Source of the DNA: Myxococcota bacterium
GTDB taxonomy: Bacteria; Myxococcota_A; UBA9160; UBA4427
Length of the DNA stretch: 64,000 nucleotides
Direction: 5' to 3'
Assembly: GCA_036336835.1 (NCBI GenBank)
Contig: JAYZFK010000082.1
Span: 6,951-70,950 of the forward strand
The position numbers and the translations under genes were made by a program. The notes under the pieces are model-generated. The model saw only the letters and a list, made by a program, of their open reading frames with translations. It did not search any database and was not told where the DNA came from. Shown piece after piece: positions 1 through 64,000 of this stretch. Each line of letters starts with the position of its first letter. Positions within the stretch are counted from its first letter, which is position 1.

Positions 1-1488
1 CTCGGGGCTCGCCTCCCTCGCCTCGGCGAGCGTGATGCCGAGCACGTCGGGTACCAGCTTTGCGATCCGGTCCACCTCGCCAAACGGCATTCCGAGCACG
101 CGCCCCACATCGCGGATCGCCGCCTTGGCCTGCAGCGTTCCGAAGGTCGCGATCTGCGCCACCCGCATGTCGTCATAGCCGTTGCCGCCGTCGTATTTGT
201 CGGCGACATACCGGATCACCTGGTCGCGACCGCGCATGCAGAAATCGACGTCGATGTCCGGCATCGAGACGCGCTCTGGGTTGAGGAAGCGCTCGAAGAT
301 GATGTCGTACTCGATTGGATCGATGCCGGTGATGTCGAGGCTGTAGGCCACGAGGCTACCCGCCGACGAGCCGCGCCCGGGCCCGACGGGAATATCGTGG
401 CTCTTCGCGTAGTGGATGAAGTCGGCGACGATCAGGAAGTAGCCCGGAAATCCCATCGAGCGAATCACGCCCAGCTCGTGCTCGAGCCGGGCCGTGTACT
501 GCTCGTGGCGCGGGCTCACGAATGGCTCGTCGGGCTGCATGCCGAGCCGGCGGCGCAGTCCGGCGAACGCGTTCTCGACCAGTACGTCGTCGAGTTCCTT
601 GCCAGCGGGCACCTGGTATTCCGGCATGTGGTACTGGTCGAGCGGGATTTCGAGGTTGCAGCGCTCGGCGATTTCGAGCGTTGCGTCCACGGCCGACGGA
701 TGGTCGTGGAACAGCGCGTACATCTCCTCGCCGTCCTTGACGTAGAAGCCGCGGCCGTCGAAGCGGAAGCGCTTCGCGTCGTCGAGGTTCGAAGCGGTAC
801 CGATGCAGAGCAGAGCGTCGTGGTGCTCGTGATCGTGCTCCTGCAGATAGTGCGCGTCGTTGGTCGCGACCAGCGGGATCCCGAGATCGCTCGAGAGCTT
901 GACGAGCTCGGCGTTCACGGTGTCCTGCGCGGCAATTCCGTGGCGCTGGAGCTCGAGATAGTAGCGGTCGCCGAAGATCGACTTGAAGTCTTCCGCCAGC
1001 TGCCAGGCGCGATTCTGCTCGCCGTGCAGGATCGCGCGAGGAACGGGCGCCGACAGGCAGCCCGATGTGCAGATCAGACCTTCCTGATGCTGGCGCAGCA
1101 GGTCGAGATCGATGCGCGGCTTGTAGTAGAAGCCTTCGAGATAGCCTAGCGAGACCAGCTTCATCAGGTTGTGGTAGCCGGTCTCGTTCATCGCCAGCAG
1201 CAACAGATGGTTGATGGCGTCGAAGCCGCCCTCGTCACGCTCGCGCCTCTCCTTGTCGAAACGCGAGCCGCCAGCCAGGTAGACCTCGCAGCCGATGATC
1301 GGTTTGACGCCAGCCGCGCGTGCCGATTCGTAGAAGTCGATCGTGCCGAACAGATTGCCGTGATCGGTCTGCGCCACTGCCGGCATACCCAGCGCGCGAG
1401 CGCGATCGAACAACGGCTTGTGCTTGATCGCACCGTCGAGCAGCGAATACTGCGTGTGCAGGTGGAGGTGAACGAACGGTTTCGACAC
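1..1488 (-). CDS. dnaE: DNA polymerase III alpha subunit, N-terminal part (gene runs off the window at its 3' end)
   Basis: My reverse-strand translation from GTG at 1488 reads [21 protein letters not shown]...DHGNLFG..., the PHP-domain start of DnaE. The frame stays open to position 1. The track does not list it because there is no stop in the window. Confidence 0.9.
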
Positions 1489-1499
1489 CCGCGACCGCC

Positions 1500-3077
1500 C
1501 TATTCCCACTCGATCGTCGCAGGAGGCTTGGACGAGATGTCGTAGACCACCCGGTTGATGCCTTCCACCTCATTGATGATCCGACTCGAGATGGTCGCCA
1601 GAACATCGTACGGGATGCGCGACCAGTCGGCCGTCATGGCATCGGTAGAACTCACACAGCGAAGCGCTACGGCGTTCTGGTAGGTGCGTTCGTCGCCCAT
1701 CACGCCGACGCTCTGGACCGGCAGGAAGACCACCAGCGCCTGCCAGATCTCGTCGTAGAGTCCGGCCCTCTCGATCTCCTCGCGCGCGATCGCGTCTGCG
1801 CGACGCAGCGGCGCGAGCTTTGCCTCCGTTACCTCGCCGAGCACGCGGATCGCCAGCCCGGGGCCGGGGAACGGGTGGCGCCCGACGGCACGCGGCGGTA
1901 GCTCGAGTTCGCGCCCAACGGCACGCACCTCGTCCTTGAACAGCTCGCGGAGCGGCTCGATCAGCTTGAGCCGCATCCGCTCGGGAAGGCCTCCCACGTT
2001 GTGGTGGGTCTTGATGGTGTCGGAAGGGCCCTTGACCGCAACGCTCTCGATCACGTCGGGGTAGAGGGTTCCCTGCACCAGAAAATCGGTGCCGCCCAGC
2101 TTGTCGGCCTCTTCCTCGAACACCTCGATGAACAGGTGTCCGATGATCCGGCGCTTTCGCTCCGGATCGTCGACGCCCTCGAGCGCCTTCAGGAAGCGCC
2201 CCGCGACCTCGACCACCACGAGCTTTACGCCGAGTGATTGGCGAAACAGCTGCTCGACCTCCTCGCTCTCGTTCTCTCGCATCAGACCGTGGTCGACGTA
2301 GATGCAGGTCAGCTGGTCACCGATCGCACGGTGCACCAGCGCCGCAGCGACCGTCGAATCGACTCCTCCCGAGAGCCCGCAGATCGCACGGCCGCTCCCC
2401 ACCTGCTTGCGAATGCGGTCGATCGTCGCATCGATGAAGCTCTGCATCGTCCACGACGGCCGGCAGCCGCAGATGCGGCGGACGAAGTTGCCCAGCAGCT
2501 CGCTGCCTCCCTCGCTGTGGTGCACCTCCGGGTGGAACTGCACGCCCCACACGTTGTGCTCGGGCCAGTGCACCGCGGCATTCGGCGAGCTGTCGCTGGC
2601 GGCGATCACCTCGAAGCCCGGCGGCAGGGCGAGAACCTTGTCGCCGTGGCTCATCCAGACCTTGCGGCGCTGACCTCCCGGCAGGCCCTCGAACAGTGGA
2701 TCGTCGCCGACGTGATCGAGCATTGCCGGCCCGAACTCCCGCGCTTCGCTGGCCTCGACCCGGCCGCCAAGCCGTGCAGCGAGCAGCTGCAGGCCGTAAC
2801 AGATGCCGAGCAGCGGCACGCCGAGCTCGATGATCCCGGGATCGAGATCCGGTGCGCCAGGCTCGTGCACACTCGCCGGCCCCCCGGACAAGATGATGCC
2901 GGCCGGCGCGAAGGCGCGGATCTCCTCGAGCGACATGTGGTAGGGCTGGATCTCGCAGTAGACCTGGTGTTCGCGCACGCGTCTCGCGATCAGCTGCGTC
3001 ACCTGCGAGCCGTAATCGAGGATCAGGATCTTGCTGCCTTCGGTGGGAGGCGACTCGGGCATCAGCAGTCCGGGCAC
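1500..3077 (-). CDS. guaA: GMP synthase (glutamine-hydrolysing)
   Basis: 525-aa ORF with a GATase-1 N-domain ([20 protein letters not shown]) and an ATP-PPase SGGVDS loop. C-terminus is PATIEWE. The start may be the second Met (3062). Confidence 0.95.
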
Positions 3078-3171
3078 TCGAGCGCGCAGGCACGCCCAGT
3101 CAGCTTGGCACGCGCGAAGGCGCGCGCCGGATATTGGGTTCGTCGTCGGGAACGCGGGAGGGGGATCGAGA

Positions 3172-4804
<1,633 letters not shown>

Positions 4805-4866
4805 ATTCTCGACCCAGGAGACTTGAGTCGAACCGTCGACGGCGCAACAGCCGGGCGCGTGCGTCG

Positions 4867-6375
4867 CTAGCTGGCAAGAGCGCTCGACGACCACTCGCCG
4901 ATCAGCGAGTGCGGCGTGGCGTCGACGATCTCTACCGGGCCGATCGCACCCGGGGCAACCGGGCTTCCCGCGCCATCCAGATTGACGACCCGGTTGTAGG
5001 GGTCGCGACCGCACAGCTGGGAACCGCCCCGGCGGCTCGGGCCTTCGATCAGCACCGCGCTGCACTCACCCACGCGTCGCCGGTGATAGGCCAGGGTGAG
5101 TCGGCGCTGGAGCCCCTGGAGTCGCTCCAGCCGATCCTGTGCAACCTCGGCCGGCACCGCGTCGGTTACAGCGAGCTCGGCCGCCGCCGTTCCCGGCCGT
5201 GACGAGTACTTGAACGAGTAGTGGTCGACGAAGCGCACCCTCTCGACGAGCTCGAGCGTGTCCTGGAAGTCGTCGTCCGTCTCGCCGGGGAAGCCCACGA
5301 TCAAATCGCTGGTCAGCGCGATGTCGGGTCGCGCTGAGCGAAGCGCCTCCACGAGCTCGAGGAATGCCTCGCGGGTGTAGCGCCGCCGCATCGCCGCGAG
5401 CACCGCGTTCGAACCGCTCTGGAGCGGCAGGTGGACGTGTGGGCACAGGCTCTCGAGCTCGCCGTGGGCCCGAACCAGCGCGTCGTCGAAGAACGACGGG
5501 TGAGGGCTCGTGTAGCGGATGCGTTCGAGCCCGCTGATCGCATCGAGCTCGGCCAGCAGCGCGGCAAACGCCAGGGTGCCCGCGGCGGCGCTGTGGCCTC
5601 GGCGTCGGTCGTGGCGGCCATAGGCGTTGACCGTCTGGCCCAGCAGGGTCACCTCCCGGACTCCGCGATCCACCAGCGCGCGGGCCTCGCCAAGGATGTC
5701 GGCAGCGGGCCGACTCACCTCCCGTCCGCGGGTTCGCGGAACGATGCAGAAGCTGCAGAACATGTCACAGCCCTCCATCACCGTCAGAAAGGCGCGGCCG
5801 GGCGTGCTCTCAGCAGTTTGCGGCTGGCGAGCGGGCAGATCGAAGCGATCGAGAGACGTCGTTTCAGAGGTGTCCGCGCTTCGCTCGCCCCGTTCCGCCG
5901 CAGCGGCCATCAGCGCGACGTGCCGGATGTTGTGGGTCCCGAAGACGAAGTCCAGCTGCGGAAACCGCCCGAGCAGCGCGTCGCCGACCTGCTGGGCGAC
6001 GCAGCCACCGACGCCGAGCACACGACCCGGCGAGGCCGCTCGCCAGCCCTTGAGTCCGCCCAGATCGCTGTACAGGTGGTGCTCCGCCTTCTCGCGGATC
6101 GAGCAGGTGTTGATGATCAGGAGGTCCGCCTCGCCCTCGCTCGTGGCTGCCGCGTAGCCGGCGTGGTGAAGCAGATTCGCCAGCTTCTGCGAGTCGTGAA
6201 CATTCATCTGGCACCCGTAGGTGCGGATGGCGAAGCTGCGAGTTCCTTCCACGGCCGCCCCTCTGTCCAACGCGCCGGCCCCCGAGCCAGCGTCCGCCAA
6301 CCTACCCCGCTGGCGGCTCCGCCGCATGGCTGGGAGGCTCCGGGGAAGCCGAGGATTACCACGAGGGGTCGACAT
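4867..6375 (-). CDS. miaB: tRNA-2-methylthio-N6-dimethylallyladenosine synthase (radical SAM methylthiotransferase)
   Basis: IRTYGCQMNVHDS N-domain, radical-SAM CDMFCSFCIVP and a C-terminal TRAM region. The true start is uncertain; 6327 or 6252 are also possible. Confidence 0.9.
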   Translation of the reverse strand: MSTPRGNPRLPRSLPAMRRSRQRGRLADAGSGAGALDRGAAVEGTRSFAIRTYGCQMNVHDSQKLANLLHHAGYAAATSEGEADLLIINTCSIREKAEHHLYSDLGGLKGWRAASPGRVLGVGGCVAQQVGDALLGRFPQLDFVFGTHNIRHVALMAAAAERGERSADTSETTSLDRFDLPARQPQTAESTPGRAFLTVMEGCDMFCSFCIVPRTRGREVSRPAADILGEARALVDRGVREVTLLGQTVNAYGRHDRRRGHSAAAGTLAFAALLAELDAISGLERIRYTSPHPSFFDDALVRAHGELESLCPHVHLPLQSGSNAVLAAMRRRYTREAFLELVEALRSARPDIALTSDLIVGFPGETDDDFQDTLELVERVRFVDHYSFKYSSRPGTAAAELAVTDAVPAEVAQDRLERLQGLQRRLTLAYHRRRVGECSAVLIEGPSRRGGSQLCGRDPYNRVVNLDGAGSPVAPGAIGPVEIVDATPHSLIGEWSSSALAS

Positions 6376-6421
6376 TCAAGTATCTGAAATAACTAGCATT
6401 AATCAAACTTTAGAACGTGAG

Positions 6422-6451
6422 TTGACAAGACCCGCCCCCGCACCTCATACT
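6422..6451 (+). promoter_or_regulatory. Sigma-70-like promoter with no downstream CDS
   Basis: TTGACA (6422-6427), then an 18-nt spacer and CATACT (6446-6451). It sits in the only AT-richer patch of this intergenic region. Confidence 0.5.
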
Positions 6452-6457
6452 AGCCCT

Positions 6458-6647
6458 GCGGTAGCAAGACGGACCCTGGCAAGACGGAGATGCGACAGAC
6501 TCGGATAATTCCTGCAGGTTTCTGGAGCGGCGGCGGATTAGGCCATTTCTTCTAGAAATGTCCAACCTCTCACCCCCCATCATATGATCCGCCGCCCTCC
6601 GCCCTGTCACGCCCCGCCGGTGAGAACCGGCGGGGCGTTTCTCTTTC
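6458..6647 (+). ncRNA. Candidate small RNA of unknown family (about 190 nt)
   Basis: Bounded by the promoter above and a strong intrinsic terminator. Contains the direct repeat GCAAGACGGA at 6464-6473 and 6479-6488, and five GGA motifs between 6471 and 6537. A long helix pairs GGCGGCGGAT (6529-6538) with ATCCGCCGCC (6587-6596). No convincing ORF or RBS. Confidence 0.45.
6609..6647 (+). terminator. Rho-independent terminator, plus-strand orientation
   Basis: 12-bp GC-rich stem ACGCCCCGCCGG / CCGGCGGGGCGT with loop TGAGAA, followed by TTCTCTTTC. A T-tract is present only on the plus strand. Confidence 0.75.
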
Positions 6648-6714
6648 GAACGCACGCGCCGCCCATCCTGAGATAGGGGGTCGGTCGGCCTGCCGTCCGG
6701 GGGCTGGGCGGGAC

Positions 6715-8136
6715 TCAGAGGACGATGTCGTCGACGATGCGCGAGAGCTGTCGCAGGTTGCGGCACTCCTCGACGATGTCGCAGTAGGGCATGTAGCGAT
6801 CCATCACCGAGTCGCCGAAGCCCCAGGCGCTGGGACTCTCCGGGTTCAGCCACACCACATTCTTGGCCTTGGTCTGGATGTCGCGAACGCACCAGGCCTT
6901 CGGGTCGTTGTAGTTGTTGCGCGCGTCACCAAGGATCATGACGGTGGTCTTGTTGTCGATCGCCGACAGGTGGTTCTTCCAGAAGTGGTGGAAGGCGAAG
7001 CCGAAGTTGCTGCGCGTGTAGACGTTGATCACATCGGCACCGTCGAGCGCGCGATCGATCGCGGTCGAGACATCGCGATCCTGGAAGGTCTGTGTCACGT
7101 CGCCGAGCTCGGCCACGAACACGAACGCGCGGATCTTGGTGAACGCATCCTGGAGCTCGTAGCAGAACTGCAACATGAAGCGGGAGACATTGGCGACCGA
7201 GCTCGATACATCGCACAGGATCACCAGCTTCGGCCGCTCCTTGCGGCGCTGCTTGAACACCACTTCGAACGGGATGCCGCCGCGCGCCATGTTGCGCCGG
7301 AGCGTCGTGTGCAGATCGAGCTTGCCTCGCTTGAGCCGCTTGCGGCGGATCGAGAGGATGTTCTTGATGCGCTGCGCGAGCCGGTGTACTACCTCGCGCA
7401 TCCGCTGGATCTCGGCCTCGGTCAGGTGGTAGAAGCTCTTCTCCGTGAGCATCTCGCGGCGAAACTTCTCCATGTAGTCGTGGTTGCGCGTCTGCAGCTC
7501 GCGCTCGGTGAACTCGCGAACCGTGCGGCGGAGCGTCTCCATCAGCTTCTGGATCATGTTCCGCAGGCCCGCGACCTGCTCGTCCGACAAGCCCATCTCG
7601 GCCAGCCGTGCGGCAAGCTGCTCGAGCTCCTGGCCGGCGCCCTCCATGTCCATCTGCTCGAGCGTGCGGCGGGAGAAGAAGCCCACCTGCAGCATGTTCT
7701 CGATCCGCTCCATCCCGGCCTGCTCGGCGGCCTCGCGGATCATCTGCTCGAGGCTGGACAGGTCCTGGGTGAGCAGCGCCTTCGCCAGCTCGGAGAGGTC
7801 GAGGTCGCCGTCCTGCATCTGGCCGAGCAGCTCGGCCAGCTGGCGCAGCAGCTCGTCGGGATCGATGCCCAGCTGCGCCATGTCGGCGTTCAGCGCGCCG
7901 AAGCCCTGCTGCAGGCTGTCGTAGAAGCCGCTCCAGAACAGGTCGAACAGCTGGTCGTAGGTAGGGATCTCGTCGCCGCGCTTCACCATCGAGGCGCGCA
8001 GGGCGTCCTTGAAGATCTCCCGATCGTCGAGCGAGAGCTCGTCGAGCGACTCGAAGGCGTCGATCGCCTCTGCCACCGAGACGCGAACTCCGCTCTTGCG
8101 CAGCAGGTTCGTGAACTCGATGACCTTCGCCTGCAT
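6715..8136 (-). CDS. VWA domain-containing CoxE-like protein
   Basis: Starts MQAKVIEFTNLLRKSGVRVSVAEAIDAF. The C-terminal VWA/MIDAS region reads VILCDVSSSV. It lies directly downstream of a MoxR ATPase. The first 128 aa of the track ORF overlap the upstream gene and are Arg-rich junk. Confidence 0.85.
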   Translation of the reverse strand: MQAKVIEFTNLLRKSGVRVSVAEAIDAFESLDELSLDDREIFKDALRASMVKRGDEIPTYDQLFDLFWSGFYDSLQQGFGALNADMAQLGIDPDELLRQLAELLGQMQDGDLDLSELAKALLTQDLSSLEQMIREAAEQAGMERIENMLQVGFFSRRTLEQMDMEGAGQELEQLAARLAEMGLSDEQVAGLRNMIQKLMETLRRTVREFTERELQTRNHDYMEKFRREMLTEKSFYHLTEAEIQRMREVVHRLAQRIKNILSIRRKRLKRGKLDLHTTLRRNMARGGIPFEVVFKQRRKERPKLVILCDVSSSVANVSRFMLQFCYELQDAFTKIRAFVFVAELGDVTQTFQDRDVSTAIDRALDGADVINVYTRSNFGFAFHHFWKNHLSAIDNKTTVMILGDARNNYNDPKAWCVRDIQTKAKNVVWLNPESPSAWGFGDSVMDRYMPYCDIVEECRNLRQLSRIVDDIVL

Positions 8137-8138
8137 GC

Positions 8139-9134
8139 TCAATGCAGCACGCCCTTCTTCACCGCGCCGGGCGAAGCCTTGGGCGCCTCCTCTCCTTGGG
8201 GGCCCTCGGCCTCGACGTGCGTGGTCTTCTTCTCGATCAGCTTGCCGAGCTCGCTTTGTGCCTTCTTGACGTCGCCCTCGTACTTCAGGATCACGTTCAG
8301 GGTGTCCGTCACCACCTCCTCGTCGAGGTCGCCCGCGTTGAGTGCCAGCAGCGCCCTCGTCCAGTCGAGCGTCTCGCTGATCGAGGGCCGCTTCTTGAGG
8401 TCGAGCTCGCGGATCTTGTTGATCAGCTTGACCACGTCCTGGGCGAGACGCTGCTCGATGCCGGGCACCTTGGCGTCGAGAATGCTCAGCTCGAGCTCGG
8501 GCGTGGGGTAGTCGATCCACAGGTGCAGGCAGCGACGCTTGAGCGCGTCGCTCATCTCGCGGGCGTCGTTCGAGGTGAGGAAGACCAGCGGCACCCGGTT
8601 CGCCTTGAATGTGCCGATTTCAGGCACTGTGATCTGGAAGTCCGAGAGTATCTCGAGCAGGAAGGCCTCGAACTCGGGATCCGATTTGTCGACCTCGTCG
8701 ATCAGAAGCAGCGTCGGCTCCGCGGCGGTGATCGCCTTCATCAGCGGCCTAGCCACGATGAAGCGATCGGAGAAGAAGACCGTGTCCTCGCGGCCGACCC
8801 GGTCGGCGGCCTCGGCCATGGTCTTCGCGTCCTGCATCGCCTCGGCGAACTTGTCCTTCAGGATCTGGGTGTAGAGCAGCTGCTTGCTGTACTCCCACTC
8901 GTACAGGGCCTTGGCCTCGTCGAGCCCCTCGTAGCACTGCAGCCGGATCAGCTGCTGGCCGAGCGCCTGAGCGACGACCTTGGCGAGCTCGGTCTTGCCG
9001 ACGCCCGCGGGCCCTTCGACGAGCACCGGCTTCTCGAGCTGCTGCGCCAGGTAGACCACTGTCGCGACATTCTTGTCGCAGATGTAGCCCTGGTCTCCCA
9101 GGCGAGTAATGACGTCATCCACGGAAGCGAACAT
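8139..9134 (-). CDS. MoxR-family AAA+ ATPase (CoxD-like)
   Basis: MFASVDDVITRLGDQGY start with RBS GGAGA upstream. Walker A GPAGVGKTE and Walker B LLLIDEVDK. The N-terminal 152 aa of the track ORF are rejected. Confidence 0.9.
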   Translation of the reverse strand: MFASVDDVITRLGDQGYICDKNVATVVYLAQQLEKPVLVEGPAGVGKTELAKVVAQALGQQLIRLQCYEGLDEAKALYEWEYSKQLLYTQILKDKFAEAMQDAKTMAEAADRVGREDTVFFSDRFIVARPLMKAITAAEPTLLLIDEVDKSDPEFEAFLLEILSDFQITVPEIGTFKANRVPLVFLTSNDAREMSDALKRRCLHLWIDYPTPELELSILDAKVPGIEQRLAQDVVKLINKIRELDLKKRPSISETLDWTRALLALNAGDLDEEVVTDTLNVILKYEGDVKKAQSELGKLIEKKTTHVEAEGPQGEEAPKASPGAVKKGVLH

Positions 9135-9148
9135 GCGGTCTCCTAGAG

Positions 9149-10429
9149 CTAGCTCATCAGATTGAGGACGTGCCCGAGCTTCGCCTTCTTGGTACGGAGA
9201 TAATCGAGGTTGTTCTCGTTGGGCGCGATCTCGAGCGAGACACGCTCGACGATCCTCAATCCGTAGCCTTCGATTCCGGCGCGCTTGCCGGGATTGTTGG
9301 TGACCATGCGCATCTTTCGCACTCCGAGATGGACCAGGATCTGGGTTCCGACCCCGTAGTCGCGCAAATCGGCCGCAAAGCCGAGCCGGTGGTTGGCCTC
9401 GACGGTGTCGAGCCCCTCGGTGTCCTGGAGCCCATAGGCGCGGATCTTGTTCTTGAGCCCGATGCCCCGGCCTTCCTGGCGCATGTAGAGCAGCACGCCC
9501 TTGCCGGCTTCGTTGATCATCTTGAGCGCGGCGTCGAGCTGCTCGCCGCAGTCGCAGCGCCGCGAGCCGAAGGCATCGCCGGTCAGGCACTCGCTATGCA
9601 CGCGCACCAGCACGGCATCGTCCGCGTCCCATGCGCCCTTCACCAGGGCCACGTGGTCGACGTGATCGATGTCGTTCTCGTAGACGATGGCGCGGAAGTC
9701 GCCCTGCGATGTGGGCATCGTCGCCTCGGCGGCCGGCCAGACCAGCCGCTCGTTGCGCAGCCGGTACTCGACCAGATCCTTGATCGTCACGATCTTGAGC
9801 CCGTGCTGCCTGCCGTATTGGACCAGATCGGGCATACGGGCCATGGTGCCGTCGTCGTTCATCACTTCGCAGATCACGCCAGCGGGCTTGTGTCCGGCGA
9901 GACGGGCGAGATCGACCGAGCCCTCCGTCTGCCCGACGCGGCGCAAGACACCGCCCTCTCGCGCGCGCAGCGGGAAGATGTGGCCGGGCCGCGACAGATC
10001 GGCCGGCGTTGCATCGTCTGCAATTGCGGTCTGGATGGTGTGTGCGCGGTCGGCGGCGGAAATTCCCGTGGTCACTCCGTGCCGGGCCTCGATCGAGATC
10101 GTGAAGGCCGTGCCGTGGTTGGCGCTGTTCTCGTGGTCGGGGACCATCATCTCGAGCTTCAGCTGGCGCATTCGCTCTTCGGTCAACGTCAGGCAGATCA
10201 GCCCGCGTCCCTCCCGGGCCATGAAGTTGATGGCCTCGGGCGTGACCATCTCGGCGGACATGCAGAGATCGCCCTCGTTCTCGCGGTCCTCGTCATCGAC
10301 CAGGACCACCATCTTTCCCGCACGGATATCCTCGAGCGCGTCCTCGATCGAGGAAAGGGCGGAGCCAGGAGCGCCCGCCGGGGCGCGCAGCGCTGTCTCC
10401 CGTGAAGCCCCGGTGTCGTCGATTGCCAT
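9149..10429 (-). CDS. ribBA: Bifunctional 3,4-dihydroxy-2-butanone-4-phosphate synthase / GTP cyclohydrolase II
   Basis: DHBP synthase region ([31 protein letters not shown]) followed by GCH-II ([20 protein letters not shown]). ATG at 10429 is preceded by GGAGG. Confidence 0.95.
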
Positions 10430-10616
10430 CAAACCTCCCCGTCGGAACCTCGAAGCCGGCCGGGCCAGTGGGTTCCCAAGGGCGCGCGTAGTTGCGGATC
10501 GATTCGCCGCTGTGTCGACCGGAAGATCTCGAACAGGAGGCTCTCTGAGAGCGATGACCGCAGGCTAGCCGGCCGCCGCACGGTCCAGCGCCTACAGGAT
10601 CCCAGTCGATCCAGCG

Positions 10617-10645
10617 ACTCTAAACGGACCCCACCCGACTGTCAA
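10617..10645 (-). promoter_or_regulatory. Sigma-70-like promoter for ribBA
   Basis: The minus strand reads TTGACA (10645-10640), a 17-nt spacer, then TAGAGT (10622-10617). This predicts a leader of about 180 nt. Confidence 0.5.
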
Positions 10646-10677
10646 TCAGCCGGGCGGTGAGCTGCGGGATAGAACGC

Positions 10678-11343
10678 TCAGGCGCGCGGGGGCTTACCGG
10701 GGAAGTTGCGCATCACGCCCTTGAGGAAGTCCTCTTCCGAGAGCGCGAACTTGGTGGCAAACGCGTGCTTCTCGTCGAGGCTCCGGTAGAGCTGGCTCAT
10801 CAGGGATCGGAAGGTCTCGAGAACACCCTCGCCTCGCGTGGCGACTGCCGGGAAGGTCGGGATGCCCTGCCAGGCGTTCTTGATGTCCTGGAGCGGCTTG
10901 ATCTCGGGCAGATCGCGCTTGTTGAATTGCACGACCTTGGGAATGCGGCCGAAATCGAACCCGTTCGCCTTGAGGTTCGCCTCCATGTCGCGCCACGAGT
11001 AGGCGTTGGCGCTCACCGACGAGGTCTGCGAGTCGGCGATGAAGGCCACGGCATCGGACCCCGCCAGTACGACCTTGCGGGTCGATTTGTGCATGACCTG
11101 GCCCGGGACGGTGAACAGCTTGACCTTGATCGCGAAGCCGCCCGCGACCTCGAACTCGACCGGCAGGAAGTCGAAGTAGAGCGTGCGGTCGTCCTTGGTA
11201 TCGAGCGTCAGCATCTTCCCGCGGGTCGAGGCGTCCATCAGCTCGTGGAGCATCACCAGGTTGGTGGTCTTCCCGGAGAGGGCTGGACCGTAGTAGACCA
11301 CCTTCACGGTGATCTCCTTTGTCGACATGTTGATCTGGACCAT
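10678..11343 (-). CDS. mglA: MglA-type Ras-like small GTPase
   Basis: MVQINMSTKEITVKVVYYGPALSGKTTN (P-loop), DDRTLYFDF (switch 1), FTVPGQV (switch 2) and NKRD. Collinear with Myxococcus MglA as I recall it. RBS GGGAGGA lies upstream of the ATG at 11343. Confidence 0.85.
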   Translation of the reverse strand: MVQINMSTKEITVKVVYYGPALSGKTTNLVMLHELMDASTRGKMLTLDTKDDRTLYFDFLPVEFEVAGGFAIKVKLFTVPGQVMHKSTRKVVLAGSDAVAFIADSQTSSVSANAYSWRDMEANLKANGFDFGRIPKVVQFNKRDLPEIKPLQDIKNAWQGIPTFPAVATRGEGVLETFRSLMSQLYRSLDEKHAFATKFALSEEDFLKGVMRNFPGKPPRA

Positions 11344-11497
11344 CGCCGTCCTCCCGGAGCCCACCGCGTGGCGCGGGGGCGCCTCCCTGGCATCGGCTGC
11401 CGGCGCGCCGAAGTGAAGCCAGGATTGCCGGTGGCACCTCCGGCTCGGCCAGAGACCCACTTCCGCTGCGAACGGAAACGGCGGTTTCGCAGCGGGC

Positions 11498-12493
11498 TCA
11501 GATCGTGCGGGTGCGGAAGGCGGCCAGGAGCGCACGGGCGGCTGCCGCGGGGGAGATCTTCTGCTGCTCGACGTCGCGCTCGAGATCGGGAATGGCGGCC
11601 GCTACATCCGGGTCGTTGCGGAAGGCCGTCGCAACCGCCTCGTCGATCAGGTTCCACATCCAGGTGCGGTTCTGTTTCCGCCGGCGCCGCTCGAACTCGT
11701 CCGTCGCCCGCAGCCTGCTGCGATGGTCGAGCACGGCCTCCCAGACTTCGGAAACGCCGGTTCGTTCGAGAGCGCTCGCCACACGCGCGACCGGCTTCCA
11801 GGTCGAACTCGTCGAGCGAATCAAGCCGAGCGCGCTGGCGTACTCGGTCCGCGTTCGCTTGGCTGCCAGCGCCATCTCGCCATCGGCCTTGTTCACCACC
11901 AGCGCGTCGGCCAGCTCGAGTACGCCCTTCTTGATTCCCTGCAGCTCGTCGCCTCCGCCGGGTGCGAGCAGCAGCAGGAAGAAGTCGACCATCGAGGCCA
12001 CCGCCACCTCGCTCTGGCCGATGCCCACGGTCTCGATCAGCACGACGTCGTAGCCGGCCGCTTCGCACACGAGCATGCATTCGCGGGTCCGGTGTGCAAC
12101 ACCGCCGAGCGAGCCACCCGACGGGGAGGGCCGGACGAAGGCGCGATCGTCTCGTGCGAGCTCTTCCATCCGCGTCTTGTCACCGAGGATGCTCCCGCCC
12201 GACAGCGGGCTCGACGGATCGACGGCGAGTACCGCGACGCGGTGCCCGCCCTCGAGCAACTCGAGGCCCAGCACCTCGATGAAGCTGCTCTTGCCGACGC
12301 CGGGCGGACCGCTGATCCCGACCCGGATCGCGCCGCCCGTGTGGGGGACCAGCTCCTCGAGCACACGCTGCCCGAGGTCGGATTCGTCCCCGCGAGTACT
12401 CTCGATGCGGGTGATCAGCTGAGCGAGTGCCCGGCGGTCGCCCGTGCGGACGGCATCGCGCAGTTCCCCGATCCGATGGGTGGAGTCGCTCAC
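11498..12493 (-). CDS. meaB: Methylmalonyl-CoA mutase-associated G-protein chaperone (MeaB/ArgK)
   Basis: GISGPPGVGKSSFIE P-loop, LAVDPSSPLSGGSILGDKTRM, and NKAD. Confidence 0.9.
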   Translation of the reverse strand: MSDSTHRIGELRDAVRTGDRRALAQLITRIESTRGDESDLGQRVLEELVPHTGGAIRVGISGPPGVGKSSFIEVLGLELLEGGHRVAVLAVDPSSPLSGGSILGDKTRMEELARDDRAFVRPSPSGGSLGGVAHRTRECMLVCEAAGYDVVLIETVGIGQSEVAVASMVDFFLLLLAPGGGDELQGIKKGVLELADALVVNKADGEMALAAKRTRTEYASALGLIRSTSSTWKPVARVASALERTGVSEVWEAVLDHRSRLRATDEFERRRRKQNRTWMWNLIDEAVATAFRNDPDVAAAIPDLERDVEQQKISPAAAARALLAAFRTRTI

Positions 12494-12523
12494 CTGCCGG
12501 GTCTCCGCGAGTGGCCCGGCGGC

Positions 12524-14668
12524 TCAGGCCGCCGACCGCTCCCGCAACACCTCGAGCACCTTGCCCGCGGCCTGCGGAATCGGGGTGCCGGGTCCGAACA
12601 CGGCGGCAGCCCCCTGCTCGAGCAGGAACTCGTAGTCGGGCGGCGGGATCACTCCGCCCACGACCACCGCAACCCCGTCGGCTCCCTGCTTGCGGAGCTC
12701 CTCGATCAGCAGCGGAACGAGTGTCTTGTGACCCGCAGCCTGGCTCGACACACCAACCAGGTGGACGTCGTTGTCGATCGCCATGCGCGCCGCCTCCTCG
12801 GGGGTCTGGAACAGCGGGCCCACGTCGACGTCGAAGCCGATGTCGGCGAAGGCGGTCGCGATCACCTTCATGCCGCGGTCGTGCCCGTCCTGGCCAAGCT
12901 TGACGACGAGCATGCGTGGCTGGCGGCCCGCCTCCGCGGCGAAGCTCGCGACCTCCTTGCAGATATCCTCGAAATCCGTGTCGCCCTGGTAGGCGCTTCC
13001 GTAGACGCCGGTGACCGAGCGCACCTCGGCGCGATGGCGGGTGTACACCTGTTCCAGCGCCTCCGAGATCTCGCCGACGGTCGCGCGCAAACGCGCGGCC
13101 TCGATCGCGGTCGAGAGCAGGTTGCCCTCCCCCGTCTTCGCGAGCTCGGCCAGCCTAGCCAACGCCGCCGCTACCGCCGTCCCATCCCGGCTCGCGCGGA
13201 TCTCGCCGAGACGCGCGATCTGGGCATCGCGGACCGCGCTGTTGTCGATCTCGCGGATCTCGATCTCCGCCTGCTGATCGAGCCTGTACTTGTTGACGCC
13301 GACGATCACGTCGTCACCACTGTCGACGCGCGCCTGGCGCCGGGTGGCGGCCTCCTCGATGCGCAGCTTCGGGATCCCCTGGGTGATCGCTCGGGTCATG
13401 CCCCCGGCCTCCTCGACCTCGGCCAGCACCTTCTCGGCTTCGCGGTACACGCTCTCGGTCAGGCTCTCCATGAAATAGGAGCCACCCCACGGGTCGACCA
13501 CGTTGGCGATGCCAGACTCCTCTTGCAGGATCAGCTGGGTATTGCGCGCGACGCGAGCTGCCGTGTCGGTCGGCAGGCTCACCGCTTCGTCGAAGCCGTT
13601 GGTGTGCAGCGACTGGGTGCCGCCGAACACCGCCGCCAACGCCTCCACGGTGGTGCGCACGATGTTGTTCATCGGGTCCTGTTCGGTCAGGGACGCACCC
13701 GACGTCTGGCAGTGCGTACGCAGCATCATCGAGCGCGGGTCCTTCGCGCCGAGCGACTGCATGCGCTCGGCCCAGATGCGCCGCGCGGCCCGCATCTTGG
13801 CGATCTCGAGGTAGAAGTTCATGCCGATGCACCAGAAGAACGACAGCCGGCCGGCAAACTGGTCGATGCCGAGACCCTTGGAGATCGCGGCGCGCACATA
13901 CTCGAGGCCGTCGGCGATCGTGAAGGCGAGCTCCTGGACCGTCGTCGCGCCGGCCTCCTGCATGTGGTAGCCGCTGATCGAGATCGAGTTGAACTTCGGC
14001 ATCTCGTGCGCCGCGAACTCGATGATGTCGGCCACAATGCGCATGCTCGGCTCGGGCGGATAGATGTAGGTGTTGCGGACCATGAACTCCTTGAGGATGT
14101 CGTTCTGGATGGTCCCGGCGAGTTCTGCGTGCTCGACCCCCTGCTCCTCACCTGCCACGACGAAGCACGCGAGCACGGGCAGCACTGCACCGTTCATGGT
14201 CATCGACACCGTCACGTCCTGGAGCGGGATCCCGTCGAACAAGATCTTCATGTCCTCGACGGAGTCGATCGCGACGCCCGCCTTGCCGACGTCCCCGCGC
14301 ACCCGCGGATGGTCGCTGTCGTACCCGCGGTGGGTGGCGAGATCGAAGGCGATCGACAGTCCCTGCTGTCCCCCCGCGAGGTTCGCCTTGTAGAAGGCGT
14401 TCGATTCCTCGGCGGTCGAGAAGCCTGCGTACTGGCGCAGCGTCCACGGGCGGTTGGCGTACATTGTGGCGCGCGGCCCGCGGACGAACGGCCAGAGCCC
14501 AGGGGTCGTGTCCGCGTTCTCGAGCTGTTCGAGGTCGGCAGCCGTGTAGAGTGCCTTGATCTGGATGCCGTCCGGACTCGTCCAGGCGAGTTCGTCGGGC
14601 GCCTGGCCCCGCAGCTCCTTCGAGGCCAGCTGCTTCCATTTGTCGAGATCGGCGCGCGACGTTGCCAT
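12524..14668 (-). CDS. Methylmalonyl-CoA mutase, single-chain (catalytic barrel plus B12-binding domain)
   Basis: [14 protein letters not shown]...[17 protein letters not shown] core and a C-terminal DxHxxG motif (GQDGHDRG). The start is taken at [12 protein letters not shown]; 14689 is also possible. Confidence 0.92.
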
Positions 14669-14774
14669 GGCGGTTCTCCCGTTTGTCATCGGGGAATGTC
14701 GGGCGCAGCCGGCCTCGCCCGATCCGGCCGCTCCCGGGGCACGCCTCCAGGGCTGGCGGAGCGGTCGGCCCATT

Positions 14775-17700
14775 CTACATCGATCGGCGGTAGCGCCCCC
14801 CCACCTGGAACAGGGCGTCGCTGATCGCCCCCAGGCTCGCCACCTTCACCGTCTCCATCAGCTCCTCGAACACGTTGTCGTCAGTGAGCGCGACCCGACG
14901 CAGCCGCTCGAGCGCTTTGGGCGCCGCGGCTGCATTGCGCGCCTCGAACTCGCGCAGATGCGCGAGCTGGGCGTCCTTCTCGGCGTTGCTCGAGCGCATC
15001 AGCTCTCCGGGCCGAGCACTCGCGTCCTGCGCGTCCGGGTTCTCGAACATATTGACCCCCACGATCGGGAGGCTCCCGGAGTGCTTGAGCGACTCGTAGT
15101 GCAGGCTCTCCTGCTGGATCTTCGAGCGCTGGTACTGCGTCTCCATCGCTCCGAGCACACCGCCGCGCTCCGAGAGCCTCTCGAACTCTCGTAGCACCGC
15201 CTCCTCGACCCGGTCGGTCAGCTCGTCGATTGCGTAGGAGCCCTGGATCGCGTTCTCGCAGCTCGCAAGACCGAGCTCGCGCTGAATGATCAGCTGGATC
15301 GCCAGCGCCCGGCGAACCGACTCCTCGGTCGGTGTCGTCACGGCCTCGTCGTAGGCGTTGGTGTGCAGGCTGTTGCAGTTGTCCTGCAGGGCGGTCAGGG
15401 CCTGCAGTGTCGTCCGGATGTCATTGAACGCCATCTCCTGAGCGTGCAGCGAGCGGCCCGATGTCTGAATGTGATACTTGAGCTTCTGGCTGCGCTCGGA
15501 GGCGCCGTACTGCTCGCGCATCGCGATCGCCCAGATCCGCCGGGCGACGCGGCCAATCACGTTGTACTCGGCATCGAGCCCGTTGCTGAAGAAGAAGCTG
15601 AAGTTCGGAACGAAGGCGTCGATCTCCATCCCGCGCGAGCGGTAGTACTCGACGTAGGTAAAGCCATTGGCCAGCGTGAAGGCCAGCTGCGTGATCGGGT
15701 TCGCCCCGGCCTCGGCGATGTGGTAGCCGCTGATCGAGACCGAGTAGAAGTTGCGAACGTCGTTCTGGATGAACCAGGCCTGGATATCGCCCATCAACGC
15801 GAGCGAGAAGTCACACGAGAAGATGCAGGTGTTCTGGGCCTGATCCTCCTTCAGGATGTCCGCCTGCACGGTGCCGCGCACGCGCCGCAACACGTCGGCG
15901 CGAATGCGCGCGTAGCTCTCGGCGTCGACCGCCTCGTCGCCCCGGATCCCGAGCAGACCGAGACCGAGGCCGTCGTGGCCGGGAGGAAGCTCGTGGAGCC
16001 CGCCGCCGTAGACCGGCAGCTCCCGCCCGGCGGCGATCCGTGCGCGCACCGCCGCGAGATCGCCGCGCTCGCGAAGCTGGCGCTCGACCTGCTGGTCGAC
16101 CGCCGCATTCAGGTAGCAGGCGAGGATCGTCGGCGCCGGGCCGTTGATCGTCATCGAGACCGACGTGGACGGGTCGCACAGGTCGAAGCCCGAGTAGAGC
16201 TTCTTGGCGCAGTCGAGCGTGCAGACCGAGACGCCCGAGTTGCCGACCTTGCCGTAGATGTCTGGACGCTCGTCGGGGTTGCGGCCGTAGAGCGTCACGC
16301 TGTCGAACGCGGTCGAGAGGCGGGCCGCCGGCCGGTCGGCGGACAGGAAGTGGAAGCGACGGTTGGTGCGCTCCGGGCCGCCCTCGCCGGCGAACATACG
16401 GGCCGGCTCCTCGGCCTCCCGCTTGAACGGAAACACCCCCGCCGAAAACGGGAAGTGGCCAGGCAGGTTCTCCTGACGCAGGTAGCGGGTGAGCGTCCCC
16501 CAGTCCTCGGCGCGCGGAAGCGCGACGCGCGGCAGCGGGGTGCCCGACAGCGTCTCGACGTGGTTGCGCACGCGGATCGCTCGATCGCGCACCGAGTACT
16601 CCTGCTCGCCCCTCGCGTAGGCCTCCCGCTGCGCCGGCCAGCTGTCGAGCTGCTCGCGCAACGCCGGATCGAGTCGATCTCGCGCCGCGTCTCGCGCGGC
16701 GGCGAGGGCCCCAGATGAGTCCTCGCCCGCCAGCAGCGCGCTCGCGTGCTCGAGACTCGCGGCATCGACGGCGTGCGCCGCCAGCTCTTCGGTCCGCGCG
16801 CGATACGCGCGCACGGTCTCGGCAATCTCGGCCAGGTAGCGGCGCCGGGCGCCGGGAATCATGGGCCGCACGGACGGTTCGGCTGACTCGACTGATTCGA
16901 CGGCTCGCGGTACAGCGGCCCGCTGCGGTGCGCCCGCCGCGGGCTGCGCGAACCCTGCGCCACCGGCCGCCGCGACACGCTGGCGCAACTCCTCGTACAG
17001 GACGTCGGTTCCCGGGTCGCTCCAGTCCCGCGCCGTCGTCGGGTAGACGGGCAGCTCCTCGTCGGGCGCGTCGAACGCCGAGTGATTGCGACGCCACTGC
17101 TTGCGAACGTCACGCAAGGCGTCGAGCCCGCCCTGACGATCGAGCTTGTTGAGCACGACGAGGTCCGCCAGCTCGAGCATGTCGATCTTCTCGAGCTGCG
17201 ACGGCGCGCCGTATTCGGGCGTCATGACGTAGAGCGACAGATCGACCAGATCGACGATCTCGGAATCGCTCTGCCCGATGCCTGCTGTCTCGACGAAGAT
17301 CAGGTCGTAGCCGGCGGCGCGCAGCACGAGCACCGAATCCCGGACGGCGCGCGCAAGCGCGAGGTGCGCCTGCCGGGTGGCCAGCGAGCGCGCGTAGATT
17401 CGCGGTGCGTGGATCGCGTTCATACGGATACGATCTCCGAGTAATGCGCCTCCCGAGCGGCGCCGTGTCGGATCGACCAGCACGAGCCCGACACTGCACT
17501 CCGGGAAGTCGCCCCGGAAGCGGCGCACCAGCTCGTCGACGACGCTCGACTTGCCGGCACCGCCGGTGCCGGTGAAGCCGACGACCACCGAGTGGCCGTC
17601 GTCGCGCGCGGCCAGCTGCTCGCGCAGGGCCGCGATCTCCGCCTGCCCATCGCCCGCGCATGCGTCCTCCATCCAGCTGATCAGCCTTGCGACCGCGCCG

Positions 17701-18203
17701 GGATCCTCCGGAGAGGCGCGCTGGGGCTCGTCGCCGATACGCTCGACGGTCCGCCGATCGCACTCAGCGGTGATCACCTTGACCATGCCCTCGAGCCCGA
17801 GGGCACGGCCGTCCTCGGGAGTGAAGATCCGCGCCACGCCATAGGCCTGCAAGGCCTCGATCTCGTCGGGCAGGATCGTGCCCCCGCCGCCTCCGTAGAC
17901 GCGTACGTGGCCGGCGCCGCGCTCGCGCAGCCGGTCGATCATGTAGCGGAAGAACTCGTTGTGCCCGCCCTGGTAGGACGACACCGCGATCGCGTGCGCG
18001 TCCTCCTGGATCGCGGCCTCGACGATCTCGTCGACCGAGCGGTCGTGGCCCAGATGGATCACCTCCGCACCCTGGCTCTGCAGGATGCGCCGGATGATGT
18101 TGATCGCTGCGTCGTGCCCATCGAATAGCGACGCGGCGGTCACCACGCGCACGCGCCAGGACCGCGGATCTCGCGCCCCAGAATCGGAGGCCGCGCCGCT
18201 CAC
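14775..18203 (-). CDS. icmF: Fused isobutyryl-CoA mutase (B12 domain, MeaI-like GTPase, mutase barrel)
   Basis: N-terminal B12 domain ([16 protein letters not shown]), an internal G-domain ([18 protein letters not shown]) and a C-terminal mutase domain. GTG at 18203 overlaps the merR-like stop as GTGA. The upstream 147 aa of the track ORF are rejected. Confidence 0.9.
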
Positions 18204-18616
18204 GAGCTTCGCCCCCGCGGCGCCCCAGCGAGCGATTCGCTGCGGCTCGCCACATGCTCTCGGTACTTGCTCATCTCGTCGCGCAGCTGCTGGAGCTCCG
18301 CGATGCGGGCATCGAGCTCGCCGAGCCGGTCGTCGAGCTGCCTGGCGAGCCGCTCCAGCATCGCCCGGGTCGAGCCGCCGATTGCATAGATCGCGTTGAG
18401 CTCTTTGATCTCCGCCAGCGAAAGCCCGAGCGCCTTCAGGCGGCCGATGAAGCGCAGGCGCTCGAGCTCGTCGGCCCCATAGACGCGTCGGCCGCCAGCG
18501 CGCCGACGCACGCCCGGCAGCAGGCCCAGCTCTTCGTAGTAGCGCACCGTACGCGCGGACAGTCCGGTCTGACGGCAGACCGCACCAATCTCCTCGGTGA
18601 TGTCTTCCCGGGCCAC
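18200..18616 (-). CDS. MerR-family transcriptional regulator
   Basis: The HTH IGAVCRQTGLSARTVRYYEELGLL is followed by a coiled-coil dimerisation helix. GTG start is preceded by GGGAGGA. There is no C-terminal B12- or metal-binding domain. Confidence 0.85.
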   Translation of the reverse strand: MAREDITEEIGAVCRQTGLSARTVRYYEELGLLPGVRRRAGGRRVYGADELERLRFIGRLKALGLSLAEIKELNAIYAIGGSTRAMLERLARQLDDRLGELDARIAELQQLRDEMSKYREHVASRSESLAGAPRGRSS

Positions 18617-18655
18617 ACGTTCCTCCCTGGATCGACCGACTCATCGGCTAGTTCG

Positions 18656-18673
18656 CCAGTTTACGTAAGCTGG
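18656..18673. promoter_or_regulatory. 18-bp near-perfect palindrome, candidate MerR operator
   Basis: CCAGTTTACGTAAGCTGG has 8 of 9 arm pairs and a TTACGTAA core. It lies about 40 nt upstream of the merR-like start, in the divergent intergenic region. Confidence 0.4.
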
Positions 18674-18804
18674 GATTCATCGCTACCCCGCGGGGATTGA
18701 GATTGATCCGTACTGGCGCCCCGAGCAACCCCAGCCACTTGCTGGCCGCTGCCAGGTGGCGGCGGTAGCCTGCACCGCCCCGTCCCCCGTCTGGCGCCCG
18801 ATTC

Positions 18805-19872
18805 ATGAAGATCCTCTACGTCGGCGATCTCGATCCCGCGGGCACCTGCAAGGCGCGGTGCGATGCGCTGCAGGTGCTCGAGCCCGATCTTCACGGGTTC
18901 GATATCGGCGATGCCTTCGCCTGGAGCGCGCGTCCCCGACTGCAGCGCCAGCTCGAAGAGCACCTGCGTGCCGGTCCGAATCAGCGCCGTGCCAATGCCG
19001 CGCTGATCGATCGTTGCGCGATGCTGCAGCCAGACCTGGTCTGGATCGACAACGGCGACTGGATCTCGTCGGGGACCCTGCGCACACTGCGTGGCCTCGG
19101 TTGCTTCCTGGTCCACCACATCACCGATTCGCTCTACACGCTCGACCGGCGCGTGCGCTGGCTCCGGCGCCTGCTGCGTAGCACCGCTGCGGACTACGAC
19201 GTCTTCTTCACGACCAACGTCGACGATTGCGAGCGACTCGCCAGCTCCGAACCGCCGAAGGCCCTGCTCACCGATCTGGGGCACGACCACCGGCGCTTCG
19301 AGCCGAGCCCGCTGTCGCCAGAGCTCGCCGCGCGCTGGAGCAGCGAGCTCATCTTCATCGGCCACTACGAGTCCGAGACCGAGGACCGCATCCTTGCACT
19401 GCTCGAGGCAGGCCTGCCGGTGCAGGTCTACGGAGACGTGCGCTGGTTCCGCTCGAGCCGGCGGGCGCTCCTGGGCGACAACCTGCACGAGCGGCTCTCG
19501 AGCGAGGACTACGTGTACGCGCTCAAGGGAACCAAGATCGGGCTCTGCTTCGTGTCGACCATGAACTACAACCAGACCGCCTCGCGCAGCTTCGAGATCA
19601 CTGGCTGCGGCAGCTTCCTGCTCGCGGTGCGAACGCCTCAGCACCTCGAGTGCTTCGAAGAGGGGCATGAGGCCGACTTCTTCGGCGATCACGCCGAGCT
19701 GGTCGAGAAGGCGCGCAAGTACCTCGAGCACGATGCGCTGCGCGAGCAGATTGCGCGGCGCGGCTACGAGCGCAGCGAGGCCTCGGGCTACTCGTGGGGG
19801 GCGTTGATGAAGCGCGACTGGCCGCGGGTGCTCGAGGTCTATCGTGCGCGTGCCGCAGCGTCTCAGCCGTAG
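18805..19872 (+). CDS. CgeB-like glycosyltransferase family protein
   Basis: 355 aa. The C-terminal half (LIFIGHYESETEDRI...NYNQTASRSFEITGCGSFLL...EHDALREQIARRGYER) resembles the CgeB / Glyco_trans_1_2 family as I recall it. Confidence 0.6.
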   Translation: MKILYVGDLDPAGTCKARCDALQVLEPDLHGFDIGDAFAWSARPRLQRQLEEHLRAGPNQRRANAALIDRCAMLQPDLVWIDNGDWISSGTLRTLRGLGCFLVHHITDSLYTLDRRVRWLRRLLRSTAADYDVFFTTNVDDCERLASSEPPKALLTDLGHDHRRFEPSPLSPELAARWSSELIFIGHYESETEDRILALLEAGLPVQVYGDVRWFRSSRRALLGDNLHERLSSEDYVYALKGTKIGLCFVSTMNYNQTASRSFEITGCGSFLLAVRTPQHLECFEEGHEADFFGDHAELVEKARKYLEHDALREQIARRGYERSEASGYSWGALMKRDWPRVLEVYRARAAASQP

Positions 19873-20753
19873 CCGAGATCCTCGATCCGCTCCTTGTCCT
19901 TGGCCCAGCGCGGGTCGACCTTGACCCACAGATCGAGATGAACCCGGGTGCCGAGCAGCGCCTCGATCGCGCGCCGCGCCCTCACGCCGATGCGCTTGAT
20001 CTGGCGACCGCCGCTGCCGATGACGATGCGCTTCTGCGAGTTGCGAACCACGAGCAGGTTGGCTCGAAGCTTCACCAGGTCGGCACGGCTCTCGTCGAAC
20101 TCGATCACTTCGACGGCCATGCCGTACGGGAGCTCCTGCTCGAGCTCCTCGAACAGCGCCTCGCGCACGAGCTCGGCGGCGAGCCAGCGCAGGGGACGAT
20201 CGGTGAGATCGTCTTCGGGATACAGCGGAGGCGACTCGGGCAGCTGGGCCACGATCGTCTCGAGCAGTGCGGGGATGCCGTCGCCGGTGCGCGCCGACAC
20301 GCTGTGATGGGCGAGCAGCTCGCCGGCCGCCGCCGGCGGCCAGGCGGGGTCCTCGAGAGCCTGGAGATCCAGCTTGTTGCCGACCAGGATCGCGGGGGTC
20401 TCCGCGTCGCACAGCGCTCGGATCAGCTCGTCGTGATCGGGTGTCCAGCCGCGCCCGAGATCCACGAGCACCAGTGCGAGCTCGCAGTTGCGAACCGTCT
20501 CTGCAACAGCCTCGTTGAGCACTGTGTTGAGTAGCTTTCCACCATGGTGCAGACCCGGCGTGTCGATGAACACGATTTGAGCGCCGGGCAGCGAGTGGAT
20601 CCCGAGGATGCGGCTGCGCGTGGTCTGTGGCTTCGCCGTCACGATCGCGAGCTTCTGGCCGAGCACCCTGTTGAGCAGCGTCGACTTTCCGGCGTTCGGC
20701 GGGCCGAGCAGCGCGACGATTCCCGCGCGGTGAGCGTGCTCCTCCGGGCTCAC
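19863..20753 (-). CDS. era: GTPase Era
   Basis: GPPNAGKSTLLN, TTR, DTPG and NKLD motifs, with a C-terminal KH domain. Confidence 0.95.
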   Translation of the reverse strand: MSPEEHAHRAGIVALLGPPNAGKSTLLNRVLGQKLAIVTAKPQTTRSRILGIHSLPGAQIVFIDTPGLHHGGKLLNTVLNEAVAETVRNCELALVLVDLGRGWTPDHDELIRALCDAETPAILVGNKLDLQALEDPAWPPAAAGELLAHHSVSARTGDGIPALLETIVAQLPESPPLYPEDDLTDRPLRWLAAELVREALFEELEQELPYGMAVEVIEFDESRADLVKLRANLLVVRNSQKRIVIGSGGRQIKRIGVRARRAIEALLGTRVHLDLWVKVDPRWAKDKERIEDLGYG

Positions 20754-20906
20754 GGGATTCCGGCTGGCTCGATGTCGAAGTTGTGGTTCACGAGTGCCAC
20801 AGGTAGCGCAGCCGAGCCGCAGCGCGGCGTGCGCAGCTCGAGGCGCACGCCCCCCGGGATCTCCACGGGTTGCAGCGCATCCAGCAAGCCGCTCGCGCTC
20901 ACCGAA

Positions 20907-21626
20907 TCACTCGCTCGCCGCGCGTCCCTCGATCTGCCGATAGGCCGAGGCCCACATCAGGTAGTTGATCGCGATGGCCGGGATGACACCCACGACGAGC
21001 GCCAGTACACCTGCGAGCACGACCACCGAGGTGACCAGGACCAGGACCGGGAACACCCACGCTTTCACCCTCCCCGTCGCAGACCAGGCCGCCTGCAGCG
21101 CCTCGATCCCGCCCATGTCCTGATCGACGATGTAGAAGAAGCACAGCGTGAGCCGCGGAGCCACGAAGAACGCAAATCCGAGGCTCAGCAGGGAGCCGAT
21201 CCCAGTCAGCAGCGCGCTCCCGATGTGGGTACCAACCATCTGGACCGACTGGAAAGCCAGGTTGATCAGCACGATCGCGACGATGGCGATGAGCACCGAT
21301 GCGAGCACTTCCGAGTAGCGCGAGAACCCGGCGAACAGATCGCCAAACTCGGCCTCCCCGTCGTACATGCGCAGCACGAACAGGTAGGAACCCCAGACCA
21401 GATGGGGCAGCAGCAGCGGAATGCCGAGCAGCGTGAACGCCGCGAGACTCGTGGCCGTCAGCCCGACGAACCCCACGCCGAGCCAGAGCGGAAAATTCTC
21501 CCAGGTCGCTGTCCAGGCTTCCGACAGACAGCGACCGACGTCGATATCGGCGCTTTCGGCACTCCGACCATACGCGGAGTCGGGGTGAAGGTCGGCAGAC
21601 GGCGGCACATACGGGTTCTCGTTCAT
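20907..21626 (-). CDS. Polytopic membrane protein of unknown function
   Basis: Starts MNENPYVPPSADL and has about 5-6 hydrophobic helices. It sits between rnc and era. The track ORF's first 59 aa overlap rnc and are rejected. Confidence 0.7.
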   Translation of the reverse strand: MNENPYVPPSADLHPDSAYGRSAESADIDVGRCLSEAWTATWENFPLWLGVGFVGLTATSLAAFTLLGIPLLLPHLVWGSYLFVLRMYDGEAEFGDLFAGFSRYSEVLASVLIAIVAIVLINLAFQSVQMVGTHIGSALLTGIGSLLSLGFAFFVAPRLTLCFFYIVDQDMGGIEALQAAWSATGRVKAWVFPVLVLVTSVVVLAGVLALVVGVIPAIAINYLMWASAYRQIEGRAASE

Positions 21627-21688
21627 CGGTCCCCGATAGGCGACGGGCTCGGACGCAACGTCCGGGGCATAGCGTATCACGCAACCGC

Positions 21689-22423
21689 CTAGCGAACCTC
21701 TTCGTCCTCTGGCAGCGTGGCGAGCATCGTTTCGGCGGCAAGGCGCTCGGCGGCCCGCTTCGAGCGACCGCTTCCACGGGCGCTCTGACCCGAAGCCAGC
21801 CAAACCTCGACGATGAACCGCTCGTCATCGCCCTCGATGTCCGAGTCGCTGACCAGCGAGTAGCGAGGGAGATCTCCCCAGCATGCGACGGCCAGCTCCT
21901 GCAGCTCGGTCTTCGGGTCGCGGCCGGTGCGCTCCGCGCCCGGTTGGAAGGAGTCCGGGAACGCCCTCTCGACGAGCTCGCCGATGACGTCGAGGCCCCC
22001 GTCGAGGAACATCGCGCCGATCACCGCCTCCATCGCATTGGCCAGGATCCGCTGCTTGACTGCACCTCCCGATCGAAGCTCGGTGCGCCCGAGCTCGATC
22101 ACCTCCGAAAGCGCCAGTCGTGTGGCGAGCCGGGCCAGAGCGTGCGTGTCCACCAGGCCGTGGAGCCCACGCGTCAGGTCGCCCTCCGCCCACTCGTCGT
22201 GGGCCGCGAACAGGCGATGTGCCACCGCCAGACCGACCACCGAGTCGCCGAGGAACTCGAGCCGCTCATTGCTCTCGAGAACGGCGTCCTCGTTGGCGCG
22301 CGAGGCGTGGCGAAGCGCCGTTGCGAGCAGCGAGCGGTCGCGAAAGTGATAGCCGAGACGCTCCTCGAAGCCGGCGAGATCTCGGGCGGGCGGCTCGCTC
22401 AAGAGGCGTTCCGCGCGAGCCAT
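21689..22423 (-). CDS. rnc: Ribonuclease III
   Basis: NERLEFLGDSVV signature and a C-terminal dsRBD. Confidence 0.93.
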   Translation of the reverse strand: MARAERLLSEPPARDLAGFEERLGYHFRDRSLLATALRHASRANEDAVLESNERLEFLGDSVVGLAVAHRLFAAHDEWAEGDLTRGLHGLVDTHALARLATRLALSEVIELGRTELRSGGAVKQRILANAMEAVIGAMFLDGGLDVIGELVERAFPDSFQPGAERTGRDPKTELQELAVACWGDLPRYSLVSDSDIEGDDERFIVEVWLASGQSARGSGRSKRAAERLAAETMLATLPEDEEVR

Positions 22424-23478
22424 CCACCGCCCAGCAGCTCCTCGCCGCGTTCGGCGTCGTAGAAGACGGCGGCCTGCCCGGGCGAGACGGCCGCCACCGG
22501 CTCCTCGAACTGCACCCGCACCTCGCCTCCCCCGACCGGTTCGACCACCGCAAGGGCCCCGGCGTGGCGATAGCGGACCCGCACGCGCGCCCGTCGCGCC
22601 GTGCGCGGCGCCGCTCCGGCGACCCAGCTCACCTGGCAGACACGCGCCCGTCGGGTCTCGATCTCGCTGCGGGAGCCGACGACGACGCGACGTGATGCGG
22701 GCTCGAGTCGCGTCACGTAGCGCGGCTCGCTCGAGGCAATGCCGAGCCCCTTGCGCTGTCCCACGGTGAATCGATGCACGCCATCGTGCCGGCCCAGCAC
22801 ACGTCCTCCCGCGTCGACGATCTCGCCGCCCCGCTCGGTTGCGGCCGGCCGGATCGACTCGACGACCCGGGCGTAGTCACCATCGGGAACGAAGCAGATC
22901 TCCTGGCTCTCGGGCTTGTCGGCTGTCGCCAGCCCGAGCGCACGCGCGCGCTCGCGGACCTGCGACTTGCGCAGCTCGCCGAGAGGGAACCACGCCCGTT
23001 CGAGCTGCTCCTGATCCAGCTGGAACAGGAAGTACGTCTGGTCCTTGTCGTCGTCGAGCGCGCGCCACAGCCGCATGCGGCCGGTCGTCGGATCGCAATC
23101 GAGGCGAGCGTAGTGCCCCGTCGCCACACGGTCTGCCCCGAAGACCTTCGCACGCTCGAGCAGGTGATCGAACTTGAAGCGCTTGTTGCACGTCACACAC
23201 GGAATCGGTGTCTCGCCTGCGAGGTAGGCATCAGCAAACGGCTCGATTACCTCCTTGCGGAACTCTTCGGTGTAGTTGGCCACGTAGAACTTGATCCCGA
23301 GGCGCTCGGCGACCCGGCGCGCATCGTCCGCGTCGTCGAGCGAGCAGCAACGTGATCCACTGCCCGCAAGGTGCATGGTGACGCCGATCGTCTCCACGCC
23401 GGTCTCGGCGACCAGCGCCGCTGCCAACGACGAATCGACGCCGCCCGACATCGCGACTACGACGCGCGCCGGGTTCAT
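22399..23478 (-). CDS. mnmA: tRNA 2-thiouridine(34) synthase
   Basis: PP-loop VAMSGGVDSS plus CCSLDD and CVTCN motifs. ATGA overlap with the upstream desulfurase. Confidence 0.95.
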   Translation of the reverse strand: MNPARVVVAMSGGVDSSLAAALVAETGVETIGVTMHLAGSGSRCCSLDDADDARRVAERLGIKFYVANYTEEFRKEVIEPFADAYLAGETPIPCVTCNKRFKFDHLLERAKVFGADRVATGHYARLDCDPTTGRMRLWRALDDDKDQTYFLFQLDQEQLERAWFPLGELRKSQVRERARALGLATADKPESQEICFVPDGDYARVVESIRPAATERGGEIVDAGGRVLGRHDGVHRFTVGQRKGLGIASSEPRYVTRLEPASRRVVVGSRSEIETRRARVCQVSWVAGAAPRTARRARVRVRYRHAGALAVVEPVGGGEVRVQFEEPVAAVSPGQAAVFYDAERGEELLGGGWLARNAS

Positions 23479-24629
23479 GCTCCGACCGCCTGGCGCACGC
23501 GCGGGACCAGCTCGACCAGATGGCCGATCACCTCGTCGATCTGGGCTTCGTCGTTGCCCCAGCCGACCGACAGGCGCAGTGTCGCGCGCGCCTGCTCGGG
23601 GGTGCGGCCCATGGCGCTGAGCACGTGCGACGGAGTGACGGAGCCCGAGTGGCAGGCGGCCCCGGCCGAGGCCGCTACACCCGCGAGATCGAGCGCTTGG
23701 AGCAGCATCTCGCCGGCGGCTCCAGCGAACTCGACGCTGAGTGTATTGGGCAGGATTCCGTCGGGGTCCGCGTCACCCGCATTCCAGCGAAGGTCGGGCA
23801 GCTTGCCCGCGAGTCCTTGCCACAGCCGGTCGCGCAGCCCGCGGTAGTGCTCGATGCGCGCGCCCAGCTCCGCGGTGGCGAGCTCGCAGGCAGCGCCGAG
23901 GCCCGCGATGCCGGCCACATTCTCGGTGCCCCCCCGCGCGCGCCGCTCCTGCGGCCCCCCGCACAGTAGCGGCGGCAGGACGGGCGCGTCGCGGGCGACC
24001 AGCGCGCCCGTGCCTTTTGGTCCGTTCAGCTTGTGTGCCGAACACGACAGCCAGTGGGCACCAACCGCCCCGAGGTCCACCGGCGTCTTGCCGAGAGCCT
24101 GGGTTGCATCGACGTGGAGCCACGACCCGGCAGCGCGCACGCGCTCGGCGATCGGCTCCATCGGCTGTAGCACTCCCGTCTCGTTGTTGGCCCAGATTAC
24201 GCTCACCAGCGCCGGCGCGCCGGCGAGCGCCCCGCTGAGCTCGCCCAGGTCGAGACGTCCGTTTGCATCGACGCCGAGCCAGGTGACCGCAATCCCCTCT
24301 CTCTCGAGGGCCGCCGCGGGCTCGGTCACCGACGGGTGCTCGATCGCCGTCGTGATCAGCCGACGCCAGGGTGTCTCCGCGGAGCGCAGCGACTGGATCA
24401 CGGCATTGTTCGCTTCGGTCGCACCTGCCGTGAAGGTCACGTCAGCCGCTTCGCACCCGACCGCGCGCGCCACCTGCTCTCGCGCACGGTCGACGATGCG
24501 CCGCGCCGCCGCGCCCTCCTGGTGGGTGCTCGACGGATTGCCGAAGACCTCGCCCAGCACCGGCGCCATCACGTCCAGCACCTCGGCACGCAGCGGCGTG
24601 GTGGCGTTGTGATCGAGGTAGACCCGCAT
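23475..24629 (-). CDS. Cysteine desulfurase (class V aminotransferase, NifS/IscS type)
   Basis: MRVYLDHNATTP start, PLP lysine motif SAHKLNGPKG and catalytic Cys loop SAGAACHSG. Confidence 0.9.
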   Translation of the reverse strand: MRVYLDHNATTPLRAEVLDVMAPVLGEVFGNPSSTHQEGAAARRIVDRAREQVARAVGCEAADVTFTAGATEANNAVIQSLRSAETPWRRLITTAIEHPSVTEPAAALEREGIAVTWLGVDANGRLDLGELSGALAGAPALVSVIWANNETGVLQPMEPIAERVRAAGSWLHVDATQALGKTPVDLGAVGAHWLSCSAHKLNGPKGTGALVARDAPVLPPLLCGGPQERRARGGTENVAGIAGLGAACELATAELGARIEHYRGLRDRLWQGLAGKLPDLRWNAGDADPDGILPNTLSVEFAGAAGEMLLQALDLAGVAASAGAACHSGSVTPSHVLSAMGRTPEQARATLRLSVGWGNDEAQIDEVIGHLVELVPRVRQAVGA

Positions 24630-24639
24630 CGGGCCCAAG

Positions 24640-26037
24640 CTAGCCCGTCCCGCGAGCTCTGGCGCCGCGGCCCCACTTGGCGGGCGGTGCGGCTCGGGGT
24701 GTGCGTCCGGGGAGGGATTCGAGCAGGCTCGCAAGCGTGCGGTCGCGGGCGATCGGTTGCGAGACGCGCGCGAGCTCCGCCACGACATCGCCGATCAGGC
24801 GAGTCGAATCCGCCGGCCCCTCGCCCTTGCGGGCCGGAAGCTCCGGGGCACCCCGGACGGCCGCCAGCACATCGGCCAGCCGAATGTCGACTGCGGGCCG
24901 CCCGAGCTGGTAGCCGGGCTCTCGCCCCTCGGGCGAGCAGGCCGACACGATCTGTTCGTCCTCGAGCACTGCGAGCACCTCGCGCGCGATCCGCACGGGG
25001 ATCCCGAGCTGCTCGCCGAGGGCCTCCGCGGTCGCCAGGCCCTCGCGGTCGCGGAAGGCGCGCGCCACCTCGAGCGCAATGCACAGCGCGAGGATCTCGC
25101 GTTCCGCGGCGCTCGGCGGGCTGCCCTGCACCTCGCGCCGATAGCTCGCCAGGTTCTGGTGGGCGAACGAAATCTCCGCGCCCAGCAGGAAGATCGCCAT
25201 CGACACGTAGATCCAGACCAGCAGCAGCGGCACGGTCGCGGCAGCGCCGAACAGTGCGTCATAGCGAGCCGCGCCGACACCCAGCTTGACGTACGTCGAC
25301 TGCGCGAGCCCAAAGAGGATCGCCGCCACCACACCCCCCAGGACAGCGGAGCGGAGGCGCACCGAGGTATTCGGCAGGAACCAGTAGATGAACGAGAACG
25401 CCCCGACGAGCAGCAGGAATGGCGCATAGCGAAGCCCGGCCGAGTAGAACCTGTCGAAGAGCGGAAACTGCAGCAGCCATGCCACGATGGGCTCGCTCTG
25501 CAGCGTGGTGCCGAGCGAGAGCGAGATCGCGAGCAACAGCGGCGCCACGATCAGCACCGCCAGGTAGTCGGTGAAGCGCCGCGTCCAGGAACGACCGCGC
25601 ACGACACCCCAGATCGAGTTGACGGCGTGCTCGCCATGGCGCAGAGCGAGCACCGTGGCCACCAACAAGAGCGCGGCTCCGACGGTTCCGAAGCCCGAGA
25701 GGTCGACCTTGCGGACGTAGGGCAACACGGTCTCGCGCGCACCCGGGATCGCCAGGTAGTCGATGCCAGCCGCGACCAGCCCCTCGGTCACGCCGAGGCC
25801 CTTCAGCACGGCGAGCACGACCACCAGTGCCGGGATCAGCGCCAGCGACGCCATGTAGGTGAGCGCGCTCGCGCGCAGCAGCAACTCATCGCGCACGAAG
25901 CCCTCGACCACCACATAGCCGAACTGGAGCAGGCGGATCGGCCCGGTTGCGATCGAGCCGCCCTCGAGCTCCGTGTGCCACAGGTCGCGCAGCAGAAAGC
26001 GGCGAGCACGCTCGAAGATTTCGCTCGGTGCGGTCAT
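24640..26037 (-). CDS. YihY/BrkB-family membrane protein with a C-terminal winged-helix-like extension
   Basis: LRASALTYMASLALIPALVV and multiple TM helices. The C-terminal soluble part resembles an Rrf2-type wHTH (LATAEALGEQLGIPVRIAREVLAVLEDEQIV). Confidence 0.8.
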   Translation of the reverse strand: MTAPSEIFERARRFLLRDLWHTELEGGSIATGPIRLLQFGYVVVEGFVRDELLLRASALTYMASLALIPALVVVLAVLKGLGVTEGLVAAGIDYLAIPGARETVLPYVRKVDLSGFGTVGAALLLVATVLALRHGEHAVNSIWGVVRGRSWTRRFTDYLAVLIVAPLLLAISLSLGTTLQSEPIVAWLLQFPLFDRFYSAGLRYAPFLLLVGAFSFIYWFLPNTSVRLRSAVLGGVVAAILFGLAQSTYVKLGVGAARYDALFGAAATVPLLLVWIYVSMAIFLLGAEISFAHQNLASYRREVQGSPPSAAEREILALCIALEVARAFRDREGLATAEALGEQLGIPVRIAREVLAVLEDEQIVSACSPEGREPGYQLGRPAVDIRLADVLAAVRGAPELPARKGEGPADSTRLIGDVVAELARVSQPIARDRTLASLLESLPGRTPRAAPPAKWGRGARARGTG

Positions 26038-26459
26038 CGGACTCCCTGGGCAGAGCTTGGACGAGTTGGGTACGAGTCGGCAACGACCTGCTCGATCTGC
26101 AGCCAGGACCGGAGCGTTTCGACCGTCCTGGGGCCGATTCCATTCACCCGTTCGAGATCCTCGAGCTGCCGAAACCGGCCTCGTGCCCGCGCGGCCACGA
26201 TTGCCAACGCACGTGCGGGGCCGATTCCCGGGAGCAAGACCAGCTCCGCGGCGGTCGCCCGATTCGGATCGAGTCCAGCGCCGAACAGCAACCGTGCCGC
26301 GCCCGCCAGCGCCTGCGGGCCCTCGCTGCAGGCGCGAAGGGCCGCGGGGCTGTCTGGAGCGCTGCAGGCGTGCAGCGAGCGAGGACGCGCGTCGCAGAGG
26401 GCAACGACCAGCGGCAGCAGCATCCAGACGAGCGCGGCGGTCGCCGGGGCGTCGCGCAT
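26034..26459 (-). CDS. comEA: ComEA-family helix-hairpin-helix DNA-binding protein
   Basis: N-terminal hydrophobic anchor, then NRATAAELVLLPGIGPARALAIV...LERVNGIGPRTVE (a tandem HhH). Confidence 0.75.
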   Translation of the reverse strand: MRDAPATAALVWMLLPLVVALCDARPRSLHACSAPDSPAALRACSEGPQALAGAARLLFGAGLDPNRATAAELVLLPGIGPARALAIVAARARGRFRQLEDLERVNGIGPRTVETLRSWLQIEQVVADSYPTRPSSAQGVR

Positions 26460-26494
26460 GGAAATCTCCCCGGGACCGGGGCGTGAAACGAAAA

Positions 26495-27733
26495 CTACTC
26501 GGGAACGGGCTCGGAGGCGCCGTCCTCGATGAAGGCGGCGTGAAGCGCACGCACGGCGCGCTCACTGTACTGCTCATCGATCACGACCGAGACCTTGATC
26601 TCGCTCGTGGTGATCATCTGGATGTTGATGCCCTCGTCGGCCAGCACGGCGAACATACGGTTGGCCACACCGGCGTGGTCTTTCATGCCAAGGCCCACGA
26701 TCGAGACCTTGGCCACCTCGTCGTCGGCTTCGACCCCGGCTGCGCCCGTCCGCGCGGCGGCCGTCGTGGCCAGATCGAGCGCCCGCGCGTAATCGCTCCG
26801 TGGCACCGTGAAGGTCAAGTCGGTCGTCTGATCCGAACCCACGTTCTGGATGATCATGTCGACCACGATGCCGGCATCGGACAACGGAGAGAAGATCGCA
26901 TTCGCCACGCCGGGCTGGTCCTTCACGCCGCATACGCGAATCTTGGCCTCATCTCGGTTGTAGGTAACCCCGGACACGATCAGCCGCTCCATAACATCCT
27001 CCTCACGCACGACCCAGGTGCCCTCGCCGGTCTCGAAGCTCGAGCGAACGTGGATCGGCAAGCCGTAGCGCGTCGCGAATTTGACCGAGCGGATCTGCAG
27101 CACCTTCGCTCCCAGGCTGGCCATCTCGAGCATCTCGTCGAACGAGATGCGATCGAGCTTGCGAGCCTTCTCGCACAGGCGCGGATCGGCGGTGTAGACG
27201 CCATCGACATCGGTATAGATCTCACACACGTCCGCGCCCAGCGCGCACGCTACGGCGACTGCCGAGGTGTCCGAGCCGCCGCGTCCCAGCGTCGTGATGT
27301 TGCCGTCGTCGTCGGTGCCCTGGAAGCCGGCGATGACCGCCACGGCGCCGCGGTCGAGCACCCGGCGCAGCGCCTGCGTGTCGATCCGACGGATCCGTGC
27401 GCGCGTGTGTGCCGCATCGGTGAGCATGCCCATCTGTGTACCGGTAAAGCTCTGAGCATCGACCCCGAGCTGGTGGAGCGCCAGCGAGAGCAGCGCGATC
27501 GTCTTCTGCTCGCCCGAGGACACGAGCACGTCGTACTCGCGCGGCGAGGGTGCGTCGCCGCCGAGCTCATGGGCCAGGTCGATCAGTGCACTGGTCTCGC
27601 CGGCCATGGCAGACACGCACGCCACGACCTGATTGCCGGCGCGATGGGCCGCGACAACGCGGCGCGCGGCGTTTCGAATCCGCTCCGGATCGCCGACGCT
27701 CGTCCCACCGAATTTCTGTACGACTAGCGCCAC
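26495..27733 (-). CDS. lysC: Aspartate kinase
   Basis: GTG start followed by [15 protein letters not shown]-terminal ACT domains. RBS GAGGGA upstream. Confidence 0.92.
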
Positions 27734-27740
27734 GTCCCTC

Positions 27741-28322
27741 TCAGCCTCGCCCCCCGTCCAGGCCGCCACTGGCGAGGACACGTTCCCAGCGCGTGAGCAC
27801 CGCGCCCGCGACTGCGCCGGTGGCGAACGCGGTGATCTGCCGCGACGTAGCGGGGGGCGTAGCCTTCCCGACCTGGGCGTCGGGTGCCAGCCCGGGGCGC
27901 TCGAGCGTGACCTCGAGCCGATCGCACGGCAGCGCGGTCGGGAAGCGGTCTGCCCATTCGACTGCCAGCACGTTTCCCGGCTCGAGCAGGTCCACGAAGC
28001 CCGCCGCATCGAGCTCCGCAGCGGCCTCGAGCCGGTACAGGTCGACGTGGACGAGCCGGCCTCCAGAAGAAAGCGAGTACTCACTTATTATTGTGAAGGT
28101 CGGGCTCACGATCGCCTGGCCCTCCACCCCGAGCCCCTCGGCAAGCCCCTGCGTGAACAGCGTCTTGCCGGCACCGAGTTGGCCGATCAGCGCCACCACG
28201 AAGGGCTCCCGGGCGCGGGCCGAGCCGATCGTCCGGGCGAGCTCCCGCGCGGCCTCACGAGTCGCCTCAGGACCCGGCGAAGTCCAGCAGTAGACCAGAC
28301 GCGGGGGCTCGGGAGTGGACAT
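27741..28322 (-). CDS. tsaE: tRNA t6A biosynthesis ATPase TsaE
   Basis: [14 protein letters not shown]-loop, SPTFT, and HVDLYRL. The start is uncertain; it overlaps the nnr 3' end by about 55 nt if 28322 is used. Confidence 0.85.
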
Positions 28323-29883
28323 CCGGCGCAGCTTCGCGCAGATCGCGCAGCGTTGCCGGGAGCGCGTCGGCCAGCTCACTCGCCAGCAGTCCGGCGTCGC
28401 CCTCACGGGCCGTAATGCGGTCCCCCGCGGAACCGTGCAGCCAGGCGGCCAGAGCACCGGCCTCGCTGGGAGCAACCCCCTGCCCGACCAGCGCAGCGAC
28501 GATTCCGGTCAAGACGTCGCCGGTTCCCGCCGTGCCCAGCGCAGGGCCGCCCGTGGTGTTGACGGACGCAAAGCCCTCGCTCGTCGCCGTCACAGTGGGG
28601 GCCCCCTTGAGGACGACGATGGCGCGCGCGCGACGTGCGAGCTCGCGGGCAGCGCCCAGCCGATCGCCGTTCAGTGCGGCTGGCGTCGTTGCGAGTAGAC
28701 GCGCGGCCTCCCCGGGGTGTGGAGTCAGCACGGTCGCCGCCTCCCGGCCCGCCAGGATCGAAGGGTCTCCGCCCAGCGCGTTCAGTCCATCGGCGTCGAG
28801 GACCAGCGGTCGCGCACAACGCTTGACGAAGGTCTGCACGAGCACGTCGGTATCCGGGTCGCGGCCGAGGCCCGGTCCGAGCGCCACGACATCGCGTTCG
28901 CGCGCGAGCGCGAGCAGGCTCTCCTCAGCGGTCGCAGACAAGCCACGGCCGGGCGTGTCGGCGACCGCCACGGTCATCGCCTCGGTGCACAAGGTCTCGA
29001 GGATGTCGTTCAGGCCGGCCGGGCAGGCAAGTGTAACCAGCCCAGCGCCTGCGCGGGCAGCCGCCCGGGCCGCGAGCGCAGCCGCCCCCGTCTTGCCCTC
29101 GGAGCCCGCGATCAGCAACACGTGACCGAAGCGACCCTTGTGTCCGGTGCGGGGACGCGCCGGCAGTGCCCCGCGCGCCCGCGTGCGGTCGTAGCTCTCG
29201 GCGAGCGGACGCACTCCGGGGGCGGAGTCGGCGATCCCGATCCGCGCCACCAGCACGCGACCGCTGAGCGAACGTCCGGGCTCGAGCGCGAGCCCGCACT
29301 TCGGGAGGCCGATCGTGACCGTGAGGTCAGCCCGGACGCAGGCGCCGAGCTCCTGACCGGTGTCGGAATCGAGCCCCGATGGAACGTCGACGGCAACCAC
29401 CCGTGCGCCGTATTGTCGCTGGCGCTCGATCGCCGCGATAGCGCGCCCGGGTTCGCTATCGACAGCAACCTCGCGCGCCAGCCCGGTGCCGAAGATTGCG
29501 TCCACCACGACGCCAGCACGGCCGCCCGCGTCGATCGCATCGACCCCGACCTCGTGCGACACGCCCATACGCTGCAGCCGAGCAAAGTTTGCAGCCGCCG
29601 CGCCGCGCAGCCGCGCGGGGTCCGCAAGCAGGACGGCCCGGACCACCACACCAAGCGCGAACAGCTGGCGGGCGACGACCAGGCCATCACCGCCGTTGTT
29701 GCCGCTGCCGCAGACGACGAGCACGGCGTCGCGCGTCGAATCGCGAAGCGCGAGTACGGCCTCGACCACTGCGCGACCGGCACTCTCCATCAGCAGATCG
29801 CCGGGAACACCCAGCCCATCGATCGTATGCGCGTCCAGCGCGCGCATGTCGGCTCGGGTCACCAGCGGCCAAGACGCCACGAC
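28267..29883 (-). CDS. nnr: Bifunctional NAD(P)H-hydrate repair enzyme (epimerase plus ADP-dependent dehydratase)
   Basis: YjeF_N region (VVCGSGNNGGDG) followed by a carbohydrate-kinase-like C-domain (GAPTVTA...TAGTGDVLTG). The start is approximate. Confidence 0.9.
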   Translation of the reverse strand, partial: VVASWPLVTRADMRALDAHTIDGLGVPGDLLMESAGRAVVEAVLALRDSTRDAVLVVCGSGNNGGDGLVVARQLFALGVVVRAVLLADPARLRGAAAANFARLQRMGVSHEVGVDAIDAGGRAGVVVDAIFGTGLAREVAVDSEPGRAIAAIERQRQYGARVVAVDVPSGLDSDTGQELGACVRADLTVTIGLPKCGLALEPGRSLSGRVLVARIGIADSAPGVRPLAESYDRTRARGALPARPRTGHKGRFGHVLLIAGSEGKTGAAALAARAAARAGAGLVTLACPAGLNDILETLCTEAMTVAVADTPGRGLSATAEESLLALARERDVVALGPGLGRDPDTDVLVQTFVKRCARPLVLDADGLNALGGDPSILAGREAATVLTPHPGEAARLLATTPAALNGDRLGAARELARRARAIVVLKGAPTVTATSEGFASVNTTGGPALGTAGTGDVLTGIVAALVGQGVAPSEAGALAAWLHGSAGDRITAREGDAGLLASELADALPATLRDLREAAPDVHSRAPASGLLLDFAGS

Positions 29884-29899
29884 AGACGAGTCCCGCCGG

Positions 29900-30616
29900 C
29901 TATTCCACGCGCGTGCGCAGATCCCGCACGGCGCGCTCGACGCCCACGAGCAGGGCGCGCGCGGTGAACGCTCGGCCAACCACGACGCGATCGGCCGAGG
30001 GCACGACGGCCAGCACCTCGGGCAGGCTGCGTTCGTCGAGGCCGCCGCCGAGCGCGAGCGCCATGTGCAGCTTGCTGGCGAGCCGGCCGGCATCGCCCAA
30101 CGCCTCGAGCGCTGTCTTGCGCTCCGCGCCGGGCAGATCGACGGTCGCTCCCGTGTAGAGCTCGAGAGCTTGTGCTCCCAGCCGGTGAGCGGCCTTCACG
30201 GAGTCGAGCTCGGGCGCGATCAACAGCGCGGCCGGGATACCCGCATCCTCGAGCGAGCGCAGCATGGGCTGGACCGTGTGTGCCTGCGTGCGCAGCTCCA
30301 GCGGCGTCGCGCCACCCAGGTTCTGCCAGCTCTCGCCCGCGATCACCACACGATCCGGTCGGGCTTCGAGCGCGGCCTTGAGCAGGCTCGGGCTCGCCGT
30401 CATGCGTAGCTCGAGCCCGCGGCTCACCCGACGCAGGTGCTGCACTTCGCTCTCACCGATCAGCCGCAGATCCTCGGTCAGCGTGACACGCACGGCCGCC
30501 GCGCCCGCGAGCTCGGCGAGCGTCGCCGCAGCGGCAAGATCGATGCCCATCCGCCCGCCCGCGGCCTCGGCCAGCCTCGCTACCGGATCGATCGAAACCA
30601 CCAGTGAGCGCATCAA
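29900..30616 (-). CDS. PdxJ-like protein (pyridoxine 5'-phosphate synthase fold, with divergent active-site motifs)
   Basis: 238 aa, collinear with E. coli PdxJ as I recall it. The conserved His/Arg motifs are substituted; see findings. Confidence 0.6.
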   Translation of the reverse strand: MMRSLVVSIDPVARLAEAAGGRMGIDLAAAATLAELAGAAAVRVTLTEDLRLIGESEVQHLRRVSRGLELRMTASPSLLKAALEARPDRVVIAGESWQNLGGATPLELRTQAHTVQPMLRSLEDAGIPAALLIAPELDSVKAAHRLGAQALELYTGATVDLPGAERKTALEALGDAGRLASKLHMALALGGGLDERSLPEVLAVVPSADRVVVGRAFTARALLVGVERAVRDLRTRVE

Positions 30617-31980
30617 CTCCCCCCGCCGACAACACGGCGCACGACGTCCGCAAGATCGGCCGCGTACTCGCAGACGCGTCGCTCGTCACGTCCCTCGACC
30701 ATGACACGGGCCTTGAGCTCGGTGCCGCTGTAGCGAATCAGCACTCGGCCCTGCCCTGCCAGCGCCGACTCGATGCGGCGGATCGCCTGCTGCACGGCTG
30801 GCAGTGATTCTAACGGCGGCTTGTCTGCCACCTCGATGTTGAGCAACACCTGCGGATAATGCACGAAGTCGGCGGTCAGCTCGGAGAGCCGCTTGCCGGT
30901 CCGGGCCAGGATGCCGAGCACCTGCAGTGCCGTCATCAGTCCATCGCCCGTGCGGCCGTGATCCGAGAAGATCAGGTGTCCCGACTGCTCACCGCCGAGG
31001 TTGTAGCCGCCGCTGCGCATCGCTTCGACGACGTGACGGTCGCCCACCTGGACGCGCTCGAGCTCCAGCCCCGCGTCGGCAAGCGATTTCTCGAGCCCGA
31101 GGTTGCTCATCACGGTCGCGACGACGCCACCGCCCTTCAGCAGCTCGCGCTCGGCCAGATTGCGTGCGCACAGCGCAAGGATCTGGTCGCCGTCGACGAC
31201 CTCGCCACGCTCGTCGATCAGGATCACCCGGTCGGCGTCACCATCGACGGCGATGCCGACGTCGGCGCGCACTTCGCGCACCTTGCCAGCAGCGTACATC
31301 GGATGCGTCGAGCCACAGCCCTCGTTGATGTTGCGCCCGTTGGGCTCGACCGCGAGCGCGAACACCTCGGCACCGAGTTCGGACAGCACAGTTGGCCCGA
31401 CCTTGTAGGCGGCGCCGTTGGCGCAGTCGAGCACGACGCGCAGACCGTCGAGCTTGAGCTGCGCTGGAAACGTATTCTTGAGGTAGACCACATAGCGGCC
31501 TTCGGCGTCGTCGATGCGCGTCGCCTGTCCGATCTCGTCGGAGTCCGCGAGCGCGTGGGCGAGCTCGCCGCTGCGGAGCAGCTGCTCGATCTGGCTTTCG
31601 ATCGCATCGGGCAGCTTGTAGCCGTCGTGACCGAAGAACTTGATGCCGTTGTCCTGATACTTGTTGTGGCTGGCCGAGATCATCACACCGGCATCGCAGC
31701 GCATGTCCACCGTCAGAAAGGCCAGCGCAGGAGTCGGCATCGGGCCGACCTGGATCACGTTGACGCCCATCGAGCTCACCCCCGAGGCGAGCGCGTCCTC
31801 GAACATGTAGCCCGACAGTCGAGTATCCTTGCCGATCAGGATGCGGTGCCGTCCTCGCCCGCGACCGCGGAACACGTGCGCGATCGCCTGGCCGAGCTGC
31901 AACGCGATGCTGGGCGTCATGGGATGGACGTTCGCGGTGCCGCGGACGCCGTCGGTTCCGAACAGTTTGCCTTCGCTCAC
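30613..31980 (-). CDS. glmM: Phosphoglucosamine mutase
   Basis: LFGTDGVRG start and the phosphoserine loop SASHNKYQDNG. Confidence 0.95.
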   Translation of the reverse strand: MSEGKLFGTDGVRGTANVHPMTPSIALQLGQAIAHVFRGRGRGRHRILIGKDTRLSGYMFEDALASGVSSMGVNVIQVGPMPTPALAFLTVDMRCDAGVMISASHNKYQDNGIKFFGHDGYKLPDAIESQIEQLLRSGELAHALADSDEIGQATRIDDAEGRYVVYLKNTFPAQLKLDGLRVVLDCANGAAYKVGPTVLSELGAEVFALAVEPNGRNINEGCGSTHPMYAAGKVREVRADVGIAVDGDADRVILIDERGEVVDGDQILALCARNLAERELLKGGGVVATVMSNLGLEKSLADAGLELERVQVGDRHVVEAMRSGGYNLGGEQSGHLIFSDHGRTGDGLMTALQVLGILARTGKRLSELTADFVHYPQVLLNIEVADKPPLESLPAVQQAIRRIESALAGQGRVLIRYSGTELKARVMVEGRDERRVCEYAADLADVVRRVVGGGS

Positions 31981-32672
31981 CCGGTCTCTCCCGGCCCATC
32001 GACCTCGAGGGTCTCATCGGGCTCGATCGCCTCGATCTCGATCACGATTCGCACCGGCTCCTCGTCCTCCTTCCACACGCTGCCCCCACCGAGGTAGAGC
32101 CGCACTTCGCGTTCTTCGCTCTCGGCGAGGCCAGTCAGCACGATTGGCTCGGTCACGACCTCGTCGAGCTTGAGCACCTGGCTTCGCGCGCCCGCCAGCC
32201 ATACTCGACTCGGCACCACGCGGAGATCCTTGAGCCGAAAGCCCTCTGCCGGCTCCCCCTCGAGGTCGGGGTGGACAGTGACCGGCTTGCGGGCCTTGGC
32301 GTCGAGCCGCAGGGTGATCTGCGATGGCGCGAGCTGCGTAGTGCTAACCCCACGCGGCAGTGAAACCGGCGGGTTGGGCACATTGATCGTGGTGACGCCG
32401 CGCTTGCTGCTGCTGATGTCGATAGGAAACGACAGCTGATCCTTCTCGATGTTGCGCAACGCCGCCGCCGACCCGCGCACGTGAATGCTGAGCTCGTCCG
32501 CTTTCCTCTCGGTGATCACGAGCGACTCCGGAACCCCGCGGAGCTCTACCGGAACGGTGAGCACTTGCTCGATGTTCGCCTGCCCCTGAGAGAGAGCCCA
32601 CAAGAGGCTCGCGATCAGGAACGCGCTCACCAAGAGCAGTGGGCGAAAGCTTGAAATGCGACGGCGCACCAA
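31977..32672 (-). CDS. cdaR: YbbR-domain protein (CdaA regulator)
   Basis: N-terminal TM anchor and repeated YbbR-like beta modules. It occupies the conserved position between cdaA and glmM. Confidence 0.8.
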   Translation of the reverse strand: MVRRRISSFRPLLLVSAFLIASLLWALSQGQANIEQVLTVPVELRGVPESLVITERKADELSIHVRGSAAALRNIEKDQLSFPIDISSSKRGVTTINVPNPPVSLPRGVSTTQLAPSQITLRLDAKARKPVTVHPDLEGEPAEGFRLKDLRVVPSRVWLAGARSQVLKLDEVVTEPIVLTGLAESEEREVRLYLGGGSVWKEDEEPVRIVIEIEAIEPDETLEVDGPGETG

Positions 32673-32715
32673 CGTGTAACTCCCCGGCCTGTCTCGACCT
32701 CGACCCGCGGCGGGC

Positions 32716-33588
32716 CTACGAAGCGCTCGGCGTTTCCTGCGGCGGGCCCGCCAGCTCCAGCGGGCGCTTCACATCCTCGGCCGCCGCCGGCAGCTCCTTG
32801 CGCTCGCCAGTGAGGATTTCCTGCAGCAGCACGCGCAGGTGCGGACCATCGATGTCGCGCAGCATTTCACCTCCGAGCACGACCGAGATGCCCGCGGTCT
32901 CCTCGGACACGACGATCACGAGGGCGTCGCTCTGCTCGGTGACTCCGACGGCGGCACGGTGGCGCGTTCCCACACCCTCGGGCAAATCCTGACTCAGTGT
33001 GAGCGGCAGGATGCATCCGGCCGACAGGACGCGGCCGTCGCGCACCACGACTGCGCCGTCGTGCAGTGGCGACTGCGTCTGGAAGATCGAAATCAGCAGG
33101 TCGGTCGAGAGTTCGGCATTGATCGACGTTCCCTGCTCGATCTGATCCGACAGTGCGCTCTCGCGCTCGAGCACGATGAGCGCTCCGGTCGCGCGATGGG
33201 CCAGAACCTGGGCCGCGCGTACGACCTCCTCGACCATCGCCGACGCTTCCTGATCCGGACGCAGGAACAGGCCGAATCGCCCAACGCGCGCAAGGGCCCG
33301 CCGGATGTCGTGCTGGAACAGCACGACGATGATCAAGACGGCCGATCCCATGAATGTGTCGAGGATCCAGCGAGTCGTGGCGAACTGGAAGAACTGCGAG
33401 GCTAGCGAGAGCGCGATCAGCACGATGACGCCGAACAGGATCTGGACCGCGCGGGTGCCGCGGATCAGCAGCAATAGCCAGTAGATCGCGAAGGTGACCA
33501 GGCCGATGTCGATGGCGTCGCGCCACGAGAACTTGCCGCCGGCGAACTCGATGAAATCCTGCAGCAGCTGCCAGCCGTACTCGATCAT
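32716..33588 (-). CDS. cdaA: Diadenylate cyclase (c-di-AMP synthase), membrane-anchored
   Basis: Three N-terminal TM helices and a DAC domain with PLHDGAVVV (DGA) and GTRHRAAVG (RHR) motifs. Confidence 0.9.
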   Translation of the reverse strand: MIEYGWQLLQDFIEFAGGKFSWRDAIDIGLVTFAIYWLLLLIRGTRAVQILFGVIVLIALSLASQFFQFATTRWILDTFMGSAVLIIVVLFQHDIRRALARVGRFGLFLRPDQEASAMVEEVVRAAQVLAHRATGALIVLERESALSDQIEQGTSINAELSTDLLISIFQTQSPLHDGAVVVRDGRVLSAGCILPLTLSQDLPEGVGTRHRAAVGVTEQSDALVIVVSEETAGISVVLGGEMLRDIDGPHLRVLLQEILTGERKELPAAAEDVKRPLELAGPPQETPSAS

Positions 33589-34463
33589 GTCCGCCCCTTC
33601 TGCTGCGCCGCACCGAGCGCACGGCCAACCTCCACCGCACGCCGCGCTCCCGCAACGTCGTGGACACGCACCGCGTCGACTCCGAGGAAGGCCGCAACCG
33701 CGCAGGCGGCGTGGCTCGCCTGGTCGCGATCGCCGACAGGCTCGCCGGTCAAGGTGCCGAGAAACGATTTGCGCGACGCGCCGAGCATCACCGGAAGCCC
33801 CAGCTGCTCACGCAGGCGCGAGACACCGGCGATCAGCGCGAGGTTGTCCTCGAGGCGTTTGCCAAACCCGATGCCGGGATCGACGACGATGCGCGAGCGG
33901 GCGACGCCGGCGCGCTCGGCGATCGCGACGCTCACCGCGAGCTCGTTCAAAACCTCGCTGAGCACGTCGTCATACTGCGGCTCGCGCTGCATGTTCGCCG
34001 GAGTTCCCCGCATGTGACCGATCACCAGCGTGGCAGCGTGGCGCGCTGCCACGGCCGGAAGCTCTGGATCGTGGTGGCAGCCAGACACGTCATTGACGAT
34101 GCTGGCCCCCGCGTGCAGAGCGGCGTCAGCCACCTCGGACTTGCGGGTGTCGATCGAAATGCCGATCTCGCGGGCGGAGACGACGTCACGCAGGGCTTCG
34201 ACGACCGGAAGTGTGCGGGCCAGCTCGACTTGGGCCGAGACACCAGTCGATCCGGGACGCGTCGACTCCCCCCCCACGTCGAGGACGTGCGCGCCCGACA
34301 CGACGAACTCCTTGGCAACTGCGAGCGCGCCCTCCACATCGACGGCTGCACCCGCGCGAGCGGCCACGAAGCGTCCGCCGTCCGAGAACGAATCGGGAGT
34401 GGTGTTCAGGACGCCGACGATCGTCGTACGGTGCCCAGGGAAGTCGCAACGGCTGTCCGCCAC
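33585..34463 (-). CDS. folP: Dihydropteroate synthase
   Basis: GVLNTTPDSFSDGG, DVGGESTRPG, and GASRKSF. Confidence 0.92.
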   Translation of the reverse strand: MADSRCDFPGHRTTIVGVLNTTPDSFSDGGRFVAARAGAAVDVEGALAVAKEFVVSGAHVLDVGGESTRPGSTGVSAQVELARTLPVVEALRDVVSAREIGISIDTRKSEVADAALHAGASIVNDVSGCHHDPELPAVAARHAATLVIGHMRGTPANMQREPQYDDVLSEVLNELAVSVAIAERAGVARSRIVVDPGIGFGKRLEDNLALIAGVSRLREQLGLPVMLGASRKSFLGTLTGEPVGDRDQASHAACAVAAFLGVDAVRVHDVAGARRAVEVGRALGAAQQKGRT

Positions 34464-34474
34464 GGCGGGCCCCT

Positions 34475-36409
34475 TCAGCCCGGCATCGGCTCGGGGTCGG
34501 GAAGCTTGCCGTCCGCGACCTCGTCGTCCGTCTCTTCGGGAGAAACGGGCGGCGTCTCGGACGGGTCTTCGTCGCCCCCGGACTCGACCGGGCTCGGCAA
34601 CGGGGGGAGCGATGCACCCTTCATAATCAACGCGAGATCGCTGGTCTCGAGCGTTTCACGTTCGAGCAGGGCCTGGGCGATGGTCTCGAGCTTGTCGCGG
34701 TGTTGTTCGAGCTGACTCTTGGCCTCGGCGTAGTTCCCGTGAAGGATCACCGTGATCTCCTGGTCGATCTCGCGCGCCATAAAGCTGCTGTAGTCCTTGC
34801 GCGCCACGATGTCGCGACCCAGGAAGACATCACCGCCCTCCGGATTCGAGTAGGCAACAGGCCCGAGCTTGTCGCTCATGCCGTACTCGCAGATCATGCG
34901 GCGCGCCCAGTCGGTCGCCTGCTGCAGATCGTTGGATGCGCCTGTCGACAGATGGCCGAAGACCAGCTCCTCGGCCGCACGCCCCCCCATGGCGTGCTTG
35001 ATGATCGCCAGGATCTGCAAGCGCGTGTAGTTGAGGCGATCCTCGACTGGGAGCGTCTGCGTCAGACCGAGCGCCATGCCGCGCGGGATGATGGTCACCT
35101 TGTGAACGGGATCGGAATCCTCGGTCAGGAGCGCAACGAGCGCGTGCCCCGCCTCGTGGTAGGCGGTGATGCGCTTGTCCTCCTCACTCATGATCATGCT
35201 GCGCCGCTCGGCTCCGAGCAGCACTTTATCCTTGGCATGCTCGAAGTCGCTCCGCGCGACCCGTGCGACATCGCGGCGCGCTGCCAGCAGCGCCGCCTCG
35301 TTGACCAGGTTCTGCAGGTCTGCGCCGGCGAAGCCCGGAGTCCCGCGCGCGATCACCCCGAGATCGACGTCGCTCTCGAGCGGCACGCGGCGGACGTGGA
35401 TGCGCAGGATCTGCAGCCGCCCGCGCACGTCGGGGCGCGGCACGACGACGCGGCGATCGAAGCGGCCCGGACGCAGCAGCGCAGGGTCGAGCACGTCGGG
35501 GCGGTTGGTGGCCGCGATCAGGATCACGCCCTCGTTGCTCTCGAAGCCGTCCATCTCGACTAGCAGCTGATTGAGCGTCTGCTCGCGCTCGTCGTGACCG
35601 CCGCCAAGGCCAGCGCCGCGGTGCCGACCGACCGCGTCGATCTCGTCGATGAAGATGATGCAGGGGGCTTGCTTCTTGCCCTGCTGGAACAGATCGCGGA
35701 CGCGCGAGGCGCCGACGCCTACGAACATCTCGACGAAGTCCGAGCCGGAGATCGAGAAGAAGGGCACGGCTGCCTCACCGGCCACGGCACGCGCCAGCAG
35801 CGTCTTGCCGGTACCCGGCGGTCCCACGAGCAGGACACCCTTCGGAATTCGGCCACCGAGGCGCGTGAACTTCTTCGGCTCGCGCAGAAACTCGATGATC
35901 TCTTCGAGCTCGGCCTTGGACTCCTCGATGCCCGCGACGTCCTCGAAGGTCACCCGCTGCTGGTTCTCGGTCAGCAGGCGCGCGCGCGACTTGCCGAAGC
36001 TCATGGCCTTGCCGCCGCCGGACTGCATCTGGCGGATGAAGAAGATCCACAGGCCAATGAACAGCACGAGGGGGAACCACATCAGCATGATCTGGCGCCA
36101 GAAGCTGCTCTCTGCCTTGGGCTCGAACTTGAAGGTAATGCCGCGCTCGTTGAGCGATGTCGCGAGCTCGGAGGCGGCCTCCGGCGGTGCGTAGGTGGCG
36201 AACTCGCCGCTATCACCGAGCTTGCCGGTGATATGACCGTCCTCGATCGTGACGTCCGAGATATCGCCGTCTGCCAGCTCGGTCAGGAACTCGCTATAGG
36301 CGATTTCAGGAGGTGCCGTCTCCTCTTGCCGGAGCAGGGTCACGAGCAGGAGGATCACCACCAGGATCACGACCCAGAGCGCCATGTTCTTGTAGAACTG
36401 CTGGTTCAA
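34475..36409 (-). CDS. ftsH: ATP-dependent zinc metalloprotease FtsH
   Basis: Two TM helices, AAA Walker [12 protein letters not shown] and the zinc site HEAGHA. Confidence 0.97.
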
Positions 36410-36566
36410 GGTTTCTCCCGACGCGCCACGCTTCTACCGCCCGGATCACAGGGCGCTGTCCCCAAGGGTGCTCCACAGCGCCGCTGCAACACGAGAGACC
36501 CCAGCAGCCGAACGGGAGTTCGCAGCAAGGCCAGTGTGCGTTCCATACTCGACTGCTCCCGCGAGG

Positions 36567-37610
36567 TTAGCACTCGCTCGGACTCGCCACCGGGACAGGA
36601 CGGGTAGGCCACTCGAGAACGAACGTCTCCCGCTCCGCGTACAGACGCAGCCCGCCCGGGAGCTCGATCACCTTGCCGGGCGTAGCCAGCTTCCCTCGTC
36701 TCAGAAAAGCCAGGACTCGCTCGATGTGACGCTGAGTCAGCTCCCGTCCGCCGCCGGCCCGCTCGATCAGCCGCTTCACCACCCGCTGTGCGAGCGGCTC
36801 GGGCAGCTCGATCCAGTGGTCTCGCTCAATCACGCTGCGTCCTTCCTGGCTCTGGACCCGCTGGGCGAACTCGCGAGCCACCAGTGCATCGATCCACTCC
36901 GCGTCCCTACGATGTGCTTCGGCAAGCCTGCCGAGAGTCCTGAGCAGCTGGGGATTGAAGCTGCGTGCGAGCTGCGGGAGCCAGTGGTGGCGCAGCCGGT
37001 TGCGCGCGTAGGCGTCGCTGGCGTTGGAGGCATCCTCGCGGAATCGCAGACCGCGCTCCGCGGCGTAGGCCTCGAGATCCACGCGAGCGACGGCGAGTAG
37101 CGGGCGCATGATGCGGCCGTCGGGCGAGGCCACCGGGATGCCGGCGAGTCCGTCGGGCGCGCAGCCGCGCAGCAGGCGCAGCAATACGGTCTCAGCCTGG
37201 TCGTCGGCAGTGTGGGCGGTCGCGATGACGTCGGCTTCTAGCTTCTGGAGCATTCGGCGGAGCGCCGCGTAGCGCAGACGCCGGGCCGCCTCCTGAAGCG
37301 TTGGACGCGAGCGGCTGGAGCCGCCTTCGCGCAGCGCCTGCGGGTCGACGCGCTCCAGTGCGAACGGGAGATCCAGACCCGTCGCCAGCTCGCCGACGAA
37401 GCGCGCGTCGGCCTCCGACGCCTCGCCGCGCAGGCCGTGATCGACGTGACCCACCGACAGCTCGAGCTCGAACCGGTCCTGGAGTCCCAGCAGGCTGTGC
37501 AACAGCGAGACGGAGTCGAGCCCGCCCGAGACGGCCACCAACAGATGGCGACCCCGGAGATCGAGGGCATCGAGCGCCCGCCCGACTTCACGCTGGATCA
37601 TCGAGCGCAA
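36567..37610 (-). CDS. tilS: tRNA(Ile)-lysidine synthase
   Basis: PP-loop VAVSGGLDSVSLL, in the classical position upstream of ftsH. Confidence 0.9.
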   Translation of the reverse strand: MRSMIQREVGRALDALDLRGRHLLVAVSGGLDSVSLLHSLLGLQDRFELELSVGHVDHGLRGEASEADARFVGELATGLDLPFALERVDPQALREGGSSRSRPTLQEAARRLRYAALRRMLQKLEADVIATAHTADDQAETVLLRLLRGCAPDGLAGIPVASPDGRIMRPLLAVARVDLEAYAAERGLRFREDASNASDAYARNRLRHHWLPQLARSFNPQLLRTLGRLAEAHRRDAEWIDALVAREFAQRVQSQEGRSVIERDHWIELPEPLAQRVVKRLIERAGGGRELTQRHIERVLAFLRRGKLATPGKVIELPGGLRLYAERETFVLEWPTRPVPVASPSEC

Positions 37611-37815
37611 GCGTAGACCAGGAAATGGGTTGTGTAGAGCGGCATGGAGTGAATCGACAACGAGTCTTTCGGCCCACTGCGTGAGGTTCCAGACCCCATG
37701 TGAAAAACCCTAGCCGTCGCGAGCGCCCCGGGAATCGATCTGCGCGAGGCACCATCAGCTCCTCGAAGTACTCCAGGCGAGGTGAAATACAACCGAATCG
37801 AATGAGCGGCACGCG

Positions 37816-37834
37816 ACTTGCTTATAACTTGCTT
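37816..37834 (+). promoter_or_regulatory. Direct repeat ACTTGCTT-ATA-ACTTGCTT (11-bp period), upstream of the 37865 operon
   Basis: Exact 8-bp repeats at 37816-37823 and 37827-37834, spanning a -10-like TATAAC (37823-37828). The inverted repeat CTAGT-N8-ACTAG follows at 37835-37852. Confidence 0.35.
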
Positions 37835-37864
37835 CTAGTTGGCGGCGACTAGCAGGAGCATCCC

Positions 37865-38374
37865 GTGCACTTCCGACGATTGCGATCGAGTTACATGCTA
37901 GGGATCGGCGCCGCGGCTGTCGGACTTCTCACAGCCACGGTCCAGGCAACCCCGACCGACCCCTCTCTGGCGCTGCGCGCCGCGAGCGCGACGAGCGGCC
38001 GGGTCGTGATGCTTCGCATCGAGGGGAGCTTCCATGCGAGTGATCTCACGCAGGTGGCGTTCCCGCTCCAGGTTCTGGTCAGGGATCTCGACTCCGGTGC
38101 CGACTACCTGCGATACGACATCGCGCGCGGCGGCTTCAGCGGAACGGACTGGATGCTCGCCGACGGGCTGCAGGCGCGCGACGTGACCGGACTGCTGGCG
38201 GGCGGGACACCCGAGCCGACGGCGCAGCTGCTCGAGCTCAGCGAGGACCGCATCGACCTCACGCTCCCGAGCGAGTTCGCCGGGAGGCGGGTCGAGGTTC
38301 AGCTCTTCGTAGTGCACGGGGGCACAGCCGTGCTCTCGAACCCCCTTTCGCTCAGGATTGGAGAGGCGTCGTGA
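37865..38374 (+). CDS. Exported hypothetical protein (about 140-aa beta-rich mature domain)
   Basis: GTG start after AGGAG. Signal peptide is MHFRRLRSSYMLGIGAAAVGLLTATVQA. The C-terminal segment RRVEVQLFVVHGGTAVLSNPLSLRI looks Ig/TIG-like. I recognise no family. Confidence 0.7.
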   Translation: MHFRRLRSSYMLGIGAAAVGLLTATVQATPTDPSLALRAASATSGRVVMLRIEGSFHASDLTQVAFPLQVLVRDLDSGADYLRYDIARGGFSGTDWMLADGLQARDVTGLLAGGTPEPTAQLLELSEDRIDLTLPSEFAGRRVEVQLFVVHGGTAVLSNPLSLRIGEAS

Positions 38375-39891
38375 TGCGGCGCGCTGGTCTCATCCTCGCG
38401 CTGCTTGGATCGACGCTCCTCGGGAGTGTCTGCGAGAGTGGACCGGACTCCGTGCTGGCAGGAGACCCGGCTGACCCCGTGACCGGACTGGTCTACGAGA
38501 TCGTTCCCGGTGCGCCGCGCATCGCTGCCGGACCAGACGGCTCGTTCGGAACTGACGACGATCAGGTCGGTCCCGAGATCGGGGACATCGACCTGGTGAT
38601 TCGCTCGCTTGCAAGCTTCGTAGGCGCAATCCCGCCGACTGCACCACGACGCGCGGGCGGCGCGATCCCGACCGTCGTGGCGGGGCGTCTGGGTGTCGGC
38701 ACGGGCATCCCGTTCAGTCTCGCGCTGACCGACGGCGTCCTGCCGTTGGGCCCGCCGGTTGTACTCGACGACCTCTCGGACCTCCCGATGCTGGTGCTCG
38801 CGTATGCGGATTTCGACGGCGATGGCTACATCGGAATCACGCAGCTCGATGGCGATGCGCTCGACAGCGATGTCGAGGAGGCCGAGCTCGTTCCCATCGC
38901 GCGTCGCTATGCGTTCCTCCCACAGACTACGACCTCGGGTGAACTCTTCGCTCAGGCAGGTGGGCCACCGGGCGCCGAGCTCGACGTGGTGCTCTCGGTC
39001 GTCACCTGGGCGGGCCGACGGCGGCCCGGTTTCTTCTCGGGCGCCGTGCCGGACGGCCCAGCGCTCATGACGCGCCTCCCGTTCCATCCACTGACGAGCG
39101 TCCTCGACACCCTGGGCGACGATCCCGGTCCGGCGAGCGCTGGCTCACTGGTCGGCGCCGAGGTCCGGCCCGCCTTCGAGCCGGACCCCGGCGACCCGGC
39201 GATCGGCGAGGCGTTCACCATGCTGCTGGACGGCTCCCAGCCCTCTACCGATCGGGCAAGAATCCGGTCGAGCGAGTTCGTCCGCTTCGGACTTGCCGTC
39301 ACGCCCAAGGCCGACTTCTTCGACGACATGCCGTCGCGCCCGTTGCGGCCCGGGTTCGACGACGCAGGAGCACGCGTGCTCTACGAGATCCTGCACCAGC
39401 TCAGCCTGCCAGACGATGGATCCTCGAGCGAGGCCACCGTGCGCGTGGTTCCGCTCGACGCATTTGGCAATATCGCGTCGCTCCCGATCGGCGAAACAGT
39501 CGAGCTGGAGGCATCGGGCTCACTCGAGATCCGCTGGCCGGACCGCGACGGGGATGTGCAACGCGAATCGCTCTCGATCCGCGACGGGCGGGGAGCGGAT
39601 ATCGTGATCGACGACTCCGGCGGCGCCCTGGACGACGCCGACTGGGGCCGCTTGACCGTCACGTCGCCCAGCGGGATCTACTTCCTCGACGTCAGCATTC
39701 CCGACCCGGATGTGGATGATTCCGGCCTCGTCGACTTCGGCGATCTCATGCTGATCGGGGCTCTGGACGGCGCGCGCGTCGGCGAGGCCGAGTATGACAG
39801 TCGGTTCGACCTGGACGGCAACGGGCGGCTCCAGGACGACGACCTGGACGAGGCCGCAAGTCATCTGGGCGCGGCGGTCACGATTCCCTGA
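38371..39891 (+). CDS. Exported hypothetical protein with an Ig-like module and a C-terminal dockerin-like Ca-binding repeat pair
   Basis: GTGA overlap with the upstream gene. Signal peptide is MMRRAGLILALLGSTLLGSVC. Has a DFDGDGYIG loop, a Big-like segment VRVVPLDAFGNIASLPIGETVELE, and a C-terminus DVDDSGLVDFGDL...DLDGNGRLQDDDLDEA. Confidence 0.75.
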   Translation: MMRRAGLILALLGSTLLGSVCESGPDSVLAGDPADPVTGLVYEIVPGAPRIAAGPDGSFGTDDDQVGPEIGDIDLVIRSLASFVGAIPPTAPRRAGGAIPTVVAGRLGVGTGIPFSLALTDGVLPLGPPVVLDDLSDLPMLVLAYADFDGDGYIGITQLDGDALDSDVEEAELVPIARRYAFLPQTTTSGELFAQAGGPPGAELDVVLSVVTWAGRRRPGFFSGAVPDGPALMTRLPFHPLTSVLDTLGDDPGPASAGSLVGAEVRPAFEPDPGDPAIGEAFTMLLDGSQPSTDRARIRSSEFVRFGLAVTPKADFFDDMPSRPLRPGFDDAGARVLYEILHQLSLPDDGSSSEATVRVVPLDAFGNIASLPIGETVELEASGSLEIRWPDRDGDVQRESLSIRDGRGADIVIDDSGGALDDADWGRLTVTSPSGIYFLDVSIPDPDVDDSGLVDFGDLMLIGALDGARVGEAEYDSRFDLDGNGRLQDDDLDEAASHLGAAVTIP

Positions 39892-39935
39892 GACGGCGCG
39901 ACAGCGACCGTGCTCTGGCGTCGCCAGGAGCAGCG

Positions 39936-40580
39936 ATGGACACTTCTCAGCCAGACTCAGTCCAGCAGATGGACGCATTCGACCAGGAGTCGGACGCGAT
40001 CCGCACGCTGCTCCTCGTGATCGTCGCGGTCCTCGCGCGACGCAGCAGCATCTCGCCAACCGAGCTGGACGCGGTCTTCTCGGTCGCCGGCGATCTGGTC
40101 CGTGCGCGCTGGGGACCGCACTCCGTGGCAGAGCGGGAAGTCAACGGCTGTCGCGAGGACTTGACCGGGTCTGCGCCCCACGCACAGAAGGCCCCAGCAC
40201 CGGAGGATGGCTCCCACTGGGAGCGCGAGCGGCCGATCGAGGTTCTTCATCAAGTGGCGGACGCGATTCGCACGCTGCTCATCGTGGCCATCGCCGCGCT
40301 CAGGGGCGCGGGCCGGATCTCGCAACGCGAGTTGGACGCGGTCTTCTCTGCGGGGGGGGATCTGGTCCGTCAGCGCTGGGGGCCGCACTCGGCGGCGGGC
40401 ATCGTGATCAACGGCTGCCAGGACGACCTGACCGAGGCGCTCTCGGCGTTGGGCATGCACGGCGCGGGCAGGACTCGGACCGGGCTCTCCCCGGCGAGCA
40501 CCGAGCAACGCTGCGAGGCGGGGAACGCGCCGCCTGCCAGTCGATCCGCCCCCCTCGTTGCGCCGGCTCCCGGGAGCTGA
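39936..40580 (+). CDS. Hypothetical protein composed of two about 60-aa repeats
   Basis: ATG after AGGAG. High third-position GC on the plus frame, while the antisense ORF is Arg-rich junk. No signal peptide. I recognise no family. Confidence 0.65.
   Translation: MDTSQPDSVQQMDAFDQESDAIRTLLLVIVAVLARRSSISPTELDAVFSVAGDLVRARWGPHSVAEREVNGCREDLTGSAPHAQKAPAPEDGSHWERERPIEVLHQVADAIRTLLIVAIAALRGAGRISQRELDAVFSAGGDLVRQRWGPHSAAGIVINGCQDDLTEALSALGMHGAGRTRTGLSPASTEQRCEAGNAPPASRSAPLVAPAPGS
39993..40439 (+). repeat. In-frame internal tandem duplication (two copies, 267-nt period)
   Basis: Copy 1 is 39993-40172 and copy 2 is 40260-40439. DAIRTLLLVIVAVLARRSSISPTELDAVFSVAGDLVRARWGPHS...NGCREDLT aligns with DAIRTLLIVAIAALRGAGRISQRELDAVFSAGGDLVRQRWGPHS...NGCQDDLT. 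Confidence 0.85.
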
Positions 40581-40626
40581 CCTTCCCGCCGGGCGGCACG
40601 AGCCGAACCGGCGCTGCGAAGCCCGC

Positions 40627-41496
40627 TCAAACGACCGCTGACGCCGTCCCGAGCAGCGCGCGGGTGGCGTCTGGCTTGTCGACCCACACGTCGCAGTGCA
40701 CGCGCTCGCGGGTTCCCTCCGGCTCGCGCTCGCGCACCTTGCCGTGCACGCGGATGCTCTCGTCGCACCAGATCACGTTGGTGAGCTTGACCGACATCTT
40801 GCCGCCCTCGAGCCACCCCTGGCCGAATCGGTCGAGCATGATCTGCGATACGAAGCAGGTGGACATCATTCCCTGGACGACGATGCGCGGGAAGCCGAGC
40901 TTCTTCGCCTGGTCGGCGTCGGTGTGGTAGTTCGCGCCAGGCCCCGAGAACATCCAGCAGCGCCGTTGGTCGATCGTGTGCTCGACGCTCGAGAGATCCT
41001 CGCCCGTGGCCGTGGGGAAGACCGGGCGGGACTTCGAGTCCTTTGTCTTCGCAGTGCCCTCGTCGACGACGAAGCCGTCGCCCTCCCCGTCCTCGGGCTT
41101 CGGCGGCAGGAACGATTGATGGGTCCGGCCCCGAACGAGCAGCCGGCCCTGCTGCGCATCGAGGACGTCGGTCTCGTTGACGACGTAGTTCCGGCCGCGC
41201 TTGTGGTAGCGCGAGACGATCGTCGAGCGCGTGCGAATGCAGCTGCCTATCTCGATCGGGGCAAACAGCTCCCAGTCCTGCTGCGCGTGCAGGTTCCCGA
41301 ACAAGTTCGCGAGATACCACTCGCCTACGAAGCGGAAGCACTCGGAGTGATGGAGCAGCGGCGGCGCCACGTGCTGGTAGAGCGGGTGATGATCGTCGAG
41401 GGCATCCTGGTAGAAGTCGACGACCTCCGGGGTGATCTCGTACTCGTTGATGCCGCAGTGGCGGCCGACGTGGGCGGGCTGTCCGGTCAGGTTCAC
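40627..41496 (-). CDS. Double-hotdog MaoC-like (R)-hydratase/dehydratase family protein
   Basis: 289 aa. The N-terminal hotdog half has YQDALDDHHPLY. The C-terminal MaoC-like half has GANYHTDADQAKKLGFPRIVVQGMM. Confidence 0.8.
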   Translation of the reverse strand: MNLTGQPAHVGRHCGINEYEITPEVVDFYQDALDDHHPLYQHVAPPLLHHSECFRFVGEWYLANLFGNLHAQQDWELFAPIEIGSCIRTRSTIVSRYHKRGRNYVVNETDVLDAQQGRLLVRGRTHQSFLPPKPEDGEGDGFVVDEGTAKTKDSKSRPVFPTATGEDLSSVEHTIDQRRCWMFSGPGANYHTDADQAKKLGFPRIVVQGMMSTCFVSQIMLDRFGQGWLEGGKMSVKLTNVIWCDESIRVHGKVREREPEGTRERVHCDVWVDKPDATRALLGTASAVV

Positions 41497-41509
41497 GGTG
41501 CGTCCTCCG

Positions 41510-43096
41510 ATGGTCGAACGTGTAGCGCGTTGGCTGGCGGGCGCCCGGCGGCTCGCCTATGCCTGCAGCGAGGTGGAAGTGACCGTGCACAACGTGGGCG
41601 GCTGGACTGCGCGCTGGGCCCGGGTGGCGCCCGACCGGCTTGCGGTGGTCGACGGCGATCTGCGTTTGACCTACGCCGAGTTCGATGACCGGGTGGCTCG
41701 CACCGCCGGCTGGCTCGCCGGGCGTGGCGTCGCCCGGGGGGACCGGGTGGCGATCGTGTCGTCGAATTGCGCCGCCTACCTCGAGCTGGTGCTCGGGGCG
41801 GCGCGCGTCGGAGCGCTGTCCGTGCCGATCAACACACGACTGTCGCCCCGGGAGCTGGCGTTCCAGCTCGATGACTGTCGGCCGGCGTTGGTCGTCTGCG
41901 AGCCGGCGTTGCGCGAAACACTACTGGCCGCGGGCACTCAGACCTCGCACGAGCTCGCTCAACTGGTCGAGGTCGGCGACCGCTACGACCGCGAGCTGGC
42001 AATCGCGCCGGCGTCCGGCGTGACGCCAGTCGCCGCCGACGATCCGATGATGATCCTGTACACCTCGGGCACGACGGGCTCACCGAAAGGAGCCGTGCTC
42101 CCCCATCGCAAGACCCTCTACAACGCGCTCAATGCCCAGCTGTACTTCGGCATCCGCAGTGGCGAGGACCGCGTGCTGGTCGCGAGTCCGCTGTTCCACT
42201 CGCTAGGCCTCAAGATTTTGTCGCTGCCCGTGTTGTATGCGGGCGGCACGCTGGTGCTGCTTCGACGGTTCGATCCGGCGGAGTTCTGGCGGGCCGTGAC
42301 ACGCGAGCGGATCACCTACTCGGGCGGAGTGCCAACACAGTATCGCCGACTGCTCGAGCAGCTCGGGGGCGCGGCGCGCGAGCTCGATCGCAGCAGCCTG
42401 CGCTTCCTGTTCACGGCGGGGGCAGCTGTGGCACCGGAGACGGTACGGGCCTACCAGCGCCAGGGCCTCGTACTGAAGCAGGGCTTCGGGCAGACGGAGA
42501 CCTCCATCCTGTGCTGCCTGCACGAGGACGACGCGGTGCGGAAGGCGGGCAGCGTCGGCCGCCCGGTGTTCCACGCCGAGCTTCGGATCGTCGACCGCGA
42601 GTGCTGCGCCGATCCACCTGAAGACTGGCGCGAGGTCGCGTCGGGCGAGGTCGGCGAGATCGTCGTGCGCGGGCCGATCACGATGCTCGGCTACTGGGAG
42701 CGGCCCGACGACAGCGCCGAGACCCTCCGCGGCGACTGGCTGAGGACCGGTGACCTCGCTTCACGCGACGACGAGGGCTTCGTCACGCTCACCGGCCGGG
42801 CGCACGACATGTATATCTCGGGCGGCGAGAACGTCTATCCCGCGGAGATCGAGAGTGTGCTGGCCGAGCATCCGGCGATTCGCGAGGTGGCCGTGATCGC
42901 GGTACCCGATCCCGACTGGGGCGAGGCCGGGCGCGCCCACGCGGTGCTCGAAGCCGGGGCGACGCTGCGGCTCGAGCAGCTGCGCCACTGGGCCTCCGAA
43001 CGACTCGCGCGCTTCAAGCTCCCCCGCGAGCTCGTGATCGTCACCAGCCTGCCGCGCACGGCCAGCGGCAAGGTCCAGAAGCACGAGCTCGGCTAG
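41510..43096 (+). CDS. AMP-dependent acyl-CoA synthetase/ligase
   Basis: AMP-binding motif ILYTSGTTGSPKGAVL, plus GYWERPD and a C-terminal SGKVQKHEL. The true start may be the GTG at 41585, which is preceded by GAGGTGGAAG. Confidence 0.9.
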   Translation: MVERVARWLAGARRLAYACSEVEVTVHNVGGWTARWARVAPDRLAVVDGDLRLTYAEFDDRVARTAGWLAGRGVARGDRVAIVSSNCAAYLELVLGAARVGALSVPINTRLSPRELAFQLDDCRPALVVCEPALRETLLAAGTQTSHELAQLVEVGDRYDRELAIAPASGVTPVAADDPMMILYTSGTTGSPKGAVLPHRKTLYNALNAQLYFGIRSGEDRVLVASPLFHSLGLKILSLPVLYAGGTLVLLRRFDPAEFWRAVTRERITYSGGVPTQYRRLLEQLGGAARELDRSSLRFLFTAGAAVAPETVRAYQRQGLVLKQGFGQTETSILCCLHEDDAVRKAGSVGRPVFHAELRIVDRECCADPPEDWREVASGEVGEIVVRGPITMLGYWERPDDSAETLRGDWLRTGDLASRDDEGFVTLTGRAHDMYISGGENVYPAEIESVLAEHPAIREVAVIAVPDPDWGEAGRAHAVLEAGATLRLEQLRHWASERLARFKLPRELVIVTSLPRTASGKVQKHELG

Positions 43097-43158
43097 CGCC
43101 AGCCGCCTCAGCTCGCGGTCCGGTTCGATCGCCCGCGCATCGAGGAGCACGACGGTAG

Positions 43159-44517
43159 CTACTGCCAGGCGCTCGGCGGGAGCACGAAGGGATCCTCGGC
43201 TTTCTCGAGCCAGGCCGCGATCTGGTCCGCCAGCTCGCTGCGCTTCTGGGCGTGGTCGGGATCTTCGGCCAGGTTGTGCAGCTGATAGGGGTCGGCCGCG
43301 TTGTCGAACAGCAGCCAAGGTCCGTCGGACCGCACCGCGTAGGTCCAACGCGCCGTGCGGAAGCCGCGGAAGCGCGGAGCCGGGCGCCGCGCGGGCGGCA
43401 GGTGCTCGGTCCGACGGTTCAGGATGTGGAAGATCGGCTGTCCCGCCGGCTCGGGGCCGGGCTCGCCGCGCAGCCAGGGTGAGTGATCCTGGCCGGCCCA
43501 GTCTGGCAGTGGCGGGACCCCCGCCAGTCCCGCGATCGTGGGCGCCATGTCGATCGCGCCGAAGACCGCATCCACCTGCGTCCCCGCTGGCACCAGTCCC
43601 GGCGCCCGCACCAGGAACGGGATGCGGATCGACTCCTCGTACGGGAAGCGCTTGTTGCTCAAGCCGAACGATCCCTGCATGGCTCCATGGTCCGAGGTGT
43701 AGATCACGATCGTGGGGCGATCGAGGTCGAGCGCTTCGAGCCGCGCGAGCACGCGGCCGATCTCGTCGTCGATCGCGCTGATGTGCGCGTGATAGCCTTG
43801 ATACGAGGCAAAGGGCGAGGCGAGCTGCTGCGGAGGGCGGTAGTTGCGCCGGTAGGACAGCGCCCCTTCCGGGTAGAGCGCTCGCTTCTCGGCGGGTGCA
43901 TCCGTGAACACCGCATGCGGCGGATTCCAGGACAGCATCAGCAGCCACGGCCTCGAACGGTGTCGCTCGACGAAGGCGAGCGCCTGCTCGCTCATCACGC
44001 GGGCGTTGTAGCCCTCCTCGTTTTGGTGCCAGACATCGCGCACCGCGCCGACCCAGCGGCCGCCCGCGTGATCGTCACTGTCCTGCCACACGATCGAGCT
44101 GTCGAACCCGAACGCCGTCGCCGTCCAGTTGGCGAGATGGAGCTTGCCGACGTAGCCGGTGACGTAGCCGGCCGCCCGAAACGCCGTGGCGATCGTGGGC
44201 TCGTGTGCCCGCAAGCCAAATCCGTTGTCGATCACCCCGGTCTGATAGGGCCAGCGCCCCGACAGCAACATGGCGCGAAACGGCGCGCACAGCGGATAGT
44301 TGCTGATGGCGTGAGTAAACGAGGCCCCCTCGGCCGCCAGCCGATCGAGCGAAGGCGTCTGCAGCTCCGGCATCTCGCTGTGGCCCATCGAGTGCCAGCG
44401 ATGCTGATCGCTGAACAGCACGATCACGTTCGGCTGCGGCGCGTCGCTCGGATCGCTGCAGGCGGCCAGCGCGAGCGCTGCGAGCAGGATTGCGCACCCC
44501 CGTGCGGCGAAGCTCAT
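43159..44517 (-). CDS. Cys-type sulfatase, predicted lipoprotein
   Basis: Lipobox LALAACS, then NVIVLFSDQHR and the formylglycine motif PLCAPFRAMLLSGR (C-x-P-x-R). Confidence 0.9.
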   Translation of the reverse strand: MSFAARGCAILLAALALAACSDPSDAPQPNVIVLFSDQHRWHSMGHSEMPELQTPSLDRLAAEGASFTHAISNYPLCAPFRAMLLSGRWPYQTGVIDNGFGLRAHEPTIATAFRAAGYVTGYVGKLHLANWTATAFGFDSSIVWQDSDDHAGGRWVGAVRDVWHQNEEGYNARVMSEQALAFVERHRSRPWLLMLSWNPPHAVFTDAPAEKRALYPEGALSYRRNYRPPQQLASPFASYQGYHAHISAIDDEIGRVLARLEALDLDRPTIVIYTSDHGAMQGSFGLSNKRFPYEESIRIPFLVRAPGLVPAGTQVDAVFGAIDMAPTIAGLAGVPPLPDWAGQDHSPWLRGEPGPEPAGQPIFHILNRRTEHLPPARRPAPRFRGFRTARWTYAVRSDGPWLLFDNAADPYQLHNLAEDPDHAQKRSELADQIAAWLEKAEDPFVLPPSAWQ

Positions 44518-44975
44518 CGGCGGGCGTGCTCCGCACCCTGATCGAGCGGCAGCGTCAGGACGACCCGGCCGGTCGCGTGATCCCCGAGCTGGTTGGCAGC
44601 GCGAATCTCGACCTCGACGACGATCTCCTCCCCCTCCTGACCGCTGCGAACGACCTGACCGCTGAAGCGCAGGATCTGGTCGGGCAGCGCCGGAGCGCCC
44701 AATCGTATCGAGATGCTGCGCAACATCGCCTCGGATCCGGCCCAGTCGGTGACGAACCGCGCCACGTAGCCGTTGGTGGTGAGGATGTTCATGAAGACGT
44801 CCGGCGCGCCCTGTGCTGCGGCGAAGTCGCGGTCGTGGTGCGCGGGCATGAAGTCTCGCGAGGCGATCGCTCCGGCGACGATCACGGTCGCGGTGACCGG
44901 CAGATCGAACGGCGGCAGCTCGTCGCCGACGGCGATCGTTAGAGCCCGGTGCGCACCGTCGAATGGCCCGGTCAT
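44514..44975 (-). CDS. MaoC-like hotdog dehydratase subunit (HadB-like)
   Basis: MTGPFDGAHRALTIAVGDELPP...RDFMPAHHDRDFAAAQGAPDVFMN. ATGA overlaps on both sides. The track ORF's first 117 aa are rejected. Confidence 0.8.
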   Translation of the reverse strand: MTGPFDGAHRALTIAVGDELPPFDLPVTATVIVAGAIASRDFMPAHHDRDFAAAQGAPDVFMNILTTNGYVARFVTDWAGSEAMLRSISIRLGAPALPDQILRFSGQVVRSGQEGEEIVVEVEIRAANQLGDHATGRVVLTLPLDQGAEHARR

Positions 44976-45550
44976 GCGCTCGCTCCGACCCCGCCCGGCT
45001 GAACCGCCGGCGCGAACTTGAGGATGCGGAAGCGCTGGCGGCCGACGACCTCTGCGTGCTGGTCGGTGTAGGTCGTCAGCCAGGTCACGAAGTAGCCAAG
45101 GCCGAGCGCGGTCGTCTTGCGCGCCGAGATCGACTCCAGCACGGTGGACGACTGGACGCGGTCGCCCGGACGCAGGTAGCGCACGAACTCGAGCTCGGAG
45201 TTCGTGGCCAGCGTGCCGGTGTAGCCGGCCTCGGCAAGCTTGCGAAACGGACTGTCGGGGTCGATCTCGCCCGACGAGCCGCCCCGCTCGGCGATGCCCT
45301 CGATCCGCGGGCGCGCCATCGTCCACGTCTGGAGCATCGCCGGCGGCGCGACGATTCCGCCGAACCGGCTGTTCGCAGCGCGCGACGCATCGAGGTACAC
45401 GGGGTTGCGGTCATCGAGCGCGTCGACCCAGTGCCGGATCATCGGCAGGTTGACCTCGTCGGGCGCCACCGACGGTCCCGAAGCGCTCATCGGCTTTCCG
45501 ATCCAGATTTCGAGTCCGGCTCGCAGCGAATCCGATTCAGCGTCTGACAT
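44972..45550 (-). CDS. Hotdog-fold dehydratase subunit, N-terminal MaoC/FAS1-like type (HadA-like)
   Basis: VNLPMIRHWVDALDDRNPVYLD...GDRVQSSTVLESISARKTTALGLGYFVTW. The start is taken at MSDAESD; 45595 is also possible. Confidence 0.75.
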   Translation of the reverse strand: MSDAESDSLRAGLEIWIGKPMSASGPSVAPDEVNLPMIRHWVDALDDRNPVYLDASRAANSRFGGIVAPPAMLQTWTMARPRIEGIAERGGSSGEIDPDSPFRKLAEAGYTGTLATNSELEFVRYLRPGDRVQSSTVLESISARKTTALGLGYFVTWLTTYTDQHAEVVGRQRFRILKFAPAVQPGGVGASA

Positions 45551-45800
45551 CGAGGCCTCCTCGAGCGCCCCCGCCCGGTACGCGGGTGACGCCACTCTAC
45601 CCCGCGACGGCGCGGGCAGCGCTCGTGGTACCGTTGCCCTCCCATGTCGGTTCGACTCGTGGCAATCCTAGTTGGTGCCAATTCGACCGTTGCCACCAGG
45701 GCCGGATTCGTGCCGCGCCCGGCCGCTGGCAAGCTTGCAACCCGGACGCCGGGCACCCGGGGCTGGTCTGCCTCCCACCGCTCCGCCCAAGGAGATCTCC

Positions 45801-47444
45801 GTGGCACATGACCTGGTGATTCGGGGCGGAACCTTGTACGACGGAACCGGTCGAGCCGGCAAGAGCGGGGATCTCGCCATCGACGGCGAGCGGATCTCCC
45901 AGCTCGGCGGCCGCGCGGCCGCCGGCACACGCGAGATCGACGCCACTGGGCTCGCCGTGGCACCTGGCTTCATCGACCCCCACACGCACTACGACGCGCA
46001 GATCTGCTGGGATCCGAACCTCACTCCTTCCTGCTGGCAGGGCATCACGAGCGTGGTGATGGGCAACTGCGGCTTTACGGTGGCGCCCTGTCGTCCAGAC
46101 GATCGCGAGCGCATCATGCGCATGCTGACGCGAGTGGAGGGGATGAGCCTCCCGGCCCTGCGGGAGGGCATCGACTGGACCTGGGAGCGATTTCCCGAGT
46201 ACCTCGATGCCATCGAGGTCGGCTCTCCGGGCCTGAATGTGGGCGTGCTGGCCGGCCACTCGGCCATCCGTTACTTCGTGATGGGAGACGCCGCAACCGA
46301 GCGGGAAGCGACGCCCGCGGAGATCGAGGCCATGCGCGGCCAGGTGCGTGAGGCCATGGAGGCGGGCGCGCTGGGCTTCTCGACGTCGATGGCGCCGACC
46401 CACATTGGCGGCGACGGCAAGCCGGTGCCGAGTCGCCTCGCGAGCGACGACGAGGTCCTCGAGCTAACCCAGGTGCTCGCCGAATACGGCCGCGGCGCCT
46501 TCGAGATCGTGACGCGGAACCTCGTCGACGTCGACGTGCCCATCGCTGTCGCGAAGCAGACTGGTCGCCCCGTCACGATGCTGGGCATCGTGCGTGACGA
46601 GGAGCGCGTGAAGCTCGATCGTGCACTCGCCGAGGGACACCGCGTCATCGTCCAGACGACCTGCCGACCGACCAGCATGGAGTTTCGGCTGGACGAGATG
46701 GGCTTGTTCGACCAGCTGCCCAGCTGGCAGGAAACCGCCGCGCACAAGGGAGAACCGCTGCGCGCGCTGCTGCGGGACGTCGCGTTCCGGGTGCGCTTCC
46801 GCCGCGATGTAGAGGGCGAGTTCGAGGGCTTCCGCCTGTTCAAGGGCGACTGGGATGGGGTCTCGGTCCTGACGGCCGACGAGCCCGCGCTGAGCAAGTA
46901 CATCGGCTCGACCGTCGGCGAGATCGCGAAGGCCCGGGGGCAGGACCCGCTCGAGACCTTCTTCGATGTGGCGCTCGAGGACGACCTCGCCATGCAGTTT
47001 GGCTACACGCTCTCAGGCGACGAGGGCCGCGGCCCTGGCCTGCTCGACGACAACCAGATGATCGGGCTGTCGGACGCCGGGGCGCACCTCACGTTGCTCG
47101 CCGACCACGCCTATCCCACCTACTTCCTGGGCCGCTGGGTCCGCGAGCGCGGTCTGATGCCCCTCGAGCAGGCGGTGCGCAAGCTCACCCAGGTGCCGGC
47201 CCAGTTCTTCGGGATTCCCGAGCGCGGTGAGCTGCGCGAGGGCTGGTACGCCGACCTGGTGCTCTTCGACCCCGAGCGGATCCTGCCGCACGAGCCCGAG
47301 CTGGTGAGCGATCTCCCGGGCGGCAGTCGGCGTCTGGTGACACGAGCCGATGGCATCGAGGCCGTCGTCGTCAACGGCGGCGTGGCAGTCGAGGCGGGCG
47401 AGCTCACCGGGGAGCGGCGCGGACACGTGATCCGCGGCGCCTGA
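45801..47444 (+). CDS. N-acyl-D-amino-acid deacylase-family amidohydrolase
   Basis: GTG after AAGGAGA. HDLVIRGGTLYDGTG...APGFIDPHTHYD metal-binding start and a C-terminal GLSDAGAH. Confidence 0.85.
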   Translation: MAHDLVIRGGTLYDGTGRAGKSGDLAIDGERISQLGGRAAAGTREIDATGLAVAPGFIDPHTHYDAQICWDPNLTPSCWQGITSVVMGNCGFTVAPCRPDDRERIMRMLTRVEGMSLPALREGIDWTWERFPEYLDAIEVGSPGLNVGVLAGHSAIRYFVMGDAATEREATPAEIEAMRGQVREAMEAGALGFSTSMAPTHIGGDGKPVPSRLASDDEVLELTQVLAEYGRGAFEIVTRNLVDVDVPIAVAKQTGRPVTMLGIVRDEERVKLDRALAEGHRVIVQTTCRPTSMEFRLDEMGLFDQLPSWQETAAHKGEPLRALLRDVAFRVRFRRDVEGEFEGFRLFKGDWDGVSVLTADEPALSKYIGSTVGEIAKARGQDPLETFFDVALEDDLAMQFGYTLSGDEGRGPGLLDDNQMIGLSDAGAHLTLLADHAYPTYFLGRWVRERGLMPLEQAVRKLTQVPAQFFGIPERGELREGWYADLVLFDPERILPHEPELVSDLPGGSRRLVTRADGIEAVVVNGGVAVEAGELTGERRGHVIRGA

Positions 47445-47658
47445 ACTCGCATCGAGCAGACCATGGCTAGCCGACTCCGGCCCTGCTCCGCATGAGACAC
47501 GTTCGTGACACGATCGCGGGCTGGAGCCTCGGACTGAACGAGGGTCTTCCGCAGCCCCGCTGGTGGCTCTCGCTTGGCCCGCGCGTGGCCCACTTCGCCG
47601 GCATCGCACGCCCGACGCGGCTCGCGCGCGGGGCGCGTGGACTCGGGCCGATCGAGTG

Positions 47659-48684
47659 ATGCGCCGCATCCTGGTGACCGGCGCCAGCGGCCTGATCGGC
47701 TGCCACACGACCGCCACCCTGGTCCGCGAGGGCTTCGCAGTGCGAGCCCTGCTGCGCGATCCGGCGAAGCTCGAGACCGTGCTGAAGCCGTTCGCGCTCG
47801 CTCCGGGCACAATCGAGGTGCAGCGGGGCGATGTCACGCAGCGCGACAGCGTCGCACCGGCGATGGTCGGGTGTGATGCCGTCATCCACTGTGCCGGGCG
47901 GTTCTCACATGACCTGTCGGAGGCGGACGCACTGCGCGCGGTCAACGTGCAGGGCACCGAGAACGTGTTGCGCGCGGCCGTCGATGCACGACTCGACCCG
48001 GTGATCCACATCTCGAGCCTGTTGGCGTTGCTGCCGCCGCGCGGCCCGAAGCTGACGGCCAACGACCCGATCGGAACCGCACGTTCGATGTACTCGCAGA
48101 CCAAGGCCGACTCGGATCGAATCGCCCGCCAGCTCCAGGACGACGGCGCACCAGTTGCGATCGTCTATCCAGGCTCCGTCCAGGGTCCCCACGATCCGAC
48201 GGTTGGCAGCGGTCCCGCGTTGTTCGCCGGCTACCTCGAGAGCGGCCGGGTCCTGGTCACGCGCGGCGGGCTCGCATACACCGATGTGCGCGACCTGGCC
48301 CGCTTGCTCGCACGACTCCTGGACCCGGGGCGGGGCCCGCGCCGCATCATGGCTCCGGCGGACTTCGTCGAGCACGATCGCTTTCACGACCTGCTGTGCG
48401 AACTCACAGGGCGTGCCTTGAAGGCCGACCGGGTGCCCGCCTGGCTGCTCGGGGGACTCGGAGCGCTCGGCGATCTGCGCCAGCGCCTCACCGGGCGTCC
48501 CGCGGCGCTCACCTCGGAGGCGGCCTTCGTGCTGACCCGCAGCGTTCCATTCGACGACGCGGAGGCTCGTGCACTGCTCGACGCACCGCCTCACGACGCG
48601 CGGCGATCCTTTCACGACCTGCTCCGCTGGATGTTCCAGGCGGGCGTGCTGAACGCCTCGCAGGTCGGCCGATTGGCCGACTAG
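47659..48684 (+). CDS. NAD-dependent epimerase/dehydratase-family SDR
   Basis: MRRILVTGASGLIGCH Rossmann motif and the YSQTK catalytic motif. Confidence 0.8.
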   Translation: MRRILVTGASGLIGCHTTATLVREGFAVRALLRDPAKLETVLKPFALAPGTIEVQRGDVTQRDSVAPAMVGCDAVIHCAGRFSHDLSEADALRAVNVQGTENVLRAAVDARLDPVIHISSLLALLPPRGPKLTANDPIGTARSMYSQTKADSDRIARQLQDDGAPVAIVYPGSVQGPHDPTVGSGPALFAGYLESGRVLVTRGGLAYTDVRDLARLLARLLDPGRGPRRIMAPADFVEHDRFHDLLCELTGRALKADRVPAWLLGGLGALGDLRQRLTGRPAALTSEAAFVLTRSVPFDDAEARALLDAPPHDARRSFHDLLRWMFQAGVLNASQVGRLAD

Positions 48685-48720
48685 CCGACGGCCGACCGAG
48701 CGAATCGACGACGAGCCAGG

Positions 48721-49929
48721 CTACACGCCTCCGCCCGCTGGAAACTCGATGGGCAGGGACGTGTAGCCGCGAATGAACTCCGTGCGATCGCGCTTCGCGG
48801 CCGCCTCGTCCACCTGGTAGTCCGGGATCCGGCGCAGCAGCTCTTCGAGCAGGATGCGTCCTTCCAGCTCGGCGAAGTTCGCGCCGAGGCAGCGGTGCAC
48901 ACCGTGGCCGAACGAGAGGATGCGCGGCGAACTCCTGTGGATGTCGAAGCGGTCGGGATCCTCGAACTCGCGTTCGTCCCGATTGGCCGAGGGATAGAGG
49001 AACATGACGGACTGGCCGGGCTCCAGGGTCTTGCCGCCGATCTCCACCTGCCTGGAGACGGAGCGCATCAAGAACTGGGTCGGCATGTCGTAGCGCAGGC
49101 ACTCGCGGAGTCCCTGCGCAATGAGCGAAGGATCGGCGACCAGCTCGGCGCGCTGATCGGGATGCTGCGCCAGGCGCAGCACCGAGGTCGCGAAGACCTT
49201 CGGAAAGGTCTCGGTGGCACCCACCAGCAACAGGATCAGGTGCTGGCCGATCAGCTCGTCGCTCAGCAGCTCGCCGTCGACCTTCGCGCGCAGGAAGACG
49301 TCGATCGGCGACTCGGCCGGGCCGGTGTAGGAGCGGCGCGCCTTCGCGATGCCCTCGAGGTATCCGATCATCTCCTCGAAGGCGGACACACCCGTCTGCG
49401 TCATGCCTACTGTGCCCTCCTCCCGAGAGAGGAAGCGCTTCACGAGATCGACGACGTAACCGGCGTCCTCCTCGGGAAAGCCGACGGCGATGTTCGCCAC
49501 ACGCACGGCGACAATCTGGCCCAGCTGGCCAATCGCGTCGCCCTGCCCTTCGTCGATGAAGGAATCGATGCATTCTGTGACGAACCCGCGGATCGTCGCC
49601 TCGAGCGAGCGCACACGCCGGGGCATGAAGTAGGGCGCAACGGCTGCGCGCAGCTTCGTCTGACTGGGCGGATCCATGTGATTGAGGTTGGGCAGTGGTG
49701 GAATCGTCTTGGTGAGCAGATACTGCGGTGAGCTCCCCTGCTCCACTGTGTAGTGCCCGTTGTCCATCGATGCGTTCCAGATGTCGTCGAAACGGGCCAG
49801 GGCCCAGGCATCCCACTTCTCGAGATAGTGGACCGGCGACTCGGCACGCAGCGCTCGGTAGAAGGGATACGGATCGTCCAGCACCGCATCCGCGTACGGG
49901 TCGTACTCCGCCACGTCGACCGCAGTCAT
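48721..49929 (-). CDS. Cytochrome P450
   Basis: Heme-thiolate loop FGHGVHRCLGANFA and an I-helix LLLVGATETF. Confidence 0.9.
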   Translation of the reverse strand: MTAVDVAEYDPYADAVLDDPYPFYRALRAESPVHYLEKWDAWALARFDDIWNASMDNGHYTVEQGSSPQYLLTKTIPPLPNLNHMDPPSQTKLRAAVAPYFMPRRVRSLEATIRGFVTECIDSFIDEGQGDAIGQLGQIVAVRVANIAVGFPEEDAGYVVDLVKRFLSREEGTVGMTQTGVSAFEEMIGYLEGIAKARRSYTGPAESPIDVFLRAKVDGELLSDELIGQHLILLLVGATETFPKVFATSVLRLAQHPDQRAELVADPSLIAQGLRECLRYDMPTQFLMRSVSRQVEIGGKTLEPGQSVMFLYPSANRDEREFEDPDRFDIHRSSPRILSFGHGVHRCLGANFAELEGRILLEELLRRIPDYQVDEAAAKRDRTEFIRGYTSLPIEFPAGGGV

Positions 49930-50042
49930 CGCCACTCCTGTCGGGCTCTCTCGCCTCAACCCTACTGCAGGCAGCGCTCGTCTACAGCATCGACGTCGCG
50001 CGTGCTCTCCTATTACAACGTGGCACGCAGCATGCGTCGTGG

Positions 50043-51278
50043 TCAGTCCCCCGGCCCGAGCTTGGCCAACGCCCGGTAGGCCGCGTCGCGCAGCGCCTTC
50101 TCGCGCGGGTCGTCGACCAGGTAGACTCCCATCTTGTTCATCACGTAGCCCATCCCGAGTCGAGCGTCTGGATCCGCAAAGCCGAACGATCCGCCGGCCC
50201 CGGGTGTCCCGAAGGCGCGCGGACTCGAGGCGAAGTCATACACCGGGCTCGGCTTCATGAAGCCGAGAGAGAAGACGGTCTCGGCGCGCAGGACGAGGTC
50301 GTCGAGCCCCCCGCTCGGGTACACGGCATCCGCCATCAAGCTGTCGAGCGTCTCCTTGCGAAGTCCCAGCTCGCTGCCTCCACACGCGAAAGCACTGTAG
50401 AGCCTCGCAATGCTTCGCGCGTCACCGATACCGTTCACCGAGGGGATCTCGACCGCGCGCAGTGCCGGCGACCGGTTGAAGTCCACCCGGCCTCGCATCC
50501 GGGGATTGGCGAAGGCACGGCCAGTCAACGACCACGGGTTCAGCATCCCGAGCAGCATCTTCGGCGGAAGCGTGTTCGGCGCGCCCCACTTGAGGAGGGC
50601 GCGCGCGATACTCAGCGGATGAATCCGAGCGATACGCGACTCGGGAAACGTCGCGGGCAGGCCGATGTGGAAATCGAGACCGAGCGGCTCAGCCAGCTCT
50701 TCGCGGAAGAAACGCCCCAGGCTGCGGTGCTGCGGGTCGACGCGTCGCAGCAGCTCGCCCTGAAACCAGCCCAGGCTGATCGCGTGGTAACCGTGGCGCG
50801 AGCCGGGCTCCCAGGCCGGCTTCTGCCGCGCCAGGATCTCGGCCAGCCGGTCGAGATCGCCGAGAATCTCTGCGTCGAGCGGCTCGTCGACTGCACAGAG
50901 CCCGGCCTGGTGCGCGCACAGCTGGCGCACCGTGATGTCCTGCTTGCCCACCTGCGCGAACTCGGGCCAGTAGCGTGCGACGGGCGCGTCCCAGTCCAGA
51001 AGCTGGCGCGAGTGTGCGAGCGCCAGCGCGGTGGCGCTGACTCCCTTGGTGGTCGAGAACACCGTCGTGACCGTGTCCTGCTGCCAGGGACGGGTCCGTT
51101 GCTTGTCGAGATGCCCGCCCCAGAGATCGACGACCAGGCGCCCGCGGTGATAGACGGCAAATGCCGCACCGAACTCGCCGCGGTCGGCGAGATTTCTCTC
51201 GAACTCGTAGCGGACGCCTTCGAATCCGGACTCGGTCGTGCCGTGGACAACCCTCGCCGTGACGTCCGATCGCGTCAT
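50043..51278 (-). CDS. Beta-lactamase-family serine hydrolase (class C / esterase-like)
   Basis: S-x-x-K motif FSTTKGVSA and a length of about 410 aa. Confidence 0.88.
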   Translation of the reverse strand: MTRSDVTARVVHGTTESGFEGVRYEFERNLADRGEFGAAFAVYHRGRLVVDLWGGHLDKQRTRPWQQDTVTTVFSTTKGVSATALALAHSRQLLDWDAPVARYWPEFAQVGKQDITVRQLCAHQAGLCAVDEPLDAEILGDLDRLAEILARQKPAWEPGSRHGYHAISLGWFQGELLRRVDPQHRSLGRFFREELAEPLGLDFHIGLPATFPESRIARIHPLSIARALLKWGAPNTLPPKMLLGMLNPWSLTGRAFANPRMRGRVDFNRSPALRAVEIPSVNGIGDARSIARLYSAFACGGSELGLRKETLDSLMADAVYPSGGLDDLVLRAETVFSLGFMKPSPVYDFASSPRAFGTPGAGGSFGFADPDARLGMGYVMNKMGVYLVDDPREKALRDAAYRALAKLGPGD

Positions 51279-51305
51279 TGCCGCATGCTACCCGATAGAG
51301 TCCCA

Positions 51306-53000
51306 CTACTCTCTTGACCGCCTGCCTTCGTCTGCCCGCCGCGGCTCCAGCAACTCTCGGTACGCCCGCCAGTCGACACGTGCTGTCGCGATCCCGGGCT
51401 CGAGCTGCCAGTCCCTCACGACCCTGGGCCCTGCAGTGCGTTCGAGGGCCGCATAGCCGCTCACATTCCAGCCGCCGACGAGCAACCCGCCATTGCGTCT
51501 GTCCTGGATGCGAAGGTGGGGCAGTGCCCGCTGGGCGCGCTCCAGGAATTCTGCCAGGTGGCCTCGGGCGAACGGGCGTCGAGCGCCAACGCGAAGGGTC
51601 CATGCGCGGCTCACGACCACGTCTGCACGGCCCCAGCGAAAGCCCGCGAGCACCGCGCCCTGCCCGTGGCGATCGGGCGAGCTGAGGTCGTGGAAGAGCG
51701 GTGCGAGGAAACGGAACGTCTGCCGGTCGATCACGATCAGCATCGGTTCGCGGGTCCACGGCTCGATCTCGGCGATCCGGGCGCGGACGCCGGCTGCGCT
51801 GGTGACGTGCTCGGTCAGACTGCGGGTTTCCAGTGCGTCGGCGGCCGTCCACGCACGCGGCCCAGCGGGCCAGGCGACGGCAACGCCCACGAGCGCGGCG
51901 GCGACAACGCCGTAGTGCCAGCCTCGATCCCAGATCAGCCCGAGCGGCGCTGCCAGCACGGGCACTGTGAAGGTCGCCAGATAGGCGCTGTGGCGGGTGC
52001 TGCCAAGCGGGAGGATCTGAAGCAGGGCAGCGGCGGCTGCAGTGGCAACGACTCCCGACGCGAGCAGGGCGAACCGGAATCGCCGTTGGGCGAGCAGCAT
52101 GCCGAGACCGAGCAAGAAGAGCATGACGGCCGGAGCCTCGAACGGCTGGCCGAACAGGTAGCGCTGCACCCCGATGAAGCCGAGCCAGGCCTCGAAGGCG
52201 CTCTCGTGCATGAAGGGTCGGAGCCAGCCGCGTTGGGCTTCGCCCTGGAGGAAGCCACCGAGCAGGTGAGGCCGCAGATGCAGCTGATACGCGAGAACGA
52301 CGATACCTAGCAGGACGCCCTGCGCCGCGCACCGCTGCAGCAGCTCGCGACGCGGCCGACGCGTGGCGAGCGCCTCGCCAACCAGCAGGCTGGCGAATGC
52401 CGGGAGCGAAACGAATGCGGCGTAGTGCGTGGACATGGCGAGCGCAAGCAGCGCAGTGTGCGCCACCAGATCGCGGAGCCGGCCCGTTCGCAAGTGTCGC
52501 AATCCAAGCCACGCCGCACTCGTGAGCAGTACGGTCAGCAGCGCGTACGGCCGCATCACCTGTGACAACATGATTGCGCCGGGGGAAACTGCGAGCAGGG
52601 CGCCTGCGACCAGCCCGGTTCTCCAGCCGGCGGCCTCGTGTCCGAGTCGAATCATCGCGTAGACCGCGAGCGTTCCGGCGACGAGGCTTGATGCGCGCAG
52701 TACCGCGAAATCGCTGCTCAGTGCAGCGAGTGCCCGAAGCAGCAGGTACTGCAGAGGGGGATGGGCGTTGCTCACGACTCCGTCGAAGAAGTGAGTCCAC
52801 GATCGGCCCATTGCGAGCTGGTAGTAGATTCCCTCGTCGGGGTTGAGCCAGGGATCCAGGAAACCGCGCGCGCGCAACAGGAAGCCTACCGCGACGACAC
52901 CGACAGCGATCGCGCCGGCATAGCGCGGCAGGACGCCTATCGTTTTCTCGTGGGGGCGCGTCACCAGCGGGTCCGCGTCAGCCGGCTGCCCGGGACACAC
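51306..53000 (-). CDS. GT-C fold membrane glycosyltransferase (ArnT/PMT-like)
   Basis: About 10-12 TM helices. The first loop has PDEGIYY and HPPLQYLL, as in GT39/GT83-type enzymes. Soluble C-terminal domain. Confidence 0.7.
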   Translation of the reverse strand: MCPGQPADADPLVTRPHEKTIGVLPRYAGAIAVGVVAVGFLLRARGFLDPWLNPDEGIYYQLAMGRSWTHFFDGVVSNAHPPLQYLLLRALAALSSDFAVLRASSLVAGTLAVYAMIRLGHEAAGWRTGLVAGALLAVSPGAIMLSQVMRPYALLTVLLTSAAWLGLRHLRTGRLRDLVAHTALLALAMSTHYAAFVSLPAFASLLVGEALATRRPRRELLQRCAAQGVLLGIVVLAYQLHLRPHLLGGFLQGEAQRGWLRPFMHESAFEAWLGFIGVQRYLFGQPFEAPAVMLFLLGLGMLLAQRRFRFALLASGVVATAAAAALLQILPLGSTRHSAYLATFTVPVLAAPLGLIWDRGWHYGVVAAALVGVAVAWPAGPRAWTAADALETRSLTEHVTSAAGVRARIAEIEPWTREPMLIVIDRQTFRFLAPLFHDLSSPDRHGQGAVLAGFRWGRADVVVSRAWTLRVGARRPFARGHLAEFLERAQRALPHLRIQDRRNGGLLVGGWNVSGYAALERTAGPRVVRDWQLEPGIATARVDWRAYRELLEPRRADEGRRSRE

Positions 53001-53351
53001 TGCCCCGATCGTCGTCGCTCGAGTGTGCGACCGTCAGCACCTGAGCACGAAGATCTTCAGGTTCGTCCACAGATCTCGACCGATCGACAAGCATGAGACG
53101 TCAGCCGCAAGTGGGCTTCGCGACCAATGGTTTTCTGGCGAGTTCGCACGGCAGTCTACCGGACCTCTCGGGAACCCCCGACGCACACGAAAGCAGAGCG
53201 GACCGGAGAGTCTACGAGGTGTCGGGTCGATCGGACCAGCGCACCCGCCGGAAGGGGTCACGGTCTTCTCTTCGACTTGTCGGTGCCCGGAATTCGTGGG
53301 ATCGTGTCCTGGAAGACGCACTCGCGCCGCGGCGAGGAAGGGGATCGACCC

Positions 53352-53513
53352 ATGCTGACAACGAGCTCGGTCCACGGGCTCGATGCTGTGGTCATATGCG
53401 CAGCTTCTTCGGGCCTCTTCTTCCTGTCGTACCGCTTGCACGCTCTCGCAGCGCGCGTCCACCGGGCCGGATCCGCCAGACGCGGGCGGCGAGGCTTCGA
53501 GCCGAGCGCTTGA
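53352..53513 (+). CDS. Possible small membrane protein (53 aa)
   Basis: ATG preceded by GAAGGGGA. One hydrophobic helix (LDAVVICAASSGLFFLSY) then a basic tail. No other support. Confidence 0.2.
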   Translation: MLTTSSVHGLDAVVICAASSGLFFLSYRLHALAARVHRAGSARRGRRGFEPSA

Positions 53514-53531
53514 CATTGGACATCCCTTGCA

Positions 53532-54302
53532 ATGGGCGGGGCTGACCTGCGCTTCAGCGGCCGCTCGGCGCTCGTCACCGGCGGGGCGGGCGCAGGGCTC
53601 GGCTTCTCGATCGCCCGGCGCCTGGCGTCCGAGGGCGCACGGGTCGCGATCGTCGATCGCCACGAGCGGCGAACAACCGAGGCAGTCGACCGCCTGGGCT
53701 CGGAATTCGGCGGTGCGGCAGCAGCGGGGTTCGTACTCGATGTGGCCGATCGCGAGGTGGTCGCCCAGCGGTGGCCGGAGATTGCGCGCTTCCTCGGTAC
53801 GATCGACGTGTTGGTCAACAACGCCGCGACCAATGCTCTCGGGCCCCCGTCCGAGCTGACCGACTCGGACTGGGACCGGGTCCTTGCGCTGAACCTGACA
53901 GCCTGCTTCACACTGATTCGGGCGGCGCTTCCCGGAATGCAGGAGCGCGGCCGGGGCGCGATCGTCAACGTCAGCTCGATCGCCGCGTTCGGCCACGGGG
54001 CCGGCAACAACGCTCCCTACGCCGCAAGCAAGGCTGGGCTCAATGCGCTGACACGCAGCGTGGCCGTTGCTGCAGGGCCCTACGGGGTGCGCTGCAACGC
54101 GGTCGCACCGGGCCTGATGGAGGGACCGTTCCTCGCTGGCCGTCGCGACCAGTTCCAGGACCAGCTCGAGCGCACCCCGCTGCGGCGCTTCGCCGAGCCC
54201 GGAGACGTGGCAGCCGTGATCGCGTTCCTCGCCTCGGACGACGCCCGCCACGTTACCGGCGAGGTCGTGAACGTGAGCGGGGGGGTCTCCCTGCGGCCTT
54301 GA
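53532..54302 (+). CDS. SDR-family oxidoreductase (FabG-like)
   Basis: TGGAGAGLG, NNAA, and YAASKAGL motifs. Confidence 0.9.
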   Translation: MGGADLRFSGRSALVTGGAGAGLGFSIARRLASEGARVAIVDRHERRTTEAVDRLGSEFGGAAAAGFVLDVADREVVAQRWPEIARFLGTIDVLVNNAATNALGPPSELTDSDWDRVLALNLTACFTLIRAALPGMQERGRGAIVNVSSIAAFGHGAGNNAPYAASKAGLNALTRSVAVAAGPYGVRCNAVAPGLMEGPFLAGRRDQFQDQLERTPLRRFAEPGDVAAVIAFLASDDARHVTGEVVNVSGGVSLRP

Positions 54303-54345
54303 GCGCTCCCGGCGCGAGCCGCTCCGCCCAACCGATCACCTACCT

Positions 54346-54386
54346 GCCGAGCCGGGCCGCGCTGAGCGGCTCGGCTGGTGTGTCGG
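54346..54386 (+). terminator. Possible intrinsic terminator after the SDR gene
   Basis: 9-bp stem GCCGAGCCG / CGGCTCGGC with a 12-nt loop, followed by TGGTGTGTCGG. The U-tract is weak. Confidence 0.35.
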
Positions 54387-54548
54387 AACTCGCTTTGCGG
54401 GTCCTCGGGCTCCAGCGACCCCGCCGACTGGCCGATAGGTCCAATCGGGCGGAGCGCCGGGCCTCGTCCCGGCGAAACCGGGCCGCACGGCTGCAATGCC
54501 ATTGACCCTGATCCGTTGGGCCTGGACGGCCCATCACTCGAGGAAACC

Positions 54549-54986
54549 ATGAACATCAATCCCAAGTCATCGAAGCTAGTTCTCGTCTGCGCGCTCGGCA
54601 TGCTGGCGGCCTTCTTCGTGCCGTGGCTCGATTACTCCGACGCCGGAATGTCCGGCTACAACCTTGGCCTGCTCGGCCCCTTTGGATACTACGTCTGGAT
54701 CGTTCCGGCTCTCGCCGCGGCGACCGTCCTGCTCAGCGTCCTCGGCGTCAGCAATCGAGGAATCGGCGCCGTCTGCGGAATCGTCCCGCTCGGGTCGATC
54801 GTTTACTTCATGTTCAGGCTGGTCAATGAGGGACAAGACCGCACGACTGAGGGGCTTCTGGGGCTCGCCGGTCGCGTGCTCGAGCTTGGAGCATGGCTCA
54901 CGATCATCTTCAGCGTCGTGATCATCATCGCGGCCGTCGTTCGCCGGGCAGGATCCACGCCCCAGACTACACAGTCCGGGGCTTGA
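54549..54986 (+). CDS. Small polytopic membrane protein of unknown function
   Basis: ATG after GAGGAAA. MNINPKSSKLVLVCALGMLAAFFVPW, with four hydrophobic helices. Confidence 0.7.
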   Translation: MNINPKSSKLVLVCALGMLAAFFVPWLDYSDAGMSGYNLGLLGPFGYYVWIVPALAAATVLLSVLGVSNRGIGAVCGIVPLGSIVYFMFRLVNEGQDRTTEGLLGLAGRVLELGAWLTIIFSVVIIIAAVVRRAGSTPQTTQSGA

Positions 54987-55152
54987 AGCGAGTCGGATCG
55001 GACGATGCACGCTGCGTCGATCCTGGGTCCGCTCGGACGGCCCGGACTCCGATTTCGAGGCCTGGCCCCGCGGCAGGCTCGCCCCGGCTCAGCTCGCTAA
55101 CGCCAGATGGACGAGCAGGCGTCGACCTAGGCCGCCTGCGGGATCGTCGTCC

Positions 55153-55182
55153 TTGACGGTGTAGCGAGCAGGCTACTATACA
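55153..55182 (+). promoter_or_regulatory. Sigma-70-like promoter upstream of the 55277 operon
   Basis: TTGACG (55153-55158), an 18-nt spacer, then TATACA (55177-55182). It lies about 95 nt upstream of the ATG. Confidence 0.45.
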
Positions 55183-55276
55183 GTCTGGACGGGGTAGGCC
55201 ACGCGAATGCTCTGACTGGCGTCGGTCCCAGACTGGCTGCAGCCGCTCGTGGATTCGCTCAGGCTGGAGATCGGAG

Positions 55277-55918
55277 ATGAATCGATCGCTCCGGCTAGCA
55301 TATGTCCTGCTCGCGATCGCCTCGTTCACGATGCTTGCGGAGCGCTCGCAGGCATATGATGTCGAGGCCGATAGCACCACCAACACGGTCTTCGTCCTGT
55401 TGTGGAACGGCAATCCGGCGGCATCGTTCGAGTCCATCACGATCAGCGAGGCTCTGCCGGCCATCGTCACGCAGGCCACGGCGAGCATCATCCCGGCCTC
55501 GGTTCCCGCCAACGGGAGTGACCTCGCGGCCATCGACTTCGACGTCCCGGCGGGAGCAGCACTCGGCTCCAGTGGAGACCTCGTCATCACGGTGTCCGGG
55601 AGCGCGTCCGGCCAGCCGATCGACGTCGTCCTGACGGTGCCGCTGCAGGTCGTCGCGACGGCCCCGGCGGCACAGGGTGTCGTCGGTGTGGGGATCCCGG
55701 CACCCGACCCCGGCGGTGTCGACAGCGACGCCGACGGCGTCAGCGACGCGCTCGAGATCGCGTTTGGAAGCGATCCCTTCGATCCGGCTTCGATGCCCGG
55801 CAAGACGGTGTCGGTCCCGTCGCTGGAAGCCATCGGGCTCACATGCCTCGCCGCGCTGCTCATGCTGGGCAGTGTCTGGCTGATGCGGCGACGCCCGCCG
55901 CAGCCGAGCGTCCCATGA
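55277..55918 (+). CDS. Exported protein with a TSP3-like Ca motif and an IPTL/PEP-CTERM-like C-terminal sorting tail
   Basis: Signal peptide is MNRSLRLAYVLLAIASFTMLAERSQA. Has DSDADGVSDALE. The C-terminus is VPSLEAIGLTCLAALLMLGSVWLMRRRPP: a motif, a TM helix, then an Arg cluster. Confidence 0.75.
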   Translation: MNRSLRLAYVLLAIASFTMLAERSQAYDVEADSTTNTVFVLLWNGNPAASFESITISEALPAIVTQATASIIPASVPANGSDLAAIDFDVPAGAALGSSGDLVITVSGSASGQPIDVVLTVPLQVVATAPAAQGVVGVGIPAPDPGGVDSDADGVSDALEIAFGSDPFDPASMPGKTVSVPSLEAIGLTCLAALLMLGSVWLMRRRPPQPSVP

Positions 55919-58278
55919 GCGCCGTGCGAAGGCACTGGCCGTTGTGGACCGTCGTTGCGCTGCTGGCGGCGACGAACGCACACGCCGGAGATCCCACGCG
56001 CATTCAGCTCGTGGCCGACATCCCGGCTCTGGCGCTCAGCATCGTCGATGCGTCGGGCGCGATCTCCGGAGAGGTCGACGGGATCGCGACCGATGCGCTG
56101 GCGGGCCCGAATCCGGGCGAGGTCATCGGGGCGGCGCAGCTGGGACTGTCGATTCCCACGACTTCAGGGGTAGTGACCTGGGGCCACCGCGACGGCACCG
56201 AAACCTTCGTCGCCGGCCTGCCCGCGATGGACGTCGATGGCAGCTATGCGGATCCCTTCCCGGGAGCGATCCTCGAGAAGCTCTACAACCCGCCGATCGA
56301 GTTCGACGCCACCGGTTCGAACAACGCGGCACAACGCAGCGTCTCGTTGGCGGTGCGCATCGAGCAGCCCTCGGGAGGCACGATCGTCGTCTGGAAGGAC
56401 ATCGTCCTGGTCAAACCCCCGGTGGTGCTCGTGCACGGCATCAGCCAGAACCCGTCGGCATGGGCCGGGTTCGAGAACGAATTCAGGAACAACCGCGGCT
56501 TCAAGACCTTCGCCGTCGACCACTCCGGGGGCTCGTATACCAGCGGCGCGCCAACCTGGGGGGGCAACGGGGACATCCACGACTCGTATCAATTCGTGCG
56601 CGGGAACATGCCCGGCTCGGTCGGAGTGGCCGAGGCGCTCGCCCGCTTCCGCACCGGAGACGCGACCGCGCATGCGGGCCTGAAGATCGTGGTGCAGAAG
56701 GCGGACGTCGTCGGGAGCAGCTACGGAGGCCTGCTCTCGCGCTGGTACGTCGAGCAGGCCGTGGACTATGGCGACGACGTCCGCAAGCTGATCACCATGG
56801 GAACACCGCACCGCGGCGTGCCCGCGACCAACATGAACGCGCAGGCAGCGAACGACGATGTCATCGCCAACGCCTCCTCCCAGCTCTTCTCGCCGTTCGA
56901 CACCATGGCGGGCACCTTGCAGCTGATCGATGACCTGGGGTTCCTCCGCTGGAAGCAGGACCCGATGGACCCCATGAACGACGACGTCGTCCCCTCGCTC
57001 CAGGTGATGACCTTCGGCTCGGAGGTCCTGGCCCAGCTCAACGACTCCGCGCCCTTCCGCGACGACGTGGCCTACGGCTCGATCGTGGGCATCGAGGACC
57101 AGCTCGACTTCGTGGTCTTCGTGATCAACATCCACTACGACCTCGATCCCGTCGTCAGCCTGCTCTCGGAGCAGAAATCCTATTTCCCGATGATGCCGAT
57201 CCTGGATGCTGGCCCGAACGACAGCGATGCGGTGGTCCCCATCTGGAGCGCGAAGCTTCCAGCTCGTTCCACGGAAGTGCTCTTCGACCATCTGAGCTTC
57301 CACGACAGCGCCACGGTCCAGAATACGGTTTCGATCTGGCTTCAGGACTCCACACTTCCTCTGGGGGCGGCACACCGGACGGCGTTCCAGGCCGAGGTGA
57401 TCGATCAGTACACCTCGCGCGAAAACGCCTACGTCGGCAGCACGCTCGTGGGCACGGAGAGTGTCGGCGGCGGCCTGGTCGAGGACGCCATCGTGCAGGT
57501 GAAGTTCTCGGGCCCGGCGCTCACCGAGGTCGGGGGCCTGTCCGCACTCGGTTCCGGCGGCGGCATCGTGACGGCCACGATGACGGGCATGGTGCGCGTG
57601 GACGTCGCGGGAGTCCCGCAGCCGGAGACAGTCACACTCGTCAACGATGGGACGTTTGTGGATACGCCCCTGCATGCCGTCACCCAGATCCTGGACCCGG
57701 GCACGACGCCAGCGGGAGAGTTCTTCACTTTCTCCATCGACGCGAGCTTCTCGCGCGGCCAGGCGAGCATCGTGGGGCCAGACGGGAGCGTTGCGGGCAC
57801 CGGGATTTGGAGCGTCGGCTATGAGATTTCGGCGGCGCCCGACTACACGCAAGCGCCCTGGACCGACATCGATTTCCTGTCGTTCGTGCTGCCCACGATA
57901 TTCGTTCCGGGCGAGTCCCCCCCGTTCTCGGTCGGCCTCGCACCCGGTAGTGCCTTCACCCTCGAGGGCACTGTAAACGCGACCGCGGCCGGCGCCGCAA
58001 CGCAGTCGGTCACCAGCGAGATCTGGGAGGCGAACTTCTTCTTCGACACGCTCATGGAAAGCCGCAGCTTCAACGTCTCGATGCCGGCGGAGACGATTTC
58101 CGGCGCGCTCATGCCGTATTCGGAGCCGGGGTTCTTCCTGTTCAAGAACGGCAGCGGTCAAATCGAAGGCAGCGCTGGCTCGAGCGGCGAGACGACCGGC
58201 GACTTCTACCAGTTCCTGATCCAGCCCGGTGCCTCCAATCCGAGCTCGGACAGCGTCACCGTCACGGTTGCGCCATGA
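55915..58278 (+). CDS. Exported alpha/beta-hydrolase (lipase/PGAP1-like core) with a large uncharacterised C-terminal region
   Basis: ATGA overlap with the upstream gene. Signal peptide is MSAVRRHWPLWTVVALLAATNAHA. Has VVLVHG (oxyanion), VVGSSYGG (GxSxG, Ser codon at 56719-56721), ITMGTPHRG, SDAVVP and FDHLSFH. Confidence 0.8.
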   Translation: MSAVRRHWPLWTVVALLAATNAHAGDPTRIQLVADIPALALSIVDASGAISGEVDGIATDALAGPNPGEVIGAAQLGLSIPTTSGVVTWGHRDGTETFVAGLPAMDVDGSYADPFPGAILEKLYNPPIEFDATGSNNAAQRSVSLAVRIEQPSGGTIVVWKDIVLVKPPVVLVHGISQNPSAWAGFENEFRNNRGFKTFAVDHSGGSYTSGAPTWGGNGDIHDSYQFVRGNMPGSVGVAEALARFRTGDATAHAGLKIVVQKADVVGSSYGGLLSRWYVEQAVDYGDDVRKLITMGTPHRGVPATNMNAQAANDDVIANASSQLFSPFDTMAGTLQLIDDLGFLRWKQDPMDPMNDDVVPSLQVMTFGSEVLAQLNDSAPFRDDVAYGSIVGIEDQLDFVVFVINIHYDLDPVVSLLSEQKSYFPMMPILDAGPNDSDAVVPIWSAKLPARSTEVLFDHLSFHDSATVQNTVSIWLQDSTLPLGAAHRTAFQAEVIDQYTSRENAYVGSTLVGTESVGGGLVEDAIVQVKFSGPALTEVGGLSALGSGGGIVTATMTGMVRVDVAGVPQPETVTLVNDGTFVDTPLHAVTQILDPGTTPAGEFFTFSIDASFSRGQASIVGPDGSVAGTGIWSVGYEISAAPDYTQAPWTDIDFLSFVLPTIFVPGESPPFSVGLAPGSAFTLEGTVNATAAGAATQSVTSEIWEANFFFDTLMESRSFNVSMPAETISGALMPYSEPGFFLFKNGSGQIEGSAGSSGETTGDFYQFLIQPGASNPSSDSVTVTVAP

Positions 58279-60641
58279 GCGAGCCGCGCACGGTCGTTGC
58301 GGCTGCGTGCGGAGTGGGGCTCGCGCTGCTGCTCGCATCCGGGGCGGCTGCGGACGCTGTGGCGCCCGTCTTGGATCGGGAGCTTCCCGATCTCGATCGC
58401 GGCCTGCCGGCAGTGCTCGACCTCGACTCCGGCGGGCTGGCGCTGGCGCAGCAGCCCGCGGCCTTCGCGAACGTGGAAGAGTACAAGGCGGCGCTCGCTC
58501 GGCTCGGCGACCTGGCCTATGACGACGTGCAGGGAGGGCTGCTCTTCCTCGCCGCGGGCTTCGCGCTGCCGCTCGGCACCGCAAAGCCGGGCGAAGCCGA
58601 GCTTCTCGAACTGTCCGAGCGACTCGAGCCGCGCGTGTTCCTGCGCGGTTCCGAGCTCGCACCGGGCTCGTGGTTCGCCGTGCGCACGCGCGCCGGCAAG
58701 CTCTCGCTGGCGCTCGTCGTGACACGAACCCGGGAGGCGATTCGCCTGCGCTGGTCTGCGCCGCGCAGCGCGCAAGCGCCCGTTCGAACTGCCGGGGTCG
58801 ATGCGATCGCGGCGGTCCCGACCGCACGGCTGTCCAGTGCGTTGCTCCCGCCGCTCGGCGAGGCGCCCGAGTCGGTGCTGCGCCTCGCCACCGGCGGGCT
58901 CGTTGCCGGCCCGGCGCTGCCGGAGCCATTCCTGCCGCGGGAGCTGGGTGCGCTGGTGGACGCGGTCGGACGCAAGGGGGATCTCGCCTACTTCCGCTTG
59001 CGCTCCGGCATGCTGATCGTTGCCGCCGGCAAGCTGGCACAGCTGGGGACCGGCCCTGTGGCGGCGCTGGCAGGCCGAGATCTGCGGCCCCGGCTGCGCG
59101 AGCGTTCGACGGTTGCATCGAACGCGCTGATACCGGGGAGCGTGCTGCTGGTGGAGACGACCCGCGGACAGCACGCGCTCGTGCGTGTCGATGCCGTCGA
59201 GCCGGAGGGGCTTCGCGTGACCTGGCTGCTGCAGTCCGATGGGAGCGCCGTCTTCCGCGACCTGGCCGCCTTCGACGCGACCTTCGAGATTGCGGACCCG
59301 AAAGTGCTCGACCGGCTGTTGCTTGCCGCCGCCGCGCGCGGAGACTCCGCCGCGCTTCGGCGCCTGCTCGCGCTCGGCGCGGACGCGAATGCCACCCGGG
59401 GCCGCGATGCACGGCCGGCACTGGTTCTCGCGGTGATCGACGGTGACGTCAGTGCGGTTGCCGTGTTGCTCGAGGCCGGTGCCGACCCTGCGGGCGCCGG
59501 CAGCCTCGGCTGGAACGCGCTGCAGGTGGCTGCGCAGCTCGGGCGGGTCGAGCTGGTCGAGGCGCTGCTCGGCGCCGGCGCGGACCCACAGACGCGCACG
59601 CCAGAGGGCAAGGACGCTCTGCAGCTCGCGCTCGACTCGCCGCGGCAGAGCCTCGCGCTCATCCGGTTGCTACGCCGCCACAGCGAGACCCCCGACTCGC
59701 TGGCTCTGGCGGCGCGCGTCGGCGATCTGGCCGCCCTCGGCGCACTGCTCGCAGACGGTGCCGCGGTGGATCTGCCGCGCGAGGACGGGCAGACGGCCCT
59801 CCAGGTCGCGGCGGCGGCGGGCCAGCCGGCGGCGGTTCGCATCCTGCTGGCGGCGGGTGCCGATCCAGGTATCGAGTCCGAGGCTGGCGACTCGGCGTTG
59901 CTGGCAGCAGTGGCCGCGGGCCAGGTCGAGACGGCAGCGCTGCTGATCGAGCACGGCGGGGTTTCCGACGCGCAGATGAACGCTGCGCTCTACCGAGCCA
60001 ACGAGAACGGCTCACCGGAGCTGGTCGGGGGCCTGCTGCGCGGCGGCGCGGACGCCGGGCGCGACCAGGGCAAGGGTCTGAGCCCGCTCGACCATGTGCT
60101 TCAGTACGGCAGCGAGTCCGTCGTCGCGGTCTACCTCGAGAACGGATACGCACTCAGCGCGGCGGCAGCCGCGCGGCTCGGGCTGGTAGAGCAACTCACC
60201 ACCTTGCTGGAGCAAGGAGTCGCGCCGAACGAAGCCAGCGCCGATGGCCGCGTGCCGCTGCAGCACGCGATCGAGAACGATCAGATCGATGCTCTTCGGG
60301 TGCTGCTCGATCACGGCGTCGCTGCGGACGCGCCGCTTCCGACCTGGGATCGGCGCTCACCGCTCCACGAGGCCGCCGCACGTGCCGATGTCGACGTGGT
60401 CGCCCTGCTGCTCGACCGCGGGGCCGATGCGAACCAGCTCGATCGGGTCGGTCGCAGCCCGCTCTACGACGCCGTCGCTCACGGACGCGAGGACTCGGTG
60501 CGGGTGCTGCTCGAGCACGGCGCCGACCCCAACCTGGCGCCAGCGGGCGAGGCGCTGATCGACATGACGTCGCGCGAATCGATGCGGACGTTGCTGGCGA
60601 GCCACGGCGCACACTCCTCGGAGGCATCACCGCCCGATTGA
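58275..60641 (+). CDS. Exported ankyrin-repeat protein with a duplicated N-terminal domain
   Basis: ATGA overlap with the upstream gene. Signal peptide is VVAAACGVGLALLLASGAAADA. Roughly ten ANK repeats run from about 59307 (motifs such as LLxxGADxN and TALQVAA). Confidence 0.85.
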   Translation: MSEPRTVVAAACGVGLALLLASGAAADAVAPVLDRELPDLDRGLPAVLDLDSGGLALAQQPAAFANVEEYKAALARLGDLAYDDVQGGLLFLAAGFALPLGTAKPGEAELLELSERLEPRVFLRGSELAPGSWFAVRTRAGKLSLALVVTRTREAIRLRWSAPRSAQAPVRTAGVDAIAAVPTARLSSALLPPLGEAPESVLRLATGGLVAGPALPEPFLPRELGALVDAVGRKGDLAYFRLRSGMLIVAAGKLAQLGTGPVAALAGRDLRPRLRERSTVASNALIPGSVLLVETTRGQHALVRVDAVEPEGLRVTWLLQSDGSAVFRDLAAFDATFEIADPKVLDRLLLAAAARGDSAALRRLLALGADANATRGRDARPALVLAVIDGDVSAVAVLLEAGADPAGAGSLGWNALQVAAQLGRVELVEALLGAGADPQTRTPEGKDALQLALDSPRQSLALIRLLRRHSETPDSLALAARVGDLAALGALLADGAAVDLPREDGQTALQVAAAAGQPAAVRILLAAGADPGIESEAGDSALLAAVAAGQVETAALLIEHGGVSDAQMNAALYRANENGSPELVGGLLRGGADAGRDQGKGLSPLDHVLQYGSESVVAVYLENGYALSAAAAARLGLVEQLTTLLEQGVAPNEASADGRVPLQHAIENDQIDALRVLLDHGVAADAPLPTWDRRSPLHEAAARADVDVVALLLDRGADANQLDRVGRSPLYDAVAHGREDSVRVLLEHGADPNLAPAGEALIDMTSRESMRTLLASHGAHSSEASPPD

Positions 60642-60653
60642 GCGAGCTGGGCT

Positions 60654-60690
60654 GGCGCGGGCACCCAGCGGTCTCCCGCGCCGATTCTTC
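60654..60690 (+). terminator. Possible intrinsic terminator after the ankyrin gene
   Basis: 8-bp stem GGCGCGGG / CCCGCGCC with a 13-nt loop, followed by GATTCTTC. Confidence 0.4.
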
Positions 60691-60899
60691 CAGCGAGTCA
60701 GCGGACTCGTCGATCGATCTGGCAGGGGCTCAGGGCGCGGTTCTGGCGGAGCGGCAGAAGGCAGTGGTACGCGTCAGCGTGAGCACGTTTACCATGCTAG
60801 GCGGCGGCCAGCGTAGTCCCAGTTCGGCGCGCGGAGCCCTAGCACGGCGACCGTTCGCGGGATTTGCATCCGCCGCACTGACATTCTGGGAAGAGAAGA

Positions 60900-60976
60900 T
60901 GGTAGCGGTGGCTGGACTTGAACCAGCGACCTACGGCTTATGAAGCCGTCGCTCTAACCGACTGAGCTACACCGCC
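60900..60976 (-). tRNA. tRNA with CAU anticodon (elongator Met or lysidine-dependent Ile2), CCA encoded
   Basis: The minus strand reads GGCGGTG TA GCTC AGTCGGTTA GAGC G ACGGC TTCATAA GCCGT AGGTC GCTGG TTCAAGT CCAGC CACCGCT A CCA, a full cloverleaf. It has no initiator features (no 3-GC anticodon stem, no C1-A72). Confidence 0.9.
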
Positions 60977-61050
60977 CTGATCCTCGCGGGCGCGCAGTCT
61001 AGCGCAGCACCTCGCGTCACGATCCGGGCTGTTTGCTGCCCGGGCTTGCT

Positions 61051-61686
61051 TCACGAGTCGCTCGGGCGTTGGGCTTGCTTGAGGGCCTTGTTGGCGTCGT
61101 CCAGATCACGGCGCAGCTCGCGCGACTCGCGCTCGAGGGCATCGACGCGGCGGCGCAGCTTGTCGACTGACGGGCGCGCACGTTCAGAGCCGGGGCCGGC
61201 CGCAACCGCAGTGTCGTCGAAGTCGCTGACGGCGAAACGGGAGACCTTGCCGACCAGCTCGTCGAGATCGGGGATCACGTCTCCGATGCTGCCCGAGTGA
61301 ACGAATATCTCACGCAGGGGCTCGCCCTGCTCGCCGTCTGCGGTGGAGGCGGCCTGCATATCGAGGCTGGCTCCCTGACCGAACCGGGTGAACGAACCGA
61401 ACAGCACGAAGCCAGCGCCGACCTCACGGCCGGTGGCGAGGGCTTCCGCAAGGATCGTCGTGGCCTTGGCGGGGTCGCCGATGCGGATCACCTCGAATAC
61501 GCCAGCCTGCTCGAGACGCGACACCAGCATGTCGGCGAGGCCGGCGCGCAGATACGCGGGATCCTCCGCGCTGTGTACCACCACCGGTACGAGCGCGATC
61601 TTGGGCTTGGTCTCCTGCTGAGCCGCGCCCGCCGACGCGACCAGCAGCAGCACGGTGAGGGCGATGCGTCCGGTGCAGCGCGACAA
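61051..61686 (-). CDS. Exported hypothetical protein with a C-terminal coiled coil
   Basis: TTG start at 61686, 5 nt after AAGGAGA. Signal peptide is SRCTGRIALTVLLLVASAGAAQ. The N-domain KIALVPVVVHSAEDPAYLRAGLADMLVSRLEQ is vaguely LpoB/CsgG-like. The tail is a charged heptad. Confidence 0.65.
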   Translation of the reverse strand: MSRCTGRIALTVLLLVASAGAAQQETKPKIALVPVVVHSAEDPAYLRAGLADMLVSRLEQAGVFEVIRIGDPAKATTILAEALATGREVGAGFVLFGSFTRFGQGASLDMQAASTADGEQGEPLREIFVHSGSIGDVIPDLDELVGKVSRFAVSDFDDTAVAAGPGSERARPSVDKLRRRVDALERESRELRRDLDDANKALKQAQRPSDS

Positions 61687-61744
61687 CCGATCTCCTTTGC
61701 GGACGACCGCGGGCGGCCGAGCATCCGTCAATCCCTCTGGGGCG

Positions 61745-63349
61745 TCAAGCGGATGGATCGTCGGTTGCCGCCGGGAGCCGAACCTCGACCGTGGAGCCCT
61801 GCCCGACCGCACTGCGTGCACTGACCGTGCCGCCGTGCTGGCGGGCGATCTGTTGCGCCACGATCAGGCTGGGCCGCGCCACGGCCTCTTCGAGCCTGAG
61901 CTTCGGCTCGAAGACCTGCTGGAGCTCATCGGGTTGCATGCCCGGACCGGCGTCGACGATCTCGATCCAGGCACCGTCGCCGGACTCGTCGGGATCGGGA
62001 GCGATGCGGAGCAGGACGCGCTCACCGGCAGGTGTCGCGTCGATGGCGTTCAAGGTCAGTCCGACCAGCATCTGCTCGAGCAGTGCCCGCTGGCCGATCA
62101 CCTTGGGTGTCGCGGGATCGGCTTCGACAGCTACCTCGATCGAGGCAGCCGCGGCCGTGCCTTCGACCAGCGACGCGATCTCCCGCGCGATCTCGAGGAG
62201 GTCGATCGTGCCGACGCTTCCAGCCTCGGGCTGGGTCTCCCCCAGCGCAAGCAGTCCGGCCAGCTGCTTTCGCACTCCTTCGAGCTCGAAGCCTGCATCG
62301 CCGGCCACGCTCTCGAGCCGCGCCAGGGGCTCCTCGAGCGCGCGCGCAACGCCGAGCGACAGCCGTCCCAGGATCCCCAGGCGATCGGCACGCTGGAGCT
62401 GCTCGTGCGAGCTGCGCAGTGCGACCGCGGTTCGGGCTTTCTCGAGCGCGATGACGGCCTGGGTCGACAGGCCATCGAGCAGCGTTCGGTCGTCGGCGCC
62501 GAACCGCCGCCCGCCACTTCGATTGTCGATCGCGATGGCACCGATCACGCCGGCTTCGCCAGCGAGCGGGACGATCACCAGCTCCTCGGCCGACACCTCG
62601 GAGATCCACTGGCGGATCGGAGCCTCGAGCCCGCTCATCTGATCGACGCGAAAGGCCTGGGCCACGCCGCCTTCGAGCCGTTCGAAGAAATCGGGTGCTC
62701 CTGCTCTGCTCAGCTCGATGGCTCTCAGCCGCTCCGCCACCTCGTCTCGTGGCACTGCGGCCGCCCAGCGGAGCGCGCTGCGATCGGGAGTGAAGAAGAG
62801 CACCGCGGCAGCGTCGAGACCGAGCTCGCTGTGGGCCGCGTCGATCAGCAGCCGCACTACTCGATCGGGATCGATCTCACGGTGCAGGGTTCGCGAGAGC
62901 CAGTTCAGGAACGTCAGCTCGTCGACCAACGCACCGCGCTCCCGGTCGAGCGCATAGCGTTCGATCGCGCGGCGTAGGGTGAGCGCCATCTGGTCCGGGT
63001 CCCAGGGCTTGGCGACGTAGCGGTAGATGCGACCATCGTTGATCGCCGCCCCCAGGGTCTCGGCGTCACCGTAGGCGGTCACCAGGATCCGCACGGCCTG
63101 GTCGTCGAGCTCGCGCACCCGACTCAGGAATTCGACGCCCGTCATACCCGGCATTTTCTGGTCGGACAGCACGACCGCGACCGGATTGTCGTTGAGCAGA
63201 CGCATTCCCTCCTCGGCGCTCTGCGCGGTCAGCACCGAAAAGTCGCGCCGGAAGGTCAGCTCGAAGACCCTCAGATTCGCGGCCTCGTCATCGACGTAGA
63301 GGATCGGGAACTCGCGCGAGTCGTGGGCGCTGATGGGCCTGGGCTTCAC
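61745..63349 (-). CDS. Receiver-GAF-histidine-kinase-like protein (H-box and G2 box degenerate)
   Basis: GTG at 63349 overlaps the upstream kinase stop as GTGA. REC domain has ILYVDDE...VVLSDQKMPGMTG...KPW. A GAF region follows, then a DHp-like GVARALEEPL. The HATPase has an N-box and DAGPG but no GxGLG. Confidence 0.85.
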   Translation of the reverse strand: MKPRPISAHDSREFPILYVDDEAANLRVFELTFRRDFSVLTAQSAEEGMRLLNDNPVAVVLSDQKMPGMTGVEFLSRVRELDDQAVRILVTAYGDAETLGAAINDGRIYRYVAKPWDPDQMALTLRRAIERYALDRERGALVDELTFLNWLSRTLHREIDPDRVVRLLIDAAHSELGLDAAAVLFFTPDRSALRWAAAVPRDEVAERLRAIELSRAGAPDFFERLEGGVAQAFRVDQMSGLEAPIRQWISEVSAEELVIVPLAGEAGVIGAIAIDNRSGGRRFGADDRTLLDGLSTQAVIALEKARTAVALRSSHEQLQRADRLGILGRLSLGVARALEEPLARLESVAGDAGFELEGVRKQLAGLLALGETQPEAGSVGTIDLLEIAREIASLVEGTAAAASIEVAVEADPATPKVIGQRALLEQMLVGLTLNAIDATPAGERVLLRIAPDPDESGDGAWIEIVDAGPGMQPDELQQVFEPKLRLEEAVARPSLIVAQQIARQHGGTVSARSAVGQGSTVEVRLPAATDDPSA

Positions 63350-64000
63350 GTGGTGCTCCCCGCGGCGTCCGCGATTGGCAGAGTCAATGTGAAGCAGCTG
63401 CCCTCCCCCACGCGCGACTCCACCGCGAGCCGTCCGCCATGGGAATCTGCAATCCGGCGGCACATCGAAAGCCCAAGACCCGAGCCCTGCCCCGCCGCCT
63501 TGGTCGTGAAGAATGGATCGAACAGGTGCGGGCGCACGTCGTCCGCGATGCCCACACCGTTGTCGCGCACCTCGACCTCGAGCTCTCCGCCGTGTTCGCG
63601 GACTGCCACCGTGATCGTGCCTCCACGCCCTTCCATCGCTTCGGCCGCGTTCTTGACCAGATTGAGCAAAAGCTGGTTCAGGGCACCTCCATCGCCGTGG
63701 ACGGTCTGGAGCGCATCCGGGAGCTCCAGCGAGAGCTCCACGCCAGCTTTCTCGAGATCGTGGCGCATCAGCAGCCCGGTGGATCGAATGCCGTCGCACA
63801 GATCGACCGGGCCGCTCTCTCCGGCGCCCGGGGCTGCGAAGTCACGCAGCTGGCTCACCAGCCGTTGCGTCCGCTCGAGCCCGGCGCTCACGATACCCGA
63901 GAGCTCGACCACGGTTGCACCGAGATCGTCGGAACAGGTCGACTCGACCCGCTCGCGCGGCGCTGCACCGCGGGTCTCGAGCTCGGCACCATCATCGAGA
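63346..64000 (-). CDS. Sensor histidine kinase, C-terminal part (5' end lies outside the window)
   Basis: Complete HATPase_c: N-box LLLNLVKNAAEAM, G1 VRDNGVGI, F-box FDPFFTTK and G2 GSGLGLSM. The frame stays open to the window edge. Confidence 0.85.
   Translation of the reverse strand, partial: LDDGAELETRGAAPRERVESTCSDDLGATVVELSGIVSAGLERTQRLVSQLRDFAAPGAGESGPVDLCDGIRSTGLLMRHDLEKAGVELSLELPDALQTVHGDGGALNQLLLNLVKNAAEAMEGRGGTITVAVREHGGELEVEVRDNGVGIADDVRPHLFDPFFTTKAAGQGSGLGLSMCRRIADSHGGRLAVESRVGEGSCFTLTLPIADAAGSTT

Follow-up and report, generated by a model that had tools for sequence, protein, structure and literature searches.

A conserved, uncharacterised gene pair for two predicted exported proteins, with a putative sigma-54 promoter, beside tilS in an uncultured marine bacterium

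For the C-terminal part of B, one of the gene products of the locus described here, the closest known counterpart is the X-module-dockerin dyad of cellulosomal scaffoldins, of type II, as found in Clostridium thermocellum CipA (XDoc; PDB 2b59, 3kcp, 4fl4, 5m0y). The usual partner of a dockerin is a cohesin. For gene order and regulation, a precedent is pilS-pilR-pilA of Myxococcus and Pseudomonas, in which a sigma-54 target operon lies beside an NtrC-type two-component system, and for strings of Ig-like domains a comparison is given by multi-Ig adhesins and biofilm matrix proteins such as RbmA, ClfB/FnBPA and the Big_1 proteins. Scattered modules outside cellulosomes were reportedly surveyed by Peer et al. 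in 2009 ('Noncellulosomal cohesin- and dockerin-like modules in the three domains of life'); the survey is said not to describe the A-B pair, the B N-terminal domain or the sigma-54 two-component neighbourhood that are presented below. Citations of the paper stand in PMC2930009 and PMC3821032.

We analysed a 64 kb stretch of DNA (the window) whose host, unlike the cellulolytic Firmicute that carries CipA, is an uncultured marine bacterium with Myxococcota-type MAG relatives. The first-pass annotation had read three genes next to tilS as an operon, A and B for exported proteins of a surface or adhesion module and C for a cytoplasmic chaperone or regulator, and had considered them a candidate for an undescribed system. 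The A-B pair is conserved and uncharacterised, yet a clearly new system is not supported, and the locus is a modest uncharacterised lead. The features of A and B to which the text refers are the following.

37807..37822, + strand: sigma-54 (-24/-12) promoter-like site CGGCACGCGACTTGCT, a motif match 58 nt upstream of the A start codon
37854..37858, + strand: AGGAG ribosome-binding site of gene A, read from the sequence
37865..38374, + strand: gene A, 169 aa, from its ORF, codon bias and homologues
38371..39891, + strand: gene B, 506 aa, a predicted exported multi-domain beta-sandwich protein; ORF whose start overlaps the A stop (GTGA)
38431..38433, + strand: Cys21 of B, possible lipidation site, the only Cys in B, at the end of the hydrophobic core of the signal peptide
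38809..38826, + strand: DxDxDG motif of the predicted calcium loop in B (D147-F-D-G-D-G152), part of AYADFDGDGYIGIT and invariant in homologues
39250..39696, + strand: Ig-like beta-sandwich module(s) of B, residues ~294-442, from AF2 all-beta secondary structure
39703..39888, + strand: dockerin-like module of B, residues 445-506, two D-rich loops, each followed by a helix

All three ORFs are present as first described and have a coding-type codon composition, with GC at codon positions 1, 2 and 3 of 0.71/0.51/0.83 (A), 0.74/0.50/0.81 (B) and 0.72/0.55/0.84 (C), like that of ftsH, tilS and acs and unlike that of overlapping alternative ORFs. The neighbouring tilS product was recognised as a PP-loop protein (E=3.5e-51), and the spacer between tilS and A is AT-richer, as had been noticed, with a GC of 0.56 versus ~0.69 in the surroundings. 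The GTGA coupling of A and B is real, the A stop and the B start overlapping in ...TCGTGATGCGG, and an ATG one codon after the GTG is an equally good start for B. No functional family could be assigned to the three window proteins before, and none was found now above threshold in Pfam, NCBIfam, PADLOC or PHROG. In the literature, DUF7467 was mentioned in no paper found, and nothing specific to the A-B family was retrieved. The promoter scan of the locus gave no sigma-70-like promoter, and the sole terminator-like site of the terminator scan lies inside the B coding sequence and is within chance expectation.

Gene A would encode a small secreted protein. Its predicted signal peptide, read from the sequence, takes up residues 1-28 (n-region RR, a hydrophobic core and cleavage between VQA and TPTDP), and its AF2 model, built from 8 sequences, consists of one beta-sandwich at residues 36-164 with a pLDDT of ~90 over residues 70-150, in line with the signal peptide and single beta-rich domain claimed earlier; on this model, mature A is a single Ig-like beta-sandwich. 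Homologues of A keep the motifs TPTDP, FPLQVL and LSNP. PDB sequence and profile searches returned nothing relevant for A, and Pfam matched neither A nor any one among 20 members of its family. Cohesins are nine-stranded jelly-roll beta-sandwiches; a cohesin role for A, as partner of the B dockerin, was considered and rejected: A is not cohesin-like, the AF2 model and Foldseek gave weak matches to Ig V-type domains (E>=1e-3), and cohesin was absent from the top 50 PDB matches.

Gene B has homologues in 34 clusters. Because the signal-peptide region is conserved, the start that yields 506 aa is correct, whereas the 470 aa of the database call fall short, and the signal peptide first read for B stands. 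Cys21 recurs in ~23 of 33 homologues, often as their sole Cys. The lipobox pattern sought to close the signal peptide was [LVI][ASTVI][GAS]C; with V at -1 in the window, and with R, H, E, D or T there in other members, the box is often non-canonical. B is possibly lipid-anchored via this Cys. The AF2 model of B (pLDDT 87.9, pTM 0.84) is all-beta with a two-helix C-terminus. The DxDxDG loop that had been pointed out is indeed there, and D147, D149, D151, G152, G155, T157, D160 and D165 are invariant in 33 B sequences; Pfam gave a weak EF-hand match at residues 145-157, and the loops would be expected to bind calcium. The N-terminal 290 residues had no convincing match to a known fold in whole-chain searches, which leaves some probability for a role of B in catalysis or ligand binding, and no curated family matched the N-terminal 430 residues of B, or A. 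As to the Big-like Ig segment of the first reading, residues 294-442 are all-beta in the AF2 model and their Foldseek matches are Ig-like domains with low TM-scores, but no Pfam Big domain matched B. In Foldseek, B matched X-dockerin dyads and adhesin or structural proteins of the multi-Ig kind only, none of them with an enzyme fold, and a Foldseek comparison with viral structures gave generic Ig-like matches only. Like the multi-Ig adhesins and matrix proteins, B appears to string together Ig-like beta-sandwiches that bear calcium loops; the likeness in Foldseek is weak, however, with all TM-scores <0.2 on the query, and no Pfam Big or adhesin domain is found.

The C-terminal ~150 residues of B resemble CipA XDoc in combining an Ig-like beta-sandwich with a two-helix dockerin of two calcium loops. 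The last beta-sandwich of B occupies the position of the X module, and alignments with X-module-dockerin dyads, by Foldseek as well as by profile, begin within residues ~294-442. The B family profile matches the solved dockerins 2y3n_B (E=2.7e-5) and 2b59_B (4e-5), aligning with part of the X module and the dockerin in 2b59_B and 3kcp_A (1e-4); the Foldseek probability for these dyads reaches 1.00, but with TM-scores of 0.33-0.37 on the target. Both loops, DVDDSGLVD and DLDGNGRLQ, are followed by a helix in the AF2 model (residues 456-464 and 489-496), and the loop-helix unit is thus duplicated. The window B itself has no match to Dockerin_1 (PF00404) at E<=1 and only weak EF-hand matches at residues 478-500, yet its orthologues P0004 (33.4 bits), P0017 (29.4), P0021 (42.6) and P0026 (27.8) pass the Pfam gathering cut-off of 22.9 bits at the aligned position. 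Together with the profile matches and the modelled two-helix module, these scores support the dockerin-like C-terminus proposed for B. Unlike CipA, B carries no carbohydrate-active module, no cohesin partner was found for it, and its dockerin is missing from the more distantly related half of its family; the dockerin therefore cannot be the core of B function. The distant relatives carry other extracellular-type C-terminal modules, PKD-like or thrombospondin-type-3-like. As in the non-cellulosomal dockerins of Peer et al. (2009), the B dockerin sits on a non-cellulolytic exported protein, with no evident cellulosome.

The pattern sought for a sigma-54 promoter was TGGCAC-N5-TTGCW on the coding strand upstream of a gene, with a spacing of exactly 10 nt between its GG and GC doublets. 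The site at 37807-37822 fits 11 of the 12 specified positions, with its doublets at 37808-37809 (GG) and 37820-37821 (GC), and on both strands of the 64 kb window it is the sole match to TGGCACGNNNNTTGCW with at most one mismatch. A 17-nt block around the promoter is identical in the closest relative, locus L001, within an otherwise clearly diverged intergenic region, the aligned stretch having 77% mean column identity with flanking coding sequence counted in. Equivalent -24/-12 sites lie 5' of A in L005, L014, L016, L018, L029 and L030, the last two with TGGTAYG-N4-TTGCT between the regulator stop and A. Sites of at least 10/12 were found upstream of A in 8 of ~16 testable loci, against a background of 0.019 per 300 nt; a recognisable -24/-12 site is absent in about half of the related loci. 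We consider sigma-54 regulation of A-B likely, as a prediction that is new in this analysis, and the dependence of A-B expression on the 37807-37822 site as putative. The site had been overlooked in the first-pass annotation.

The A-B arrangement extends well beyond the window. All 18 other independent loci that allowed the check, from MAGs of Myxococcota, "Deltaproteobacteria" and Binatia, have an A-like gene that overlaps or adjoins a B-like one; directly 5' of B, and in the same orientation, there is an A-like ORF in L001-L006, L009, L010, L012-L021 and L028-L030, and the start and stop overlap in every gene-called case. In most relatives the order is NtrC-type sigma-54 response regulator, A, B and GAF histidine kinase, then lnt, as read from the domains REC-Sigma54_activat-HTH_8 upstream, HisKA/HATPase with GAF downstream, and LNT_N/CN_hydrolase after it. 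The NtrC-type activator is directly 5' of A in at least nine related loci, and the kinase is convergent with the A-B cassette. Among L005, L010, L014 and L030, the kinases align as orthologues along 735-844 residues with 44-53% identity, and ~500 N-terminal residues of the kinase are unannotated. These conserved neighbours, the two-component system and lnt, had gone unnoticed in the earlier reading. As in pilS-pilR-pilA, an enhancer-binding regulator, a -24/-12 promoter and a gene for an exported, presumptive surface protein follow each other in L029 and L030, and the promoter motif is retained in the window; in contrast to that system, neither A nor B is a pilin, the kinase lies downstream in convergent orientation rather than upstream, the window cassette stands apart from regulators and its sigma-54 dependence is putative. 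In the window, L001 and L003, the A-B pair is detached from any kinase, and no sigma-54 activator gene is encoded in the 64 kb window. With A-B beside tilS and away from regulators, the activator must be encoded elsewhere.

Gene C has a different history. Its features are:

39926..39930, + strand: AGGAG ribosome-binding site of gene C, read from the sequence and kept in L007, L008 and L026
39936..40580, + strand: gene C, 214 aa, an ORF with a tandem in-frame duplication, not part of the A-B module

As had been seen at first, C has an AGGAG of its own, lacks a signal peptide and is made of two repeats. The AGGAG is 5 nt upstream of the ATG, which lies 44 nt after the B stop, and the repeats are located at 39965-40129 and 40232-40396 (period 267 nt, 73% DNA identity, 54% protein identity). 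The repeat core of ~65 residues defines a very rare family of ~104-aa proteins, whose true members among 1.84 billion representatives are only P0036, P0045 and P0046; the ~104-aa relatives share 45-54% identity with C (exhaustive search), and the residues invariant in the family include RTLL, RWG and NGC. A further match, P0044 (2652 aa), was discarded, since this eukaryote-type repeat protein, rich in Ser, Thr and Pro, matches C through low complexity and not through homology, and the metagenome contig scan gave no C relatives. A survey of A-B-C co-occurrence, as the first-pass annotation had advised, found A-B in all loci and C only in the near-identical strains of the window, L007 and L008. 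A C-like gene is absent from L001 and L002, the B stop and the maoC stop being 30 bp apart in L001, and no C-like ORF was found in any other A-B locus. In L026 a C relative stands beside the maoC orthologue, so the older linkage is that of C with maoC, and since a 102-residue fragment of maoC makes this lineage an apparent outgroup, C was more probably lost in L001 than gained in the window. The idea of a recent insertion or a de novo gene was set aside in view of the 104-aa relatives, one of which (L026) is beside maoC in this outgroup-like lineage.

Could C still be the cytoplasmic chaperone or regulator of exported A and B in one three-component system? It is on the same strand as B, has a ribosome-binding site to itself, is separated from B by no terminator and is probably co-transcribed here; moreover, it belongs to a real family under some constraint (11 synonymous and 13 non-synonymous changes against L007, with RWG and NGC invariant). 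Against this, the closest A-B relative and all other A-B loci lack it, its relative in L027, the sole distant one with a different context, adjoins a P-type ATPase gene, its older partner is maoC, and it resembles no family of chaperones or regulators; searches of the PDB with C, by sequence and by profile, gave nothing. We regard the three-component reading as very improbable and, by the lack of co-occurrence, as largely refuted. Judged from sequence comparison, gene C is an unrelated rare small gene and not a third member of the A-B unit; it would be a separate small cytoplasmic-type protein, standing between B and maoC through local history and not function.

Our preferred reading, which we hold with about as much belief as doubt, is that A and B form a translationally coupled exported pair expressed from the putative sigma-54 promoter, an inducible structural or adhesive pair of the envelope or cell surface in which A associates with B. 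The likely logic is that a kinase would phosphorylate the activator, which would drive the sigma-54 open complex and thereby A-B expression; in the window and its closest relative, the cassette would have kept the promoter while adjoining tilS. A would be secreted as a single Ig-like domain, and B exported, possibly lipid-anchored through its sole Cys, as a chain of calcium-stabilised beta-sandwich domains ending in an Ig-like module and a dockerin, a module type that may serve attachment to a partner. The binding of A to B is suggested by gene coupling, and the surface role would agree with the Ig-like domain string and dockerin of B. The surface or adhesion module proposed at first fits B, but not in its three-gene form with C.

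The position of the pair between regulator and kinase in at least nine loci also permits A and B to be seen as periplasmic accessory or feedback parts of the neighbouring two-component system, comparable to CpxP/NlpE for CpxA, binding the large extracytoplasmic N-terminal region of the kinase and tuning its signalling. In favour are the ~500 unannotated N-terminal residues of the kinase, the possible lipoprotein nature of B and the recurrence of lnt among the neighbours. Nevertheless, we think this unlikely, as the pair is away from the kinase in the window, L001 and L003, which is less expected for an obligate co-sensor, B has variable C-terminal modules of the kinds usual in surface proteins (dockerin, PKD-like, TSP3-like), and kinase ORFs searched with A and B profiles gave no match. 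Quite unlikely, too, is a secreted enzyme, for instance one acting on polysaccharides, with a new calcium-dependent beta-sandwich catalytic domain on the dockerin of B and with A as helper or inhibitor. Dockerins are classically appended to enzymes, e.g. cellulosomal ones, the N-terminal domain of B has no known-fold match, and it holds many invariant Asp and Glu and near-invariant Arg residues (D72, D74, D147-D165, E169, E172, R78, R326). Yet Pfam, NCBIfam, the PDB profile search and Foldseek gave no catalytic fold or family for B, the invariant acidic residues lie in DxDxDG-type loops typical of structural calcium sites, His, Ser, Cys, Lys and Tyr are never invariant, and the neighbours are regulatory and not carbohydrate-active.

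Perhaps the surface pair is part of something larger, although we find this improbable. A-B would then belong, with the NtrC-type regulator, the GAF kinase and possibly also lnt, to a not yet described envelope system in Myxococcota and bacteria of the Binatia type, in which a dedicated sigma-54 two-component circuit switches on a surface assembly, A, a new Ig-like subunit, is a non-cohesin receptor or cap for calcium-dependent B, and the exchangeable C-terminal module of B (dockerin, PKD-like, TSP3-like) sets the place of anchoring.

The A-B pair has no bearing on a major open question, and uncharacterised exported pairs are many in MAGs; having shown gene C to be unrelated keeps a false three-component system from being propagated. 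Curated domains are lacking in A, and in B beyond the dockerin. If our preferred reading is true, B would add a case of a dockerin outside cellulose degradation, and A-B would be a small, phylogenetically restricted family pair with a regulatory handle, namely the sigma-54 promoter and, in relatives, the adjacent activator and kinase. Anonymous "hypothetical proteins" would in this way become experimentally approachable in a cultivable myxobacterial relative.

The three ORFs which the first-pass annotation had grouped as one operon are present at the sizes and positions it gave, as judged from the ORF list and from GC by codon position, which was checked because long spurious ORFs are frequent in sequence of about 68% GC:

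37865-38374, plus strand, gene A, ORF of 169 aa
38371-39891, plus strand, gene B, ORF of 506 aa
39936-40580, plus strand, gene C, ORF of 214 aa

Third-position GC of 0.81-0.84 and second-position GC of about 0.5 repeat the pattern of ftsH, tilS and the acyl-CoA synthetase gene, and this coding-type pattern is absent from the alternative ORFs overlapping A, B and C. The layout is as follows: the stop of A overlaps the GTG start of B as GTGA, directly followed by an ATG; the ATG of C lies 44 nt downstream of the B stop with its own AGGAG 5 nt before it; and the AT-richer divergent region is the spacer between A and tilS, where GC falls to 56%, the tilS product being a clear PP-loop protein. No above-threshold family was found for the window proteins A, B or C in Pfam, NCBIfam, PADLOC and PHROGs, in line with the earlier failure to assign them a functional family.

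Loci carrying A and B were gathered by exact protein look-up, a scan of species-representative genomes and a search of metagenomes with the A family, and A and B profiles were searched against all their six-frame ORFs. A same-strand A-like ORF was found directly 5′ of B in every related locus with upstream DNA (L001-L006, L009, L010, L012-L021 and L028-L030), and in the loci with called genes the two overlap by 1 to 19 nt, so their coupling is conserved. The 34 clusters of B homologues come without exception from uncultured bacteria, with Myxococcota or Deltaproteobacteria MAGs as the named sources. The species-representative scan recovered A-B loci from Myxococcota, “Deltaproteobacteria”, Binatia/Binatota and one bin labelled Spirochaetales. 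The N-terminal region of B has at least 13 species-level matches among 185,579 species genomes. The existence of an A-B cassette is well supported, and A and the N-terminal 430 residues of B are unannotated families of narrow distribution. The database gene call for the window B is 470 aa; since the first 36 residues, which hold the signal peptide, align across the family, the 506-aa start is the correct one. The window's own population is present in seawater and cold-seep metagenomes. In three seawater runs contig depth at 38563-38669, within B, roughly doubles, and loose ends read ACGACGACGAGGACACCGAC, a pattern consistent with another B-like gene in the same samples, of the type of homologues P0004 and P0005 with an acidic insertion before IGDIDLVIRS, which could come from another species or a paralogue.

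The first-pass annotation had proposed a three-component system with C as chaperone or regulator. C is probably co-transcribed with A-B here, owing only to its position; the co-occurrence survey largely refutes the proposal, as the A-B pair is conserved and C is missing from the related A-B loci. The closest A-B relative, L001/L002 (B 82% identical), keeps the same ftsH-tilS / A-B / maoC-acs order, lacks C and has 30 bp between the B and maoC stops vs 735 bp in the window; a C-like ORF is absent from all other A-B loci. The C protein is real, small and rare, and its two repeats, recognized earlier, represent an in-frame tandem duplication with a period of 267 nt. Only two relatives were returned by a word-indexed search and three true ones when 1.84 billion representatives were searched exhaustively with HMMER, a fourth match being rejected as a low-complexity artefact; no relatives were found in Pfam or PDB. 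P0036, from the near-identical strain L007, is a one-repeat form whose 5′ part matches repeat 1 and 3′ part repeat 2, probably through recombinational deletion. In L026, P0045 (104 aa, 54% identical) and a maoC orthologue converge, their genes overlapping by 15 nt, and P0046 (104 aa, 45%) adjoins the C-terminus of a P-type ATPase-like ORF identified by eye. The invariant core of the family is Q, DA-RTLL, E, F, L, RWG, S-A, NGC and D. Identities over the last 102 maoC residues, a short fragment, are 94% (window-L001), 87% (window-L026) and 83% (L001-L026), so L026 looks like an outgroup; as this apparent outgroup carries C, loss of C in L001 is the more likely course, within the limits of so short a fragment.

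Strain-level variation is concentrated in C (40138-40241 and 40420-40484). From L007 it differs at 11 synonymous and 13 non-synonymous positions, which suggests moderate constraint; its four differences from the near-identical strain L008 are all non-synonymous and lie in 40138-40241 (end of repeat 1 and linker). Among metagenome contigs, 40420-40484 is a further stretch of microdiversity, and two haplotypes differ at 11-12 of 125 positions near 40390-40514. No variation is seen in the neighbouring end of maoC or in the 46-nt spacer between the convergent stops (40581-40626); this spacer holds a short GC hairpin (CCGCCGGGCGG) and no T-run.

Flanking-ORF clustering, Pfam scans and BLAST in extra loci revealed a recurrent, well-supported regulatory neighbourhood of A-B in relatives:

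directly upstream of A, NtrC-type response regulator (REC, Sigma54_activat, HTH_8)
after B, convergent, kinase of 760-910 aa (unannotated N-terminal half, GAF, HisKA, HATPase_c)
beyond the kinase, lnt (apolipoprotein N-acyltransferase)

The cassette kinases share 44-53% identity across 735-844 residues (BLAST) and are therefore orthologues, not merely kinases. The cassette of the window, L001/L002 and L003/L004 lies in unrelated neighbourhoods, and no sigma-54 activator gene is encoded in the 64 kb window. Two histidine-kinase-like ORFs at 61763-63957 (minus strand) match the cassette-associated kinases in the catalytic core only, and a tRNA-Met gene lies at 60900-60976 (minus strand).

Because of these neighbours, −24/−12 promoters were searched for:

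37807-37822, promoter-like site CGGCACGCGACTTGCT, 58 nt upstream of the A GTG

This is the sole site in the window, on both strands, with at most one mismatch to TGGCACGNNNNTTGCW; about 0.56 are expected per window by chance, which by our own arithmetic gives P ~0.001 for a correct-strand site within ~250 nt upstream of A. Although the window and L001 differ clearly across the tilS-A spacer, a 17-nt block over the site is identical in both. Comparable sites precede A in L005, L014, L016 and L018, and those of L029 and L030, between the regulator stop and A, read TGGTATGCTCCTTGCT and TGGTACGTTCCTTGCT; in all, 8 of about 16 testable loci have one vs a background of 0.019 per 300 nt, the remainder showing no clear site. 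The motif and its conservation are well supported. No sigma-70-type promoter was found in the region, and the one terminator-like site, inside the B coding sequence, does not exceed chance expectation.

Just 3′ of the site (37823-37850) the window has 15 bases more than L001 (ATAACTTGCTTCTAG), a small local duplication since they repeat ACTTGCTT of the −12 element. Two short blocks kept in the diverged spacer, CCCACTGCGTGA (37675-37686, with CAC-N3-GTG) and GGCGCGAGGC (37742-37751), may serve to bind an activator or belong to the tilS promoter. L003 has a GC-rich genome, yet the 90 nt upstream of A (5420-5509) are extremely AT-rich (TTACACATATTATCTGTTAAAATAGTTATTTACC) and hold no sigma-54 site, so this copy may have gained a different promoter. 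Further exact GGCACG-N4-TTGC sites lie on the minus strand of L005 (5191-5204), L009 (5121-5134), L010 (3820-3833), L014 (3725-3738) and L016 (3849-3862) and on the plus strand of L020 (4005-4018), several directed away from A; those of L016 and L020 are just 5′ of a conserved unannotated ORF (L016 2730-3845, clustering with L018 and L020). A-B neighbourhoods seem rich in sigma-54 promoters.

The AF2 model of B, from 33 sequences, is confident (pLDDT 87.9, pTM 0.84) and comprises:

N-terminus, signal-peptide helix
residues about 30-290, mostly beta N-terminal region
residues 294-442, beta-sandwich modules
residues 445-506, two-helix C-terminal module

The signal peptide and DxDxDG loop of the first-pass annotation are both borne out, and its dockerin-like C-terminus is probably a dockerin: four orthologues exceed the Pfam Dockerin_1 cut-off at the aligned position (window B by itself is below it), the family profile matches solved dockerins (2y3n_B, E=2.7e-5; CipA X-dockerin 2b59_B, E=4e-5) and Foldseek matches include X-module-dockerin dyads. 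Members of the more distant half of the family either lack a dockerin or have other extracellular-type modules in its place: L013 shows a weak PKD-like match, whereas L019 and L021 have thrombospondin-type-3-like repeats that are Cys-rich. DUF7467 follows the dockerin in three members. Homologue P0021 has a second, Cys-rich dockerin-like insertion straight after the conserved GDxDLVxR (columns 212-279 of alignment A3), and Pfam reports two Dockerin_1 stretches. The AF2 model of A (8 sequences) folds residues 36-164 into a single beta-sandwich with two short helices. That A is a cohesin for the B dockerin is not supported, as no cohesin is among the Foldseek matches, which are all weak and of immunoglobulin V type. 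The domain make-up of the cassette is well supported.

We propose that A-B transcription would depend on sigma-54 and its activator, and that both proteins would be Sec-exported, A associating with B as structural or adhesive components of the envelope or surface. B would bind calcium; its motif D147-x-D-x-D-G152...T157..D160....D165, inside the N-terminal region, is invariant, and a rival reading is that B carries a novel calcium-dependent enzyme domain. Whole-chain searches against PDB and viral models gave no enzyme fold, only multi-Ig structural or adhesin-like proteins, all at TM-scores <0.2. Alternatively, A and B may work in the periplasm as accessory proteins or feedback elements for the kinase recurring beside them in relatives. 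Lipid anchoring of B is possible: in about 23 of 33 members the signal-peptide core ends with a Cys, often the sole one of the protein, though the residue preceding it is often outside the lipobox-permitted set.

The cassette would be of a familiar kind: exported proteins with Ig-like folds and a dockerin, encoded in an operon under sigma-54 control.

Follow-up and report, generated by a model that had tools for sequence, protein, structure and literature searches.

In the Lif operons of Pseudomonas, Burkholderia, and Acinetobacter (LipA-LipH/LipB/Lif), the gene for a Sec-exported lipase is followed by one whose exported product is an all-alpha partner specific to that client (PMC7046727, PMC3352829, PMC13381987). 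The Tle6 lipases (Enterobacter cloacae Tle/Tli; Serratia Slp) have no signal peptide and are delivered by the T6SS; an exported ankyrin-repeat protein, Tli, is encoded beside the lipase and binds it, both neutralizing and activating it (PMC11470151; PMC10294624), and the structural neighbors of Tle6 are reported to be plant PLA1 and fungal lipases (PMC11470151). In katB-ankB of P. aeruginosa, present also in M. xanthus, the periplasmic catalase reaches full activity only with the exported ankyrin protein (PMC12754779, citing Howell et al. 2000). Lipase–Lif, Tle6–Tli, and KatB–AnkB appear to be the closest analogs of the three-gene module examined here.

The genes of this module, which we denote A, B, and C, lie within a 64-kb stretch of DNA, referred to in its entirety as the window. 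Their ORFs (213, 787, and 788 aa), delineated in a preliminary description, are real: the coordinates hold, the third-position GC (0.83-0.86) is like that of the real genes of the window, and the ATGA stop/start overlaps fall exactly at 55915-55918 (A/B) and 58275-58278 (B/C). None of the three proteins has been studied previously. The features are as follows.

55153..55182, + strand: weak promoter-like site, TTGACG (55153-55158), 17-nt spacer, CTATAC (55176-55181)
55266-55269, + strand: Shine-Dalgarno GGAG, read from the sequence, 7 nt 5' of the gene A ATG; the sole one of the operon
55277..55918, + strand: gene A, 213 aa; signal peptide 1-26, conserved beta-rich domain ~27-128, PDPGG linker, TSP3 149-170, tail 180-206
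55808..55915, + strand: putative C-terminal sorting/anchor tail of A, SVPSLEAIGLTCLAALLMLGSVWLMRRRPPQPSVP, with VPSL-TM-RRR at residues 180-206
55915..58278, + strand: gene B, 787 aa; predicted exported lipase-type serine hydrolase
55987..56025, + strand: B tag GDPTRIQLVADIP, residues 25-37, start of mature B; proposed docking strand for A
56032..56412, + strand: N-terminal beta-sandwich of B, residues 40-166 (AF2, all strands, block pLDDT mostly 86-96)
56413..57429, + strand: alpha/beta-hydrolase domain of B, residues 167-505; oxyanion H174-G175, catalytic residues invariant
56719-56721, 57226-57228, and 57289-57291, + strand: codons of the predicted catalytic Ser269, Asp438, and His459 of B
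57430..58275, + strand: C-terminal beta-sandwich pair of B, residues 506-787 (AF2 pLDDT ~89-97)
58275..60641, + strand: gene C, 788 aa; exported ankyrin protein (signal peptide by eye)
58362..59279, + strand: N-terminal tandem duplication of C, residues 30-165 and 180-335; novel mixed alpha/beta domain, ~140 aa
59292..60614, + strand: ankyrin solenoid of C, residues ~340-780; ~13-14 repeats (Pfam Ank families, AF2)
60652..60684, + strand: GC-rich hairpin 3' of the C stop, -30.9 kcal/mol, z = -1.85; doubtful terminator

All three N-termini resemble Sec signal peptides (A ...ERSQA/YDVE, B ...TNAHA/GDPT, C ...AADA/VAPV), a reading by eye that agrees with the earlier one; among orthologs, identity is only ~31% in these segments vs 58-72% for the mature domains.

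The assignment of B to the GxSxG alpha/beta-hydrolases is borne out by its match to Abhydrolase_1 (41.8 bits, cut-off 25.8), the nucleophile motif G267-S-S269-Y-G271, and the invariance of H174/G175, S269, D438, and H459 in 46 homologs. A profile search with B recovers family I.2 lipases (1ys1 at E = 8e-8), and its Foldseek matches include BlEst2, MAJ1, A. baumannii LipA, and PGAP1; B is probably a family I-like serine hydrolase, akin to the bacterial ‘true lipases’, with Ser269/Asp438/His459 as the triad and a substrate that is likewise predicted. Its structure and profile neighbors are secreted lipases, some of which need a downstream-encoded foldase (9g8u LipA:LipB; 1ys1, 1cvl, 2es4), and the catalytic domain matches the very lipases of the Lif systems by profile and fold (1ys1, 1cvl, 9g8u LipA:LipB), although B is only their distant kin (E ~1e-7, 11-17% identity) and carries three beta-sandwich domains. 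What had been left as about 300 uncharacterized C-terminal residues is refined to 280 that make up two of these, confidently modeled by AF2 and resembling transglutaminase C-terminal barrels, RbmA, and arrestin/VPS26 in Foldseek; the third is at residues 40-166. The modules to which relatives of B are fused (Invasin_D3, Big, TIG, dockerin, and Planctomycete-extracellular) point to a place outside the cell or on its surface.

C is the ankyrin protein that it had been taken for, with an Ank_2 score of 183.8 bits, 14 helix pairs in the AF2 model (pLDDT ~90-96), and Foldseek matches of the solenoid to DARPins and AnkB/ankyrin-1. Ahead of the solenoid, two duplicated halves (32% identity over 127 aa, E = 6e-11) carry the signature GDLAY...LG...PG...W; this N-terminal domain is represented by only 49 clusters among 1.8 billion representatives and recurs in the C partners from other phyla. 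The HMM and Foldseek searches that had been recommended place B as lipase-like and C as ankyrin, but the N-terminal domain of C has no match in Pfam or PDB and the tail of A stays below the cut-off. At 788 aa, C far exceeds any known foldase or immunity protein.

With Lif, the module shares an exported lipase and a downstream partner gene in the same operon; C, however, combines an ankyrin solenoid with two extra domains and is 2-3 times larger, with no match to the Lipase_chap profile and no sequence similarity to Lif, and Lif systems have no A-type anchor gene. The preliminary description had pointed to ankyrin partners of contact-dependent phospholipase effectors, and this holds for Tle6–Tli (PMC11470151), where, as here, a lipase gene adjoins that of an exported ankyrin-repeat protein. 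Unlike Tle6, B has a signal peptide, T6SS genes were not found in the window or the loci inspected, and Tli is a six-repeat lipoprotein, whereas C has ~13 repeats, extra domains, and no lipobox; assignment to the Tle/Tli system was rejected on account of the signal peptide, the lack of T6SS genes nearby, and the family I lipases among the fold neighbors of B. With katB-ankB, the likeness is that one operon encodes an enzyme and an ankyrin protein, both exported; the enzyme class differs and homology is limited to the ankyrin repeat. AnkB is small, under 200 aa, and is not known to have extra domains.

Wherever the contig extends far enough, the related marine Myxococcota loci (at least 11 distinct ones) all retain the A-B-C order and the overlaps; searches starting from A, B, and C agree on this order with zero counter-examples, and the flanking genes are common only to the closest relative, L079, the neighbors changing otherwise. 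The three proteins diverge in step (identity 59-75% for B, 54-73% for A, and 47-67% for C), with even conservation across all their domains. These comparisons support the earlier proposal of a self-contained module, co-conserved and, by prediction, exported. The hosts are free-living marine MAG lineages.

Gene neighborhoods further show the trio resolving into two nested, independent pairings, B–C and A–cargo. A 757-819-aa ankyrin ORF lies directly downstream of B in loci without A (L006/7, L008, L016, L017, L018), which occur in Gammaproteobacteria, Lentisphaerae, and Verrucomicrobia-like contigs, and the C-specific N-terminal domain is found in four of these five loci, L017 being the exception. 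Across B–C loci, C is steady in size while B varies from 787 to >3000 aa, and in the loci examined C occurs only next to B. Retention of the pair beyond the phylum is a prediction of the enzyme-plus-partner reading advanced in the preliminary description, and the gene order suggests that B and C bind each other. C is missing from several B lineages (Planctomycetota, Chthonomonadales), which implies that it is not universally required.

The second pairing makes the view of A as a sorting-tail protein incomplete. The domain at residues ~27-128, beta-rich by prediction from sequence, is conserved and is followed, after the PDPGG linker, by one TSP3 Ca-binding repeat; the alignment of 11 orthologs has 58 invariant columns, and the family comprises 109 clusters. 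In the only four non-Myxococcota A loci sampled (L090, a Gammaproteobacteria MAG, and L091, L092, and L093), all without C, an A-like gene is followed at a gap or overlap of 0-4 bp by a gene for a GH16 + F5/8-C glucanase. The tag G-x-[PA]-TRIQLV stands directly after the signal peptide in 29/29 Myxococcota B orthologs with an intact N-terminus and in all four of the GH16 cargos; it is absent from the 18 distant B homologs without A and has no further occurrence in ~1.2 Mb of fetched loci. In the AF2 model of B, it falls in a free, low-pLDDT extension ahead of the first domain. These distributions show A as an apparent portable partner of tagged exoenzymes, B bearing the matching N-terminal tag, which argues for enzyme tethering rather than a toxin system; that A docks the tagged enzyme is suggested by gene order and motif distribution. 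An analogy in mode of action only, with no sequence or established structural relation, may be drawn to cohesin-dockerin enzyme tethering and pilus donor-strand complementation: a non-catalytic anchor would hold different enzymes via a small conserved element that can pass from one enzyme to another. Polar and hydrophobic residues alternate in the tag, as in an added beta strand, and a Ca-binding repeat is present in A. Unlike in those systems, the tag is only ~10-12 residues long and N-terminal, and each cargo has an anchor gene of its own.

The tail of A had been likened to PEP-CTERM/IPTL-CTERM. The three-part architecture stands, in that a VPxL motif, a TM helix, and a basic (Arg) cluster are kept at the extreme C-terminus in all orthologs, but the motif is VP[AS]L rather than PEP or IPTL, the score against IPTL-CTERM is 14.8 bits (cut-off 20.5), and 0/15 scanned family members pass the curated IPTL-CTERM/PEP-CTERM cut-offs. 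A sorting enzyme was not found in the window; our search agrees with the earlier statement that T6SS, T2SS, and exosortase genes are lacking there. In L011, a canonical VPEP-CTERM protein and a second VPAL-tailed protein are encoded beside the module, which indicates that these genomes use PEP-CTERM-type sorting. If the tail of A were left unprocessed, A would be an inner-membrane-anchored periplasmic protein rather than a surface anchor.

The scenario that we favor, while giving it only about an even chance, is that one operon yields three Sec-exported proteins that together amount to a lipase-type exoenzyme tethered to the envelope and supplied with a partner of its own, A being the anchor and C a chaperone or inhibitor. 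A would be fixed in the envelope by its PEP-CTERM/IPTL-CTERM-like tail (VPSL, TM helix, RRR); its conserved beta domain might capture the N-terminal strand GDPTRIQLVADIP exposed on mature B, strand capture being a guess, and B would be held at the cell rather than diffusing off. C would be a dedicated exported binding partner of the hydrolase, most likely a periplasmic chaperone and/or inhibitor that maintains the fold of the lipase and shields the cell's own membranes from it until hand-over, a role modeled on Lif (family I.1/I.2 lipases) and the ankyrin Tli (Tle6). The cellular locations of the trio products are presumptive throughout.

Instead, B and C might form a toxin-immunity pair, B being a secreted antibacterial or predatory (phospho)lipase, C a periplasmic ankyrin immunity protein for the producer and its kin, like Tli vs Tle6, and A merely an aid to delivery. 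Tle6 lipases are invariably encoded with ankyrin immunity proteins (PMC11470151), and C, immediately 3' of B and translationally coupled to it, is exported to the compartment that a lipase would damage; in other phyla, giant surface proteins have the B core at their C-terminus and C comes next, a polymorphic-toxin-like layout. Myxococcota are often predators. We nevertheless consider this unlikely, given the Sec signal peptide of B and the absence of T6SS, Rhs, PAAR, and CDI context from every locus inspected. The enzyme core of B is conserved and its N-terminal regions variable, the reverse of polymorphic toxins; C is a single-copy gene under even purifying selection, without immunity arrays, and three times the known Tli size; C is missing from several B lineages; GH16 glucanases, which are nutritional enzymes without an immunity gene, use the same A anchor and tag; and B has family I lipases as fold neighbors, whereas Tle6 is reported to be like plant PLA1 and fungal lipases.

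Likewise unlikely, in our estimate, is that C, rather than acting as chaperone or inhibitor, is a stoichiometric subunit of an extracellular complex, a substrate- or surface-binding adaptor that presents substrate to B or targets the complex, or is a secreted ankyrin effector in its own right, with a eukaryotic host or prey as its target. Ankyrin solenoids serve generally as scaffolds for protein binding, the long groove (13-14 repeats) with two extra conserved domains goes beyond the needs of one enzyme, and C, with a type I signal peptide and no lipobox, could leave the periplasm; the best NCBIfam matches are Legionella Dot/Icm ankyrin effectors, but they are repeat-level only and far under the cut-off (88 vs 600 bits). 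The hosts are free-living marine MAGs, host-interaction genes were not found near the loci, and confinement of C to the neighborhood of B argues for a B-specific role. That A is the substrate of B, a deacylase that remodels or releases lipid- or tail-anchored A or other sorted proteins, we regard as very improbable. B does resemble PGAP1 and palmitoyl-protein thioesterase, with sub- or near-threshold Pfam scores (Palm_thioest 30.3 bits vs 26.8; PGAP1 21.6 vs 24.3) and a Foldseek match to PGAP1 8k9q, and A has a sorting tail; yet true lipases give the stronger profile matches, A-like genes are just as much paired with genes for GH16 glucanases, enzymes incapable of deacylation, and the common feature of the cargos is an N-terminal tag, fitting docking rather than catalysis.

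The signals proposed to frame the trio are weak candidates. The TTGACG/CTATAC site fails the criteria of a sigma-70 scan, which finds no promoter in 54300-61200, although both hexamers, TTGACG and, 17 nt 3', CTAT[AG]C, are kept in L079 with a diverged spacer. The hairpin, previously placed at 60654-60690, does fold, but 12/200 shuffles fold equally well, it has no T-run, and conservation was not found in L079/L080. Within the operon, B and C start inside the ATGA overlaps without a Shine-Dalgarno of their own, and its presence at A only fits translational coupling of both to the upstream gene.

The unit that is conserved across the loci compared here is a trio of genes, encoding a small tailed protein (A), a hydrolase (B) and an ankyrin-repeat protein (C), which are arranged in the window as follows.

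Genes of the module
55277-55918, same strand as B and C: gene A, ORF of 213 aa
55915-58278, same strand as A and C: gene B, ORF of 787 aa
58275-60641, same strand as A and B: gene C, ORF of 788 aa

Loci were collected from the B, C and A sides and then scanned with HMMs that we built. The order A-B-C is found in every Myxococcota locus with sufficient contig, that is, in at least 11 distinct loci, where the genes overlap or abut; other loci end at contig edges, and the Myxococcota loci fetched include no counter-example, so that the co-conservation of the trio, expected from the preliminary description, is borne out. The three proteins diverge in step (identity of 59-75% for B, 54-73% for A and 47-67% for C), with even conservation over all of their domains. 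The flanking genes are shared with the closest relative, L079, only (sulfatase, P450, beta-lactamase, PMT_2, a 145-aa membrane protein and an RR-GAF-HK set) and differ in every other trio locus. Chance adjacency is rejected because the gene order is kept in every locus, and so is a mobile element or horizontally moving island, given the flanks in common with the closest relative and the absence of mobility genes. The 145-aa multi-pass membrane protein, encoded just upstream of the operon at 54549-54986 (+), has no Pfam match; its counterpart occupies the same position in L079 (6292-6729) and is absent from every other trio locus.

The ATGA stop/start overlaps, such as that of B and C at 58275-58278, lie exactly where the preliminary description had them, and the third-position GC of the three genes (0.83-0.86) resembles that of other genes of the window. 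A Shine-Dalgarno sequence, GGAG at 55266-55269, precedes A only; B and C lack one, which makes translational coupling to A probable for both. By inspection, the N-termini of all three proteins look like the Sec signal peptides that they had been taken for, and these segments are about 31% identical among orthologues, compared with 58-72% in the mature domains, as expected of signal peptides. The two signals proposed to frame the operon are both weak, and a scan for sigma-70 promoters and terminators gives them no support. For the promoter-like site, what stands is that L079, with a diverged spacer, retains both hexamers, TTGACG and CTAT[AG]C, which are separated by 17 nt; the hairpin has a z-score of -1.85, no T-run and no conservation. 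The downstream limit of the module is a tRNA-Met (CAT) gene at 60900-60976 (-), about 260 nt beyond C on the opposite strand (ARAGORN; 76 bits with Rfam), which is also the sole match of the Rfam search.

Judged from its sequence and its model, B is a lipase-type exoenzyme. It has the features of an alpha/beta-hydrolase, namely, a G-x-S-x-G elbow, a Ser-Asp-His triad in canonical order and an oxyanion-hole HG, and the residues concerned, H174-G175, S269 in GSSYG (G267-S-S269-Y-G271), D438 and H459, are invariant among 46 homologues. Abhydrolase_1 (41.8 bits; cut-off 25.8) and Palm_thioest (30.3; cut-off 26.8) score above the Pfam cut-offs, and PGAP1, DUF7379 and DUF676 below theirs. The AlphaFold2 model is confident (pLDDT 90.3, pTM 0.84); in it, the N-terminal extension is free, and a beta-sandwich (40-166) precedes the hydrolase domain (167-505), which is followed by two further beta-sandwiches (506-787). 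Foldseek groups the catalytic domain with secreted lipases, with matches to BlEst2 (6wpx, E = 2.5e-10), MAJ1 (7v3k) and 2w22, with Acinetobacter baumannii LipA from the LipA:LipB foldase complex (9g8u), an Archaeoglobus fulgidus lipase (2zyr) and PGAP1 as further neighbours. A single-sequence search of the PDB with B yields no match; the family profile recovers Burkholderia and Pseudomonas family I.2 lipases (1ys1, E = 8e-8; 1hqd; 1cvl) and Bacillus LipA, at an identity to solved lipases of only 11-17%, at which placing B in subfamily I.1/I.2 is unjustified. About 33 orthologues, at 58-80% identity, come from marine Myxococcota MAGs and metagenomes, and remoter relatives of 800-1400 aa are 28-40% identical. 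Outside Myxococcota, the protein reaches more than 3000 aa through the addition of Invasin_D3, Big, TIG, beta-propeller or dockerin modules, which point to a surface or extracellular enzyme. Mature B is devoid of cysteine.

Protein C starts with a hydrophobic segment of about 21 residues, either a signal or an anchor, and at E <= 0.1 it matches only ankyrin families in Pfam (Ank_2, 8e-55; Ank, 3e-34). Its model, locally confident (pLDDT 87.4) with an uncertain domain arrangement (pTM 0.58), shows the signal/anchor helix followed by two mixed alpha/beta domains, each about 140 aa long, and then by 14 helix pairs of the ankyrin type; the ankyrin repeats dominate the Foldseek matches of the full-length protein (DARPins and AnkB, E = 1e-21 to 1e-18). 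Both N-terminal domains stem from a duplication within the protein (32% identity over 127 aa, E = 6e-11) and have no match in Pfam or, in single-sequence and profile searches, in the PDB. Their family is small, with 49 clusters among 1.8 billion representatives, mostly ankyrin proteins of the size of C, and a metagenome scan with a narrower alignment of this region retrieved only 8 close loci. In profile-profile comparisons, A and B are unrelated to each other, and the C N-terminus is unrelated to either. C and its orthologues lack a lipobox, and the only cysteine of C sits in the signal peptide, so that the mature protein has none. The next-best matches are ankyrin proteins of about 1100 aa from Xanthomonas, Lysobacter, Frateuria and Luteimonas (P0098, P0100, P0106, P0109 and P0129), in the ankyrin region only.

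The pairing of the hydrolase with an ankyrin protein, singled out in the preliminary description as an enzyme with its partner, extends beyond the phylum. A B gene is directly followed by an ankyrin ORF of 757-819 aa, without A, in L006/7 (a Verrucomicrobia-like contig), L008, L016 (a Gammaproteobacteria MAG) and the two Lentisphaerae loci L017 and L018, and the C-specific N-terminal domain is found in all of these ORFs except that of L017. The size of C is constant while B grows. C is absent beside the Planctomycetota and Chthonomonadales relatives of B. The genes upstream of the pair in L006 (921 aa) and L008 (1174 aa) were considered as A homologues and rejected, TSP3 repeats being all that the L008 protein has in common with A. 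In L016, from MAG SZUA-146, the B core lies at the C-terminus of an ORF that spans 2-9265 (+), encodes at least 3088 aa and carries Invasin_D3, Big_5/6, TIG and beta-propeller domains, and the C-type ankyrin gene comes next. A Pirellulaceae MAG (L023) has an ankyrin ORF at 1523-3325 (+) that is generic, lacking the N-terminal domain specific to C, and lies directly upstream, not downstream, of the B homologue.

Protein A belongs to a family of 109 clusters. Behind its signal peptide comes a domain of about 100 aa with strong conservation, which a PDPGG linker joins to a single Ca-binding repeat of the bacterial TSP3 type, and the protein ends in a VPSL-TM-RRR tail; a profile search of the PDB with A gives no match. 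Every aligned A orthologue ends in [SA][VL]P.L..G-TM-R(R)R at the extreme C-terminus. This combination of motif, TM helix and basic cluster on a signal-peptide protein is the layout of PEP-CTERM and IPTL-CTERM tails; however, the A tail falls short of the curated HMM cut-offs, which none of the A family members scanned passes. With IPTL-CTERM TIGR04174, the tail of A scores 14.8 bits against a cut-off of 20.5, 4 of 11 orthologues match (best E = 0.027), and the gammaproteobacterial A-like proteins likewise remain under the cut-off. The only cysteine of A sits in the TM helix of the tail. No exosortase or similar sorting enzyme is encoded within the window. Beside the trio of L011, a Myxococcota MAG, there is a canonical VPEP-TM-RRK (PEP-CTERM) protein, in the pair 3637-4728 (+) / 2402-3496 (-), and a second tailed protein next to this trio ends in VPAL-TM-RRR, like A. 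The two tails beside the module suggest that these organisms use such sorting, and the canonical PEP-CTERM protein hints that a cognate sorting enzyme exists.

A possible role of A is suggested by A-like genes of another kind. In all four that were sampled (L090, from a Gammaproteobacteria MAG, L091, L092 and L093), the gene directly next encodes a GH16 glucanase with an F5/8-type-C domain, the ankyrin gene is absent, and the glucanase bears, straight after its signal peptide, the same G-x-P-TRIQLV motif (hereinafter, the tag) as B. The N-terminus of B reads ...NAHA GDPTRIQLVADIP, and those of the GH16 cargos read ...LLA GPTRIQLVGNIS, ...VFA GSPVRIQLVEGIT, ...VFA GEPTRIQIAETF and ...VAV GNDTRIQLVGNIS; beyond signal peptide and tag, there is no significant similarity between B and the glucanases. 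All 29 B orthologues from Myxococcota whose N-terminus is intact bear the tag, and none of the 18 distant B homologues, which lack the small A gene, does; the fetched loci, about 1.2 Mb scanned in six frames, contain it nowhere else. In the model of B, it lies within the low-confidence extension ahead of the first domain. Our literature search found no mention of the tag (TRIQLV) or DUF7379 and nothing relevant on PEP-CTERM combined with GH16. In L093, a VasI-family (PF11319) gene at 8045-8659 (+) comes after the A-like and GH16 pair.

This pattern is most simply read with A as a portable anchor in the envelope: the conserved beta domain of A would capture the TRIQLV strand at the N-terminus of whichever exoenzyme the following gene encodes, and the C-terminal tail of A would tie the A-enzyme complex to the envelope, either at the cell surface, after exosortase-type processing, or at the outer face of the inner membrane. 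C, an exported protein with a protein-binding solenoid that pairs only with B and shares coupled translation with it, would be the private partner of B, most likely, a periplasmic chaperone and/or inhibitor. That A binds the tag and C binds B, where the proteins reside and what the substrate is are all inferences. In its way of working, the module would unite an operon of a lipase and its private partner with a device for tethering enzymes, and it belongs to none of the named systems compared here. Lif foldases are encoded downstream of the very lipases that B resembles (PMC7046727, PMC3352829); as in those systems, the partner gene C lies directly downstream in one operon and its product is exported. 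Membership of C in the Lif/Lipase_chap family is rejected on account of its exclusively ankyrin Pfam matches. The ankyrin protein Tli both neutralises and activates the Tle6 lipase (PMC11470151), and AnkB is needed for the activity of periplasmic KatB, in an operon also found in Myxococcus (PMC12754779). Tli is an ankyrin-repeat lipoprotein, and C has ankyrin repeats along with extra domains, a different size and no lipobox; the Tle6 effector has no signal peptide and is encoded with VgrG, PAAR and an adaptor, whereas B has a signal peptide and none of these companions. Membership in Tle6-Tli is rejected on the signal peptide and the absence of T6SS genes, which holds for the 64-kb window and for the loci whose gene tables were inspected; the preliminary description was correct that the window is free of T6SS, T2SS and exosortase genes. 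An anti-phage defense system is rejected as well, PADLOC giving generic ankyrin-level matches for C only and none for A or B.

Among the alternatives, a toxin-immunity pair, with B as the toxin and C as the immunity protein, appears rather unlikely. Tle6-Tli is a precedent, and the arrangement in other phyla, where the enzyme makes up the C-terminus of a giant protein that has a further gene downstream, is in line with it; however, B bears a signal peptide, there is no delivery system, the core of B is conserved while the N-termini vary, C is single, large and evenly conserved, some B lineages do without C, and the same anchor and tag serve nutritional GH16 enzymes. That C acts outside the cell, as an extracellular adaptor or effector, we consider improbable. 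There is hardly any room for the idea that A is the substrate of B acting as a PGAP1/PPT-like deacylase, given that A-like genes also pair with GH16. Somewhat against the balance of probability, the anchor and its tag may together be a system for exoenzyme display that is truly undescribed, with C as the founding member of a new family of lipase partners.

If so, the display system would consist of two parts, a small tail-anchored protein and an N-terminal docking strand on the co-encoded enzyme, and would carry a lipase-type enzyme in marine Myxococcota and GH16 glucanases in Gammaproteobacteria, whereas the C family would be ankyrin-based, client-specific chaperones or inhibitors of Sec-exported lipases in at least four phyla, outside any T6SS context. 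A central question about the degradation of particles and polymers is how marine bacteria hold exoenzymes at the cell, rather than losing them together with the products by diffusion, and to our knowledge, the molecular tethers are mostly unknown except in Bacteroidota and cellulosome producers. A one-gene anchor and a tag of about 12 residues that serve unrelated enzymes would be a simple and directly testable answer, and could double as a surface-display tool. If a Sec-exported lipase has a conserved ankyrin partner of its own, the private-partner rule of Lif and Tli would extend to new families and phyla, and there would be a handle for expressing the uncharacterised B lipase family.

The window itself is an ordinary chromosomal stretch of a genome with 68% GC, with genes for DNA polymerase III alpha, guaA, guaB, ftsH, era, rnc and methylmalonyl-CoA mutase among others. 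Five ORFs, at 38371-39891 (+), 39936-40580 (+), 20907-21803 (-), 10678-11535 (-) and 61051-61821 (-), have coding-type GC3 and match no Pfam family at E <= 1e-3 or 1e-4. At 14775-18644 (-), a 1289-aa, IcmF-like ORF joins a B12-binding domain, a MeaB GTPase and methylmalonyl-CoA-mutase domains, and is adjoined by separate MCM and MeaB genes at 12524-14773 and 11498-12493.
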